A stretch of 64,000 bases of DNA from Oopsacas minuta (Eukaryota > Animalia > Porifera): positions 658,286 through 722,285 of the forward strand of contig JAKMXF010000210.1 in assembly GCA_024704765.1 (NCBI GenBank), given 5' to 3'. Every line of letters begins with the position of its first letter. Positions within the stretch are counted from its first letter, which is position 1. The position numbers and the translations under genes were made by a program. The notes beneath the pieces were generated by a model, which searched no databases, was not told where the DNA came from, and saw only the letters and a program-made list of their open reading frames with translations. Positions 1 through 64,000 of this stretch are shown piece after piece.

Positions 1-8
1 TGAATATT

Positions 9-1076
9 TTAAGTGGCTTGCTCTATCATAACCCAGCTACATGTTTTGTTAGATGTAGTTGCTGCTTGCATTACTCTACTGATTGAGTTCATATGTGAAT
101 GGTTAATGACATCAATCATTTGATCTGAAACTATCTCTTTGTCTAGAGTACCAGCCAAGCAATCCATCTGTCTTAATATTCCTTCTTCAAATGGTCTGCT
201 GAATACGCCAGCTTCTGATTGAGACTCAACATCTAAAATCTTTATTTTCCCTTCTTCTCTAGATTCTTTGATTAAGTTAACTCCATCAAAACTCAACGAG
301 GCGTATTCTCCAATAACTTTAATTAGGAATCTTTCTTTGCCAGGCACATTACCAATGCATTCAACGGTAGCGAAGGTGCCACTATTAGTTTTCAGTTGTA
401 ATGAGCAGAAATCATCACTGGATATTGTACGGAATCCTTTTATCGTGTCTGTCTTCTTGAAGAATGTACACAATCTGCAACAAACTTCCTTTATATTCTC
501 GTTACTAATGAACATTATTGCATCTATACAATGACTTCCAAAGCAATTCAATACTCCTCCTCCCATCATGCCTTCACACATCCAATCAAAACAAGTAGTA
601 TTAAGACCCAGAGTAGTAGGCATTTCTAATCTTATCTCAAATAGAGATAATTTTCCTAGAACTCCCTCTCCCACAACTTTCCTCATCTCTTGTACAGCTC
701 TTACCATTCTCAGTGGGTAAGATAGATACGTTTGTTTTTTCCCGAAGAAGCTAGTAATAGTAGGAGACGGAGATGTGTAGAGACTGCAGATTAAACACAG
801 TTTTTCCTTCTTACTCACTTCAATTAGTTCTCTCTCTATCAGCTTGGGAGCTGTAGCTATAAGCACCAGATTTACATCTAGATCTGAATAGATGTGTAGT
901 GGAGATAGAGCTGGATATTTGACATTATAACGTATAGATAGCATATCTGTATCTTGACTGTTGTAGCAGAATAGTGTATGAATAATATGTCCATTTCCTG
1001 TAAGAGTAGATAGCCAAGCTTCTACAAAGGATCCATCTCCTATTACCCCAATCTTCAGAGGTCTACTCCCTTTCAT
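9..1076 (-). CDS. GFOD: Gfo/Idh/MocA-family oxidoreductase (GFOD1/2-like), single exon
   Basis: N-terminal Rossmann IGVIGDG; CDWMCEGMMGGGVLNCFGSHCID and GFRTISSDDFC resemble GFOD1/2. First ATG at 1076 (ORF track starts at a TTG). Confidence 0.85.
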   Translation of the reverse strand: MKGSRPLKIGVIGDGSFVEAWLSTLTGNGHIIHTLFCYNSQDTDMLSIRYNVKYPALSPLHIYSDLDVNLVLIATAPKLIERELIEVSKKEKLCLICSLYTSPSPTITSFFGKKQTYLSYPLRMVRAVQEMRKVVGEGVLGKLSLFEIRLEMPTTLGLNTTCFDWMCEGMMGGGVLNCFGSHCIDAIMFISNENIKEVCCRLCTFFKKTDTIKGFRTISSDDFCSLQLKTNSGTFATVECIGNVPGKERFLIKVIGEYASLSFDGVNLIKESREEGKIKILDVESQSEAGVFSRPFEEGILRQMDCLAGTLDKEIVSDQMIDVINHSHMNSISRVMQAATTSNKTCSWVMIEQAT

Positions 1077-2052
1077 TACCAAATTCTATTAAATAAATAA
1101 AATTTAAACACATTTAAAGTTGCTGGGTAAGAGTTCGGAGTTAATTTCCTAATTCTTATAACCTTACTTGAAGCACTACTCCTACACTATACCTTGACCT
1201 TATGTTCTGTGAATGGTCATTCAATAATTACATAGTTTATATACAGAAGTAATTAGGGGAAATTAATGCCTTGAGTATTCTAGGCAGCTAAACAATTGCT
1301 AGGACCAGTGGCGCTATAGATTCACCTCCCGCCGAGTAATTATGTAACAAACTAACAATTAAACACTTGTACAAATTTAGCTGAGAAAAACCTGCTGTAT
1401 AATTTGTAAGTAATTTGGAATTATAGACATTCTCTATCTGCACCACCTAGCTTGACATTTCTCACTCATCCTATTATCTCTGTTGTTAGGCGAGTCCAAC
1501 AAGCAGGTTACTAGCAAATTCAAATTCTTAGCCCAATTGTCTATACTCTAATGTAGTATCTGTCCTATGACACATACATCTACATTTGCAGATATTTCCA
1601 CTTTCAACCACTAGCCCTATTCTTTGCCCATTCATTGACCTAGCTATTCATGCATCTTACATATTGAAATTTTTAAATACACTCAGATCACGCAGTAGAT
1701 AATATGATAGTAGCAATGAAGAGAAAAGCTTGAGGACATCAGTATTGGCTAGTTTCTGGCTAAGCAACATTATAATAGGCATTGCCATCAGTAGTATATT
1801 GCAGCTAAGTCAATAAATTGCTTGCATTTCTATTCTGAGTGCGTTAATAATGTAAACAAGTCTATTGGATTTATTTATTTATAAGATTTTCTATTTATTT
1901 TGACATTTCAACTGATTACACACTTTCAAACACATCTAGCAAATCTGTGAGTTTTTTTCTGTTTTTGTATTATTGGTGAATATTATTAGTATAATTTCCA
2001 ATTATCTTAATAATGAGTTCCTTCAACTTCAATTCTCTTAATACAGCACTTA

Positions 2053-5000
2053 ATGTCCTCATCACCATTGGGCACGGATTTAGACCACCCTTTCAGAAGA
2101 TTAGAAAGTCGTTACATTTCATTTGACAGAAGCGTTCACTTTAGTGAGCCTCGTTCAACCCAACACTCCGATCCTTTGAATCTGAAAATATCAGAATTGC
2201 TCGGCCCCTATAGTCAGGTATCTCCTCATCTCCTCTCAGAGCTAAAAGACAGTAAGTTTACTAAATCTTATGACTTTAATTACTGAATTGTATTCCTATA
2301 TTTCTTCCCTAGGTCCAGATAGTCTGTTTGGCATTGAACCGTTGAATACTATTTCACCAAAACATCAAAGACAGAGACCTTCATCTTCAGGTACCTACCT
2401 ATGCCTTATTCAGTATACACGTAATACTCTAATCCTTTAATCTCTCCAATCTTCCACTAGCACTAGCTGCTACTGGGTTAATTAATAGTTACCTCTAATT
2501 ACATCAAAGAATAGCTCCTGCTTAAAATATTTGGAACTATATTTGCATAAAGAAGTTACAAATATCTCCTAATATGCTCGATGCTAGATTTCACTTTGTC
2601 ATTATCTTGTCCTTGCTTCCTAATATATATTCATACGAACATTCCTGTACTAATCTCGTTTGTATCTCAACTCATAACACTTCCATCTTGCTAGTTTAGT
2701 TCTAGAGATTAGCATAATGCATAATACTGTATCTCAGAACTTTAGACAGCCCTCTGTTCTTTACTTGTAATTGTAGTTTCATTATTGCCCAATGTAATTA
2801 CTTATGCCAGTTTTCAATATGACTACATTAGCTTGTCATATAATTATGTAAATCGAGCACAAGCAACTTGCACTTACGACTGATGTAACCACCTGATAGC
2901 ATCTGGAAATCTTATTATGTTTACTAACACGCAGAACTTTCCTAGGAATACTTAGAATATAGATTTAACTCAGTTTATCAGTAATAAATTTATAATCTCT
3001 CATAACTACCACCTGTGTAACCTTTATTTCTTCAAAATGTGAACTCAAAAAACACAACACAATTAAGAGCATTTTGCATTTTCGCTAACGTGAACTATCC
3101 CCATTTCTAAATTTTATGCTTATGGCCTGTTTGTGATAATCAAGTATAAATAGATGACCATTTGATGACTGAGAAATTTATCATTCTTATTCTTAGATCA
3201 AAAGCTAGGCAAAATGATGGGCCAAAGCTCGAGGCCTGTCTCCCCCCCGGGGAAGAAACACACCCCCAGACAACCCTTTAACCCAGCCGTACAAAGACCC
3301 AACCAAATAAATAAGCACCTAAAACCGCAAAAAAATCCAGAGAACAAACCTCGGCCAATTAACCCATACCCATTGCATAATTCAGGTAAACATGGATCAC
3401 GTACATTTCTTTCCAGTTCCAGTCCTAACACTAATTCACATACACACAAGAACGGTTCAATCAGTAGGAAGACTAAGTACGATACTCCAACCACTCTGCA
3501 GGATAGCAGTACTGATATTAAGATGAAGAAGCCTATAAACAACACAGCTCCTATGTTCCCTAAGAGACCGGATAAAGTCAGGAAAGAAGAACACAACATG
3601 AACTCTAAGAAACTTCTTCATTCTGATACAGTCAATAGCTCTAGACCTGTGAATGGAGAACATCTGGATTTCTCTCAAAAGATATCTCCCAAAGAAGATA
3701 CTAAAACAGCTACAATCCTTCCGGCACGTGTCTTAAAGCCTCCTAGTGACAAACCTCGTCCCCCTACCAACAAGAATCCTGAAGAGTTCACTTCTAAGAA
3801 CAACCAAGTTCCTAATCTAGACCTATCATTATCTTTAAATAGGTCGAATTTACATGACGATAGTTTCAATGACATATTCGCTATTGGTAAGATTATTTTA
3901 TTATTCTTATTAGTGATAATGCTTATCTAAAATCGTATGGTGTGTCTAGGGATGGAGCCTCTCCCCACCCCCCTCACTGAGATACAGACACCAGTTGGTA
4001 ACAAGAAGTTCCTAGCTTTCCTTTCTAACCAGACTAAACCACGTTTAGATCTACCGCAGCAAAAAGAAGCTAATTCTAATCGTTTGTTTACTGAGAAAGT
4101 AGTAGAGCAGAATAGCTCTGATTCAGAGGATAGCTCAGACAGTGATTCAGAGCATGAACACAATCATGATCAGGGGACAACTAGTAGCAGACGTGGTGAT
4201 GTAAGTATATTATTATTATTTATTTGAGGAGAGAGAGAGAGAGAGAGAGCACGGCATTGATTAGCTAGTTTCTGTTGTGTAGAACTTTCTAGACATTATT
4301 GTGAGTTCAGATTCTGAGAGCAGTGATTCCTCACCGATTCAAGCCCCCTCTTACACCAACACAGAGGACATATTCATGTCTATTCCTCCAAAAAGAGTGG
4401 ATATGATAACTGAGCCAGCTCCTGTACACAACAGAGGTTGGGAGTCTAGTCCTTCTTCTGACAGCTCCAATGGAGATAGCAATATCCACTCTTGGAATAA
4501 AATGAATATTACATCTAATCACAAGTAAGGCTATTAGATTCCCTCTTCCCTTTATTTGCTGTGTATTTCATCTACTGGTACAAAATTGCTCCTTTGAATA
4601 TATTCAAGTTGCAAGACAGTCTTTTAATCGCTAATTACTGCGTACATTATTCTAAATAATTAATATACCTAATCTTACTCCTGAGTGTAGCTACGTATCA
4701 CATGTACCTAAATATTTACAAGTATTTCATTAATTGGTCTCTTTCTGTTTCAGAACTGAGTGCCCTTATTGGGACTCTCATCGTTCTACCTCTCCTCCTC
4801 GTGACTTGAATCCTCGTCTCAATGCCACCTCAGAACCAGTCATGCATCTCAAAAGCTCAATGGTAAGATAATCATATATGTGTATACATGCTGTAATATA
4901 TGATAATTTATACGCCTCAGCTAATCATTACAGACAAATTTAATAATTATCTGCGTAATTCTATAAACAAGCAATCTTTGTTTACTACAACAACAAGATC

Positions 5001-6513
5001 TAATTTGATCTAGTATAATTTTATGACTGTACACAACTATATTGTTACAAGACAACATTGAAAAGAATAACTACACTATTGTGTTATATCATAAACAATA
5101 CACACTACAGAGTTTAGTATATTGTTTGTTCTACAGCCACGGAGTAGAGAGATGTCTCATGATTCCGATTCAAATTCCCCGAAACGATTGAAGATTTCAA
5201 TCTCCTTAGATAAGATTGCAATACTTGACAAGGTCAAGCCTCTAATTGTTAGCTTCCCTAGAGTGAAAATCTCTCTCCCTGGAGATAAGCCCCCTGAGAG
5301 TAGCAAGCAGATGGCACGTGTTCAACCTATCCAGAGACTTCCTGACTCTGGAAAGGATATGTCTATTCCTCCAACTTATAGCTGTCCACATAGGTAACTA
5401 ATGAACATACTAAGCACATAACCTCTTTATTTATTTAAGTTATATCAAATATTTGTATCTTGTATTACAAACATATAAAGATGCTAATCTTATTCTATAT
5501 AGAGTAGCAGAAGTACAGCCTCAGAAAAAGATACCTCACAAAGGTGCTCGAAACATGATCAATTCTCCAGATATGTCCTGGCACATGGATGCCTGCTATG
5601 AACCCCCTGTCTCTAGTACTATGATCCCACCCACTCAAAGCTCTGCTGATGACAGATGGGGTACCAGCAGTCACACTGGCGTATCGTATCCCTCTAAAAT
5701 AGCACGTCCCTCTACCTCTCATGACTATCTCACGGTTAGTATTACGATTATATTCACCAGATTTGTTGTTTTAGCTAGATACTTTTTAGGAGGCTAAAGG
5801 TCTGAAACATCAAGCAGACCATTTCAAATGTAGCTACAAGAAAGCGCTATTCTACTGTGAAGCAGCACTCAGCTTCATGCTATACGGAGATCAGCTGGAG
5901 GACAAGACTGAGGCTATTCCTACTTACTCAGATACATTTGATCTGCTAGAGTTTGTATTGAGACCTGCTAGCAGTAGCGGGGGTGGACTAGGATTCTCTA
6001 GCTCTAAACAAAGTCCTCAGCTGATTACTATCTGTATGAGATGTCAAGCAGTTATTCTCAATAGAATATTCGTTATTAAGCAGGATTCATTAAGGAGCAC
6101 ACACAAGGAGCTACACGAGTTCTTTAGCGTTTATAAATCGGACACCAAAGCTAAGACCCCTCTGTCAAACAAATCTCCATATGCCTCTTCCTGGTCTCCC
6201 ACTAACATGGTACAAGTTCCCCAGAAGATCGCTACTATGAACTCGGACTATCTCCAGGTAATTATTGACTATATAGATAACTACCATGCTGATGTGCTAG
6301 TGTAATTTATCCTGCTTTATTCAGGTTCTGGAGTATCAATTCAATAGCTTAGAGTTATGGAACAAATCACAACTATACGAAGACGATGTACTTCCATTTA
6401 TTCAAAGCCTCAACAACTCTGTTGGCAAATCAGTAGAGATTTACAGCTCCATTAAAGATATTACGACTTGGTGTAAAACCGGTTTACATTGGTTAAGGAA
6501 AGATCAGACGTGA
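2053..6513 (+). CDS. AFF: AF4/FMR2 family (AFF/lilliputian) super-elongation-complex scaffold, 10 exons, about 904 aa
   Basis: Hand-spliced exons 2053-2251, 2313-2390, 3197-3886, 3950-4200, 4283-4524, 4754-4862, 5137-5393, 5503-5734, 5790-6257, 6325-6513, all GT-AG with consistent phase (2715 nt). Motifs: FSEP..DPLNLKISELLGPY (cyclin T-binding N-terminus), PTPLTEIQTP (cf. PPPLTAIHTP), DYLT-EAKGLKHQAD..KALFYCEAALSF, MRCQAVI, QVPQKI, GLHWLR (C-terminal homology domain). Confidence 0.88.
4229..4248 (+). repeat. (GA)10 microsatellite in AFF intron 4
   Basis: Uninterrupted gagaga run seen directly. Confidence 0.9.
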
Positions 6514-7069
6514 CTTGTGATGTGACTGTGTACATATCCTTATTTTTAAAGCATCCTATTACAACCCTAACCTCTTTTGACGCTTTTAAATATATCAACT
6601 CGCTCCAGATATTGTATATTAATTGACCTGCCTAATTTTACTATTTTTACTCATCACTCATGAATCTTCCTCGCCCAATCAATAGCCCTTATTAATAAAT
6701 ATCGCATTTGTCGCACTCTATATGCTGGCATAGAATATATATATATATTGTATATTACAATTCTTGTGAACGCAAGAACATTTAGAAATCCTCTTGTTAT
6801 TCTTATCATTATTAATTATTTAGAAATACACCTTGTTTCAATTATTTGTTATATCGTAAGGGGTGGGACATGGTTCATGAGTACCTCTATTGAGACTTTA
6901 CATTATACCCATGATGACCATACATGGTGAACTATAAGCATTATCAGCGATTATATTATGGGAAATTGAGGGGATTTGTATCTCCTTACAAGGCATTAAT
7001 TATTCTATAATTACAATTAGCAATTAGTAATCATAATCACAACTTTATAACATCTAACAGATATTTATC

Positions 7070-7672
7070 ATGCGATATTATTTGCTACTATGCTTGCTAT
7101 GTGTACTGACCTATCGAGTCTTATCACATTCGTGTAATTCTGCTCAACAATGTACAGCTACATCCTTAGTACAAAACAGCTTTCTTGTTCAATGTATTGA
7201 TAATCAATGCGTTTGCGAGAGCGATTGTTTCTTCTATGATTTTTATGTTAGAGGCAACATAACAGACACTTGTATCATAAATTCAGTCTGCTACTCATAT
7301 TCCTCAGAGAATGATACCTGTTATCTTATCACTAAGTCTGCTAACAGTGCTGTCATATACGCACTATTCCTCGGCTATGTGGGTGGTGCTAACTATTATA
7401 TAGGTCGTTATGATCAAGCAATAATACAAACTATATTATTTCTTATTTTAGTCCCATTCTCTCTACTGTTATGTGCTCTTAACGTTTATTGTTGTAGAGG
7501 TCACAAACGAAGATCCTCTTTAACTATTCGTTGGTTTATCTGTAATTGTATCGGGGTAGTTATTGTTGTGCTACTGAGTGTAGTACTGTTCATTTGGTGG
7601 ATTGTGGATATATTTCTGTTTGCTAACAATATGAAGCTGGACGGCAATCAATGCTCTCTCTCAGTCAGCTGA
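7070..7672 (+). CDS. TM2-domain membrane protein with signal peptide and Cys-rich ectodomain
   Basis: Hydrophobic N-terminus, Cys-rich region, LFLGYVGGANYYIG and WWIVDIFLF TM2 motifs. Confidence 0.8.
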   Translation: MRYYLLLCLLCVLTYRVLSHSCNSAQQCTATSLVQNSFLVQCIDNQCVCESDCFFYDFYVRGNITDTCIINSVCYSYSSENDTCYLITKSANSAVIYALFLGYVGGANYYIGRYDQAIIQTILFLILVPFSLLLCALNVYCCRGHKRRSSLTIRWFICNCIGVVIVVLLSVVLFIWWIVDIFLFANNMKLDGNQCSLSVS

Positions 7673-7927
7673 GAGCCCTGTTATTTTTGAAGCAACTCTA
7701 GTAATATTTGTGATAATACGTATATATTGTTTTGCTCTGTAATTATACAGTATTAGTAGCAGCGGAATAAGAAGCCATAATTAATAGTATCACTATATAA
7801 CTTGCTATGTCATTTGCTTAGTCATTTTGCTGACTGTAATAATAATAATACATCAAAGGAAGCTGTATATAATTATAACATATAGAGGAAATTTATGGCA
7901 TAATATTATATCCGTCAATAGCTTGAC

Positions 7928-8509
7928 ATGTCAATTGACACATCTCCTAACCTTATGACAGAATCAGCATCTACTCAACCTCCAGAAGATGCCGCTACCT
8001 TAGAGATCAAACAGAAGATGTTGTCAAACTTCTCAGTGTTTGATCACGAGAATACCAAGACTGTAGATGTTAGTGAGGTGAGGGCTATCGTAGCCTCTCT
8101 GGAGCTGTACCCCACTCAGACAGAGCTACACGATCTGATAACTGAGATGGAGGAGGAGGAACCTACTGGTTACATACGGTATGATAGGTTTGAACCAGTA
8201 AGTGCATTAGCCATATAAATGATTGGGTAATATACTTATAGTGTATTATAGGTAGTGTTTAAAGCTGTAGCAGAGAAGCGCTACTCTCCTGCTAGCGAGG
8301 AGATCTTATTGAAAGCATTCGAGACTCTAGACAGAGATAACAGAGGATATCTAACACCTGAGGATATTGAGGCTTACTTCACTGAGGGGGAAGATTCATT
8401 TTCTAAAGAAGAATTAGATGAGTTCTTACACTCAGCAATAGATCCTAATACTGGGAATATTAACTACAGAGATTTTGTACAATCAATGCTAGAACAGGAT
8501 TCTAACTAA
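7928..8509 (+). CDS. EFCAB2: EF-hand protein EFCAB2/DRC8 (dynein regulatory complex), 2 exons
   Basis: Exons 7928-8197 and 8252-8509 (54-nt GTAAGT..TAG intron). FSVFDHENTKTVDVSEV, EEEEPTGYIRYDRF, EEILLKAFETLD match DRC8. Confidence 0.88.
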
Positions 8510-8610
8510 CAGCCTAATCACTCAGTATATTACTATTAATAACTACACAATGTATAACCTTATTACTAAATGTTATTATGATATTCGTTAGCTGATTGAA
8601 ATGCTTTAGA

Positions 8611-11600
8611 ATGGATGATAAATCTCGGAGTGATAATAAGAACGATAACTTTAAAGTGGGTCTACGAGTTAGACCCCCTCTAACCAAGGAGTCCAATAGC
8701 AAAAGATGTGTGCATCTGGAGCATGGAGGTGTGTCTGTATTCAGAGGGAACCTGGGATTAGACCTGAGAGGCAGGTCTCCTCAAGCTCTCATTGACGTCA
8801 CTGACTTAGCAAATCTACAACCTGACCCTAAGCCTCAGACATTCTTCTATGATAGTTTGTTTGATATAACAGCATTACAGGTATAATAACCGCTATATTA
8901 TAGCTATACTAGTGTTATCTATTATTAATTGTAGGAAGAAGTGTATGATACTTGTGCTCAGCCTATTGTCCTATCAGTACTGGAGGGATACAATGGTAGT
9001 GTTATAGCATACGGACAGACTGGTACTGGTAAGACACACACGATAGAAGGGACATATAGTGAGGAGGGGAGAGGCCTGATCCCTAGGTGTTCTGAGGAGA
9101 TATTTCATTTTATTCAGAATAAAGCTGACTCGGATTCTAAGTTCTTAGTAAGTTATCTAAACAAATAATAAAGAACAAACAATTCTATTATTTATTGGTG
9201 CTTTCAACTGGCTTCTTCTTGGCGGTGAGCAATACTCCCGCTACTATAACGAACACTGTAAATCCCTGAGCTGCTACACGGGCCCGCATCATCAAATTTG
9301 ACTTTCTTTGATCACCTTTAACGAACTGATATAATCCATAAGAAAGTGCTGCTACTGTCAGTCCACATCCCAGAGGTACGAAGGGGTTTTCCTTGAGTTT
9401 CCTCCAGAGCTTCTCTCTCCTGGTCTCGGGTCCTGAGTAGATATATTCAGACAGCTGATCAGCAGTTATCTTATCTGAACTCATAGCTAAATAATAAATA
9501 GAAATTAGTTTATCAACCATAGATAAGAACTATAAATTATAGGTACGGGTCTCCTTCTTGGAAATTTATAACGAGCGTCTATTTGACCTACTGGATCCAT
9601 CTCATGAAAAGCTACGAGTACGCGAGGACGGCTCCAGCTGTACGTTTGTAGAGGGACTGAGTGAACACGTGGTTAAAGGGACCATGGATGTGAACAGACT
9701 TCTCAGGAAGGGATCAACAGCTCGTATAACAGATGGTTCTAAAATGAACAAAGAGAGTAGTCGCAGTCATGCTGTATTCACAATAGTGATAGAGCGATCT
9801 GGCGGATCATACAGGAGTAGAGTAACTATTGGGAAATTACGCTTGGTTGATTTAGCTGGCTCTGAGAGGTGAGAATTGCCGCGAAATAACGCATAGTAAT
9901 TCAGTTAATTCCCTCCTAATAGATTTGATATAGAAGCAAAAGACAAACATTTAACAGAGACTAAGAACATCAATACATCTCTCACAACATTCGGTAAAGT
10001 AGTTCTAGCCCTGACTAGCTCTGGATATCACTCCTACATACCGTACAGAGACAGTAAGCTGACTAGGATCCTACAGGACTCCCTGGGTGGTAACAGCAAG
10101 GCCTTCTTAGTATGTACAGTCAGTCCTATGACAGATTGCTATCTGGAGACCTTAAGTACTCTAAAATTCGCTCAGCGAGCTAAACATATACAGAATAAAG
10201 CTATTGTGAATCAGGACTTTACGAAGAAGGCAATGCTCTCTGCCTACGAGAAGGAGATAGCTCGTCTACACAAGGAACTGATCGAGAGCAGAGAGGGATG
10301 GGTATCTGCTGGGGAGTTAGAGAGAGTTAAAGAGGAGAAAGAGAGAGTTGAGTTAGAAAGAGAGGAGGTTATGCATATGCTGGCTAGACAGAACGAGCAG
10401 AGTAATCTGAAGGAAGATGAGAGAGAGAGTCTTGAGAAAAAGATACAGGAATTAGAGCTTCTTGTACTTAAGGTAATATATATCATATAATATAATATAT
10501 TATTAGTTAAATATTCTTGTTCAGGGTGGTGATAAGTCTAAAGGGTCGTTAATAACTCCTGAAAGAGAGCTAGTCGATCAGAGACAAGCTCTAGAAGCAG
10601 AAAGGAAGAGATTAGAGGACGAGAGGATAGCATTTAAGCAAGAGAAAGATTCTTTCTTGAGAGCAAGAACAGCTCCTGACGGACAGACGGGATCTGATGA
10701 GGAAAATACCGACATGACGTCACCATATCGTCGACGTGCTGGCAGTATAAGTTCATCAATCAGTTCATTACGTACTGGTCAGAACACACCAATTATGAGA
10801 CAGTCTAGATGGTCTCAAAACTACGCGTCTATGTATCCAGCTGGTCCTGTAATAGGTAGGAGTCACCAAGGATGGGTAGGATATCCTGTAAGTTATCATT
10901 AATGCTTATACATTACTCATTCTATTGATTATTAACTTTATAGCAGCAAAGAAGCTCTGTAACAGCTCTCTTAGACGCATCGTACAGGAAGTCTCTTATC
11001 ACATACGTCACTGCTCTGGCTAATCCTAAGACAGGAATTCCGTGTAAACAGTTCGATAATGGTTTGTCTGTGTTCTCAGGCAGTCATGCAGTCAAATGGT
11101 TCATGGATAATATGGATGGAGTAGGTAGTGTAAATGCTGCTGCTGACGTAGGACAGAAGTTAATGAATCTACAGGTAATATCCCTGTTCCATTAATTCAT
11201 AAATAATTATTACTTATAACAATTGTATAGGTGTTTATTAGCATGGACGGGACTCTACACTTCCTTCCTTCAGACACCAATTACTACAGATTCTCTCCTG
11301 AGTATATTCCTATTCATTCATCCTATCCTAGCAGAGAGAGTATACACTCAATAGACAGACCTATCTCCTCAGCTGTTCCTTCTATCAGGTCTAATAAATC
11401 CAGGAGCTTATCACCTGAATCCTATCCTCTGTCAAATATGACATCTGACAACCTATCAACTAACACATACAGTCTCTTGTCTGATACGTCTTCTATTAGT
11501 AGTTACTCCTCCATGTCCTCAGCTACCAGGATACCTCTAATTGACAGACTGGGTTGGTCTAGTGCCTCTCTTCTACACATGACAGCTTCTCAAGTAAGTA

Positions 11601-13879
11601 CTCTCCTCTATTGGATATATACTAATTGTTATATCTATATGTGTGTAGGGTAACCGGAGTCTCTTAAAGAGGTTAGTAGCTACACAGAACGTGAATGAGC
11701 TGGATACAGAGAACAGATCTGCTCTTATGTATGCTTGTGTGGGAGATCAGCTAAAGGCTGCTGAGATATTAATTAAGAAAGGAGCTAATACTAACTTAGT
11801 AGATAAGGCAGGTAACTCTGCTCTAATCTATGCTGTACAGTTCGGGAGAGATCAGGTTTGTTATTCTGTTTGATGCTCCAAATATTCTTTATAGCTTGTA
11901 TTAGCTAGTTAAACTATTATTGAAGTCATCAGCTGATTCATCTCTCAAGAATAAAGAGGGGAAGAATGCTATTCACATATGTGCAGAGATAGAAGAGAGT
12001 CTCAGATGTTTGGAGTTCTTATGCAAGTAATTATTATTCAGACATATAACTTGTAATAGTCATTCTATACATATCATATATGTATTCTACAGACATTCTA
12101 GTGTAAATAGAGCTGTTAACGAGAGAGACGGTCGTATGCAGTCTCCTCTACATATCAGTGTATTTGCTAACCTCCCTCAACACACCAGGATGCTACTAGT
12201 AGCTAGAGCTAAGCTGTGTATCAGTGATGCTGAGGGTAGGACCCCTCTACACTATGCTATTACAGCTAATTCTCTAATATGTCTTCAAATCATACTAGAG
12301 GTTGTTAATAATATTATAACTAGTAATTACATTCTCTTTGAATCTGGTTTCTCTATTGAATTTCAGAGTATTCTCATAACATGCATGTTACCTACGTAAT
12401 AGACATAATTATATTAATAATCAGTTCAGAGCACTTAGAGGAGTCCAAGTTGTCGGATAGCCTTGAACTGGTCTGGAATCTCCATGAGGGCGTGGAGTGC
12501 AAAGTTCACTTCAGGGAAGTCTTGACCCTGAGTGACCTTGTGGAAGTTCACAAATTGGAAATTATCAAAAGTTCTCTCTTTAATTCTGTCATCAAAATCC
12601 TCCATCGTATCCCATGGTCCATCTCCTACTCCTACCATAACTATAGATAGCGGATACTTAGAAGCTCGTATTATTGCCGCGATAGTGTCTGCTTCATTTG
12701 TTACTTGTCCGTCCGCTATAATCACCAGGATATGATATGACGTCATACTCCTAACTATCTCTATTGCTTTGTCAATGAGAGGCGCAAAGTTGGTGGGACC
12801 AGAGAGGGTAATGTGTGGAGTAATCTGCTCGTAGATCTTCAAAGTGTCACTCACTCCGTTACACATTCCTCCATCTGTCTTGATGTTAAATACATTATTT
12901 CCTTTTGTTCTAGAATCCCCGAAACCATAAACAGGTATCATATTATCGTCATCAAATGGTTCTAGCACTAATCCTAGAGTCCGTATAACTTTCTGATATG
13001 GGTTGAGGAGAGGAGGGACTAATGCGTGTAGAGAGTGTCCTCCAAAGGTCTGCTCCCCTTGTGTGTTGTTACTACGTGTATAGTCTATACCAAATATCAG
13101 CTGACTAGACTCTAAGCCCGCCTTACGCATGCTAGCTTGTAAATCCTCAAAACTTCTGTATTTGTCCTGGATCGTTAGAAGAGTGGGTGTAGATTGTTTA
13201 GGGGGTTGTTTCTTCTTCTTCTTGTTAGCAGTCACCAGATACACAATGAATAGAATTAATACGATTATCAGTAGTGTGTCCATGCTTGTATGCTGTAGAA
13301 TATTTGTTATTATACTTTAGAGTCTGATTGCTATTGTATAGTCACACACTCCTATATATTAACATGTTACAGTATGTGTTTATGCCTAATGTAGTAATTC
13401 AAGTCAGGATTATTGTCAATGATTGAATGTAGTAATTCAAGTCAGGAGTATAGTCAATGATTGAATGTAGTTTCGTCATTTATTTACTTAATAGTTAAAT
13501 AGTTTGTACATTTATTTGTTAGAATTGTGGAAGAGATGTAAATATTCCTGATACATCTGGGTGGTCTCCTCTACATCTTGCCTGTCATGACGGTACATCA
13601 GAATCTGTACAGCTGTTGATATCTTCCAAATATTGTGATGTCAATCTGTTAGACTTACACTCTGCTTCTCCTCTACACAATTGTGTGTTTGCTAATCGTC
13701 CTGACCTCATCAAGAAACTAATAGAGGCTGGAGCTAACCCTAACTGTCAGGACAAATCTAAGAGAGCTCCCTTACACTATGCCATAGAGAGGGGGTACAC
13801 TGAATGTGCTCACATGTTACAGAAGAGTAACACACCCCTCAAGGGCAAGACCCTGCTACACAACTTAAGAAATCTTTAG
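8611..13879 (+). CDS. Kinesin motor + coiled coil + DEP domain + ankyrin repeats, 11 exons, about 1069 aa
   Basis: Exons 8611-8880, 8935-9147, 9543-9868, 9923-10472, 10525-10887, 10944-11174, 11231-11593, 11649-11855, 11905-12026, 12093-12300, 13523-13879; phases consistent (3210 nt). [36 protein letters not shown] motifs. DEP-like [23 protein letters not shown]. Repeated TPLH/SPLH/SALM ankyrin motifs. Confidence 0.82.
9188..9484 (-). CDS. HIGD2A: HIG1-domain protein (HIGD2A/Rcf1-like), nested antisense in kinesin intron 2
   Basis: [19 protein letters not shown] and [15 protein letters not shown] signature. ATG 9484 preferred (an in-frame ATG at 9520 also exists). Confidence 0.9.
   Translation of the reverse strand: MSSDKITADQLSEYIYSGPETRREKLWRKLKENPFVPLGCGLTVAALSYGLYQFVKGDQRKSNLMMRARVAAQGFTVFVIVAGVLLTAKKKPVESTNK
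12435..13283 (-). CDS. Copine-type VWA protein (RGLG/CPNA-like) with N-terminal TM anchor, no C2 or RING, nested antisense in kinesin intron 10
   Basis: [73 protein letters not shown]-terminal hydrophobic 18-mer followed by KKKKK. Confidence 0.9.
   Translation of the reverse strand: MDTLLIIVLILFIVYLVTANKKKKKQPPKQSTPTLLTIQDKYRSFEDLQASMRKAGLESSQLIFGIDYTRSNNTQGEQTFGGHSLHALVPPLLNPYQKVIRTLGLVLEPFDDDNMIPVYGFGDSRTKGNNVFNIKTDGGMCNGVSDTLKIYEQITPHITLSGPTNFAPLIDKAIEIVRSMTSYHILVIIADGQVTNEADTIAAIIRASKYPLSIVMVGVGDGPWDTMEDFDDRIKERTFDNFQFVNFHKVTQGQDFPEVNFALHALMEIPDQFKAIRQLGLL
13388..13470 (+). repeat. Tandem duplication of a 38-nt unit (2.2 copies)
   Basis: aatgtagtaattcaagtcaggattattgtcaatgattg at 13388 and a copy with 2 mismatches at 13426; partial copy at 13464. 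Confidence 0.9.
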
Positions 13880-14070
13880 AATAGAAATCCTTTACAAGTA
13901 TGTAGTATGTTTTATTGACATATATTGTTTTTATGGTTTTTATCCATTTCTACTCATGAATAATTATTTCAGTTTAATATAAGAACATTATAACACTAAG
14001 TCATTATCCTATCAGCTTTAAACATACGCTCTGTAACGAACTCAAATCTTCTCGATGGTTTGAACTATAA

Positions 14071-14541
14071 CTATTCTGTTATTTGGTTGACGGAATCAGT
14101 GATCTTAACAATATCGTCTAGTATGATAGACATCGCTACAATTAGAGCTCCTATTGCTAGTAGTATCGTGATCAGGGAAGATACTATAGCAGTGTAGGAG
14201 ATTATCTTTAATATCTTGGCCCAGTAATGTGTGTTCTCTGAGTCTTTTTTGTTTTCGCTTGATCGCACTAGAAATGCTGCAATGATAGAGAATATCCCCA
14301 GACAGGGACAAGCTATACAAGCTGATATAGACAGTATCCATACCCAGGGACCAGCAGCTGCTCCCATCCCCACATCGTATAGGTTAGGTGGTAGCATCGT
14401 GGGTTGATCCATGGTAAGCACAACTCCCGGATACATAGCTGACTCTAGGTCAGGGTACTGTAAGGCTGGAGCTGAGGGTCCCGGTGAGGTGTGGTATTCT
14501 CCTTCATAGCCGAAAGCCTCTCTCTCTTTTTCTGTAGCCAT
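14071..14541 (-). CDS. CD225/dispanin-like membrane protein 1
   Basis: Pro-rich cytosolic N-terminus, WILSISACIACPCLGIFSIIAA intramembrane segment, short loop, then long TM. ATG 14541 chosen because of an upstream TAG acceptor. Confidence 0.65.
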   Translation of the reverse strand: MATEKEREAFGYEGEYHTSPGPSAPALQYPDLESAMYPGVVLTMDQPTMLPPNLYDVGMGAAAGPWVWILSISACIACPCLGIFSIIAAFLVRSSENKKDSENTHYWAKILKIISYTAIVSSLITILLAIGALIVAMSIILDDIVKITDSVNQITE

Positions 14542-14696
14542 TAAGCTAACAATAGGTAATGAATTGATTAAAGAATACATTGTGTGGCGGTAATACAGTG
14601 TATCCCTTAATCCCTTATATGTAGAGTTCTTGTGCAATCTCTCTTTAATTGAAATGAAACACATCGTAACAAGGGCATGAAGCTTACCTGTAATAC

Positions 14697-15131
14697 TCAC
14701 TGATCATTATACACTAAGTTTCGTAGTATAAAAACTATTACAATCACTGCTATTAGACTGAAACATGCTGTGTACAGCACTGTACCCGTTACTATTGCTA
14801 CTAGAGCAAATCCACGTCCGTACTTGACTTTTCTATTTGTTTCGATTGTTTTGCCTTCTTCTGCGTCTTTGCAGGCTGAGAATGTGAAAATGATAGATGG
14901 AATTCCACAGGCTAGACAGCACACGAATGAGATGCTGGAGAGAATCCAGTCCAGAGTCTTAACTTGAGGTACCTTCTTCTGACGAAAATCGCTCAATCTT
15001 ACAGCTGCTTCCTGTTGAGCTTTATAAGGATTGGTGTTTGGAGTGAATCCGTTGTCTTCGTATATCTCATATGGAGGAGGCAATGGGCACTCTTTGTTTG
15101 AATATTCGTCCAATTGCAATTCAGTATTCAT
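14697..15131 (-). CDS. CD225/dispanin-like membrane protein 2 with PPPY motif
   Basis: LPPPYE near N-terminus, DWILSSISFVCCLACGIPSIIF (CD225 CC motif), C-terminal TM. Confidence 0.7.
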   Translation of the reverse strand: MNTELQLDEYSNKECPLPPPYEIYEDNGFTPNTNPYKAQQEAAVRLSDFRQKKVPQVKTLDWILSSISFVCCLACGIPSIIFTFSACKDAEEGKTIETNRKVKYGRGFALVAIVTGTVLYTACFSLIAVIVIVFILRNLVYNDQ

Positions 15132-15941
15132 TATACATTAATTATTTCACTGGGATATTTTATATACTTAATGCAAGTGTTTTATGAAGGCATATACATA
15201 TACACGAGCAATACTCACTTGTATGTTTGAGAATTGTCTCATGGTTGCTAGTGGGCATAATATTTCTTATTCTACCAAAGGCTCTTGTATCTGATTATTT
15301 CGTAATACAAATTCTATTGTTCTGGTGAGAATCTCAAGAGCATCTCAATGCCTCCCATACATACAATTCTCACATGGTTCTATTGAATTCTAAAGATTTA
15401 CTTCGTATCATTAATGCTTTATTTTACGATAACTCTACGCTTCGTTTCTTTATATATTCACCCTATTCTAGTGATGATTATCTCACTCTCTTTAGCTTAG
15501 GATTGTGATCTTATCTGTGTAGGTATGTAGGCTACTTTTCTGACAACAAATTTTACTTCAAAAATGGCTATTATCATTGTAGTAAATGGTGAGATTTTTC
15601 TAAGATTTGAATCTACCTTAGTTGGGTATTTTATCTGATTTCGTTTGGATTTATAAAGCCTCTCTTAGTTGTAGTGGTAAGCTCACCAAATTTAAGTAAT
15701 TCATTACGAGTTGTGACAATAGTCACTACTGTAACTGATAGAAATTACCAATTATCAATTAAGTATTGAATTGGTTTACGAATGGTCTGTTGACACTTTG
15801 GCACAAAAGCCACCAGGTTCCATTTTCCTATTCTCACACTAATTTGATGCTTTACTCTGGGTATAAAGTTCTTTCCTATGCAATAGCCATCCAAGTAGCC
15901 TTCAATCAGGCTCTACAATAAATAGCTGAATTGCTCCTATT

Positions 15942-16889
15942 ATGATATCTCGTGCAAAGCACAAAGTCGTTAAGAAAACTAGGTCTAAACTTTCAGGTAA
16001 TTTTGAAATGAAAACAGTTAAGAAATCTTCAGAATCAATGCCCATACACACTGATGCAGATCCTGCGGATATGCCCTTCACATCAGCCTCCAAGCGAGCC
16101 AGGACCCTCTCAAGAATGACCAAACAGAAAAAGGCAGCGGTGACTGTTGGTCCGAGAGATTTAAATATCGCACAAGAGTCTATCTTCACAAATGATACAG
16201 TAGAAGATCTACGTATTCCCATAGAGAAATATAATATGAGCAGTGATGAGTCTTTCCGTATTAAAATCGAGAATAACTTAGCTCAAGGGTTCGTACCAGT
16301 ACATCTGTGTATTGATGGAAATCTTAATGTAATGCCCCCTACTGGTGTTGGTATGGTGTGGAGCTCTCTGCACATTCTCTCAGACATCCTGATAGAAGAT
16401 GAGATAGAGATGAGGGGGCAGAATCATACTGAAAAGGTTACATTTGAAAGGGATGCAAAAACATTTGTGAATATAGACAATCATACGATGGCATTCGAAG
16501 CGATTGCTTTGTTAATCAGGAAGCTATTCATTGTAGAGAATCCAGCTGACTTTATATTCTACGAGCATTTACATGGAATCACTAGAAAGGTTAAAGATAC
16601 GGAATTACCGCTTATAAATATGGTGCGTTGTTCCGACAGAAGTGATTGGAAATTAATATTAAAAAGAAAACCATTTGATGATCAAATTGGCCAGTGGAGT
16701 CCCTTCACGATTCCAGAACTACGTATGTTCCTGGACATGGCAGATTTTGAGCGAGAAATGAAAGAAACAAATCTTCGCAACCTTTACGAAGAAGTTAGAA
16801 TATTATTATTGGAGGAAATTGGTAGGAAAAAGCAACTGGAAGAAGAAGTATCTCTTGTAAGAATGAGGAAGAAATCTGTTCAAAGTTAG
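15942..16889 (+). CDS. RASSF: Ras-association domain family protein (RASSF1/3/5-type, RA + SARAH)
   Basis: GFVPVHL..AIALLIRKLFIVENPADFIFYE..RKVKDTELPL (RA domain); WSPFTIPELRMFL..YEEVR (SARAH). No C1 domain. Confidence 0.82.
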   Translation: MISRAKHKVVKKTRSKLSGNFEMKTVKKSSESMPIHTDADPADMPFTSASKRARTLSRMTKQKKAAVTVGPRDLNIAQESIFTNDTVEDLRIPIEKYNMSSDESFRIKIENNLAQGFVPVHLCIDGNLNVMPPTGVGMVWSSLHILSDILIEDEIEMRGQNHTEKVTFERDAKTFVNIDNHTMAFEAIALLIRKLFIVENPADFIFYEHLHGITRKVKDTELPLINMVRCSDRSDWKLILKRKPFDDQIGQWSPFTIPELRMFLDMADFEREMKETNLRNLYEEVRILLLEEIGRKKQLEEEVSLVRMRKKSVQS

Positions 16890-17181
16890 TGGTAAGTCGC
16901 TATCTGAGTATGAATTTGTATATATTGTATTAATTCTGTTCGCTTGCTCTTTCCCTATCTGTATGTGTATATATTAGTAATTATTAGCTGGACAGTTTTT
17001 AATAAATTGCAATTATATAACCGTTTAAGCTCGGGGTATAATGCTAGCTCAGTTGCGAATAATTTTGTTATATTCTACTTGCTTGAACTCCATCTTCCTC
17101 CTCAAACAATTCTGGAATTTGCATCATTGAAAGCCTCTCATTAATTATTAAGCTAATTTGGTGGATTATTTGTAGACAGCT

Positions 17182-17205
17182 CTTACGTTGCCATGGAAAC
17201 GTAAG
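17182..17205. promoter_or_regulatory. RFX X-box-like palindrome
   Basis: GTTGCCATGGAAAC (17187-17200) fits the X-box consensus, inside a 24-nt near-perfect palindrome. Confidence 0.5.
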
Positions 17206-17526
17206 CACTATTGAAATTGTGATTCAACTTACAACAAATTACCTTATCCCTGTGAGGGAAGGTTCCATTGTTTAATCAATTGCATCGTGAATATTTCAAA
17301 CATAACTAAGCTCTATGAAGTATCTGTTGCAGTATATGTGTGGGAATTGCTGGGGTATTATAAGGTATATTTGTGCCTACGTGCTGTGTCGTTACGCCCC
17401 TACCTGAGCTCAGTAGAGAGTAGTAGCGACTGAGGGTAGGAAAGATTGAATGGGTGAGATGGATAGTTCTTGAGAACAAACTTAACTACAAATTACATCT
17501 CAGTGCAGTATCTCTCTTGCATAAAG

Positions 17527-20021
17527 ATGACCAGAGAATCAGACTACTGGCGGTATCAAGATCATCCTTACGAGAGAGAATACGAGAGGGAGTTGAGGGA
17601 ATTTGCAAATGATTCAGATTCGAAGAGAGAGGGTGGTAGAAGTCGTGCTGACGAGCGTAGAATCGAGGCTCTGGAGTTGAAGTATCGTCGGGAGCATTTG
17701 AGAGAGCGAGACACTTCTCGGAGAGAAAAGCTCCGCTACACAACCAGAAGCAGCAGGAGCAGGAGCGGGAGAGAGACTCCGGAGAGAGAGGTCAGACGAG
17801 TTAGGATTGTGGAGAGTTTGAGTCCTGAGCCCGGACTGATAGTCTCACCGGAATCAAGTCCTCACTGGAATGAGAAGTCATATTGGTCTAGATCTCACAG
17901 CAGAGAGAGAGAGGACGCATTTTGGAGAAGGAGCAGGTCGTATTCAGAGGAAGGGAGTCCAGTTAGGAAGCGAAGGAGCAGGAGTTATTCTCGTGAGAGG
18001 AGACGAGTTTATAGTAGAAGTCCAGACCGCAAGCAGTCCAAACGTAATGACAATTGTAAGTAATATTATTTATCTATTATATAATTTGTAGATTGTTATG
18101 TTTGTTTTTTGTTCGAATTGAGAGACTTGAAATTTGGCATGTGTGTGTAATGTTATAAATATATTTATGCAAGATCTAAGATCTAAGCGATATCTCAAAA
18201 ACTCTCTGAGATAGGTGTTAAAATGTATTGACCTATCAGATTTGAGTGTTACCAATTGTCCCTATCATATGATAGGCTTTAACACAGTTGAATTCGGATA
18301 CAAATATTACTCAATTGTTTTCTTAGATCGACCCAAACGTTCAGAGCATCGATCTTCAAAAAGATCCTCTCGTTCCAGGTCGAGAGAGTACAGAGAAAAG
18401 ACCCCACAGCCCTCTAAAGACCCCTCCCCCTTAATCCTACTCTCCAATCTGCCCACCTCAGCTGACCGGGGAGATATCGAGGTGTCAACTCGCCCCTTCC
18501 AGACTCGCGAAATTCGCATTTTGTATGACACGGATACGAGGAAGAGTCGCGGGATGGGACTGATTGAGTTTGCTTATGAAAGTGACGCCACTGCCTGGCT
18601 GACTCAGAACAAAGATTCCTTCTATATTTTCGGAGAGAAAATAACTGTAGAGTATACAGTACTCAAGGCTAGAGAGGGCGAATGGAAATGTGCGAAATGT
18701 AACGCTTCTAACTATAGTCACAGATTAGTTTGTTATATATGCAGCAATCCTCTTTACGAATCTGAGGCAGTTAATCAAGGCAGTAGACCTCCTGAACTAG
18801 CACCTCCCTCTAATGTCCTCATACTACGAGGTCTTAAGTTTACAACAACTGAGGAAGTGGTTAGAGCTGCTATCTGCACTATATCAAATAACCGAGTTAA
18901 AGATATCCGTCTGATCAGAGATAGACTTACTAAACAGTCTCGGGGGTTCTGTTTCGTAGAGTTTGTAGGAATCTCAGAGGCTACAGAGACGCTAGACACT
19001 ATCTTTGGACAGGACCCAGCCTTCTTTGTTGATGGGATAAGAACTATAGCTAATTTTGCTAGAGGAAACTTTACTTCTAACAAACCTAATCAAGCAGCTC
19101 TGTCTGCTATAGAGCAGGGGAGCTGGTCATCTGTGTCGGAGCAAGGACCAGAGGGTAAGGTAGTCACAGGTGGGAGCAAGCTAGGAGGTGAACAAGAATA
19201 TTCTTCTAAACCTGTCACCTACTCGACCCCTGTCTCCAGTAGCAGTACTGAGTCTAGATACCAATACGATCCTACCTCTGGATACTACTACGATAGTGCT
19301 AGCGGTCAGTTAATGAGCTCTCTTAGTTTACTGCTTTCGATTGTAGGTTGATATTTCTGTAGGTTTGTATTACGATCCAAATTCCAAGTATCACTACGAT
19401 GCTAATTCACAGAAGTTCTGCTACTACGATCCCGTACAGGGCTCTTACGTATACGTGTCTACAGCTCTACAGATTCCTACACAAACAGACACACCTGTTG
19501 TCCCTGCTCCTACTTCTGCTCCTGTAGAGACTGAGGACTCAGGTCAGCCTAAAACCAAAGATAAAAAGAAAGCTGAACTAGACAGCTTCTCTACTAGTAA
19601 TACGAAGCAGGCTAGGAGGATAGCTAAAGATATGGAAAGATGGGCTCAAAAACAAAACAATACCAAATCTACAAAACCTGTAGCTGTTGTTAATCCCCAA
19701 GAAAGTGAGACTGTTCCTCCTGCTCCCCCTGTCCTGTCTGGAGATTTCACTCTAGGTCCTATCAACCTCAGCTTAGACACTCGTGCTATCCCAGAGGTAG
19801 GTATCTCCAATTATTCAAGTCAGCTGGACTTCTCTCAGCTTGGTAGCTCTGCTGCTACCAGTGCCCCTCTCTTACCGATTAATGCAGAACCTCTGTACAC
19901 GGACTGGGACAGATTAGCATGTCTGCTGTGTAAGAGACAGTTCCAATCTAGAGATCAGCTGGTCAAGCACCAACAGCTGTCAGATCTCCATAAACAGAAT
20001 CTGGAGAAGACGCAATATTGA
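17527..20021 (+). CDS. RBM5: RNA-binding protein RBM5/RBM10 family, 3 exons
   Basis: Exons 17527-18055, 18327-19304, 19363-20021. RS/RE-rich N-terminus, RRM1, RanBP2 ZnF (WKCAKC..CYIC), RRM2 (SRGFCFVEF), OCRE (YQYDPTSGYYYD..), AKDMERWA, C2H2 ZnF (CLLCKRQF..HQQLSDLH). No G-patch. Confidence 0.9.
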
Positions 20022-20233
20022 GGCGATTTCAATTGTTGTGTGACGTAAGTACTATGTCAGTGTTTTCGTATTTGTTAGTAAATCCGTATTCTAATGTCAT
20101 TGTCTTGTCAGGAGTATCATTTTACCATTATATATTACATATCATTTATTAATCCATTGAGGTGTTAGAATATGTTCCTATAGCCATTCTGACAGCTGTT
20201 GCAATAGCGTTAGTAGATTTTACTGAGTGAGCG

Positions 20234-23200
20234 ATGACTGACGTAATATTCCAAGAAATGCAAGCAACATTCATTAAAATACCGCTAACAGCTAGACCAC
20301 CAACCAGAAAGAAGTTTATTAGATGTAGTAAGGATACGCTGGAGATTTTAGTCAAGCCTTCTAAAGGTGGTAAAGCTGAAGACATAATAGATATAAGAAC
20401 TATTCATGAGGTGAGGAAGGGGAATGATATTCTGAGAGAAGAGAGGATTGTGGATGCCAGTGTTACTGATGCTAAAATGTGTTTTACGATTGTATATGGT
20501 TCAGAGTTTAGATTGAAATTTGGAGTCTTTATTTGCTCTAATTGGAACATTCGTGAGTTCTGGTCCGAGGGACTTTTGACTCACATGCAAACAATCGCGA
20601 AACTTGATACAAATAGTCATACTAGGATTTGGCTTATGAAGGAATTCAATGAACTGGATAGGAACCAGACCAGCACTATTGGGACTAATGATTTAAAGAA
20701 GACCTTTTTCAATAGAATTCAGCTCAAAATTCCTCGCGAAAAACAACACAAATTGATTGCAGACCTTGACACTAAGAATGTTGGTTATGTTTACTTTCCA
20801 CAGTTCAGACAATTCTACCACAAAAAACTAGTATTCAACGAAGATATGATGAAGCTACTTAGTCATTGCATGTCTTTCCAGCTCAAGAATTCTTGGTATA
20901 TTAGCTCTCAAGAGCTCTGTGCCTTTCTACAATCAGAACAATTCGTTCATCACATTCCTATAACCACCTTACTGGCCGAGAAAATGATCCGGCCTTATCT
21001 GCTCTCTGAGAAGCCTCTCTCCACTCCCAACTTCCCGATAGATGAATTCTTCGACTACCTCTTCTCTCGTGGGAATAGTTTATTCGATGATGAATACACC
21101 TCTAGACTCTTGGCTGCTGATCCTAACTATATGGACTACAGTATGTCTGAGTATTGGATCAATTCCTCTCATAACACCTATCTAACTGGTAACCAGTATG
21201 CATCAGAGAGTACTGTAGAGGCTTATATACGAGTAATGAGGAGCGGGTGTCGATGTATAGAGCTGGATCTCTGGGACGGAGGTCCTGATGACTTACCTTG
21301 GATCACTCATGGTCACACCAGATGTACAAAGATAAAGTTCCGTGACATAGTAATTGCTATTCGTGAGCATGCCTTCGCTACCTCAGACTACCCCATGATA
21401 TTATCACTAGAAGAGCACTGCTCTATTCCAATACAGAAGAATACTGCTTATGAGTTTAAGAAGATTTTAGGAGATCTGTTGCTTACAGAACCAGTAAAGG
21501 GCGCTACCTGCCTTCCTTCTCCCAATCAGCTGAAACGTAAAGTTATCCTAAAACACAAGAAACTCCCCGAGGGATCAGATGAGACCGTGGTCTTGACAGA
21601 TACGGGAGAGGCTCAGGTCACTAAACAGCAGGACATATCCAACTCCCAGAAGAACGGATTCTTGTATCTGAAAGATCCAGGAGCTAATGTATGGACTCGT
21701 CGCTACTTTGTACTGACAGACAAAATCCTTTCCTATTGTATAGAAGAAGATGACCAGGAACAAGACACAGAGAATGTACGGGACCACATTTATATGGAAA
21801 CAGTACCTTCCCACTTAAAACATATAAATCATGTATGGTATCATGTAGTTGATAGAGATGGAGCAGTGGACAAACTGAAAGAATTTGAAGGTGGTAATGG
21901 TTCCTTCTTGGTACGTCCTAATGATAAGTATGAAGGTTATGTGTCTATATCATTTAAACATGAAAGAGAGGTTTATCACAGTCTTGTAAAACGTATACCA
22001 AGTCCTGACGGTCTGTACAACTATCAGCTGGTACATCCTATGACATTTGATGATATACCTAGTCTCGTGGATTACTACAAGTGTCACCCTTTACGAGCTT
22101 CTACCTTTGAACAAATCTTGACTACTCCCTGTCCCTGTCCTAGCCTCAGTAACACTAACCACGAGGCTCAGCCGTGGTTCCATGCGGGTATGAAACGCTG
22201 GGAAGCTGAGAAGATGCTGACATCTGTCCGACTAGAAGGAGCCTTTCTAGTCCGTCCCTCTGGTGAGCAGAGCACCTACACGATAACATTCAGGACTGAG
22301 AATGAGATTAAGCATTGTAGAGTTGAGTTCAATAAAGACAGTGGTCTATACACGATAGGAACTGCTCAGTTCGAGTCTCTGAGTGAATTAGTGGTTTATT
22401 ACAAGTCTCATCCTCTCTATCGTAAGATGAAACTTAAACACGCTATCAATGAGAGTATGCTCAAGAACATCGGAGTAGATGCAGAAGCCTCAGCAGAAGC
22501 TGAGTACATATCTGTTAATCCTGTGACATACAGATCTATACACGCATTCACTGCTCAGAACAAAGATGAATTGAGCTTCCCAGCTGGAGTAGAGATAACT
22601 AATGTGATAGAGCACCAGCACACGAAGGGGTGGTTTCAGGGAGACTTTGGTGGAAAGGTTAATCTATGGTTTCCTGAAAACCACGTTAAGAGGTTCGATG
22701 CTACCACTCCTCTGACTCCAATGGACCCACCGAAGCCTGAGCTGGATAATCAAGAGGAAACCATAAGGATCGAGAATTTGGAAGTGACTCGGGTTAGCCC
22801 ACATTTAGCAGGTCGTGAGTGGGTGCTGAGACTGGTTCAAGACGTTCCAGTCGAGTACAAAACGCTAAAACCTGAATCTAGCAATGCTCTATTTGTGGGT
22901 TGTGAAAACGAAGAAGACTTCAAATCTTGGGAGTCTAAGCTTAATGAAGTGAAGAAGGAACTGACCAGAAGTCAGAGCTTGGATGCTCGTCTCCAGAAGC
23001 GGACTAGCATTGCAAGAGAGATGTCTGACTTGATCATTTACTGTAGATCTGTTCCATTCCGTGTGGAATCTATAGGGAATGGAAAGTTTAGCGAAATGTC
23101 TTCATTCCCAGAAACCAAAGCATTTCATCACGCCCTCAATCGCGAGACAGCTCCCAAACTTGTGATTTATAACCAGCAGCAATTCAGTAGAGTATACCCC

Positions 23201-24001
23201 AAGGGCAGTCGTATAGATTCTTCCAACTACTTGCCTATTCCTCTATGGAATATGGGGTGTCAGATGGTAGCACTCAATTTTCAGACACCAGATAAAGCTA
23301 TGCAAGTTAACGATGCTCGTTTTTTGGTTAACAACAAACTGGGATTCGTGTTGAAGCCTGCCTTTATGCGAATGAAAGATACCAAGTACAATCCACTAGA
23401 TCCCAAGACTGTACCCACTCCCCCCACACGTATAACCATCCGTGTATTGGGTGGGAGACATCTGTTCCGAATAGGCAGAGGGTTCCCTTCCTGTCGTGTT
23501 ACTGTTGAAATTGTAGGAGCAGACTATGACAATCAGTATTATATGACATCTAATATATCTGATAACTGTCTGAACCCTGTCTGGGAGTACAAGAGCTTTG
23601 AGTTCTCTGTAAAGAACCCTGAGTGTGCTTTCCTAAGATTCGTAGTACATGATATAGACATGTTCGGAGATCCTAACCAGATAGGTCAAGCTACCTATCC
23701 ATTGACTGCTATACGTCCCGGGTTTCGATCGGTACAGTTAAAAACCCCATTCTCTGAAGAGTTAGAACTCTCTTCTCTTCTTGTATATGTCATCTTAGAG
23801 AACGGCGAGAAGTCGCAGAGTGACAGTACGGAAATCAAGTCCCGCATCGACAAGCTCAAGGACGAGTTACGAGGTCTCTACTCGTCGGGAGACCTGCGCT
23901 CTGATCTAATTGAGTCCAAGAGACGGGAGCTACAGGCTGCTCAGAACCAGATGGACCGAGTCAGTCAGGAAATGAATAGAATAAATACTTTACGCAAGTA
24001 G
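20234..24001 (+). CDS. PLCG1: Phospholipase C gamma, intronless, 1255 aa
   Basis: PH, EF, X box (WINSSHNTYL, CRCIELD), split PH, 2 SH2, SH3, Y box (SRVYPKGSRIDSSNY), C2. EYISVNP corresponds to the regulatory tyrosine linker. Confidence 0.97.
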   Translation: MTDVIFQEMQATFIKIPLTARPPTRKKFIRCSKDTLEILVKPSKGGKAEDIIDIRTIHEVRKGNDILREERIVDASVTDAKMCFTIVYGSEFRLKFGVFICSNWNIREFWSEGLLTHMQTIAKLDTNSHTRIWLMKEFNELDRNQTSTIGTNDLKKTFFNRIQLKIPREKQHKLIADLDTKNVGYVYFPQFRQFYHKKLVFNEDMMKLLSHCMSFQLKNSWYISSQELCAFLQSEQFVHHIPITTLLAEKMIRPYLLSEKPLSTPNFPIDEFFDYLFSRGNSLFDDEYTSRLLAADPNYMDYSMSEYWINSSHNTYLTGNQYASESTVEAYIRVMRSGCRCIELDLWDGGPDDLPWITHGHTRCTKIKFRDIVIAIREHAFATSDYPMILSLEEHCSIPIQKNTAYEFKKILGDLLLTEPVKGATCLPSPNQLKRKVILKHKKLPEGSDETVVLTDTGEAQVTKQQDISNSQKNGFLYLKDPGANVWTRRYFVLTDKILSYCIEEDDQEQDTENVRDHIYMETVPSHLKHINHVWYHVVDRDGAVDKLKEFEGGNGSFLVRPNDKYEGYVSISFKHEREVYHSLVKRIPSPDGLYNYQLVHPMTFDDIPSLVDYYKCHPLRASTFEQILTTPCPCPSLSNTNHEAQPWFHAGMKRWEAEKMLTSVRLEGAFLVRPSGEQSTYTITFRTENEIKHCRVEFNKDSGLYTIGTAQFESLSELVVYYKSHPLYRKMKLKHAINESMLKNIGVDAEASAEAEYISVNPVTYRSIHAFTAQNKDELSFPAGVEITNVIEHQHTKGWFQGDFGGKVNLWFPENHVKRFDATTPLTPMDPPKPELDNQEETIRIENLEVTRVSPHLAGREWVLRLVQDVPVEYKTLKPESSNALFVGCENEEDFKSWESKLNEVKKELTRSQSLDARLQKRTSIAREMSDLIIYCRSVPFRVESIGNGKFSEMSSFPETKAFHHALNRETAPKLVIYNQQQFSRVYPKGSRIDSSNYLPIPLWNMGCQMVALNFQTPDKAMQVNDARFLVNNKLGFVLKPAFMRMKDTKYNPLDPKTVPTPPTRITIRVLGGRHLFRIGRGFPSCRVTVEIVGADYDNQYYMTSNISDNCLNPVWEYKSFEFSVKNPECAFLRFVVHDIDMFGDPNQIGQATYPLTAIRPGFRSVQLKTPFSEELELSSLLVYVILENGEKSQSDSTEIKSRIDKLKDELRGLYSSGDLRSDLIESKRRELQAAQNQMDRVSQEMNRINTLRK

Positions 24002-24254
24002 AGATTTGTAAGTTTGTAAATTTTGTTGCTGCTTTTATTGTATGTAAATATTGATTGGATTCTTATTTTATTAGTGTATAATAAGGTGTTGATACAAGAA
24101 AGTGATTTAAATGTCTTTCTTACGTAGTTAGTGTTCTTATGATCTCGCAATCTTATGACAAACCCATCACATGATTCACGTCAATTCCTATTTGGATATA
24201 AATACTGTCGCATTCTGATTAGTTAATTTGAATCTACTTGATTATATAATTGTG

Positions 24255-26498
24255 ATGTATAAAACTACTCAAACACAGTCTGAGACTAATGCTAAGTTGG
24301 AAGTGATGATAGATCTGGAGAGTTTGGTTAGGCCAGTAGGTTCAGAGCCCCAGAAAGGATTCTCTGTAGCAGAGTATGAAATAGCTCCTCATAAGATGAT
24401 AGCTGACCTGGTAACACTGATTTACCAGAGAGAAGGTCTCGGCATTCAAACCCCTCTATGTCAGCAACAAACACACAATTCGAAGACCAAGAGGAGGCCT
24501 TCTCTAGTCATGGCTAACTCTGTTAAAGAGTATGGAATATTTGAAGTATTCCGAGGTAAGTGGCAATCTAACGGGACTGAAATCAGAGAGCTGCTAGCAG
24601 GAGACAACAATCCACTCATCGTGTTTGGACGGAAACTACGCATAACTAGTGTAAGATATCTAGACAGCAGTATGAAGACTCTACTGATTGATCATAGTAG
24701 CTCTGTAAGGGGAGTGGTTAGGGACATCTGCTCTATTGTTGGTATGGAGAATCCTGAAGAGGTAGGATTGATAGTGGCAGCAGACTACTCTACAACATCA
24801 GGACATCATCCAGCTATAATTCCTCAAATAGAATCTGATACTTCTAAGAAAGGCACTTTCACAAACCTGTCAGCTGCTAAGAAGCTAGCTTCTGTGACAA
24901 ATGCTAGCCTTAGTCCTGCTCAGAAGAGACGGTACATCAGTAAAACTATTGGTAAGGCAGCAGCTGACTCTAGACGTGCTAAGAGGAAGGAAGGTCGTAA
25001 GAAGAAGAAACAAATTAGCAAGAAGAGACAGCTCAGGTTGGATACTCCATGGTTAGACCTGAATCTCAGTCTTCCAGAGCAGGACGTGTTGGAGAATGAT
25101 CAGCTGATCCTAATGCATCGCTATTTCTACAACATGCAGCTGGAGAGCGGGTCTAAGCGAGCAGAACTTCTCTTCTCACAATGCAAGGCTAAGTTCCTAG
25201 CCGGAGAGTTGTTCTGCTCTCAGGAAGATTGTCATAGATTCGCAGCTCTCCTCTGTCAGATATCTTTTGGAGACCACCATCAGGATTCTCATACGGAGAG
25301 TTGGCTTATTAGTGTAAAGAAGTCTGTTCTCCCTCCCAAATTCAAAGCTAAGACTCTTTGTAAATCAATCCTCCTTCTCTACCAAGCTCTGAGAGGAATA
25401 GCGTTTGAGCAATGTCAGCTGATTATGCTCAAGCTCTGGAGCTCTATGCCTCTATTTGGATATGAATTCTTCTCTGGAACTAATTTGGATAGCAAGAAGA
25501 AATGTTTGCTCGGTGTATCCAAACAATTCGTCTTATACTCAGAGCAAGGAGAGACTTCTTTCTCCAGAACTCTACGCCTAGACTCTCTCACTTCTTGGGA
25601 CTTTGAGAAGACTTCGGACTCTCTATCCTTGGTATTTCCTTCAGAATGCTTTAATATTTATCTACCAGATTACTCCGGGATAGTAGCAGATACTATCTGT
25701 TCCCATCTAGAACATATTCGATCTTGTGAAGACGAATTATTTCTGAGATCAGAGTTCATACTTCCTTCTGACTTATGTAACACATACAGGTCAATTGCTA
25801 GTGTGTTTGGCATTAAGTCTCTAGGTACAGGACTACCTCGTACAATCTCTTACCAGAGTTTATACGATGGGAACAATCCCCTATTCACCCCTGAAGAGAT
25901 TGAGAGCGTTCAGGTTACAGCTTGGGAGAACCCAGCATTCCATGACATGGACCAGTTGTTAGAAGAGAGATTCAATTTCCTGGATGATATACACTCAATT
26001 ATTTCAGAAGAGAATCTCTCCCAAATTGTTCCTCCTAGCTTTGCTAACTCTCCTAATCAGTCACCTGTACAGGACCCTAAATATATGGATGATTTTCAGG
26101 TCAACATACCAGATTTGAATCCAAGACCTAGTTCATATCCTGCTCAGACAGACAGCGACCCGGTCACTCCGGTGGGTACTCCTCCCTATCTGGACTCTCC
26201 CACCACTACTCGGACTCCTACAAGCAATCTCGTCACTGCATTCGAGAAGAAGGGTAACTGGAAAAAGCCCGTTAGCAAGAAGCTCCCTGATAGAAAGACT
26301 AATGCTAACACCAGCCAGAAAATAATGAGTTTTGAGAACCCTCCCAAATGGACAGGTGAGCCCAAGAACATCGCTCCCATTCCGAGGCACGCTAGCACTG
26401 GTGTTATTATTAACGCTTTTGAAACTCTGCATAAGAATCAGGCTGCTCAAATCGCGAAATTTCTCGAAATAAGAGAAGACATTTCTGAGCTCGTTTAG
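24255..26498 (+). CDS. Talin-head-like FERM protein (F0-F3) with disordered tail and no talin rod
   Basis: VRYLDSSMKTLLID..ICSIVGMENPEEVGL, WLDLNLSLPEQ..LILMHRYFY, FAALLCQISFGDH, PLFGYEFF..LLGVSKQ align with talin F1-F3. First ATG at 24255. Confidence 0.75.
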   Translation: MYKTTQTQSETNAKLEVMIDLESLVRPVGSEPQKGFSVAEYEIAPHKMIADLVTLIYQREGLGIQTPLCQQQTHNSKTKRRPSLVMANSVKEYGIFEVFRGKWQSNGTEIRELLAGDNNPLIVFGRKLRITSVRYLDSSMKTLLIDHSSSVRGVVRDICSIVGMENPEEVGLIVAADYSTTSGHHPAIIPQIESDTSKKGTFTNLSAAKKLASVTNASLSPAQKRRYISKTIGKAAADSRRAKRKEGRKKKKQISKKRQLRLDTPWLDLNLSLPEQDVLENDQLILMHRYFYNMQLESGSKRAELLFSQCKAKFLAGELFCSQEDCHRFAALLCQISFGDHHQDSHTESWLISVKKSVLPPKFKAKTLCKSILLLYQALRGIAFEQCQLIMLKLWSSMPLFGYEFFSGTNLDSKKKCLLGVSKQFVLYSEQGETSFSRTLRLDSLTSWDFEKTSDSLSLVFPSECFNIYLPDYSGIVADTICSHLEHIRSCEDELFLRSEFILPSDLCNTYRSIASVFGIKSLGTGLPRTISYQSLYDGNNPLFTPEEIESVQVTAWENPAFHDMDQLLEERFNFLDDIHSIISEENLSQIVPPSFANSPNQSPVQDPKYMDDFQVNIPDLNPRPSSYPAQTDSDPVTPVGTPPYLDSPTTTRTPTSNLVTAFEKKGNWKKPVSKKLPDRKTNANTSQKIMSFENPPKWTGEPKNIAPIPRHASTGVIINAFETLHKNQAAQIAKFLEIREDISELV

Positions 26499-26657
26499 GT
26501 TTACTGACTTTATTTTATCTTTTCTACACTGTTTGAAGATTAATTTTATGATTCTTTTATTTGTGTTGAGTTATCTCTACAGTTATATATATTCTATTAC
26601 TGTCGTAGGTGCATTATTATCCATGGTACTCTAACACAATGTAGATTTAAGTTTGTC

Positions 26658-27455
26658 ATGGCCTCTGAGCTTACTAACAGATTTGAGTTGTTAGAGTCTG
26701 GACAAGGAGATTTCCCAGACAAAGAATTTGATGAAGTAGCATCCGAACTGATAACTTCTGTAGATTATGAAGGCTATGAGTTTATTACCAATTATGAGAT
26801 AGATAATATCCGTTGTACCATGCACAGGAAGTACCGAGAGGACTCGGGTCTCTATCAGTACAAACTATGGGGACACATGATGGACGTTAGTGTAGAGGCT
26901 TGTTCACATAGCTATGTAGACTTGGAATTCCGGTTAATCTAATATTATTTTATAATAGAGGCTGTATTATCACTACCTGTATCCATATGTAGGAATTATT
27001 GGGATGACTACTGTGTAGAAGCTGTTAGGAAAGAAGATCCAGACACAAAGAAAACTGCTTATTACTGGCAGCTGAACTATCCTTTCCCGCTATCCAATCG
27101 GGACTACTGTTTCGTTAGAGAGTCCAGGAAACTCTGCAAAGACGAGAGAACTATATACGTCACTCTTGCTAGGAGCGAACCGTTCCAAATATTTCCAGAA
27201 AGAAGCGGAGTTATTCGTGTTAAGGACTACTTCCAGAAAGCTGCAATGATGAGTGACGGGAAGATAGGCACCATAGCTTATATGACTTATTACGATAATC
27301 CTCAAGGTATGATACCTACATGGTTGATTAACTGGGCAGCCTCTATTGGTGGACCTCAGTACTTGAAAGTTATGCACAAATCCTGCAGTCAGTATTTTGA
27401 GTGGAGAGAAGCTGTTGACAAGAATAAGATGATACAGACTGATAAGGAGATTTAG
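26658..27455 (+). CDS. PCTP: Phosphatidylcholine transfer protein (STARD2), 2 exons
   Basis: Exons 26658-26932 and 26993-27455 (60-nt intron). SGLYQYKLWG, DLEFRNYWD, YWQLNYPFPLSNRDY, NPQGMIPTWLINWAA. Confidence 0.9.
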
Positions 27456-27608
27456 GATATTCAGGTTTAGTTTGTAATTATATTTAGTAATAAAGTTACC
27501 ACATATTTAATATATATTTATATATGAATAAATACGTATATCTACTCGGTACAATTCCTAATAAGTTATTTGAGGTTATACACGAGGCCAGCACTAGTGT
27601 AGCTTATA

Positions 27609-29444
27609 ATGTGGATATTGATACACCAACAACCTCGCAGTAATTCTCATACTCAAAGCACTTCTAGAGATTTTAAGTCAGCTGTTTCTTACTGTTTGGT
27701 ACCAGGTAGAGGCTACACTGTGGGTAGGATAGCTTGTGATCTTACTATACCCAATGAACAGTCTGTTAGCAAGAATCATGCCACAATAACAGTACATATT
27801 AAAGATGATACTGAGCAGAGAAATAAACTTTTCATCAAGGATACATCAACTTTTGGTACTCACATTAACTCAAATAGGCTGCATAACTCAGAACGTGAGT
27901 TATTTGATGGTGATCAGATTGTGTTTAGTCAGAGGGTAGAGATTGGAGGTAGGTACTCTCTTAAATGGGAGTCTATAGTGTTGTGCTTCTCCAAATTCGA
28001 GAAATCTCTCTTCGCTATAAAAGCCAGGGTTATAAAGTACAGCATAACGGTACTAGACAGCTGGGATATCAGTGTAAGCCATCTCATAGTCGGGGAACTC
28101 AGAACCACCAGCAAGGTCCTGTGTGCTCTATCTAAAGGCGTGCCTATAGTGAGATTCAGCTGGGTAGACCAATTGATCCGCTCCATCGAAGACTTTACTC
28201 CTATTCCATCACCTTCAGAACATATGCCACACCTCTCTAATGTTTCTGAGATTAGTGATGTAAATCTGTTTGCTGTTAATTTGAAACGGCTTAAACTTTT
28301 TGAAGAGAAACGTTTCTATTTCTTGAATAGTAAAGAATTTGATCAATATAGCATACCAATCTCATACTGTAGTGGTATTAGCACTTTGATTGAAGTGTTG
28401 GATGTGACATATGCGACATATGACAGGTACTCAGCTGATGACTCTATTGTAGTGTCAGGTAATTATGACAGATTCTATTCAGTACCAGGAGGAGAGGAAT
28501 TCATAGCAAAATTGGAATTAACTCTTGAGAATGTTTGTAAGAGTTTAATTCCAGATTCTAAGATTGTCCATGCTATTATGCAAGTTTCTACAGAGGGTCT
28601 CTTCCCTCAGACTCCTCAATCTCAGGCGTCAGAACAGTACGTGACTCCCCCGGAGTACTATGTCCCTATCCATAGTCCTGTTCTATTTCAAAATAATGTA
28701 TCTCAGTCAGAGTCTCTTACTAGTTCTCCTAAGAAGAAGAAAAAGAAAATTGATCAAACTGGAGTAAAGACTTGCTGTATGTTTTCCTTATTTGATGATG
28801 AATCTAAGGAGAATTCTGATGGTTCTTATCCTACAAAACCAAATAGTGAAAATACTGATCAACAGCTAACCTTTTTCAAGGATAGTCCCCCGAATCATGA
28901 ATATAACTCCTTTCAAAATGAAGATATTCCAGCTCGAAAATACGACTTACTAACTATAACTGATGAACTGACCTCTTGTCCTGATACTCTGGAAACATGG
29001 ATCCCTACTAATAACCCTCAACAGGGAGAATCTAGTCCTATTGAAACTAAGAAGAGTTACAGATTGGTAGGTAAATGCTTCGTTAAAGCTCATAAGATGA
29101 AAGAGCCTTCCTATTTACGTCCTCTAATCCCTATTAGAGCAGGCTCAGGGCTACTGAAGAAGGATCCTAAAGGCAACCCATTCTCCTCAGATGAAGAAGA
29201 TCCTAGATTATCTGGATCATTTATCGAATCAAAAGATTCCATCAAGAAATTTGCTAATACCTCTTCAAGTCCTCTGTTAATTAACAAGAATATAGCAAAA
29301 CTTGAAATAAAAACTACTCCTAAAAGTAAGCGCAAGAGTTTAGAGAAATCTCAGATTACATCAAAGAAGAAATCTCTCTTAGTTGTTCTGGATGGTTCAG
29401 ATTCTGATGACGATGAATACCTTAAGGTCACTCCTCTCAAATAG
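27609..29444 (+). CDS. NBN: Nibrin/NBS1 (FHA-BRCT-BRCT)
   Basis: MWIL..YTVGRIAC..SVSKNHA..IKDTSTFGTHIN (FHA), SHLIV..TSKVLCALSKGVPIV..W (BRCT1), RLKLFEEKRFYFL (BRCT2), acidic C-terminus. Confidence 0.85.
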   Translation: MWILIHQQPRSNSHTQSTSRDFKSAVSYCLVPGRGYTVGRIACDLTIPNEQSVSKNHATITVHIKDDTEQRNKLFIKDTSTFGTHINSNRLHNSERELFDGDQIVFSQRVEIGGRYSLKWESIVLCFSKFEKSLFAIKARVIKYSITVLDSWDISVSHLIVGELRTTSKVLCALSKGVPIVRFSWVDQLIRSIEDFTPIPSPSEHMPHLSNVSEISDVNLFAVNLKRLKLFEEKRFYFLNSKEFDQYSIPISYCSGISTLIEVLDVTYATYDRYSADDSIVVSGNYDRFYSVPGGEEFIAKLELTLENVCKSLIPDSKIVHAIMQVSTEGLFPQTPQSQASEQYVTPPEYYVPIHSPVLFQNNVSQSESLTSSPKKKKKKIDQTGVKTCCMFSLFDDESKENSDGSYPTKPNSENTDQQLTFFKDSPPNHEYNSFQNEDIPARKYDLLTITDELTSCPDTLETWIPTNNPQQGESSPIETKKSYRLVGKCFVKAHKMKEPSYLRPLIPIRAGSGLLKKDPKGNPFSSDEEDPRLSGSFIESKDSIKKFANTSSSPLLINKNIAKLEIKTTPKSKRKSLEKSQITSKKKSLLVVLDGSDSDDDEYLKVTPLK

Positions 29445-29851
29445 GATTTCAATAATCAGAGGAAATTCTCTTAACTCTATTTAAAATTAAATTACATATT
29501 TTGAATTCTGTAAGGAATTAGAGGATCCTGATAATTAACTAAATCTTCTCGTGTTATCGCTTTGGGTCTTAGCTCTTAGGTGTAACTTGTAATGTTTAGT
29601 TTGGGAAGTTTAAACAATGAGTTTGAGGTTTAACAATCTTAACTCATATAGCATATAGATATTTATTTCTGAACCTTGTGTAAAATTACTCTACAGTTTT
29701 GTGAACTTTTCAGTGAACTGCTTACCTAGCTTACATTATTTATTTAAAAGAATGCTAGCGTTATCATTGATATGTTATCCCCACGAGTTATTACCCCAGA
29801 ACTTTATCTGATATTGTTTAGAGGAATATATTGTAAGGTTATTTGATACAT

Positions 29852-31042
29852 ATGGCCTCTCAATATTCCCAAAACTTGTTTTGTGTGAGTAGCTGTAACA
29901 CTCAAACTTGTAGAATTCTACTAACCAAACTTGATATCATTAATCCTTGCAGGAGAATAGTCAAATTCCCTGGAAAAGATATGAAAGGTATACCAATTAA
30001 ACCTGACTCCCTAGCTACTATAAACGCACATCAGTTTGAGTTTGAGTTTGAACTGATAGATAGTGAATCTCCTCTCAAATCTAAATGCATCTCTCCATAC
30101 AATAAATTGCTACAAAGTCTAACTGATTGCGTTAACAAAGAGCATCTACCCTTGTCTATTCTACAAGAAGTTCCACATAAATGGGAGCGTTACGGTGACC
30201 TAGTTTTATTGCCTCACAACTCCTTTCTTTCCAGTGATTGGTGTAAATGTGTAGATTTATGGAAAGCAGTGAAAACAGCTCTACACTGCGATAGAATAGC
30301 TAAGAATTTTCCTATTAGTAACAACGAGTATAGAAAATCTCAAGCTGTTATGTTGCTAGGACAAACTGGCTTGGTGAGGCATTTAGAAAATGGCATTGTA
30401 TACTGTTATGACGTCACCAAATGTATGTTCTCATCCGGTAATGTAACTGAGAAGCTGAGGTTATCCCACATAGATTGTTCTAACGAGGTAGTTGTTGATT
30501 TATTCGCTGGAATTGGTTATTTCACTTTAACTTATTTAGTGTATTCTAAAGCTAAACTTGTACATGCTTGTGAATGGAATAGCGATGCAGTAAAATCACT
30601 GGAAATTAGTCTAATGGAGAATCGTGTAAGAGATAGGTGTGTTATCCATGCAGGTGATAATCGTATTGTAGCTCCTTCCGGTGTAGCAGATAGAGTTAAT
30701 CTAGGTTTGATTCCCTCCAGTGAGTGTAGTTGGGAAACTGCTTGCAAGTGTTTAAAGCCTAAGGGCGGTACAATGGTTGTCCATGGAAATGTCAATAGCA
30801 TACTTATAGAGCCAAGACTATTAAGCGTAGCTTCTTGCATTAAAGACAAATATTCAGTCAAAGATGTGTGGTGTATGTGGTCAGAAATGGTAAGGCATTC
30901 ATTCCATGATATATTGAGTAGAATATATCCATTGAGTAGCTGGACAGTTGAGGCTAAACATTTGGAGAAAATAAAGTCTTATGCACCACACATAGATCAT
31001 TTGGTTGTTGTGTTAGTTTGTAAACCAGTTGATTGTCACTAG
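29852..31042 (+). CDS. TRMT12: tRNA wybutosine-synthesizing protein 2 (TYW2)
   Basis: PHKWERYGDLVLL, YDVTKCMFSSGNVTEKLR, VVVDLFAGIGYFTL, ADRVNLGLIPSSE. Confidence 0.93.
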   Translation: MASQYSQNLFCVSSCNTQTCRILLTKLDIINPCRRIVKFPGKDMKGIPIKPDSLATINAHQFEFEFELIDSESPLKSKCISPYNKLLQSLTDCVNKEHLPLSILQEVPHKWERYGDLVLLPHNSFLSSDWCKCVDLWKAVKTALHCDRIAKNFPISNNEYRKSQAVMLLGQTGLVRHLENGIVYCYDVTKCMFSSGNVTEKLRLSHIDCSNEVVVDLFAGIGYFTLTYLVYSKAKLVHACEWNSDAVKSLEISLMENRVRDRCVIHAGDNRIVAPSGVADRVNLGLIPSSECSWETACKCLKPKGGTMVVHGNVNSILIEPRLLSVASCIKDKYSVKDVWCMWSEMVRHSFHDILSRIYPLSSWTVEAKHLEKIKSYAPHIDHLVVVLVCKPVDCH

Positions 31043-31136
31043 ATTCTTATTAGATTATATTTGTATATTTACTAATAATAATATATTATTCAGTTATTGT
31101 CATATATATTGTATAATTAGCCCAAAATACTAAGTG

Positions 31137-33044
31137 ATGCAGTGTAGCAAGGTTTTTGGATATACTCTGTTCTCAGAATATTTGATCAACAATGCTCCTC
31201 CACCAATTTACAAGGATAATCGTCGTAGAGCTCGAGGAGTGTCAGACCTGGAATCTAGGCGGAATTACACCATCCTCACTTCTATACAAAGCCCCGAAGA
31301 TCTGCAAATTGTATATTCTCATTCTCAGACTTGTTATTTCAAACACTCATATTTATCTCTTCTAGCTAACAAGACAGGAGAATCCTACAAGAAATGCACA
31401 CTACATCATATTGGGTGTAAATTAACTCGTTTCGAGCACTTCTTGCGAGATATCGAGCAATCTGTATTCAGACACGATTGTATTCCTCCAAAGGATTCAT
31501 TCCCGAAGGAGTACGATTGGCTAACAGAACATTTAATTCAACAATTCTATAATAATGCTCTTAACTTTAACGAGTTCCTCGGAGTTCTTCTAAAACTTAC
31601 CAACTTCTCTAATGCGAATATTCTCACAGCTCAGGCGGTCTGCTGGGATGTATACTACAGAGAATATTATTCTGTGTTGCAGAAGCTGGCTTTAGTTAAT
31701 GAGCATTCAGCTGGGTTTATAGAACAGCTGTTCGCTATTTTCACTCAATTAGATAGACATATTTCCTGCGAAATTTCTCCCTTCTTGATGAAGCAGTTTA
31801 TCATTTGGTGGATTAAAGAATCAGATACGAATCCTGACAAACATTTCGAACTAATTGAACAGTGGTACAGATCTTCAGACGGGCAAGAATCCACTATTGA
31901 CTTTATTGAGTTTCTGGATTTACTATATAAGTTATTTTTCAAACATTTTCCTATTACTACTCGACACTTCTTGCTTAAAGATGCCTACCATAGTCTGGTG
32001 TGTAAAGTTCTTAAGAAGGGGTATCTAGCTAAATGTGGACCTAACAACAGTAAGTATCAAATTCGATGGATGATCTTATATCCAGATAAACTGGACTACT
32101 ACAAGCGTAAATCTGAAGAAGAAATGAGTTTAAAGGGCACCATCCTTCTGGGTGAAAAAGCTGTCGTTAAAAATGTTTACGATGACGACAAGAAAGGCTA
32201 TTACAGATTCACAGTATCATATACTAGCACTGCTAGACAGTTCTCTATCCGTGCTGATGATATTCGTATCAGAATGGCTTGGGTTACTGCTATTGATCAA
32301 GCTATCGATGTGCTTAAAGGGAATAAGGGGTTGCACGTCTTTGAGAAACCTCTGGATCTAACACGTGCAGACAAGGACTTACTGGCTTCTACGATGCATC
32401 CTGGCGCTAAAATGCTCGACCTCACAGAATCAGAGTCCATACAAGAAATTGCTATATGTTCTGTACCTCTACCTGCCCCATATAACGGTCAGATAGATCC
32501 GTTACTACAACCTCTTTCCTCTTTCAGTGGAGATGACAAATCTCTGCCTACGTCATTAGATCATAACAGAGATCATAGCAGAACTCTTCACATCAGACAT
32601 ATAGATAGAGAGTTTCCCATGGATGATTTCACGAATTCTATATACGAGTCTAGCTCCCCGGGTGCCGTTAATTCGGACAAATGTACTGAATTTCGCTCCA
32701 AACGATTCCCCAGCATGTCTTCTAGTGAAGACGAAGGGACCTTGCCCCCTCTCCCAGGTAGGCAAATTCAACACACTCCACTTCTCCTAGAATGTATTAA
32801 GAATCCTATTCCAGTTCCTAGAGATTTGAACAAGAGAGCATCATTCGGAGATGTCCCGTCCTCAAACCGAGTTAGCATGACTACTCATTCTTCCTTTGGT
32901 ACATTCAACCACTTCAGAGTGAGCTCAGAAGAAATCCCTCCTCAGCTAGCTCCACGAGTCAAGAACGTGCTCCCCAAAGTTCCCCCCAGGACATTTCCTC
33001 AAGTTCCTGACAGGGTGGACTCTCTCAGGAAGTATAGTAGCTAG
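31137..33044 (+). CDS. SWAP-70/DEF6-like PH-domain protein with Pro-rich tail
   Basis: EF-like helical N-terminal half, then VLKKGYLAKCG..RWMILYP..YY..KGTILL..ADD..RMAWVTAI (SWAP70-type PH). The C-terminus is Pro-rich rather than coiled coil. Confidence 0.7.
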   Translation: MQCSKVFGYTLFSEYLINNAPPPIYKDNRRRARGVSDLESRRNYTILTSIQSPEDLQIVYSHSQTCYFKHSYLSLLANKTGESYKKCTLHHIGCKLTRFEHFLRDIEQSVFRHDCIPPKDSFPKEYDWLTEHLIQQFYNNALNFNEFLGVLLKLTNFSNANILTAQAVCWDVYYREYYSVLQKLALVNEHSAGFIEQLFAIFTQLDRHISCEISPFLMKQFIIWWIKESDTNPDKHFELIEQWYRSSDGQESTIDFIEFLDLLYKLFFKHFPITTRHFLLKDAYHSLVCKVLKKGYLAKCGPNNSKYQIRWMILYPDKLDYYKRKSEEEMSLKGTILLGEKAVVKNVYDDDKKGYYRFTVSYTSTARQFSIRADDIRIRMAWVTAIDQAIDVLKGNKGLHVFEKPLDLTRADKDLLASTMHPGAKMLDLTESESIQEIAICSVPLPAPYNGQIDPLLQPLSSFSGDDKSLPTSLDHNRDHSRTLHIRHIDREFPMDDFTNSIYESSSPGAVNSDKCTEFRSKRFPSMSSSEDEGTLPPLPGRQIQHTPLLLECIKNPIPVPRDLNKRASFGDVPSSNRVSMTTHSSFGTFNHFRVSSEEIPPQLAPRVKNVLPKVPPRTFPQVPDRVDSLRKYSS

Positions 33045-33281
33045 TTTCAAACGATTTATAGCTGAGCTGTTTTTATGTAAATGTTGGAATGTTTTATTAT
33101 TTTTAGACTGGAAATTTTGGTTTAATTTTTCAAATACATAAAATAGTACGTACGTATATCCATATTTGGATTTGAAAAATATATACGTAATTACGTATAT
33201 AATAATAATTTCAAAGAAATACAAAAGTCTCAACGCATATAAGCTCATTTGTTGTAATCTAGATGGAGTCTTGAGATAAGT

Positions 33282-33989
33282 ATGCTTTCTATTATTCTGT
33301 CTGTTTCTCTGGTTATATTTTATTTGTCTCTGTCCAGTAGTCAAACTGGTATTCGTGTTGAAGATTTCGGGTACTCTTATGGCAACACTATGTCTACTGT
33401 ACTTGTATTCTACATAGAACTATTCAATGAGGGACACACACCAGTTGAAGTTGAAGTTAGAAATGAAGAGTGTTGTCTGTCTATTGAGAAAGATGATATA
33501 GATTGTCAATCTATGAAACTTGCTACAAAAATATCCAGAATTTCACCCCTGGGCAGTCAGGGATCCACTAAGACAATAGAGTTCATGTTTCACAGTATGT
33601 ATATTATGAATAGAGAAGGTGTATGTACTTTCTATGTAATAGATCGTAGACATAAACACAAAGAACATGTTCGTATTGCCTTTAATACAATGATGCAGAA
33701 CTCTATCGTCTGTAGCTCTGTTGATCTTGACACAGAGCGTAACTGTCATCCAGCGAATTGTTTGTTAAAGTACATGGGTAAGAGAAACTTCTTCAACAAG
33801 AACACTCTCCGATGTGAATCTATTGTTGAGTGTATGACTCTATCAGCTGACAGGAGAGAGATTATTGCTTACTATAACCCCGAGACTAATATGTGTGTGA
33901 GTCTAGACGAAGGGATAGGAGTAGTGGAGAGTGCTGAAGAAGATGATTTACCTTTTCATGACGATTTGATGAGTGAGAACATATTGTAG
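33282..33989 (+). CDS. Secreted Cys-rich protein of unknown function
   Basis: Signal peptide, about 9 Cys, acidic C-terminus; family not recognised. Confidence 0.65.
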   Translation: MLSIILSVSLVIFYLSLSSSQTGIRVEDFGYSYGNTMSTVLVFYIELFNEGHTPVEVEVRNEECCLSIEKDDIDCQSMKLATKISRISPLGSQGSTKTIEFMFHSMYIMNREGVCTFYVIDRRHKHKEHVRIAFNTMMQNSIVCSSVDLDTERNCHPANCLLKYMGKRNFFNKNTLRCESIVECMTLSADRREIIAYYNPETNMCVSLDEGIGVVESAEEDDLPFHDDLMSENIL

Positions 33990-34089
33990 TAGTTCGTAAT
34001 ATTCCAGATTATTCTAATCTCCTACAACGGTATATTGTGTTATATTATTGTATTATGTGTTGATTAGTATATCTAGTGTGATTAAGCAG

Positions 34090-34932
34090 ATGGATGTTAA
34101 AATGAATTTCAGGATATACGGGCTCTGCTCCCTAGCAGCTGTTGGTCTGTACGGACTCCCTATTGTATTCCCACAACATTTTAAAAGTTTTTATCGCAAG
34201 ACAGATTCCAAAGTTCCCCCAGAACTTGACACACATGTGCGCAAGATCGCCTATTTGATGGGTTTTCTGCCCAACCAGGTGGCCAATCTAAATGTGTTCA
34301 TTACCAAAGAGATAAATAGCATGTCTTTTGGGCACTTGTCTTCTCCCTGGGGGGCTTATATCGGTCTTCCTAGACAGGTCTTGTGGACTGGTATTGATGA
34401 CGTAATGAAGTCTACTCTCCATAAGAAGGGACTGCCCGTAGATTGGGAGTCTGACTTTGGGAAGAGATTAGCCAATTGTATAACTCCCTCAGGCAGTCAA
34501 ACAAGTTTCCGTATTGCTCACGAACTGGCTCACCTCCAATCTAATCACTTATCATACTATCTCTTAATTACTCCTCTCCATCTCTTGTCCCTGTTTATCT
34601 TTCTAGAGTTTGGCTCACCTTATATTCAGAAAAGATTTAAACTTACTTCAGGAGCTGTCGGCATTCCTGTACTATTGTTTTGGGTATTAGCTCTGTGCTA
34701 CGACTTGAGACGAACCAGACACAAATTTGAATTTGACGCTGATAATACGGCCGCTTCTGTTGGACGGGGGTTTGCAGAGGGTGGTATAGAGTTATTCTTT
34801 CGACAGAGACAAGTGTCTCTCTTGTTGGGAAACGATGACGAGCATTCTACCTCAACTCACCCCAGTTGTCTTGATAGACAGAAGCGACTACAGGAAGTTA
34901 TGATTAATAAATATCAGCTTACATTTGATTAG
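34090..34932 (+). CDS. TMEM177: TMEM177-like mitochondrial inner-membrane protein with intact M48-type HExxH
   Basis: GAYIGLP, PVDWESDFGKRL, FRIAHELAHL and GGIE correspond to TMEM177 blocks (GAVVGIP, VDWRSPAGARL, FALAREVVYL, GGVE, from memory). Two TM segments. Confidence 0.72.
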   Translation: MDVKMNFRIYGLCSLAAVGLYGLPIVFPQHFKSFYRKTDSKVPPELDTHVRKIAYLMGFLPNQVANLNVFITKEINSMSFGHLSSPWGAYIGLPRQVLWTGIDDVMKSTLHKKGLPVDWESDFGKRLANCITPSGSQTSFRIAHELAHLQSNHLSYYLLITPLHLLSLFIFLEFGSPYIQKRFKLTSGAVGIPVLLFWVLALCYDLRRTRHKFEFDADNTAASVGRGFAEGGIELFFRQRQVSLLLGNDDEHSTSTHPSCLDRQKRLQEVMINKYQLTFD

Positions 34933-35000
34933 ATTTGTTCTACTATTTTTGCCAGATATTAGGACCAGAAACTAAATATAATTATAAATCTTATTAGCTT

Positions 35001-38000
35001 ATGATTAGTCAGAAATGGTACAGCAATGGATTAGAATTGAATGAAGATGATGAGAGGAGCTACACAAGAGAGGAGTTCTCTCTATTTTCTTTTGATTATT
35101 CCAACTCATTCATTCCATACTCTGCAGAATTCTATAAGGATACAGTTAATCTCTTCTCTATAATATTTCTATCATTTTCTGATTTCGTTACGAATCATAA
35201 AGCTATGTTTAATCTATTCAAACAACATTTAATGTTATCTGAGGAATCTGCTCTAACACACGTGTCTGTTCCCAATCTATCTCACTTACAACATTGTCAC
35301 GTATTTCTGCATTTCTTAGTATACTCGCTAGCTTCTGCGTCTCCTAGAGAATGGAATAAATGTGATCTCCAGTTGTTCGGAGATACAGTATCTTCACAGC
35401 TTGAAACTGTCTGTCTCTTAGTTATCCAACTCAGTGAAGCAAACAGGTCTTCTAACATGATGATCCCCTCCCCTCACGCCCCTCAAGAAGTACACCCTTA
35501 CACTCAGCTTCTTATCGACATTAAGACACACCTCTTGTTATCTCACCACTACATTACCAGACTAGTACCAGAGTATAAGAGTCATACATTTGAATTTATA
35601 AAGTATATTTGGACAGATCTGTTAGAACAGTCACTTGTCATCTTCTCTACTCACTCAGATCTGCTACGATTAAACTTCTCACCTTTCAATTGCTATTCTC
35701 ATATAGAAATTTGGTGCTTGTCAGCCCAGCTGTCAGATATATTGACAGCAGATGGCCAGGTGTCTGGCTTTTGGAATTTATTTATTCCTACTCTCCTCTC
35801 ATTTTCTGATTCTATTTCTTTACCTTTGGAGAAAAACAAGTTTGTTTGGTGGTTATTAGTTAACCTTTCAAGAGTGTTACCTCTTTATATGCATAAACAT
35901 CAAATAAGTTGTTGGGAGCTCTGTAGGGACTGTGTTATTACTTTAGCTAATCTACAATCTGATTCTAGTTCTCCGCAGCTAGCATTCTCTCTATGGAGTA
36001 TAATTAAGCTATCCAAGTATTGGGGACAATCAATGGATTCTGTTATGCTATTATGGGAATCGTTTAGTAAGAAATTGGGAGATATGACCAATAACACTAA
36101 TCATAAGGCAATGTCTGTAAGAAACATATCTGAATTGAGATATCACATTATCAATAATCCCTCAGAAGTAAATAATCCCCTACAAGTTTCATCTTTCGAA
36201 CTTTTTCTGCGATTTTTCTCTCTCCAATTTAGTCTGGTCGAGGAATTGCCTACTGATTACTGGAAGCGATATAAAGGTAGGTTTTACTCAAAACTCTCAT
36301 TTCGCCGGCTACAAAATCTTAAATCAGATTCTATTCTTAATCTCTATCTGCTTACATTTGTTCTTGGCTACAAAACTGATGCTGATGACGTAATTGACAA
36401 ATCGAGTGAATTATTTCTCAAACTGTTATCAAACTCTTCTTCTGTCGTCCCGTCAGCTACGCTGTTGTTAATTTGGGAATCTTTGTTTGGACTTTTCCAT
36501 GTCTTTACAGATAAGGCAATCAGTTTATCGAACTACCTCTCTAAGATTCTACCCAAACTCTGTGAGTACCAGAATATTGCCATGTTTGATGCTAATTATG
36601 CCAAGTTACATTGGGAAGTTTGTAATTTGATGTGGCTTGAGTTACCAGAGCTTAGTAGCTGTCCGGAGCTAATCCATTCTGTATTGGAGGTTCTGCAGGA
36701 GTTATACGTCTCGCACTATTCTGCATTCCATAAGGAGCATATTGTTGTTACAGCTCTTAATATTACTCAAGTATTGATAAGTATATATAACTTGTTAGTT
36801 GATAACTCATCTGTAAGAGAAACTTCTGAGAAGGTATGTCTGTTTCTTTGGGAATTTGGCTACCCTAACTGGAGACAGGATCATCTCTCAGTCTCATCCG
36901 TCCCTGAAATGGGACCTCTTATCTCTCGTCTCATTCTCCTCTCTATCATATCTGAGTGTAATCCTGTTGTGAGCTTCAGCGATGTAGTTAAAGAAGTTTT
37001 GTTCTGTAACAACTTGCCTTGTCAAGTCGGGTGTCTTTTTATACAAGGTTTTATCTGTGAAGAAATCGGTAGGCGACATGTTTCGCAACATTTGATATTC
37101 ATACAGCTGTTCACCAAAGCTTGGGTGCTGTACATAATACAAACTCACAGATACCCACAATTTACTCCTTCTCTCATTGCATGCACCAATCTGTTGAGGA
37201 CCCTTTCAATCTTTGGACAGACAACTACTGTCAGCTGTCTTTCTGACGTCATTATTATTTTCGAGTCTCTCTTGAAACAAATTACACTGACTGGAGAGAG
37301 CTACAGAGACTCTCAATATTTCTTTATTTCAGAATTCTTAGAGTGGATTGAGCCTCATCTCTGCGACCCGAGCACTTCAAAGGAATGTTTATTCGCGATA
37401 TACAGATTATCTTATAGTCTGGTGCGGTACTGTCCAGCTGTAATTTACAGTCACACTCAGACCAATTGCATCCTACCCAGACTCATTGAATACCTCTTCT
37501 TCCCTACACATTCTCTGTCCAAGCTTCCTCACCCAGCACACCTAGACTGTGTGAGAGGATTCCTCATAGAGTTCTTGTCCAGTCTATTTATGCTGCAGTC
37601 AGAAACTGACCAGTTTATTCAGCGAAAAATACGACAACTATTTTCTAAATATTTTTATCGATTCCAACAACAATCTCAAGGAAACGTTCTTGTTTCTTCC
37701 AAAGACAATCCTTTCCTATCTCTGTTTGATTCGGACTTGGTTACTGAGCAGAATTCATTTCCAACTAATCTACACCCTGCATTGTGTGCTCTCTCTGTTA
37801 TACGGGGATTGTTCTTAAAACTTCCTCAGCCTCCGACTACTCTCATACAGACTCTGCTTTTCTTGCATAAAATGACAGATATTGCTTCTAACGAGCTCTT
37901 AGCTAGTTCTGGAGAACACTTACTCTTTCCAATGCTCGGTTGTCTGCTAGCTTGTAACGAATGTCCTACCAATAGAGAACCCCAGCAAATTAGAGAGCTA

Positions 38001-38288
38001 GCTGAAACTGTTATTCAGAGGATCCTAAGAGCTGTCACAAGGATGACAAGTATCTGTCACAGACATAAGTTAGTCGAATCTATAACTACTTTTGTTGCAG
38101 CGAACATGCCTTCTTGCCATGGAAAGGTATTCACTACTTTAAGGATAATTGCTCAGATAGATCCGCATCTCATAGCTCTTTGCATCGGAGAGTTCCGCTC
38201 TCTGTTACTAGAGTTTGAGAAAGGTAATCCTAAAGTAGCAGCAGAAATACGAATAGAACTGAACAGATTAGAGAGTATATTGAAGTGA
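35001..38288 (+). CDS. MMS22L: MMS22-like protein, intronless, 1095 aa
   Basis: Long helical repeat protein. LWESFSKKL, SFELFLRFF, WKRYKGRFYSKLSFRRLQNL match MMS22L conserved blocks. Confidence 0.85.
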   Translation: MISQKWYSNGLELNEDDERSYTREEFSLFSFDYSNSFIPYSAEFYKDTVNLFSIIFLSFSDFVTNHKAMFNLFKQHLMLSEESALTHVSVPNLSHLQHCHVFLHFLVYSLASASPREWNKCDLQLFGDTVSSQLETVCLLVIQLSEANRSSNMMIPSPHAPQEVHPYTQLLIDIKTHLLLSHHYITRLVPEYKSHTFEFIKYIWTDLLEQSLVIFSTHSDLLRLNFSPFNCYSHIEIWCLSAQLSDILTADGQVSGFWNLFIPTLLSFSDSISLPLEKNKFVWWLLVNLSRVLPLYMHKHQISCWELCRDCVITLANLQSDSSSPQLAFSLWSIIKLSKYWGQSMDSVMLLWESFSKKLGDMTNNTNHKAMSVRNISELRYHIINNPSEVNNPLQVSSFELFLRFFSLQFSLVEELPTDYWKRYKGRFYSKLSFRRLQNLKSDSILNLYLLTFVLGYKTDADDVIDKSSELFLKLLSNSSSVVPSATLLLIWESLFGLFHVFTDKAISLSNYLSKILPKLCEYQNIAMFDANYAKLHWEVCNLMWLELPELSSCPELIHSVLEVLQELYVSHYSAFHKEHIVVTALNITQVLISIYNLLVDNSSVRETSEKVCLFLWEFGYPNWRQDHLSVSSVPEMGPLISRLILLSIISECNPVVSFSDVVKEVLFCNNLPCQVGCLFIQGFICEEIGRRHVSQHLIFIQLFTKAWVLYIIQTHRYPQFTPSLIACTNLLRTLSIFGQTTTVSCLSDVIIIFESLLKQITLTGESYRDSQYFFISEFLEWIEPHLCDPSTSKECLFAIYRLSYSLVRYCPAVIYSHTQTNCILPRLIEYLFFPTHSLSKLPHPAHLDCVRGFLIEFLSSLFMLQSETDQFIQRKIRQLFSKYFYRFQQQSQGNVLVSSKDNPFLSLFDSDLVTEQNSFPTNLHPALCALSVIRGLFLKLPQPPTTLIQTLLFLHKMTDIASNELLASSGEHLLFPMLGCLLACNECPTNREPQQIRELAETVIQRILRAVTRMTSICHRHKLVESITTFVAANMPSCHGKVFTTLRIIAQIDPHLIALCIGEFRSLLLEFEKGNPKVAAEIRIELNRLESILK

Positions 38289-38446
38289 GATATATGAATT
38301 GTATCAATCATTGTGTGTATATTCAAGTTTGTTTTGAATGAATCATATTACGTACATATTAATTTTGGCATTTTCTTTACTCTTCATAAACTATTCGCAA
38401 ATCTACTTTTACCATTCATTTCAGTTCTATTCTATTTGGAATTGCA

Positions 38447-39445
38447 ATGCAGTTTGCTCCTCGTTGGGTTAGATACTCACTAACAAATCGTCGTAACTTA
38501 TGGATAGTTCTTTTCCTTGCTTTGGTAATTGTCTCTGTTTGGTATTTGAAGACTCCATCATTGGGGACAGAATCTATGGAGCTGCCAGAGGAATTGAACG
38601 AAGTGCTTTTTGAGACGGAATGTTTTTCTCATAACCCGTATGTTCTCTTTTTCAACCGAATACCTAAGTCTGGAAGCACCACTCTACAAGATTTCTTTCG
38701 TACTTTGTCAAATTTAGTTGACGTGGAGACAGACATCTACCCAGAAGGCGCGACCAAATGGACTCTATCGAAAATAGAAGAAGTAGAGAATCGCGCTATG
38801 GCTCTATTAAAACGCGCGAAATTGATGCACGGTGGGCACGGTATGGACGGTTACTCTCCTCGAGGCATTTATATTCAACATTTCTACTACACAGAATTTC
38901 CTGGGTTGTCAGCATTTGGAATGAACTACGGCTACATTACTTTAGTGCGAGAGCCTGTGGATAGGGTTATATCTGCTTACTATTACTATCATTTTACTAA
39001 GAATTTTAAAATACCAGTTGAAGATAAAATGACTTCTCTCTCTGATTGTGTTAAAAATGAATTGTATGGCTGTGAGGCTAATATAATGACTCAGTATTTC
39101 TGCGGGCATGAAGACAGCTGTGTCTCTAAGAATGGAGACCACAAGTACGCGCTCTACACTGCTAAACAGAATCTGTTAAAATATATCGCAATAGGTCTCA
39201 CTGAAGATTTCTTATCCTCAATCAAACTATTTCAGAAATTATTACCAGACATTCTTCCTCGGTTTGTTGAGCTACCGACCTCACTGAAGAAGCAGAATGC
39301 TAATGAAATCGATTACAAGAAAGATGTCTCTGAGAGTGACAGAATACTAATTAGAGAAAAAAACGTTTTAGATATACAAATATATGCTTTCGCAAAAGAC
39401 TTGTTTGATGCGAAACTTAAGGAGTGTAGTATTTCAGGAGAATGA
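38447..39445 (+). CDS. Uronyl/heparan-sulfate 2-O-sulfotransferase family, type II Golgi protein
   Basis: N-terminal TM; FNRIPKSGSTT (5'-PSB), YITLVREPVDRVISAYYY (3'-PB), QYFCGH, IGLTEDF. Confidence 0.88.
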   Translation: MQFAPRWVRYSLTNRRNLWIVLFLALVIVSVWYLKTPSLGTESMELPEELNEVLFETECFSHNPYVLFFNRIPKSGSTTLQDFFRTLSNLVDVETDIYPEGATKWTLSKIEEVENRAMALLKRAKLMHGGHGMDGYSPRGIYIQHFYYTEFPGLSAFGMNYGYITLVREPVDRVISAYYYYHFTKNFKIPVEDKMTSLSDCVKNELYGCEANIMTQYFCGHEDSCVSKNGDHKYALYTAKQNLLKYIAIGLTEDFLSSIKLFQKLLPDILPRFVELPTSLKKQNANEIDYKKDVSESDRILIREKNVLDIQIYAFAKDLFDAKLKECSISGE

Positions 39446-39552
39446 TCTTTTGATAGAATTGTAATTATTTCTTTATTTTGCTATATTATAAGTAATTAGT
39501 TTTTAAATAACATGATTTGTACCTTTATGCTTATTTCTAGGGATCTTATTAG

Positions 39553-40794
39553 ATGGCTACAGTAGCAGTAGGACCTGAAATAGAACCACTTGAAGATTCT
39601 ATTGAAAGAATTAAAGCGGAAGTTAGAGGAAAGTTTGCAGAATTTGTAGAACGGGTGCTAGCAAGAGAAGCAGCTCTTCTGGTTAAACTAGATGACATAT
39701 TTGCCATTCGAAGAGCACAAATAGAAGAATTTCAAGGAAGGAAAAGAGAACTAGAAGAGATGCGAAATCAGAACAAATCTAATCTAAGGTATGAAGAGCT
39801 GAGATCTATGCAATCAGAATTTATGAATAAGATTGAAACCAAAATAAAAGAATTAGAACACCAGCTGGTCAATTCTTTCGTTCATTTTGATTGGAGTTCC
39901 AATATTTTCAATGAACTGTCTGAGCTGGGCAATCTTCATGTGCTGGATAAATATACATTAACTCCAAAAGTTGAATACACTCACAAACAGGAAGTTGCTT
40001 TAAAGAGAAGCAAGGTAGGAGATCTGGAGGGAGAATTGTACGGACCGCGAGTTATCTGTATAGATCCTAAAAGCAATAATATATTTATCTCTGAACATAA
40101 GAATAATCGAGTTCAAAAGTTTGATAGAAATGGAAATTATTTAACAACTTTGGGAAATGGTAAAATGAAAGCTCCTGACGGAATAGCTATTCATAATGAC
40201 CAGATATACATTGCACAATATGAAGGAAATCATGTACAGGTCTATTCCCTTCTCACAGATAAATTTGTTGGACGGATCGGAGAGAAGGGATTTGGACGAG
40301 GGCAATTGGATTGTCCTACTGGACTCGCTATCAGTAAGAAGAATAGTTATCTGTACGTATGTGACAGGAAAAACTGTAGGGTACAAGTGTTCGAGCAGGG
40401 AGGTGAATACAGATCTAAATTTGGCAGCGAAAATTTAAATAATCCAACGGACATAAAGATGACTGGAGAGGAGATATTCGTGTTGGATGAGGCCAATCCC
40501 TGTATCCACGTGTTTAATTACGCAAATGAGTGTGTAAGGTCTCTAATCACCAATGGACCTAGAGAACAAACTCTAGACCCATTTTGTTTCTGTTTCGATT
40601 TAGATAGAAACTTTTATATTACCGATTTTGACAGGAATTGCGTATCTATTTTCAATCCAATCGGCGAATCCCTCGGCCAGATCGGTTCTCATACGTCAAG
40701 AGTTCTCTATACACCTTCTGGGATTGCTATAGATATGCTAGGCAGACTAATTGTCATCGACAGGAGTAACAACGGTTGTATTAGATTTTTCTAA
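39553..40794 (+). CDS. Coiled-coil + NHL-repeat beta-propeller protein (TRIM-like without RING/B-box)
   Basis: N-terminal coiled coil; six NHL blades (GP..I.ID..NNIFISE..NNRVQKF, P.GIAI, P.GLAI..YVCDRKNCRVQVF). Confidence 0.88.
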   Translation: MATVAVGPEIEPLEDSIERIKAEVRGKFAEFVERVLAREAALLVKLDDIFAIRRAQIEEFQGRKRELEEMRNQNKSNLRYEELRSMQSEFMNKIETKIKELEHQLVNSFVHFDWSSNIFNELSELGNLHVLDKYTLTPKVEYTHKQEVALKRSKVGDLEGELYGPRVICIDPKSNNIFISEHKNNRVQKFDRNGNYLTTLGNGKMKAPDGIAIHNDQIYIAQYEGNHVQVYSLLTDKFVGRIGEKGFGRGQLDCPTGLAISKKNSYLYVCDRKNCRVQVFEQGGEYRSKFGSENLNNPTDIKMTGEEIFVLDEANPCIHVFNYANECVRSLITNGPREQTLDPFCFCFDLDRNFYITDFDRNCVSIFNPIGESLGQIGSHTSRVLYTPSGIAIDMLGRLIVIDRSNNGCIRFF

Positions 40795-40846
40795 TTTCAA
40801 ACCAAAAGAACACAAATAACCTAATAATATAGTCCGTACGTATATA

Positions 40847-40868
40847 TGTATTATTATTATTATTATTT
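40847..40868 (+). repeat. (TAT)n microsatellite between convergent NHL and POLE genes
   Basis: tattattattattattatt seen directly. Confidence 0.8.
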
Positions 40869-40907
40869 TATTCAATTTCAATTTGGAAATTTACTTGTAA
40901 TTTATAA

Positions 40908-43900
40908 TTATAATCGATTATTTCTGCTTCTTATCCAACTAACGACCTCGCTTAAGTAAGTTAATCCAGCTGAAGCTGCTATACTGTCAAACACTTCAAA
41001 ATGAGTTGACAGCTTGTCATTAGATAGTGTTTTCGAGTACTGCCCTGCACAAGGACAGAACTGTGACATGTGGTCTGCCTTGACCTGATTACACTTAAGA
41101 CAGACCAGATCCTGAAGTAAATACGTCCTTGATAGATTCTGTACTATCTCTACAAGTTCTGTTTCGATGAAGTCTCGATTGTAAGGCTGTCCACATGTAC
41201 ATTTCCAAATAATCCAACCACTTCTCTCATCATACATGTTGTTAGCATCTCGTATCACATCCAAATCCCTCGCGTAATCGCAATAGTTACACACTATCTG
41301 CGGTAGGACATAAGACCTACAGGGATTATTGAATACGCCTAGTTTGGAGAATTCTCCTACATTCAGCAATTTCAAGAGGTCGCGTTTTATCTTAGTTATT
41401 TGTGATTCTAAGTTGGAGTCAAGGGAAATTATCTTGCATATTATTTTGACAAAATTAAGGAGATCAGACTTTCCTTGTGTTTCTGAGTAATTACGGTCTT
41501 GTCTGACGTCATACACTATTTTATACATTTGTTGACTTATCACATCTTCCACTCGTTGAATTGTGTAATTTAACACACTCATTCCAATGGCAGACGGCTG
41601 TTGTGAGGAAGTTTTCTTAAGAATGGGGGTCTCTCCTCCCCTGGTTATATTGTACTCGTCATGTGCGTGAGTATAAATATCTGTGATATGCTCTTCTATC
41701 ACTCTGCTAAACATTTGCTTGTAATCTGGGTCATTGGCCAAGTAATCTTGTAGATTCCATCGCATGTCAAGTTTTCTTTCTTCAGAAATGAGCTCGTTCT
41801 GAGTTGTTTCTACAAGCACACCTCCGTAATTGGCAGTATCCATCCACAAGAGATATTCCCAGCACTGCACATGTTCCAGTCCAACATAATGAAATAAATC
41901 TTTATTATGAATACTGCTAAGAATAAACTCTGAGTATGATAGAGCATCTTCTATCTTCTTCTTTCTAGTACTAATCACGAGTTTGTTAAAGGAAGCGTAT
42001 ATAATGCTGGCTCCCAGCCTTTTGAACTCTGCGATGAATTGCATGAATATCTTCTTCATCAGTTTGTGTATCATCCTACAGAGTCCGGGCTCGTAGAGTA
42101 AAGAAGAAGGAGACTTTAGCCAACGATAGAAATGTTGTTGTAGAATATCAGCCATCTCGTTACCCTTATGGATATCTTTAACCCAGCTCCATACCATAGA
42201 CCTGAGGATTTTAAATGTAGGCGAGCAGAGTGCAGCTTCGTCGAATGAAGATAGAATGTTGCTCGAGCTGACTCCACTCTCAAGCATTTCTTCTAGAGAG
42301 GCTTGAGGGATAAAGTCAAAGCTGATGGAGGATACAGTTCCTCCTTCATAGTCATTGATATGAGAGGATTGGAGAATAGCAACGAGGGCAAGAGAGTGCA
42401 CTGCAAACTCAATGCATACAGTAGCATAAGTGCCAGGATTGTTTAGCTCCACCTGTTTTACTTCGTTGGGATTTGAAAGGAAACGGAAATCAGTTTGTTG
42501 TTTTCCTCCCAAGTCTGGATCTGGTGAGCGGGACACCCAGAGTAAATGGTTATTACGTGTAAGGTTTCGCGAGAAATAAATATCTACCAAGAACCCAAGT
42601 ACATCCTGTGAAATATTTCCTACTGGAACACCTCCATAACGTGAGAGCTGCTTCTGTAGTTCAAAACTGTGTAATGAAACAAGAAAAGAAGAAAGCATTG
42701 ATTTGGCGGCTACTCTCTGCCAATCTAGAGCTGGGTAGTTGTTATCACTGTCACTGAACGCAAGTTGAACAAGAGGAAAGTCTTTGAGAGAATGAATGGA
42801 TTTGGACAGCTCGCTACGGGATAAGCTAGTTTGTAACAAAACTATTGTAGGTCCTTTCTTCTCTCGGTTGTACTCACCTAACAATTTATCGATATGCTTA
42901 AATGCTTGTCTGTACTCTGTGTCAACTCTAGCTTCGAAAGAATATTCTTGTTGTGGTAAGGGGTTAACTTGACCCGTGTCATTAAATGACTGCCATTCAT
43001 TCTCGTAAACTTTTGAAAGATTCGAAAGTTTGTTTTTCCTAATTGTGTCCAGGATAAAAGTATGACATTTTCTAACTCCTGTAACAAAGATCCCGATAAT
43101 TCCTCTAGATTCCTTCCCACTCTGGTACAAATAAATAATTTTCATTTCTTTTCGTAAATAATTTGATTCTGTTTCTTGCTTTGAGCTGAGATGATGAAGT
43201 TCAAACACATCGACCTCTCCGCTAGCCACCGATCTTGTGAACTCTTTGTTTACGCTACAAACACAGCCAAACTCCTTTATTATTCTGAACATCAGAGGAA
43301 CTTGAGTTTCATAAATACCTTCGACATTAGGCCCAGAAAGTTGCATCGTCCATGAGCTAATCTGCTCGATGAAATGTCTTTCTGGAATTCTAAATTCGTA
43401 AAGATATTTGGCTGGACAGGAGCGTGGTAGGTGCTTATTCACTTTTCTACAGACACTTCCTTGCAGCTCAAAATCTTCAGGGGCCTTGCAGTTAATGTAG
43501 AATATTCTTGGAATCTGTAGCTTGATTGTGTGTAGATCTCTGCCCAGTAATACCCATAAGATGAAACGCCCGGGTGTTAGGTCTTCGCAGATCTCAATAA
43601 TCTCCCAAGCATCCTCTCCGAGAGAGATAGTTTGCTTCCTCAGAAAGTCAGTCATATTTCGGTGAGTTGGTTCACTTTCTATTGACATGCCGAGTATTTG
43701 TCGCTCAACACCCTGAGAGGCGCTATGGCTTTTAGCAAGTTTACGGTTTTTTCTTTGTATCTGCCATTTCTTTTTGTGAAAACTTACCCAATCTTCCATC
43801 TCTTTCTTACTGGTTCCTATTGATGGAGGGTTACCCAATGCTATCCGCCAGTTTACTTGAGTAGTTTGGTCACTAGCAATATTCTTCTTAAATTTACAGA

Positions 43901-46900
43901 GTTTATTCTTTCTCTTCTTACTAACTAACTCATCTTCCATCCCTGAAGCTTTTCTCTTCCTACTCTCATTGTTATGAGCCTTACTAATAATCTCAAGATG
44001 TTGCTCATGAGTTACATAACTGAATAAATCAGAGATTCGCTTCTGTTTGAAAACATCATTCTTCTCTAGCATCCTCTTGTGTAGCCAATCAGGGTGCTGG
44101 ACACGAGGCACTGGATTGCTAATCCCTTGCAGAGTAGCAGGAATAGTTATTATCTTCTGAATTGTGCTGTTCAGTCTTTCTATGTAGTATTCCCAGTCTA
44201 AGAGAGACCGCAAATCAAAATCAATTAGAGAGGAATCTTTCAGCCATTTCCTCAGATAATGTTTCTTTACACTTACTTCGGAGTGGAAAATAGCGAGTGG
44301 GATTGCCCGCTCTGTAACTGGAGCACCTTCTGGCTTCTTTGCTATTACGAATCTACAAGCAAGACCTTTGTCTTTAACCATTTGATCACCCAGGAATTCT
44401 GCGAGGCGTTTAGCTGTACTGATAGAAGTAGATTTCTGTTCTCCGTAGTCTTCCAGTTTCCGTGACATACTTCTGCTTTCTGCTATCAATTCAAATAACT
44501 CCTCATCTCCCATGTTCTCAGCTTTCTTGTATAAAATGTCTAACCAATAATCTGCAACTTTTGCAACTTCTGAGAAGCATTCTTCCAAGGTTTTACCCTT
44601 GAGGAAGCTAGCGAACACTTCAGACTGAAATATTTTGATTATTTGTAATTCTCCTCTCCTCTTCACTTCAAAACCTTTCAATTCTGCAAGCGAACCGTCA
44701 AAATTAAATACAGCATATCTCTTTTTTAGTTTCCTGCCTTCTTCTTTTGCTGCAGGAAGTACCATTGCTTGGTAAGGCCCGTCAACTTCAAAGAAAATAG
44801 AATTTTCTACTCTAGTAGCATAGACTAAGTTCTCAGGATCTTGCAGAGTCTGGTACTGGTCATTTGTAAAGTATTCCTGCACCATCTTATTTAACATGGC
44901 ACCTGGATAAGAGATGTTCAGTTTAGCTTTTTTCTTGTCTGTGGTATTGACTGCTACATTTTCTGGGAAACTTGACGGTAAAATACACCAAATTCCATCA
45001 GTGTCCAACTCGAGTGGCCTTCCTATCTGCTCCACTATTTCTTTAGCTTTGGTGATTATTTTAGCTCCAGTGTAACACACAATGCCAGCCATTTCCATTG
45101 AGTACCATCTTGCACCCTTTCTCATTACATACCCGTAAAATGAATTGAGAAGGCATTTGTGTGCTAATTGAAGGGAGTCATAAAGAATTACCATTCCATT
45201 ACATTTCTTCTCTTCCGTAGGGTCGCTGGATTTCTTTGATTCTTCCAATTTCTTCTTCCAACTTTTCAAAAGACCTTTGAACTCATACCTCCTATTCCTG
45301 AAATCTCTAACCGTATCAACATAGAACGGATGTTCTCGCATACACACAGTTGTCAATCTCTTCTCTTGTCTGGTTACTCGTATCTTCTTGTATGCTTTTC
45401 TACAATATTCTTGCAGTCTTTTCTTCTCAAAACTAGCTTGTTCTTCTTTAGAGAGACTATGAAAAGGACTTGGTGCAACTCCTGGAACTACCGACACAAA
45501 CTCCGCTTCTAATTGCTGTCTAATATTTTGAATTTCACTCCTAGAAGCGGGCATAAAGTCTCCTCTCCACATCCATTCCATATCCCTCTGACACCTTGAA
45601 GAAGGTCTATTGAAGCTACAGGCTGCGCACGTGGCTTCGTCTACAACAGCTGAGGGCTGGAGTCTGTTTGTTAGGATAATGTTAGGGTACATGGCTCCTA
45701 CGTCAAGATGATAGATAAGTGGGTACTCATACCGATTGGGGGTGTCTCTTAATTCCACTAACTTGCTACGAATCTGTTCACATACTCCTTCGAAGTTTAT
45801 AACTGTTTCTAAAGAGATACCCTCTTCCTTCACAATAGCATGTATCATCGTATCTTCAATCCCATCGATTAGTTTCTGACAGGCAGCAGGAACAATTTTG
45901 AAGCGATAAGGTATATTTGCTCTGAAAACACCTGACTCTATCGCCTCTACGTGACCACCCACATACGTCTCTGAGTCCAGCATGTGTCCATCATCTGTGA
46001 GTTTGTTTAGAATATTTTCTTGCTTGTTAGGGAAGATAACATTGGCTTCGTAAGCCTTTACCATCAGTAGAGCCTCACAGAGTGTTCCGGTTCCCTTACG
46101 CAGCACTTCGTCAGGTTCTAGTGGTATGATGGTTGAGAGAGCGAAAACGAACGGATGAACATATTTAACATAGAGGTAGTAAGTAGCTACTGCATCGGAT
46201 ACTGAATAGTTGGAGAGGCCCTGAGGATCTTCACTAGCCATTCTACACATATCCTCTGGATCTATCTCCACAGGATTGTAGCGTAGTTTAGCTCTAGTAG
46301 CTGCTTTCAAGTGTTGACTCCCCACAGGGAGATAACTGTCCCGTTTTACCCATCTGTACGCGTCCATGTGTATCGCATGACGAGATTTGTATTCATTCTG
46401 ATTGTCTGGAGCAAATCCTAACTCTTCTGCAAGATTTATATTGAAATGAGCCATCCTAGCATCAACGAATGGCCAATCGAACATATCTCCATTATAAGTG
46501 ACGATTATATTCGGTCGGACATCTTTGATATGATCAACAAACCGCTCAAGCAGAGACTTTTCGTCTGGTTCATTGAAAACTATAAACGGTCCCTGGTATT
46601 CAGGTCTAGGAGTAAATTCAAAATCGTCAACATCTTTAGAGATGATATCTCTGTTAGTGATTAGGTAGCCTTGACAATCTATCATATAGGATATCATCAT
46701 TATTGAGTCAGTTGCTGAGTCAGGGAATTTCAGTGGTAGTTTGGTGGTTTCTATATCAAAAGCAAGTATTATTGGCTCTGGACGAGCCGGGTCATCATGG
46801 AACCTAATTTCTGGCGGATTACTGCCATGCCCTTTAACATGATACCACAATCCGCAGAATATTTGTAAGTCAATGCTAACTCTAACATGATAAGGGACAT

Positions 46901-47498
46901 CATATTCCCGAATATCAATTATGTTTTCTCTCTGGTCAGTTATCTTTGGTGCGTTAGATACTACCTCTTCTGACACGGATAGATTGTGTGAGAAGAGACT
47001 TTCATCATAAATTGGATTAGTTGACTTTTGATTCTTTTTCACCGCAGGCATTATGTCTCGTTTTGCTTTTATTAGATCTTCAACTGAGTAAAAGCGCAAC
47101 TTTAGAAACATAGCTTTGATCCCTATCAAATGATTTGGAAGATCCAAGTTTTCTTTTTCAATAATTTCTATTGTTGCTAGTCTCCCAGAAAGTTTTCTGC
47201 TGATATAGGTACTCACTTCTTTTTCAGTTCCTTTCTTTGTTCCGATATAAAAGTAGGGTTGATAAGGGATCGTAACTTTGAACCTGCCCCCATCATCCTC
47301 AATGAAGTAATAGTCCACTGCACTGACCAGCCTCTTATCTTCATCCATAACATCTGCCGGATGCATGTTTATCAGGAATCCTAGTCTCTTGGCATGTTCT
47401 CGATATCTATCAAACCCGAACTTAGAATCCATCTCATCGTTTTTGAGAGCCCTCAAATACCGATTAGACTGTTGTGGTTCTTCTATAGGGACTGACAT
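40908..47498 (-). CDS. POLE: DNA polymerase epsilon catalytic subunit, intronless, about 2196 aa
   Basis: AFDIETTK (ExoI), YHLDVGAMYPNIILTN (motif A), LNSFYGY, ELDTDG (motif C), C-terminal CysA/CysB zinc motifs. First ATG at 47498. Confidence 0.98.
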   Translation of the reverse strand: MSVPIEEPQQSNRYLRALKNDEMDSKFGFDRYREHAKRLGFLINMHPADVMDEDKRLVSAVDYYFIEDDGGRFKVTIPYQPYFYIGTKKGTEKEVSTYISRKLSGRLATIEIIEKENLDLPNHLIGIKAMFLKLRFYSVEDLIKAKRDIMPAVKKNQKSTNPIYDESLFSHNLSVSEEVVSNAPKITDQRENIIDIREYDVPYHVRVSIDLQIFCGLWYHVKGHGSNPPEIRFHDDPARPEPIILAFDIETTKLPLKFPDSATDSIMMISYMIDCQGYLITNRDIISKDVDDFEFTPRPEYQGPFIVFNEPDEKSLLERFVDHIKDVRPNIIVTYNGDMFDWPFVDARMAHFNINLAEELGFAPDNQNEYKSRHAIHMDAYRWVKRDSYLPVGSQHLKAATRAKLRYNPVEIDPEDMCRMASEDPQGLSNYSVSDAVATYYLYVKYVHPFVFALSTIIPLEPDEVLRKGTGTLCEALLMVKAYEANVIFPNKQENILNKLTDDGHMLDSETYVGGHVEAIESGVFRANIPYRFKIVPAACQKLIDGIEDTMIHAIVKEEGISLETVINFEGVCEQIRSKLVELRDTPNRYEYPLIYHLDVGAMYPNIILTNRLQPSAVVDEATCAACSFNRPSSRCQRDMEWMWRGDFMPASRSEIQNIRQQLEAEFVSVVPGVAPSPFHSLSKEEQASFEKKRLQEYCRKAYKKIRVTRQEKRLTTVCMREHPFYVDTVRDFRNRRYEFKGLLKSWKKKLEESKKSSDPTEEKKCNGMVILYDSLQLAHKCLLNSFYGYVMRKGARWYSMEMAGIVCYTGAKIITKAKEIVEQIGRPLELDTDGIWCILPSSFPENVAVNTTDKKKAKLNISYPGAMLNKMVQEYFTNDQYQTLQDPENLVYATRVENSIFFEVDGPYQAMVLPAAKEEGRKLKKRYAVFNFDGSLAELKGFEVKRRGELQIIKIFQSEVFASFLKGKTLEECFSEVAKVADYWLDILYKKAENMGDEELFELIAESRSMSRKLEDYGEQKSTSISTAKRLAEFLGDQMVKDKGLACRFVIAKKPEGAPVTERAIPLAIFHSEVSVKKHYLRKWLKDSSLIDFDLRSLLDWEYYIERLNSTIQKIITIPATLQGISNPVPRVQHPDWLHKRMLEKNDVFKQKRISDLFSYVTHEQHLEIISKAHNNESRKRKASGMEDELVSKKRKNKLCKFKKNIASDQTTQVNWRIALGNPPSIGTSKKEMEDWVSFHKKKWQIQRKNRKLAKSHSASQGVERQILGMSIESEPTHRNMTDFLRKQTISLGEDAWEIIEICEDLTPGRFILWVLLGRDLHTIKLQIPRIFYINCKAPEDFELQGSVCRKVNKHLPRSCPAKYLYEFRIPERHFIEQISSWTMQLSGPNVEGIYETQVPLMFRIIKEFGCVCSVNKEFTRSVASGEVDVFELHHLSSKQETESNYLRKEMKIIYLYQSGKESRGIIGIFVTGVRKCHTFILDTIRKNKLSNLSKVYENEWQSFNDTGQVNPLPQQEYSFEARVDTEYRQAFKHIDKLLGEYNREKKGPTIVLLQTSLSRSELSKSIHSLKDFPLVQLAFSDSDNNYPALDWQRVAAKSMLSSFLVSLHSFELQKQLSRYGGVPVGNISQDVLGFLVDIYFSRNLTRNNHLLWVSRSPDPDLGGKQQTDFRFLSNPNEVKQVELNNPGTYATVCIEFAVHSLALVAILQSSHINDYEGGTVSSISFDFIPQASLEEMLESGVSSSNILSSFDEAALCSPTFKILRSMVWSWVKDIHKGNEMADILQQHFYRWLKSPSSLLYEPGLCRMIHKLMKKIFMQFIAEFKRLGASIIYASFNKLVISTRKKKIEDALSYSEFILSSIHNKDLFHYVGLEHVQCWEYLLWMDTANYGGVLVETTQNELISEERKLDMRWNLQDYLANDPDYKQMFSRVIEEHITDIYTHAHDEYNITRGGETPILKKTSSQQPSAIGMSVLNYTIQRVEDVISQQMYKIVYDVRQDRNYSETQGKSDLLNFVKIICKIISLDSNLESQITKIKRDLLKLLNVGEFSKLGVFNNPCRSYVLPQIVCNYCDYARDLDVIRDANNMYDERSGWIIWKCTCGQPYNRDFIETELVEIVQNLSRTYLLQDLVCLKCNQVKADHMSQFCPCAGQYSKTLSNDKLSTHFEVFDSIAASAGLTYLSEVVSWIRSRNNRL

Positions 47499-48001
47499 TC
47501 TTTTAGCAATTTTATGTGATCTAATCTGTCTGATAGAGGGAGAAATATACAATTTATTTTTTAGGTTCACTAACAATAAGATCGCTTATTAACTTTTGTA
47601 ATTAATCTTTAGCTCTAAACCCGTATCTTCTCCTGAAAGTTATTCTGATTTAACATTCAAGAGAAATTATCCTTTGTATTAATAAATAATTTGATTTCTA
47701 TTATCCTACACTATCATTTCCTGAAATCTCCACGTAGGTATTTATTTGATTGTTTGTGTACTTTTCTGTTTCCTCAGAGTATATTTGTTAAATAGAACTT
47801 TACAAATTTAATACTGTAATGTCTGTAATGATTTCGTATTATGTTTGTGTATTTATTAGGAAAATATTCTTCTAAATTCGGAAACTTAAATTAATGTTAA
47901 AATTGTATGTCCACTTACATGACGTGACACAAACTTATTATGTTTTATTCATGTGTATAAAAGAGTGTAACACGTCCAGGATATACATCCCAAATATTCA
48001 A

Positions 48002-48307
48002 ATGGCTGAAAAGCTTGGAGCATCCACAGTGTATTCAGTCTTTGTATCGATTTTAAAAATTGAGCATAGTGTCAAAATATCCTTCGATAATCTTTTTGAC
48101 AATATCGACGAAGAAAAAATTGGTTCTATAGAATGGGTGAAGTTTGAAAATATTATTCAAGGAGCTTATATACTCCCTGACTATACGGAAGTACATAAAG
48201 CTAGGTTAGAAAATTTGCGTCGAACAGTTAAGAATAGAAGAACTAGTCAGAGATATTATCAAAGAAAGAAGAATCTGAATGGGAAGGATTCTGTAGAGAA
48301 AGACTAA
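48002..48307 (+). CDS. Small CNC/Maf-like basic-region protein without leucine zipper
   Basis: EEKIGSIEWVKFENII (extended-homology-like) plus LRRTVKNRRTSQRYYQRKK (cf. Maf RRTLKNRGYA); stop 11 aa after the basic region. Confidence 0.55.
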   Translation: MAEKLGASTVYSVFVSILKIEHSVKISFDNLFDNIDEEKIGSIEWVKFENIIQGAYILPDYTEVHKARLENLRRTVKNRRTSQRYYQRKKNLNGKDSVEKD

Positions 48308-48627
48308 ATGCCTCTCACTGTTATAATAAATAAATTCATAAAAATGCAGCCTCAAACAATTCAAGTATCAAAGCTAAATTTTGTGTAAACAAATGAATTC
48401 TTATTTCAGAATACCAATGATTAAAAGGGGTGCCTAGAGCCGTGGGGCGGGAACTAATCGTACTTCTTACATTATTTAACATTTATTCTTAAGAGTAATT
48501 CTTAGTATATATATGAGTCTTAAATATAAAATAGGATAAATTAATGCATCTAAGAAATGGTACATTGGATTCCTGGAAAAATATTCATCCTAACCATGAA
48601 ATTAGCTTATACATTAATGATATACTT

Positions 48628-51600
48628 TTATTTCTTGTGGAAGCGTGATGTTAGTGATTTCCATCTACTAGCCTCTTTAGCAACTGGTTTAGACGTTGAA
48701 TTTTCAGTCTTCTTAGTACTTTTCCCCTTCTTAGTAGGGGCTTTATTAACACTTGTGAGCCCTTGAATTTCTGGAATGACCTCAAACTCTGTAGTGTTTT
48801 CATATGATTTTGAGATTCTTACAGTATTTTCACTCTCTGATGTCTTTGGATGTGTGTCCGATTGATCTAATCCATTCTCATTTGTCTCACCTTGAATATA
48901 TTTCGATTCGTTAGCGTTTTCTTTCTGTGGGACACCAATGACTTGTTTTTCGGTTTCGCCTTTCGGAACAGGTTGCTCAAAATATCTAGTTTTCAAGGAA
49001 TTATTTTCTACGTTTAATTCCTTTACTTGCTCATTTGATAACTTCTGAATCTCTCCTGAGTTTGTCTTTTTCGCTTGTTCTTTTGTAGATTGTGATGCGA
49101 TAAATTCTTGAGAGCTTTGTGAAGTTCTAGCCCCAGAGTAACGTTTCCGTTGTGAAATTCTCCTTTTCCTCTCACTAGATCCAGGATGCACACTATTTTC
49201 ACGACATAAGCTCACAGATTTCAACGTCAAACCTCGTTTTATCTCCCCCATCAGATTTTCAATGATATCTCCCTCTTGGTTTATATTTGAAGTTCCCAGA
49301 GCACGTAAATTTTTATTTTTCATATCTTTCTTTTTTTCTTCAATCCTCAATTTCCTGGCTTCAGTCTCTTTGCGGGAAATATTATCTTTCATAGCTTTGT
49401 CAAAATCTTTTCGGAATTGATGGAGTGTTCTCATGAAATCCTCTAATTTGAATGTTTTCGGTTCTTCAGCGAAAAATTGACAAATTTGAGCACTAAAATC
49501 AAGTACATGGTTTGTCTGCTTTTCCAACTCTTCTAGTTGAGGCGTCACCAGGTCCAGGAATTCTGTGACTTGGATCTTTAGATCTTCTGCAAAATTTATC
49601 TTTTTCCGGCAACTCTGGTTCACTTTTGTTTGCAGAGATTTCACAGAATCCTTCAGTTGATCGACGCTTAGTCGAAGAGCACCTTCTAGAGTTTGCATAC
49701 TGGCACCAAATTCACTCAATTCTGGGTATTTCTGTTGCACTATTTCTACTAGGGAGTTGAGAAGTGTCACTCTAGGTTTGTTTGCCCGTGTGTCATTCAA
49801 CTTGTTTAGTGAAGAAATCTTGAATCCAGCAGCTGATCCAGCATAACTCCCATGATTTATAAAGTTGCCTAATGATAGAAGAATTCCCATTATTCTTTTG
49901 AGACTCTCGTTTTCAATTATTTCTCGACAACTTATTTCTAGTTTCTTAATGTTTGGTTCGAGTTCTTGATATTCACTAGTATAATCCAATTTTGTTGTTA
50001 AAATTTGAACTCTCATTTCGTAATTTTCTAGCTTTAGGAATTCTGAGAAGAATAGATCTGCTTCTGCCAAATCTTTCACGTCTCCGTGGTATTCTCTTAT
50101 TTGCTTAACAACTGATGTCTCAGGAAGCAATTTAGAGAAAGCTTTCATTTGTTCCAGGCTGATTTTTGATTCATTCCCTTCCTGAATTATTTTTGTGAGA
50201 TTATTTTGTTTGAATTGTTTGAGGAAAATGCTGATGTTCATGCTTGCTCGTTGATCAAAAAATGAAGTCTTTTCTTTCTTCTCTTTCGAGGTAGCAGAGA
50301 TCGTTTTCTTTACTTCTTGGATTGAATATTGCTCCTGGACTATACTAATTGTATCGGTGTCTAGAGTATATCGAGATAAATCAATTTGGTTCCACAGAGT
50401 ACCAGTTTTCTTTTGAATGTCTCTCTCCGTAATTTTCTCCCACTTCAAAGTTCGCATTTTACACGATGGTTTCTGCAAGATAGCAGGTGCTGATTTCGTT
50501 TTACCTGGGACTTCTCTTGTGTCATCACTCGTCTTCACGCCAGGGATATTTGGCGGGGGATTCGGAATTCTCGGATCTCCACCTCCTTCGCTGCCTCTAA
50601 CTCCTGGCATGTTTGGGGGAGGGCGTGGGATACGACTATCTCCACCAGATCCCCCCTCGACGCCAGGCATATTTGGAGGAGGATCTGGGATCCCTTCGGT
50701 CTCATCTGCCACATTGACTCCTGGGAGATTCGGTGGTGGGTGGGGATATACATAGTTCTTAGGGGGTAGGTCTGAAACCGGAATCTTATTAACAGGTTGA
50801 ACTGCAGTTTGTGGGACATTTTGGATAAATTCTATTTTATCTGTCTGTGTTACTGCGATTTTTCTCGTTTTTTGGGGAGTTTGAGTTGTTGATTCTTTTT
50901 TTTCGATTTGTTTCATTTCAACTTGTACTTCCTGAATATTATCTGGATGTTTAACAGTTAATCCTATCAATGATTGCTTGAGTGCTCTTTTCATCAAACT
51001 CTTTCCCTCAAATCCTGCCATTTCCTCCTCCCTCTCGTTTAGAGAATTAATTATTACCGAACTCAGTGCGTTATCCATTTGTCTCCATATTTCAATGTTA
51101 TCTTGAGCACTTTTCGATTGCTCAATTAGAAGTAATGATTGGAGAATATGTGTAAAATGATCGAGACACTGAGTTCCGGTTAGATTCTTGCTTATTCTTG
51201 CAACTAACTCCGTGGGGGATTCTATGTCTAATCCTAGAGTGCTTGTTTCCTGGTCTGATAGATCCAAGTCATAAGCGTGTGTATCTTTGAATGAATCAAG
51301 TTGTGCTTGAAGTTCTGTATTTTCTGTGTAGCGTAATTTGTCAAGAATATCTAGTATTCCAAGAGCAATGAACTCGTGTCGTACCTAGAGATATGTATCT
51401 ATTTATTATTACTCAATTCAATAAATCATTTTATGATTGACCCAATTCTTTATTAATTTTATACTCGTCGTATCTCCATTGTAATTGATATCGAAAGGAT
51501 TGGAGTTCTATATTGGGCACACATTTTATTGAATACATAGAAACTATTTGAATAATGCTTCTTTCCCACATTTTACTTTTCTAAGAGTGTGTCTGGCATA

Positions 51601-52982
51601 AGCTTACGTTTTCATATTCTCATGACTTTTTCAGGTTGATGAATATATAAATAAAGGATTGTTGAGATTAATGAGAAAATATTTAGCTCTGTTCTTATAT
51701 TTCGATTTCAAAATGAATACCAATAATATTGCTTCTATCGTTCAAGCGATCACAAAAGATGGTACAACTAACGTGACTTTAGATACATTAGATGAAGTGA
51801 TTGATACTAAAAGACTTTTGTCTCTTAATAATTGTAAATTTGAGAACTTAATTTCCGAATCTATTCAGTTTGCAAACAAATCAGAATATGAAACATATTA
51901 TTCCTCTAAGTTCAAGGAAATACGAAGAAAGCTAACAAGTCGCAGAGCTGGTCATAAGTGCCAAGAAAAGAAAATCATGAATAAAGAGCGGAACAATGCC
52001 GAGATAGAAATTTTAAAACGGAGAAAACTACTTTTCTTAGAAGAGAAATTCATGCTTATAAGAGAAATCGATTATTACTCATACGCGATTAATTCCAACT
52101 TTTGTAATTGCAACTATAATTTTGACCAAAAATTAGCTTAGGGGGGCATCTATGATCATTATAGGTTGAAAATTTTGCTTTTCCATATACTCTTGTTTGC
52201 TATTTACATTTATTTATAAACCTTCTTTTATGAGATGATTCTGATTTGTTGATATTAATTTTGTTAATTCTCATATTAAATGTCTTATATTTACAACTAA
52301 CCTCGTTCCTCTCTTCATATTCCTCTAAACTGACGATAAGGCAGTTGATAAACGTAACTAGAATCAATTTGTAATCATCTAGCTCAGCGTGTTTAAGTTC
52401 GTTGATAACAGAACTGAATGTATATGGTAAGCCTCTCAGTTGTTGCACTTGTTGGAGAGTCCTCATAGTAGTCTCGTAGCCGCCCTCAGAGTATATGCAC
52501 AGTGCACTGAGTAGCTCTAGTATCTGAATCTTCAACAATACATTTTCTGTATCTAATGATCTGCTAATTTGTATCGCAAATATCTCTAAAGTATCTTCCG
52601 AGGTTATAATATATCTTAATCCACCTCCATTATTCATTATTGCCCTTATGCATTGGATGCATTCTAGTTGTTTGACTGCGTCCATAAATGAGCCTAACCC
52701 TTTCTTACTTAGAACGTCCAGACTGTCGAATATAACTTGCATTCCTCCATGTTCCAGAAATCCTTCTATCCAGTCAGGTGGACATTTGAGTAGTTTCGCT
52801 TTGAGCTTGCCGAACGAACCAAGATGATGACGGCAGAATTCTACCACTAGCTCTGGAGCTGCACTGTCCCATAGATGTTTGTTCTCTGGTTCGGTTTTCT
52901 GTTTTGTGAAGAATCGGTCTTTTAAATTACCCCATCCATCTGTTGGCGCTCCTGATTTCAATCCTAGGTTTCCAGTTGCCAT
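48628..52982 (-). CDS. INF2: Inverted formin 2-like formin (DID-FH1-FH2-WH2/DAD), 2 exons
   Basis: Exons 52982-52302 and 51384-48628 (GTTAGT..TAG intron, phase 0; junction ERNE|VRHEF). DWIEGFLEHGGM (DID), MRTLKWEKI and GSYAGSAAGFKISSL (FH2), IIENLMGEIKRGLTLK (WH2/DAD). Confidence 0.9.
51713..52141 (+). CDS. Divergent CNC-like bZIP protein nested antisense in the INF2 intron
   Basis: IDTKRLLSLNNCKFENLI..KEIRRKLTSRRAGHKCQEKK plus zipper-like NAEIEILKRRKLLFLEEKFMLIREI parallels the Nrf/CNC bZIP layout. First plausible ATG at 51713. Confidence 0.65.
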   Translation: MNTNNIASIVQAITKDGTTNVTLDTLDEVIDTKRLLSLNNCKFENLISESIQFANKSEYETYYSSKFKEIRRKLTSRRAGHKCQEKKIMNKERNNAEIEILKRRKLLFLEEKFMLIREIDYYSYAINSNFCNCNYNFDQKLA

Positions 52983-53485
52983 TATAATCTAATAATTATA
53001 TTTGGAAGTGCAGTTTTTAGTAATTGTCTTTGGATTTATCACAAAGCCTTTAAGTGATTATATATTTATATAATTTCTACAGATGCCTGAATGCATCTTA
53101 TTTCCTTTATGCTTATTAGATTAATCTAGGTGTCTGAAATTTATTGAAATCTTTCAATTCATTTGCACGAATCAATGAAATCAATTGACTCGCCTAATGT
53201 AGACATTTTCAGTAATAATACTCATACATTTTAGGAATAAGTATTTATTATCCATATGCCACCTGAAACTTTATAAAGTAAGCCTACCCTTAATGTAATC
53301 AATAATTTTGGCCACTAAATCTCTTACGTCAGCCATTTGTTATACTGCAATAATATTATGCCCTGAAAAGAGATAATATTATTTTATTCGTTTCTACTTA
53401 TTCTCTTAGCAAATAACTTATCTGTATTCGCGAGATACTAGGTATATAATAAATCAAAGAAATTTGATAACGATACATATTTAGA

Positions 53486-54928
53486 ATGAGTAAAAGAAGA
53501 GAGAGCAGTCTGGATGATGTTATGAACGAGTTAGGGCAATTTAATACTTACCAATTGAGATTATTTCTGATTTTACTGCCTTTCAACCTGTCCAGCTCTT
53601 TCTATATAATTTTTGTCATGTTTCTGAACCAATCACCAAGCTGGTACTGCAATGATCCGGTATCGAAAGGTTCTAAGTGGAATCAACTTTGTGAAGAAGA
53701 TTGGGCAATTAATATACTTTTATCGATTGCTTTTGTTGGTGCTATGTTTGGTTCTTATTTCTTTGGCTATTTTGCTGATAAATACGGTAGAATGCCAATG
53801 TATTTATTTGGAGTTGTTAGCCTTGAAGTCTTGAGCTTATGCCTCGGCGTTTTTTATGGTAACTATTGTCTATTTGCTGTTTATATATTATTGTGTGGGT
53901 TTTCAATGCAGGGTACTTATCAAGTCAGCTTTGTTCTGCTTCTAGAATTCGTTGGTCAGGATAAGAGAACGCTCATCTCTACACTGATTACTCTCTGTGG
54001 AACTCTTGGTTATATTTTGACTCCTCTCGTTGCATTTCTTGTTCCAAACCATCGCGTGTTATACTTGAGTTTGTCTGTTGTGTATATTGGAATATTACTT
54101 ACTTATTCCTTAGTGCCTGAATCTCCTCGCTGGCTTCTGCTCACGCGTCAACATTCCAAGTTAAAAGCTCTTCTTGACCAAATAGCCACAATAAATGGGA
54201 CTCAATATTCCACTCTTACTTTCAGCAAATTATCTTCTCATGGCTCATCTACTGAACAATCTACCTGTTTAACCTCTATAGGGATGTTTACTAAACCGAT
54301 TATTCGCTCACGCATCTATATATCTTCTTTCGTATGGTTTGTAGTATGCAGCTCATATTATGGACTCTCGTACAGCGCCAAATTACTAGATGGAAGCATT
54401 CACATGAATGTATTCCTGGGCGGAGTTGTAGAGTTTCCTTCCATCATGTTAGCTTATCTCCTGCTGCAGTATAAAGGAAGGAGAATTAGTCTAGCGATAA
54501 TGACGCTAATAATTTCTTTTTGCACCTTTGGTTCTGTCCTGAGCTCTTTCTTTAATTTCGAGAGAGAACTAATCTTATTTACATTATCTGCCAAATGTTT
54601 TGTCTCAGGTACATTTCTTATTTTGTATATTTATACTCTTGAATTACTCCCGACATCTGTTCGAACTATTGGGTTAGGTGTTTGCTCTGTTTTTGCTAGA
54701 ATTGGCGGTATAAGTGTACCAGTGGTTCTAGCTGCTCTACCTGACCGGATATATGTCTTCTTATACTTCTCTGTGATTACTCTATTAGCTGTGTTGGTTC
54801 TCCTGCTTCTACCCGAGACAAGAGGCATCCCCATGCCCGATTCAATCGAGCAACTCATTTCTCAAGAGACCTACACTAGCAAGATCTCTTCACAATTAGT
54901 TCACTTGGAAAATTCAGACAATGATTGA
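53486..54928 (+). CDS. SLC22/organic cation transporter-like MFS protein
   Basis: FADKYGRMP, VPESPRWL, YTLELLPTSVRTIGLG, LPETRG; about 12 TM segments. Confidence 0.92.
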   Translation: MSKRRESSLDDVMNELGQFNTYQLRLFLILLPFNLSSSFYIIFVMFLNQSPSWYCNDPVSKGSKWNQLCEEDWAINILLSIAFVGAMFGSYFFGYFADKYGRMPMYLFGVVSLEVLSLCLGVFYGNYCLFAVYILLCGFSMQGTYQVSFVLLLEFVGQDKRTLISTLITLCGTLGYILTPLVAFLVPNHRVLYLSLSVVYIGILLTYSLVPESPRWLLLTRQHSKLKALLDQIATINGTQYSTLTFSKLSSHGSSTEQSTCLTSIGMFTKPIIRSRIYISSFVWFVVCSSYYGLSYSAKLLDGSIHMNVFLGGVVEFPSIMLAYLLLQYKGRRISLAIMTLIISFCTFGSVLSSFFNFERELILFTLSAKCFVSGTFLILYIYTLELLPTSVRTIGLGVCSVFARIGGISVPVVLAALPDRIYVFLYFSVITLLAVLVLLLLPETRGIPMPDSIEQLISQETYTSKISSQLVHLENSDND

Positions 54929-55231
54929 GTATAATTAATTTTGGTGTACTTATTATAATTAATTTGATTCTAACATTATTTCTAAACGGCAAAATGATTG
55001 TATATGATAAATTTTTTGGTACACGAATCACATAATTATTATTCGACCTGCTTTGCACCTTCAATCGTAATATAACTCAGAATTCTTGAGAATTTGACAC
55101 ACCTTGGGCCACGTATTTTATTGTATATTGTAAAACGGATAGGAATACAACATTTTGCATTATCCTGCTCTCAAGCATTCTATCACTGATATACTGTACT
55201 TATATTCTAGATTGTATTTCAATTCTATAGG

Positions 55232-56728
55232 ATGTCACGTACTTTCCAATATAATCTCGACCAAATTCTTCCCGTCGTGCAGATGAAATTTATACCGAAC
55301 CCTTTCGAAAAATTATGTGTCAAATTAGAAACGGCCTTCCTTACTGATTATTCTATAGACAATGAAAAGATGGATTATAACTTTGATTTTGAGCAAGACG
55401 TCGTGATGAAATCAACTGAACAGCTTCAGAGCGTTTTTGCGAGCGAACCTTGTTCGAATGGGACGAAAATTATTCCTTCCGAATTGGTTTTCCCTATTGA
55501 GAAACTTATAACTACTAATTCCTCTCCTTCCTTGCAGGATCAACATGACAATGGAAACGGGTCTCAGCTAAATATTGAAGGCTTTGATACTCAAAGCACT
55601 GACCCTTTTCAAGAAGCTGAATTGAAGGCCATCAATGACATCGAAGAGCTTCAAACACTCATATTTCCTCTTGCTCCGCTAAACACGCCCTTTGATGATG
55701 AGAGTAAACCTGCAGAGCTGTCTACAGCTACTCCTACTCTCTATCATCAACCTGAGAATCTTATTATTCCAAATGAGACTAATGCAATCAATGATCAATT
55801 AGGATATCCCATACAACCTACTATTCTAAGTGTTATTGACGATGTACCATCAGTACCAAATAAGAGCGATCAAATTGTAGGAGAGCCCGATAAGCAATTG
55901 TATGTAAATATAGATCAGCTTCCCTCCTCTTTAGATAGTCCCGAATTTGATAACGAATCTCTATCTCCTAAACCGCCAATACCTGCCCCTAGAAAATTTA
56001 AAGGCACCACTTCGCATCCTTCAAACTCACCGACTCCTCAACCAAGATTGACTACACCTAAATCTACTCCTCGTGCTAAGCCTCTTCATACAGATCAAGT
56101 TCTCCCTGCTCCACCTAAGTATCAAGTAGACTCTACGATACCCGATAATATTGAGCAAACTACTGCTTGCATGCCGGCTGACGAATGTTCCCCTCCCTAC
56201 TCACAGATATTAAATAAGAATGACATGTATCCGTTATTCAATCCTTCATTGAAACCAAACTCACAATCAGCTAACTGCTTTGCCCTGTATGACTTGACTG
56301 AATCGATTTTAGGAGATATCAGTCGTCAGGTTAACGTAAACTCTCAGGTAGAATCTCTTCCCCAATATCAACAGCAGCAAGATCCTCTCTCAGAGGAAGA
56401 GAATATATTCAGGAGGGTAGTTGATATGGGATTTCCTATGGAATCTGTGAAAAATATTAGTATTAGTTTCGATACGAAAAATGAATCACAACTAATAGAG
56501 TATATGCTCACTATTCAGAATATGGCAGAAAGTAATGGGTGGAGTTCTGAGGCGGTGGAAACTGCTTTTATATTACTGAAAGGAGAGACTGATAAAATGA
56601 AAGATTACATGGAGACATTCTCGAAATACAAAGAGATGGGATTTCAAGAAACAAAGATACATTCAGCTCTGGCTAAGTGCGGCAAAGAATATGAAAAGAT
56701 GCTAGAAATTCTGATTGAAAGTACATAA
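55232..56728 (+). CDS. UBAP1: Ubiquitin-associated protein 1 (ESCRT-I; UMA + SOUBA)
   Basis: N-terminal UMA (YNFDFEQ), DPFQEAELKAINDIEELQTLI block, C-terminal overlapping UBAs (DMGFP, KEMGFQE). Confidence 0.85.
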   Translation: MSRTFQYNLDQILPVVQMKFIPNPFEKLCVKLETAFLTDYSIDNEKMDYNFDFEQDVVMKSTEQLQSVFASEPCSNGTKIIPSELVFPIEKLITTNSSPSLQDQHDNGNGSQLNIEGFDTQSTDPFQEAELKAINDIEELQTLIFPLAPLNTPFDDESKPAELSTATPTLYHQPENLIIPNETNAINDQLGYPIQPTILSVIDDVPSVPNKSDQIVGEPDKQLYVNIDQLPSSLDSPEFDNESLSPKPPIPAPRKFKGTTSHPSNSPTPQPRLTTPKSTPRAKPLHTDQVLPAPPKYQVDSTIPDNIEQTTACMPADECSPPYSQILNKNDMYPLFNPSLKPNSQSANCFALYDLTESILGDISRQVNVNSQVESLPQYQQQQDPLSEEENIFRRVVDMGFPMESVKNISISFDTKNESQLIEYMLTIQNMAESNGWSSEAVETAFILLKGETDKMKDYMETFSKYKEMGFQETKIHSALAKCGKEYEKMLEILIEST

Positions 56729-56887
56729 TTTGCTGTAACTAAGATACTTCTTGACTATCCATTTCTTGTTGGTGTACATTATTTGAGTATACCCTGTCCT
56801 TAAATAATTTTTATCAAAATTTATTGCAAATTTGGTAAACTTTTCAATTATTAATTTATTTGTTTAAGCATTGATTATGCATTCTTT

Positions 56888-58571
56888 ATGACAAACCAAT
56901 CTGAGTCAATGACTGGAGTCGATGATTCGACAACAAATACTACAGAACCTTTTGAGGCAGTTATCCCTTTCGAACCTCTAAACAATACAGATCTATCTAA
57001 AGTAAGAAATTACAAACCACTTCCATCAGAACTATCTCCAGAGATGATAGCATATGATGAACACCAACTTCTCAGGGAAGCATACACAAAGTTGAAGGGA
57101 GGCAAGCTTCCTGAACGGCACAGATCTTTGTCTATCATTCCAAAGTTCTACAGCAAACCGCCAAGCGAGGGGTCCTGTCTCGCCCAGAAATTAAGAGAAG
57201 AGGCTCGTAGTAGGTTCCTCAAAGAAAAGAGTACCCAGCTTCTTGACAACCAAGAGGTTTAAATCTAATTTAAGAATCATTATTATCTTAATTGAAATTC
57301 GGATTTATAATGTTCGATATATTTAGTCAAGTTTTATTGAATTCTATTTACTTCCTTAAACACAATAAATACATAGTTATGCGGCACTTTCAAAATTGCA
57401 TCGCGTAATTCCTTTCGCTGACAACAAACAAACAAACAAACAAACAACAATCGAGATTTAATGATATAGATTTATATATGAATAGGTACAGCAGATACTT
57501 CAACTCTTGGAGAAGAGAAGTAAATCTTGTTCGCAGGATAGCTATTCTAAGATTGACTTGAGTGAACAATTGATAAATTATCAAGAGTTCGTTTCTGTAG
57601 GTAAGCAGTCCTCTGCCAAATGTCAACAATTCTTTCAACCTTCAGTATTTGCTAAGCTTTTTAACGGAGATCCGTATGGCCGACTATCTGTGGCATCCTT
57701 CTTCACTTACGTGATGCGCAAAGTTTGGCTTCATCAAACTAGAATTGGACTGAGTATATACGATGTTCAGGGTCAAGGATATCTGAGGGAAACTGATTTG
57801 GAGAATTATATAATTGAACTGATTCCTACGCTGCCTCAACTAGAGTGTTTAGAAATTAGTTTCTACTCATTTTATGTATGTACAGCTGTCAGAAAATTTT
57901 TCTTTCTTCTTGACCCTATGCGTACTGGACGGATTAAAATTCAGGATATTCTTGCTTCTTCCTTTTTGGATGAGTTGCTTGAGTTAAGGGATGAAGACTT
58001 ACCTAAAGAAGTTCAGTTCTCAAATTGGTTCTCTGCTACTTCTGCCTTGAGAGTTTACGGGCAGTATCTTGCTCTGGACAGAGATCACAACGGCATGTTG
58101 AGTATTGAGGAATTATCGCATTATGCAAAGGGGACATTAACCCATGTTTTTCTAAAGCAGCTGTTTCAAGAATGTTTGACTTATGAAGGAGAAATGGATT
58201 ATAAAGCTTATCTTGATTTTGTTCTTGCAATGGAGAACAGAAAGGAGACGCAAGCACTTCAATACTTTTTCCGGATATTAGATTTGAACAAAGACGGATA
58301 CTTACACTTAATGAATCTCAATTACTTCTTTAAGGGAATACAGTTAATGTTGAATGAATGTGGACATGACCATGTAAAGTTCGAGGATGTTCAGAATGAA
58401 ATTTTTGATATGGTTAAACCCTCGCATCCTTGGCGAATAACTCTACAGGATTTGATAAGAAGTGGGCAAGGCGAAACTGTTATTAACATCCTTATAGATC
58501 TTGATGGATTCTGGATGTATGAAAATAGAGAGAATATTCTCGCTGACAACCAGGATACAGGCTATAACTAG
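56888..58571 (+). CDS. PPP2R3C: PP2A B''-gamma regulatory subunit, 2 exons
   Basis: Exons 56888-57256 and 57486-58571. IPKFY, QKLREEARSRFL, VMRKVWLHQTRIGLS, FYVCTAVRKFFF, ALRVYGQYL, EF hands. Confidence 0.95.
57425..57444 (+). repeat. (CAAA)5 microsatellite in PPP2R3C intron
   Basis: Seen directly. Confidence 0.85.
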
Positions 58572-58831
58572 ACTTGTAACCTCATTTCACTGAATTTCAT
58601 TCATTTATAGAATTAATCATTTATTAACACAAAATGCTTACCCTTCTCATTTACGTATTGACAATTTATAGCCGTTTAGGAACCATGTCATTCCAAGAGT
58701 AAATCACGGGCTACTAGACATGATATATTATTTGTAGTCCTCATTCTGAGTTATTGGTCTCGTGGCATTCTTAATGTTTTTTGTAGTACGTATAAGTTCG
58801 TATAATGTTATTGTATTTATAATTAGATTAT

Positions 58832-60055
58832 ATGGCTACTAAACAGTCTCATAATTTGCAACCTAAATATAAAGATGCTCACATGAAGTTTGATAATAAA
58901 AAGATGATTCTTTCCTATAAAATTGGCGCAGGTGGATCTGTTGCTGGGTTTATGTGGTCTTATCCTCTCTTCCATAAGTGGTCATATTTCGAGATTGAAG
59001 TTCTGAACACTGGTCGTGCAGGAACCATAACTATTGGCCTCTGTGATTTAAATTATAATCTAACAAGACAACCAGGATGGGACGGAAAATCTATTGGTTA
59101 CCATGGAGATGATGGGAAATTGTTTTGTGAACAAGGTTTTGGGAAGGCTTGGAAAGGAACACCATTCCAAGAGGGAGATATTATTGGTTGTGGTATAGAC
59201 TTCGATGCTGGCATATCCAGTTGTTGCTCTGTTTATTTTACAAAGAATGGGGAACTTATTGATACTATTTCTGATATACGTATTCCAAATGGTGGATTAT
59301 ACCCCATGATAGGGATGCACAGCCAAGGTGAGAAGGCACGACTCAATCTTCTGCCAAATGATAGAGGGTTAACCAATGAAACGGAAGGTGATGTAGATAT
59401 GGGAGAATTAGTATTGGTGCCTTCTTTGTATTATTGTTGGAGAAAAGTAAACACTAACGTATTTATTGAAGAGAATGGGACCGTGCTGACACATATGGGA
59501 GGTAACAGTGATCAGGAAGATATCAGTCTAGCCCAATGGCATATTCCAATTTCTAGAGTATTCAATTGTTTTCAGATTGAGATTTTACAAATGAATGGTT
59601 CTGTTGCTATTGGGTTGGCCATTGGGAAGTATGATTTCTTGAGTTTCCCTGGTTGGGTGTCTAGTTCAATAGCTTACCATGCAGATGATGGCAAAATGTT
59701 TCATGAGTCTGGTTATGGTGCTGCTTATGGTGAGTGTTGTAAACCAGGTGACGTCATGTCAATCTGGGCCTGCTTTAAAACAGATGAGTCAGATGCACAA
59801 CACACATTTGATGGCGGATTGTCCAAGATTACCGCTGAAGATAAATCTGCATCTGAGGATTCAGATTCTGGAGAAGAAAGCGGTGATGAAGACATTTGGG
59901 GTGGTGGCTCAAGTGTTGAGATATTCTTTAGTAAGAATGGACATAAATATAAACAAATCTCCACAAAGATTCCAAAAGGGGGATTCTATCCAACATTTGG
60001 CCTTTTGCAAAATGGAGATAAGATCAAAGTCAGTATGCAGCCTTTTAGTGGATAG
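58832..60055 (+). CDS. SPRYD3: Tandem two-SPRY-domain protein (SPRYD3-like)
   Basis: Two copies of YFEIE..IGL..PGW..SI.YH.DDGK..GD.IGCG..FTKNG..YP; acidic insert in the second domain. Confidence 0.78.
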   Translation: MATKQSHNLQPKYKDAHMKFDNKKMILSYKIGAGGSVAGFMWSYPLFHKWSYFEIEVLNTGRAGTITIGLCDLNYNLTRQPGWDGKSIGYHGDDGKLFCEQGFGKAWKGTPFQEGDIIGCGIDFDAGISSCCSVYFTKNGELIDTISDIRIPNGGLYPMIGMHSQGEKARLNLLPNDRGLTNETEGDVDMGELVLVPSLYYCWRKVNTNVFIEENGTVLTHMGGNSDQEDISLAQWHIPISRVFNCFQIEILQMNGSVAIGLAIGKYDFLSFPGWVSSSIAYHADDGKMFHESGYGAAYGECCKPGDVMSIWACFKTDESDAQHTFDGGLSKITAEDKSASEDSDSGEESGDEDIWGGGSSVEIFFSKNGHKYKQISTKIPKGGFYPTFGLLQNGDKIKVSMQPFSG

Positions 60056-60459
60056 TTTTGGTTTGTTTACATATAACATTATATTGTAACTAGATCTGAT
60101 TATTTGAAGGATACTTTAATTCTAATACATATATATTCATATTACAAACACTTGGACTCCGTTCCATTCTTACTTTGTTTCTGTTTTTTGATAATCTTGT
60201 ATTTTCTTGTCGATAGTTGTCACATACATTTTTTGCTACCTAATCTCATGTACGCTTTTTCTCTCACTTATTAGACTATTTATTAATTGGCTAGAGATTT
60301 TTGGTGAGAAGAATGAATGAGTCACCTTTGATTGTGTAGGATGAAGGAAGGATATGAATGAATGAATTGTGATATATTCAACTAGTAATGGAGATTGTTC
60401 GCTTCTTGCTATAAATTCACAGAATTCTTAGATAATTTTCATTCAAATCTTCCTAAACA

Positions 60460-61017
60460 ATGGTAACCCATTCACTTCTGTTTACTCAAAAATCTTACTC
60501 TCCATTTTGTGACTATTTTGGCCTCGCAACAGTTATCCAGAGAATGAAATTTCCACCTTCTCCATCCTTTACAGATACAAGTTCTGGATCAGATTCCCCG
60601 AACAATATACTGGATTCTAAACTTAATCCATTCGCTGCTCCTTTTTCCCCTTTGAATGTGTCTACTACTGTCATTGATACCTCCTCTCAACCCTCAGATG
60701 GTATAGTAGGGAGTACTCCAGCAGCTAACAAATCTCCTTGTCTATTGAATTCAGAGCTTCGCTTTAAGTTGCGTGTACAGAGGTGTAGAGCTGCTCAAAA
60801 TAAAGATCGTTATAGAAAAGTGAAGTTTTGTGTCTTCTGTCGCAAGAGTGGGCAATCTGAATATATTCAAAGTTCTCATATTCTTAAGAGAGATGATGGC
60901 ACAGTCTGTTGTCCTTACCTACGTGCTTATATTTGTCCTACTTGTGGAGCTACTGGTGATGACGCTCACACAATCAAATATTGCCCCGCAACTCAACCGA
61001 AGATAATTTTTACTTAA
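60460..61017 (+). CDS. nanos: Nanos (CCHC-CCHC zinc fingers, N-terminal NIM)
   Basis: CVFC..SHILK..CPYLRAYICPTCGATGDDAHTIKYCP; PFCDYFGLATVI resembles the CNOT1-interacting motif. Confidence 0.96.
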   Translation: MVTHSLLFTQKSYSPFCDYFGLATVIQRMKFPPSPSFTDTSSGSDSPNNILDSKLNPFAAPFSPLNVSTTVIDTSSQPSDGIVGSTPAANKSPCLLNSELRFKLRVQRCRAAQNKDRYRKVKFCVFCRKSGQSEYIQSSHILKRDDGTVCCPYLRAYICPTCGATGDDAHTIKYCPATQPKIIFT

Positions 61018-61337
61018 CTATAGGTACATCGAATACCCTAATATATATATTTTGTATTTCATTTTGTAGATTTGCACAAATATGCATCCGCGCTCTAATA
61101 ATACTATATATGTATATTTATATTTATACGCACAATATATATTATATGTATATTTTGATATTTCATATGTATATATTCCTACTTTATGTATCATTTCCAT
61201 ATATCCTCACATATACTTGTACATTCATACACTCTAATTAATAAACTTGAATATTTGAATCGTTATTTTTACTTGTTTGGTAATCACCACATAACAAAAC
61301 ATATTATTATCATGTCATTGCTTTTGTTAAGTAGATA

Positions 61338-63320
61338 ATGGATACTGAATCAAAATCACTCTTTAATCAGGAATTTTCAATGGCTGTGGCTAGAAACTCA
61401 GTTATTTCAGTTGAACCAAATGAGGTTCTGTTTCGTAACTATAAGCTAGGCCAGCCGATCACTCATCTTTTACATATTATTAACACATCTGGCAGAGAAC
61501 AGAGATTTCACATCCTACCCTTGGAGACAGGGCCATTCTCCCTTAAGTATGAAAAGAAACAGAACCTCCTTCCGGGAATGAACCAAACAATTCAGGTCAA
61601 ATTTACCCCAAAAGATTATTTACAATGCTTACAGACCTTACATATTAATTGTCCTAATGAAGAGAACTTATCTATCCCTATAACAGCCTTCCCGAGTCCT
61701 GAATTATCTGGCTTTCCCAATACTCTACATTTTGCAAACACTCCCATTCACACAAGTACTTCATTACAGTTTACATTAACTTCAGATATATTTATTCCTT
61801 TTAAGTTCGAAATGATTTTCAATCCACCATCAGAAGTGTTTTCAGTTCAGCCTTCTAGTGGGGAACTAACTGCAAAGGGAAGTATTGAGATTACTGTTAC
61901 TTTTAATCCCCAAAAATTGCGTACTTCTATTTCAAACCTTGAGTTAACTCTACCAGAGATTAACCCTAAAATCAAAGCCTGCTCTTGTACTGGCTCCTGT
62001 CTGCCCAATACAATTAATCTAACTGATAAGGTTATTTCTGAGAGAAAGTTACCATATATGGGCTTACAAAAGAAAGTGACAAAGCATAAATTTATCTCAC
62101 ATAGCAGGAGACAAAAAGCTCTTATATCTAAAAGAATAAGTGAATCCAAAGGAACTTCTCCTCCATCATTACGAGATAAAGAAAGAGATTTCCTGCTGGC
62201 TGTACTCCAAGGTAGGGAAGATGAGAAAATGAATCAACTAAAATGTTCAACGAATATTGGTTATCTTGCGCTTACTCAACCTGAGCTATCACAGCTGACT
62301 AATCAAAGAGAATTGAATACCTCACCTAAGTTTAGTACATCGAACCAAACACAAATAGGAAATGTGAAGTTAGAGAGAAATAATGAGAAATTACGTTCTG
62401 ATCATCACAAAATGATTCCTTACAGCGGTCAGGATCAGAGACTAAACTGGAGAGAGAAGAGAGAATTGTTATGCCGATTTTCCCTTGCTGCTAAACGAGT
62501 AGTTATACAACGACGTGCTGAGCGTAGACTCAAATGCATCAGAATATTCTTGCAACAAGTAAAAGACTTGGATCTGTCTAGAGATCAATATGATACAGTT
62601 TTTGCGAAACCTACACCTAAAAAAAGTCCAATAACATTATGTACACCAAATTTACCTATTCCATTTCTTTTAATCAGGGAAGAATGTAGCAAGAATAGTG
62701 CACCCAAAGTTCCATTTATTCCCTTTGAACTTGTCAGACCAGTTTGGGAGGTGGAAGAAGAAGAACCTATATTTCAGACTGTACCGCCAGATTATGCTCA
62801 GCAACAAAACTATAAGAAATTACCATTAGCTTCTGAGGACAATTACTTGCCTTACAATTTTGGCAAAAAGAAAAGAAAGGGAGCTGAACACGAATATGTA
62901 GGCATATTTACCGAGAAACGTGATGAAACTATTCCTAAAACTGAAGAAATTATTCGAAATCCTTCTCAGCCAATCTCCGAACACATATTGAATGAACAAG
63001 ACACTGTTTCCGTACTCGAGGAAGTAGAGTCTTATCAATCTCCAAAAATTGTACCTAACTCACCAGATGAGCTGCAAACAGAAATTTACCTACTAGAGGC
63101 TGCTCCATATATGAAAGGAAACGTTGAAGCATTTCCTACTGATGGACCACGAAAATTGGATATGAGAGAAAATTCTCCCATATTAGATATCGTTTCAGAA
63201 AATAACTCTCTTCCACCGGAACCAGAAAAGTATGTTCATATTGATCGAGAAGACGAAATTAATAAGATAGACCCAAAGCAACTCGAAAAAGGAAAAAGAT
63301 TAAATGAACTGAGGCACTGA
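61338..63320 (+). CDS. CFAP221: Cilia/flagella central-pair protein CFAP221 (PCDP1)
   Basis: Two N-terminal ASH/Ig-like domains (VEPNEVLF..LHIINTS..RFHILP..LLPG..IPITAFP); RFSLAAKRVVIQRRAERRL calmodulin-binding-like segment. Confidence 0.82.
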   Translation: MDTESKSLFNQEFSMAVARNSVISVEPNEVLFRNYKLGQPITHLLHIINTSGREQRFHILPLETGPFSLKYEKKQNLLPGMNQTIQVKFTPKDYLQCLQTLHINCPNEENLSIPITAFPSPELSGFPNTLHFANTPIHTSTSLQFTLTSDIFIPFKFEMIFNPPSEVFSVQPSSGELTAKGSIEITVTFNPQKLRTSISNLELTLPEINPKIKACSCTGSCLPNTINLTDKVISERKLPYMGLQKKVTKHKFISHSRRQKALISKRISESKGTSPPSLRDKERDFLLAVLQGREDEKMNQLKCSTNIGYLALTQPELSQLTNQRELNTSPKFSTSNQTQIGNVKLERNNEKLRSDHHKMIPYSGQDQRLNWREKRELLCRFSLAAKRVVIQRRAERRLKCIRIFLQQVKDLDLSRDQYDTVFAKPTPKKSPITLCTPNLPIPFLLIREECSKNSAPKVPFIPFELVRPVWEVEEEEPIFQTVPPDYAQQQNYKKLPLASEDNYLPYNFGKKKRKGAEHEYVGIFTEKRDETIPKTEEIIRNPSQPISEHILNEQDTVSVLEEVESYQSPKIVPNSPDELQTEIYLLEAAPYMKGNVEAFPTDGPRKLDMRENSPILDIVSENNSLPPEPEKYVHIDREDEINKIDPKQLEKGKRLNELRH

Positions 63321-63559
63321 ATCTAGTGAGAGATCTTATTTCAGTGAATAACAATAGTAGGTGATTATATGTGGTAATTGAATATTTATCTAATCCTCTC
63401 ATTAAGTCGGTAACAGTAATTACAATATTATGTTAGCATTCTGTAAGGATAATTTATAAAGAGCTCAAGGGTACATTCCTCTAAATAACAAAGGTATCTA
63501 AATGAACAGAATATTCTAGCTGAGAAGTGAGTGAAATGGTGGGGATCTGTGTATCTAGG

Positions 63560-64000
63560 TATCTAAGGAAGTGAACTACCTTCAGGGCAAGTGGAGTTTT
63601 GCCTGGACTAGTTATTACTTGAACGGCGGGACCAGGAGAGTGTGTTTGAAAGTAGAGACTAGTTATCTAAGGAAGTGAACTACCTTCAGGGCAAGTGGAG
63701 TTTTGCCTGGACTAGCTATAACTTAAAGGGACTTTGGCATGATTATCTAAGTAGACTTTGTGGATAGCAGTGAAGGATTTTGATTTGATTGTACTATTTT
63801 TGGATCTGTATAAAGCTGTGGGTGGATGAGAGTATATAGAACTGGCTAAGAAGATGTTAAGATGTTAGACTATGGGCTTTGCCATGATTATCTAGCCTCG
63901 GTTTGCTCAAGGGGGGGAAACAGTGTATTTGAGTAGACTTTGTGGATAGCAGTGAAGGATTTTGATGTGATTGTAGAAGAATCTGGATAGCAGTGAAGGA
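63560..64000. repeat. Mosaic repeat region running off the window end
   Basis: Exact 52-nt duplicate (63560-63611, 63664-63715); 44-nt near-duplicate (63750-63793, 63932-63975) with a third partial copy (63984-64000); 18-nt near-duplicate (63732, 63877). Confidence 0.85.

What the first reader, a model, noticed from the sequence alone, without database searches (positions are those of the whole stretch)
34090..34932. TMEM177 homolog with an intact M48 zinc-metalloprotease active site
The segment that reads FALAREVVYL in human TMEM177 (a complex IV assembly factor with no known catalytic activity, recalled from memory) is FRIAHELAHL here (HExxH, 34519-34533). It is followed after two TM helices by EFDAD (third zinc ligand E..AD, 34729-34743) and STHPSCLDR (THP..R, about 34852-34878), the full motif set of M48 peptidases (OMA1, HtpX, Ste24). 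This suggests TMEM177 is a pseudoprotease derived from M48 and that this lineage may retain an active ancestral enzyme.
Basis: partly seen in the sequence, partly recalled or inferred. Interest (0 to 1): 0.78.

Follow-up and report, generated by a model that had tools for sequence, protein, structure and literature searches.

The report
Sponge TMEM177 keeps protease active site
This glass-sponge gene is the counterpart of the human mitochondrial assembly factor TMEM177, but it still carries the full zinc-protease active site, which shows that TMEM177 of bilaterian animals is a protease that lost its catalytic residues.

Summary
An intron-free 280-aa ORF (34090-34932, +) carries HELAH, EFDAD and THPSCLDR at the stated coordinates. 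It scores above Pfam's cut-off for Peptidase_M48.

- **Nearest named relatives** are all "TMEM177" (sponges, Nematostella, jellyfish, amphioxus, gar).
- **Homology to bilaterian TMEM177** covers the full length: hhalign 99.9 %, E 3e-36, 256 columns.
- **Structure:** models of both the sponge protein and gar TMEM177 (pLDDT 95.3 each) match Ste24/ZMPSTE24, BepA and other M48 structures best.
- **Site distribution:** of 130 full-length representatives, 47 keep both His, the catalytic Glu and the ligand Glu. Named ones are sponges, cnidarians, one Trichoplax copy, a choanoflagellate and Chlorokybus. All rows of one well-supported clade (98/96) lack at least one ligand, usually His to Arg, and it holds every named bilaterian.
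- **Selection:** the gene is under purifying selection (dN/dS about 0.10) and sits in conserved synteny in three glass-sponge assemblies.

Not shown: expression, zinc binding, proteolysis, substrate and localisation. I could not measure ligand geometry because no model coordinates were available.

No searchable paper links TMEM177 to M48. UniProt's automatic names already call the cnidarian and placozoan proteins M48-domain proteins. The scan had not noted this before.

The parts
34090..34932 (+). Coding sequence (280 aa plus stop) of the glass-sponge TMEM177 orthologue, an M48-type gluzincin. An alternative in-frame start lies at 34102.
   Evidence: ORF list, sequence, Pfam M48 above cut-off, TMEM177 relatives. 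dN/dS 0.10 against a close relative.
34114..34170 (+). N-terminal transmembrane helix (aa 9-27), followed by the family's P-x-x-F-P stretch.
   Evidence: Hydropathy, model helix 7-26, N-terminal comparison.
34288..34371 (+). Three-stranded sheet of the zincin upper subdomain (aa 67-94). It ends in the GAYIGLP edge strand, whose G92 and P94 are nearly invariant across the whole family.
   Evidence: DSSP strands 67-72, 78-81 and 89-94. Conservation.
34492..34539 (+). Active-site helix (aa 135-150) with HELAH at 34519-34533. H144 and H148 are the presumed zinc ligands and E145 the presumed general base.
   Evidence: Sequence and model helix 135-150. The motif aligns with HEIGH of Ste24p and HEISH of E. 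coli HtpX.
34546..34698 (+). Transmembrane hairpin (aa 153-203) between HExxH and the ligand Glu.
   Evidence: Hydropathy 154-172 and 185-203. Model helices 153-183 and 187-222.
34729..34743 (+). EFDAD (aa 214-218), the gluzincin ExxxD motif. E214 is the presumed third zinc ligand. D218 is kept in at least 90 % of all 129 aligned family members.
   Evidence: Sequence. Aligned with EYQAD of Ste24p and EFHAD of HtpX. Conservation.
34774..34791 (+). AEGGIE (aa 229-234). The GG pair is nearly invariant in both intact and degenerate family members.
34855..34878 (+). THPSCLDR (aa 256-263), the M48 C-terminal HP....R motif.
   Evidence: Sequence. Aligned with SHPTLAER of Ste24p and THPPLDKR of HtpX. 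H257, P258 and R263 are invariant in sponges.

Best explanation
The ORF at 34090-34932 is the glass-sponge orthologue of TMEM177. TMEM177 belongs to its own old eukaryotic branch of the M48 zinc-metalloprotease family (Ste24/HtpX/OMA1/BepA type gluzincins).

Shown here: the protein has one N-terminal membrane helix, a small sheet-plus-helix catalytic domain with HExxH, a membrane hairpin, then the ExxxD 'glutamate helix' and the HP....R motif.

Inferred mechanism: H144, H148 and E214 hold a zinc ion. E145 activates water. The GAYIGLP edge strand binds the substrate chain. The hairpin holds the site at the membrane surface, so that membrane-proximal segments are cut.

Inferred topology: human TMEM177 has its C-terminus in the intermembrane/intracristal space. 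By homology the sponge catalytic domain faces that space and the short N-terminus faces the matrix.

Inferred function, the weakest step: it acts on the COX20/COX2 assembly module, where human TMEM177 sits.

In the bilaterian stem the first His became Arg and the other ligands decayed. Fold, edge strand, D218, the GG pair and R263 stayed. Bilaterian TMEM177 is therefore a pseudoprotease that probably still binds, but no longer cuts, its client.
For: - **M48 membership:** Pfam 32.1 bits against a cut-off of 20.3. Motifs align residue for residue with Ste24p and E. coli HtpX (hhalign 95.6 %, E 1.2e-8).
- **Fold:** the model has pLDDT 95.3 and pTM 0.91. Foldseek's top hits are ZMPSTE24/Ste24p at probability 1.00 and TM 0.50-0.55. 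VIA-align ranks BepA Z 11.9, 3c37 11.8, Ste24p 11.7, ZMPSTE24 11.4, BlaR1 9.0 and minigluzincins 7-8.
- **TMEM177 membership:** named hits; hhalign against bilaterian TMEM177 at 99.9 %, E 3e-36; BLASTP against gar TMEM177 at E 5e-5; Atlas nearest neighbours are chordate TMEM177.
- **Pseudoprotease in vertebrates:** gar TMEM177 lacks the ligands and has no Pfam hit. Its model still matches Ste24p at Z 11.8, ZMPSTE24 at 11.2 and BepA at 11.0.
- **Distribution:** 47 of 130 full-length representatives are intact. One clade lacking at least one ligand throughout has support 98/96 with the motif columns removed, and it holds every named bilaterian.
- **Selection and reality of the gene:** 30 differences from a close relative, 21 of them at third codon positions, 8 amino-acid changes and none in a motif; dN/dS is 0.10. 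The gene order is the same in two other assemblies whose proteins are 50 % and 69 % identical.
- **Topology:** the human C-terminus lies in the IMS (PMC5764226) and in the intracristal space (PMC12368266).
Against: - No RNA run holds the stretch, so expression is not shown.
- Zinc binding and proteolysis are untested.
- The backbone of the family tree is unresolved. Orthology rests on best hits, full-length homology and species-like clades, not on a resolved tree.
- I had no eukaryotic OMA1 or Ste24 sequence to put in the tree.
- Most representatives carry no taxon name, so 'lost once in the bilaterian stem' rests on five named bilaterians inside the clade.
- The N-terminus is short and no mitochondrial-targeting prediction was run.
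Confidence: 0.75

Rival explanations
1. The site is intact and binds metal, but the protein works as in humans. It would be a non-cutting scaffold or holdase of the COX20/COX2 module, with the zinc site serving only for stability.
For: Human TMEM177 works without the ligands (PMC5764226). Groove elements (edge strand, D218, GG pair, R263) are conserved in both intact and degenerate members. That fits a shared binding function.
Against: The general-base Glu and all three ligands, together with HP....R, are kept without exception in sponges. They are also kept in the named cnidarians, a choanoflagellate and a green alga. When constraint is lifted, as in bilaterians, one Trichoplax copy and P0031, the ligands go quickly. 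A purely structural metal site would not need E145 and H257 as well.
Confidence: 0.15
2. It is an old M48 paralogue that only resembles TMEM177. Under this reading the true TMEM177 orthologue of sponges lies elsewhere or was lost, and bilaterian TMEM177 descends from a different copy.
For: The tree backbone is unresolved. Trichoplax shows that duplication into an intact and a degenerate copy can happen.
Against: The two Trichoplax copies are each other's sisters (100/100), so that duplication is lineage-specific. The searches returned one sponge clade, one cnidarian clade and one bilaterian clade. Homology covers the whole length, including the N-terminal 130 residues that lie outside the Pfam M48 match. 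Structural similarity to chordate TMEM177 (TM 0.88) far exceeds that to any other M48 group (at most 0.70).
Confidence: 0.07
3. It is a bacterial HtpX-like gene, either from a contaminant or recently transferred.
For: It is intron-free, and its HExxH, TM hairpin and Glu layout is like that of HtpX.
Against: It lies between MMS22L and a PH-domain gene, in a run of eight animal-type genes whose order is kept in three assemblies. GC content is the same as in the flanks. HtpX aligns only over the C-terminal 147 columns and is the longest branch in the tree. The nearest relatives are animals.
Confidence: 0.01

Closest known systems
TMEM177 of bilaterians (human COX20-associated inner-membrane protein; here spotted gar P0191 and amphioxus P0029)
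   Same: Same length class (280 against about 310 aa) and the same order of elements. These are the N-terminal TM helix, sheet, central helix, TM hairpin and C-terminal helices. Full-length profile match at 99.9 %. Predicted structures agree at TM 0.88/0.80. The edge strand, D218, the GG pair and R263 are shared.
   Different: The sponge protein keeps H144, H148, E214 and H257-P258. Gar has R, R, D and R-A at those places. Bilaterian proteins fall below Pfam's M48 cut-off or get no hit. Human TMEM177 has no reported catalytic activity (PMC5764226).
Ste24p / ZMPSTE24 (M48A, CAAX prenyl protease)
   Same: Best Foldseek matches (probability 1.00, TM 0.50-0.55) and VIA Z 11.4-11.7 over 209-220 residues. 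HExxH, ExxAD and HP....R align.
   Different: Ste24 has seven TM helices that form a large membrane chamber, and it sits in the ER/nuclear membrane. The sponge protein has three TM helices and no chamber. Sequence identity is 14-17 %.
HtpX (M48B, bacterial inner-membrane quality-control protease)
   Same: Similar size (293 aa). Same layout, with the HExxH helix, then a TM hairpin, then the Glu helix and HP....R. hhalign gives 95.6 %, E 1.2e-8.
   Different: Only the C-terminal 147 columns align. The N-terminal part does not. HtpX is a distant outgroup in the tree.
OMA1 (M48C, mitochondrial inner-membrane stress protease)
   Same: [quoted passage not shown] That is the same compartment as inferred here.
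   Different: No cluster named OMA1 appeared among the nearest Atlas rows shown. The only long protein among the 150 best profile hits is one unnamed 557-aa entry. OMA1 is longer and has other flanking domains (established knowledge). I could not compare it directly because I had no OMA1 sequence.
Minigluzincins (selecase, proabylysin, projannalysin) and BlaR1 (M56)
   Same: They share the catalytic core: VIA Z 7.0-8.1 for the minigluzincins and 9.0 for BlaR1.
   Different: The minigluzincins are soluble, about 105 aa, and have no TM hairpin. BlaR1 is a sensor with an added penicillin-binding domain.

Membership tests
Peptidase family M48 (Pfam PF01435) | Family HMM score above the curated gathering cut-off | tested here: met
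   32.1 bits against 20.3, E 1.3e-7, aa 137-269 on profile positions 64-184 of 186.
Peptidase family M48 (Pfam PF01435) | HExxH on the active-site helix | tested here: met
   HELAH at aa 144-148, within model helix 135-150. Aligned with the HExxH of Ste24p and HtpX.
Peptidase family M48 (Pfam PF01435) | Third zinc ligand Glu on a downstream helix (gluzincin ExxxD), plus the C-terminal HP....R | tested here: met
   E214/D218 and H257-P258...R263 align with EYQAD/SHP..R of Ste24p and EFHAD/THP..R of HtpX. They are invariant in sponges.
Peptidase family M48 (Pfam PF01435) | M48 / gluzincin fold | tested here: met
   The four best VIA matches (Z 11.4-11.9) are all M48 structures. BlaR1 (M56) follows at Z 9.0. 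Foldseek's top hits are ZMPSTE24/Ste24p. This rests on a predicted model, pLDDT 95.3.
Peptidase family M48 (Pfam PF01435) | The three ligands converge on one metal site | not testable with these tools
   Model coordinates are not exposed to scripts. Only secondary structure and alignment ranges were available.
Peptidase family M48 (Pfam PF01435) | Zinc-dependent proteolysis | not testable with these tools
   This needs a bench assay.
TMEM177 family | Full-length homology to bilaterian TMEM177, including the N-terminal region outside the M48 match | tested here: met
   hhalign of A1 against A3: 99.9 %, E 3.1e-36, 256 columns covering query 11-270. BLASTP against gar TMEM177 gives E 5e-5.
TMEM177 family | Nearest relatives are TMEM177 rather than another M48 subfamily | tested here: met
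   Named hits are TMEM177 or TMEM177-like in Halichondria, Geodia, Nematostella, Rhopilema and Branchiostoma. The Atlas top clusters are chordate TMEM177, at TM 0.88 against at most 0.70 for other M48 groups.
TMEM177 family | Placement inside the TMEM177 group in a tree with outgroups | tested here: inconclusive
   The sponge clade (90/91), cnidarian clade (97/95) and bilaterian clade (98/96) are each recovered. The backbone joining them to the choanoflagellate, Chlorokybus and Nk52 rows is a polytomy. E. coli HtpX was the only outgroup.
TMEM177 family | Inner mitochondrial membrane location and association with COX20/COX2 | not testable with these tools
   Known for human TMEM177 only (PMC5764226, PMC12368266).
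OMA1 (M48C) | Closest similarity to OMA1 and OMA1-type domain layout | not tested
Indirectly, no OMA1-named cluster appeared among the nearest Atlas rows shown. Of the 150 best profile hits, 149 are 86-392 aa and one is an unnamed 557-aa protein.
HtpX (M48B) | Full-length homology to HtpX | tested here: not met
   Only 147 C-terminal columns align. HtpX is the long outgroup branch.

The most novel reading that the evidence does not exclude
TMEM177 began as an active protease of the cytochrome-oxidase COX2/COX20 assembly line. It faced the intermembrane space and was anchored in the membrane. Sponges, cnidarians and unicellular relatives of animals still use it to cut or clear a client there. 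In the bilaterian stem an Arg took the place of the first zinc-binding His, with the ligand Glu often becoming Asp, perhaps as a salt bridge that fills the old metal site. That change turned the enzyme into a client-holding pseudoprotease, which would explain how human TMEM177 stabilises COX20 and COX2. Trichoplax, with one intact and one degenerate copy, would show the intermediate stage.
Probability: 0.3. Interest if true: 0.75.

Novelty: new variant of a known kind. Interest (0 to 1): 0.6.

Why it matters
TMEM177 is a conserved animal mitochondrial protein whose molecular action is unknown. It binds COX20, tunes COX2 stability and marks the intracristal space.

Placing it in the M48 protease family gives it a fold and a probable client-binding groove. 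It also gives an evolutionary history in which living non-bilaterian species keep the catalytic form.

The open question 'what does TMEM177 do' becomes directly testable. One can assay the sponge or Nematostella protein for proteolysis, find its substrate, and ask whether the human protein binds the same segment without cutting it. The family also adds a clean, datable case of an enzyme turning into a pseudoenzyme.

It explains as well why the link was missed. Bilaterian TMEM177 falls below Pfam's M48 threshold, or gets no hit at all, and Pfam has no TMEM177 family.

No paper in the searchable library holds TMEM177 together with M48, HtpX or pseudoenzyme. The papers that hold it together with metallopeptidase, ZMPSTE24 or AlphaFold are, by title, gene-list studies. 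The raw link is already visible in databases: the Nematostella protein is 'TMEM177' at NCBI and 'Peptidase M48 domain-containing protein' at UniProt.

Tried and rejected
- **PDB by single sequence:** only a spurious DCC hit at E 0.78. The profile search found Ste24p at a weak E of 2, but with the motifs aligned.
- **NCBIfam:** nothing, as expected for a eukaryotic protein.
- **RNA evidence:** no RNA run holds the stretch.
- **Human TMEM177:** I did not fetch it.
- **Third word search:** a profile of bilaterian members returned only nine proteins. It did give the one named vertebrate.
- **Taxon names:** most representatives carry none.
- **Quick tree of 118 rows:** it suggested an animal-only group (SH-aLRT 82) with the Trichoplax pair next to the bilaterians. 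The careful tree, with motif columns removed, did not keep either, so I do not claim them.
- **Zinc-site geometry:** not measurable, because no coordinates were available.
- **Contaminant, HtpX or OMA1 readings:** considered and rejected for the reasons given under the rival explanations.

Full report
**What is in the sequence**

A single uninterrupted ORF runs from the ATG at 34090 to the stop at 34930-34932 on the + strand. It encodes 280 aa, and a second in-frame ATG lies at 34102.
- HELAH at 34519-34533 (aa 144-148)
- EFDAD at 34729-34743 (aa 214-218)
- STHPSCLDR at 34852-34878 (aa 255-263)

Hydropathy gives three membrane-type segments, at aa 9-27, 154-172 and 185-203. The last two lie between HExxH and EFDAD.

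Pfam scores the protein as Peptidase_M48 at 32.1 bits, above the curated cut-off of 20.3, with E 1.3e-7 over aa 137-269.

**Is it a real gene**

The window is from a compact animal genome. Earlier notes of this scan call it a glass sponge, Oopsacas minuta. I did not verify the species.

The gene is the fifth of eight consecutive intron-free genes on the same strand:
1. NBN-like FHA/BRCT protein
2. TRM5/TYW2 methyltransferase
3. PH-domain protein
4. an unknown 235-aa protein
5. this gene
6. MMS22L
7. a sulfotransferase
8. an NHL-repeat protein

The same order is found in two other assemblies, whose orthologues are 69 % and 50 % identical (L003, L002).

Contigs of a close relative (run X5) differ from the window at 30 places inside the ORF. 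Of these, 21 are at third codon positions and only 8 change an amino acid. None touches a motif and the frame stays open. NG86 gives dN 0.012, dS 0.125 and dN/dS 0.10.

No RNA run holds the stretch, so expression is not shown.

**Which family**

The word-index search found seven close unnamed relatives (50-83 % identity). It also found 'transmembrane protein 177-like' of the demosponge Halichondria panicea at 34 % identity, E 2e-30. A profile search added Geodia barretti 'TMEM177'.

An exhaustive HMMER profile search of 1.84 billion representatives gave 415 hits at E up to 0.001. Most of the best 150 are proteins of about 240-330 aa. Exact look-ups named some of them:

| Organism | Name(s) given by the source |
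|---|---|
| Nematostella vectensis | NCBI 'transmembrane protein 177'; UniProt 'Peptidase M48 domain-containing protein' |
| Rhopilema (jellyfish) | TMEM177-like |
| Branchiostoma | TMEM177-like |
| Batillaria (mollusc) | UniProt TMEM177 (NCBI: hypothetical protein) |
| Tubulanus (nemertean) | TMEM177-like |
| Trichoplax, copy B3S226 | 'Peptidase M48 domain-containing' |
| Trichoplax, copy B3RQH2 | 'Transmembrane protein 177' |
| Salpingoeca urceolata (choanoflagellate) | locus or transcript identifier only |
| Syssomonas (unicellular holozoan) | locus or transcript identifier only |
| Nk52 (eukprot) | locus or transcript identifier only |
| Chlorokybus (green alga) | locus or transcript identifier only |

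A profile of 40 bilaterian members retrieved spotted gar TMEM177 (311 aa, E 1.4e-66).

Three direct comparisons support TMEM177 membership:
- The sponge profile aligns with the bilaterian profile at 99.9 % probability, E 3.1e-36, over 256 columns. That includes the N-terminal 130 residues that lie outside the Pfam M48 match.
- BLASTP of the window protein against gar TMEM177 gives E 5e-5. It sets FRIAHELAHLQS against FAIGREVARLQG.
- The ESM Atlas puts chordate TMEM177 clusters nearest, by features (0.98) and by structure (TM 0.88/0.80 over 274 residues). An oomycete M48 cluster follows at TM 0.70 and bacterial M48 clusters at 0.62-0.66.

**Fold**

The AlphaFold2 model, built on 129 family members, has mean pLDDT 95.3 and pTM 0.91. 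Its elements, in order:
- TM helix 7-26
- a three-stranded sheet (67-72, 78-81, 89-94)
- the HExxH helix 135-150
- the long helices 153-183 and 187-222, the second carrying E214 and D218
- helices 226-245 and 260-275

Foldseek against the PDB ranks ZMPSTE24 and Ste24p first, at probability 1.00 and TM 0.50-0.55. BlaR1, the M48 protein 3c37 and BepA follow.

The independent VIA-align search of 48,161 chains gives these best matches:

| Structure | Z |
|---|---|
| BepA | 11.9 |
| 3c37 | 11.8 |
| Ste24p | 11.7 (220 residues aligned) |
| ZMPSTE24 | 11.4 |
| BlaR1 | 9.0 |
| selecase | 8.1 |
| proabylysin | 7.6 |

HMM alignments put the three motifs on the matching motifs of two M48 proteases:
- Ste24p: HEIGH, EYQAD, SHP....R.
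- E. coli HtpX: HEISH, EFHAD, THP....R (hhalign 95.6 %, E 1.2e-8).

HExxH plus ExxxD is the classic gluzincin signature (established knowledge of thermolysin-type zincins).

**Vertebrate TMEM177 has the same fold without the ligands**

The gar TMEM177 model (pLDDT 95.3, pTM 0.91) gives Ste24p Z 11.8, ZMPSTE24 11.2, BepA 11.0, 3c37 10.9 and BlaR1 8.7. Foldseek's top hits are again Ste24p and ZMPSTE24.

At the eight motif positions the window protein and E. coli HtpX both read H-E-H-E-D-H-P-R. Gar reads R-E-R-D-D-R-A-R (segments).

Gar and mollusc TMEM177 get no Pfam M48 hit, and amphioxus gets 16.6 bits, below the cut-off. This is why the link is not seen from the human side.

**Distribution of the intact site**

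Among 130 full-length representatives, 47 keep H144, E145, H148 and E214. Most of the others have Arg at the first His, as in 'FAIARE..'.

I built a careful maximum-likelihood tree of 54 rows, with the eight motif columns removed and E. coli HtpX as outgroup. It recovered these groups:

| Clade | Rows | Support | Site state |
|---|---|---|---|
| Degenerate clade with gar, amphioxus, nemertean, mollusc | 21 | 98/96 | all degenerate |
| Cnidarian clade | 14 | 97/95 | 13 intact, 1 degenerate (P0031) |
| Sponge clade | 6 | 90/91 | all intact |
| Trichoplax pair | 2 | 100/100 | 1 intact, 1 degenerate |

Three changes of state suffice. The backbone between these clades and the choanoflagellate, Chlorokybus and Nk52 rows is unresolved.

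In the larger quick tree, the corresponding clade has 71 rows, and all lack at least one ligand.

Several positions stay conserved in both groups: G81, G92 and P94 of the edge strand, E145 (89 % in the degenerate group), D218, G231-G232 and R263. So the groove is kept while the metal ligands are lost.

**How it most likely works**

- **Shown:** family, motifs, predicted fold, conservation and purifying selection.
- **Inferred mechanism:** a zinc held by H144, H148 and E214; water activation by E145; substrate binding along the GAYIGLP edge strand. The TM hairpin would place the site at the membrane surface, as in HtpX-type enzymes.
[quoted passage not shown] A C-terminal APEX2 fusion stains the intracristal space (PMC12368266). 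The hairpin returns the chain to the same side, so the catalytic domain would face that space.
- **Inferred function, with least support:** the client belongs to the COX20/COX2 module.

**Comparison with what is known, and novelty**

It is a member of M48 by Pfam's own criterion. It is a member of the TMEM177 family by full-length homology. It differs from known TMEM177 in keeping the whole catalytic set. It is not HtpX, because only the C-terminal half aligns. It showed no sign of being OMA1, though I could not test that directly.

No paper in the searchable library holds TMEM177 together with M48, HtpX or pseudoenzyme. The few papers that hold it with metallopeptidase, ZMPSTE24 or AlphaFold are, by their titles, gene-list or unrelated studies. 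A 2024 review of inactive metallopeptidase homologues does not mention M48 or any TMEM protein.

The link is nevertheless implicit in automatic database names. I therefore rate the gene as a new variant of a known kind, and the evolutionary reading as new to the literature I could search.

No human sequence was fetched or compared.

Noticed in passing
window 27609-40794 (+); L002 1-12777; L003 1-12729: There are eight consecutive intron-free genes on one strand with spacers of about 70-400 nt: NBN-like FHA/BRCT, TRM5/TYW2, PH-domain, unknown 235 aa, TMEM177/M48, MMS22L, sulfotransferase and NHL. The order is identical in two other glass-sponge-like assemblies at 50-69 % protein identity.
   Followed up: partly
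window 33282-33989 (+): A 235-aa ORF with a hydrophobic N-terminus and no Pfam family lies directly upstream of the TMEM177 gene. A gene of 234-237 aa is called at the same position in L002 (5170-5883) and L003 (5205-5909).
   Followed up: no
P0073 and P0050 (Trichoplax adhaerens); P0031 (unnamed, cnidarian clade): Trichoplax has two copies that are each other's sisters. One has the intact site. The other has H148 changed to R and E214 changed to V. P0031 shows the same two changes independently inside the cnidarian clade.
   Followed up: partly
alignments A2, A3, A4 (bilaterian TMEM177): In the degenerate clade the first zinc His is Arg in about four of five representatives, and the ligand Glu is Asp in about half. 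The catalytic Glu, D218, the GG pair, R263 and the edge strand stay conserved. A salt bridge may have replaced the metal site.
   Followed up: no
P0027 (557 aa, ENA contig of 59.5 kb): This longer protein carries the TMEM177-like domain at residues 192-452 with an intact HExxH. It may be a fusion, and its origin is unknown.
   Followed up: no
P0033 (Chlorokybus), P0017 (Nk52), P0100 (Salpingoeca urceolata), P0072/P0196 (Syssomonas); oomycete cluster: The TMEM177-type M48 branch is not restricted to animals. Intact members occur in a streptophyte alga and in unicellular relatives of animals. An oomycete M48 cluster is the nearest Atlas neighbour after the TMEM177 clusters. The 2018 TMEM177 paper found no yeast homologue.
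   Followed up: partly
window 40908-47576 (-): A very long ORF (2,222 aa) lies on the opposite strand just after the same-strand gene run. I did not examine it.
   Followed up: no
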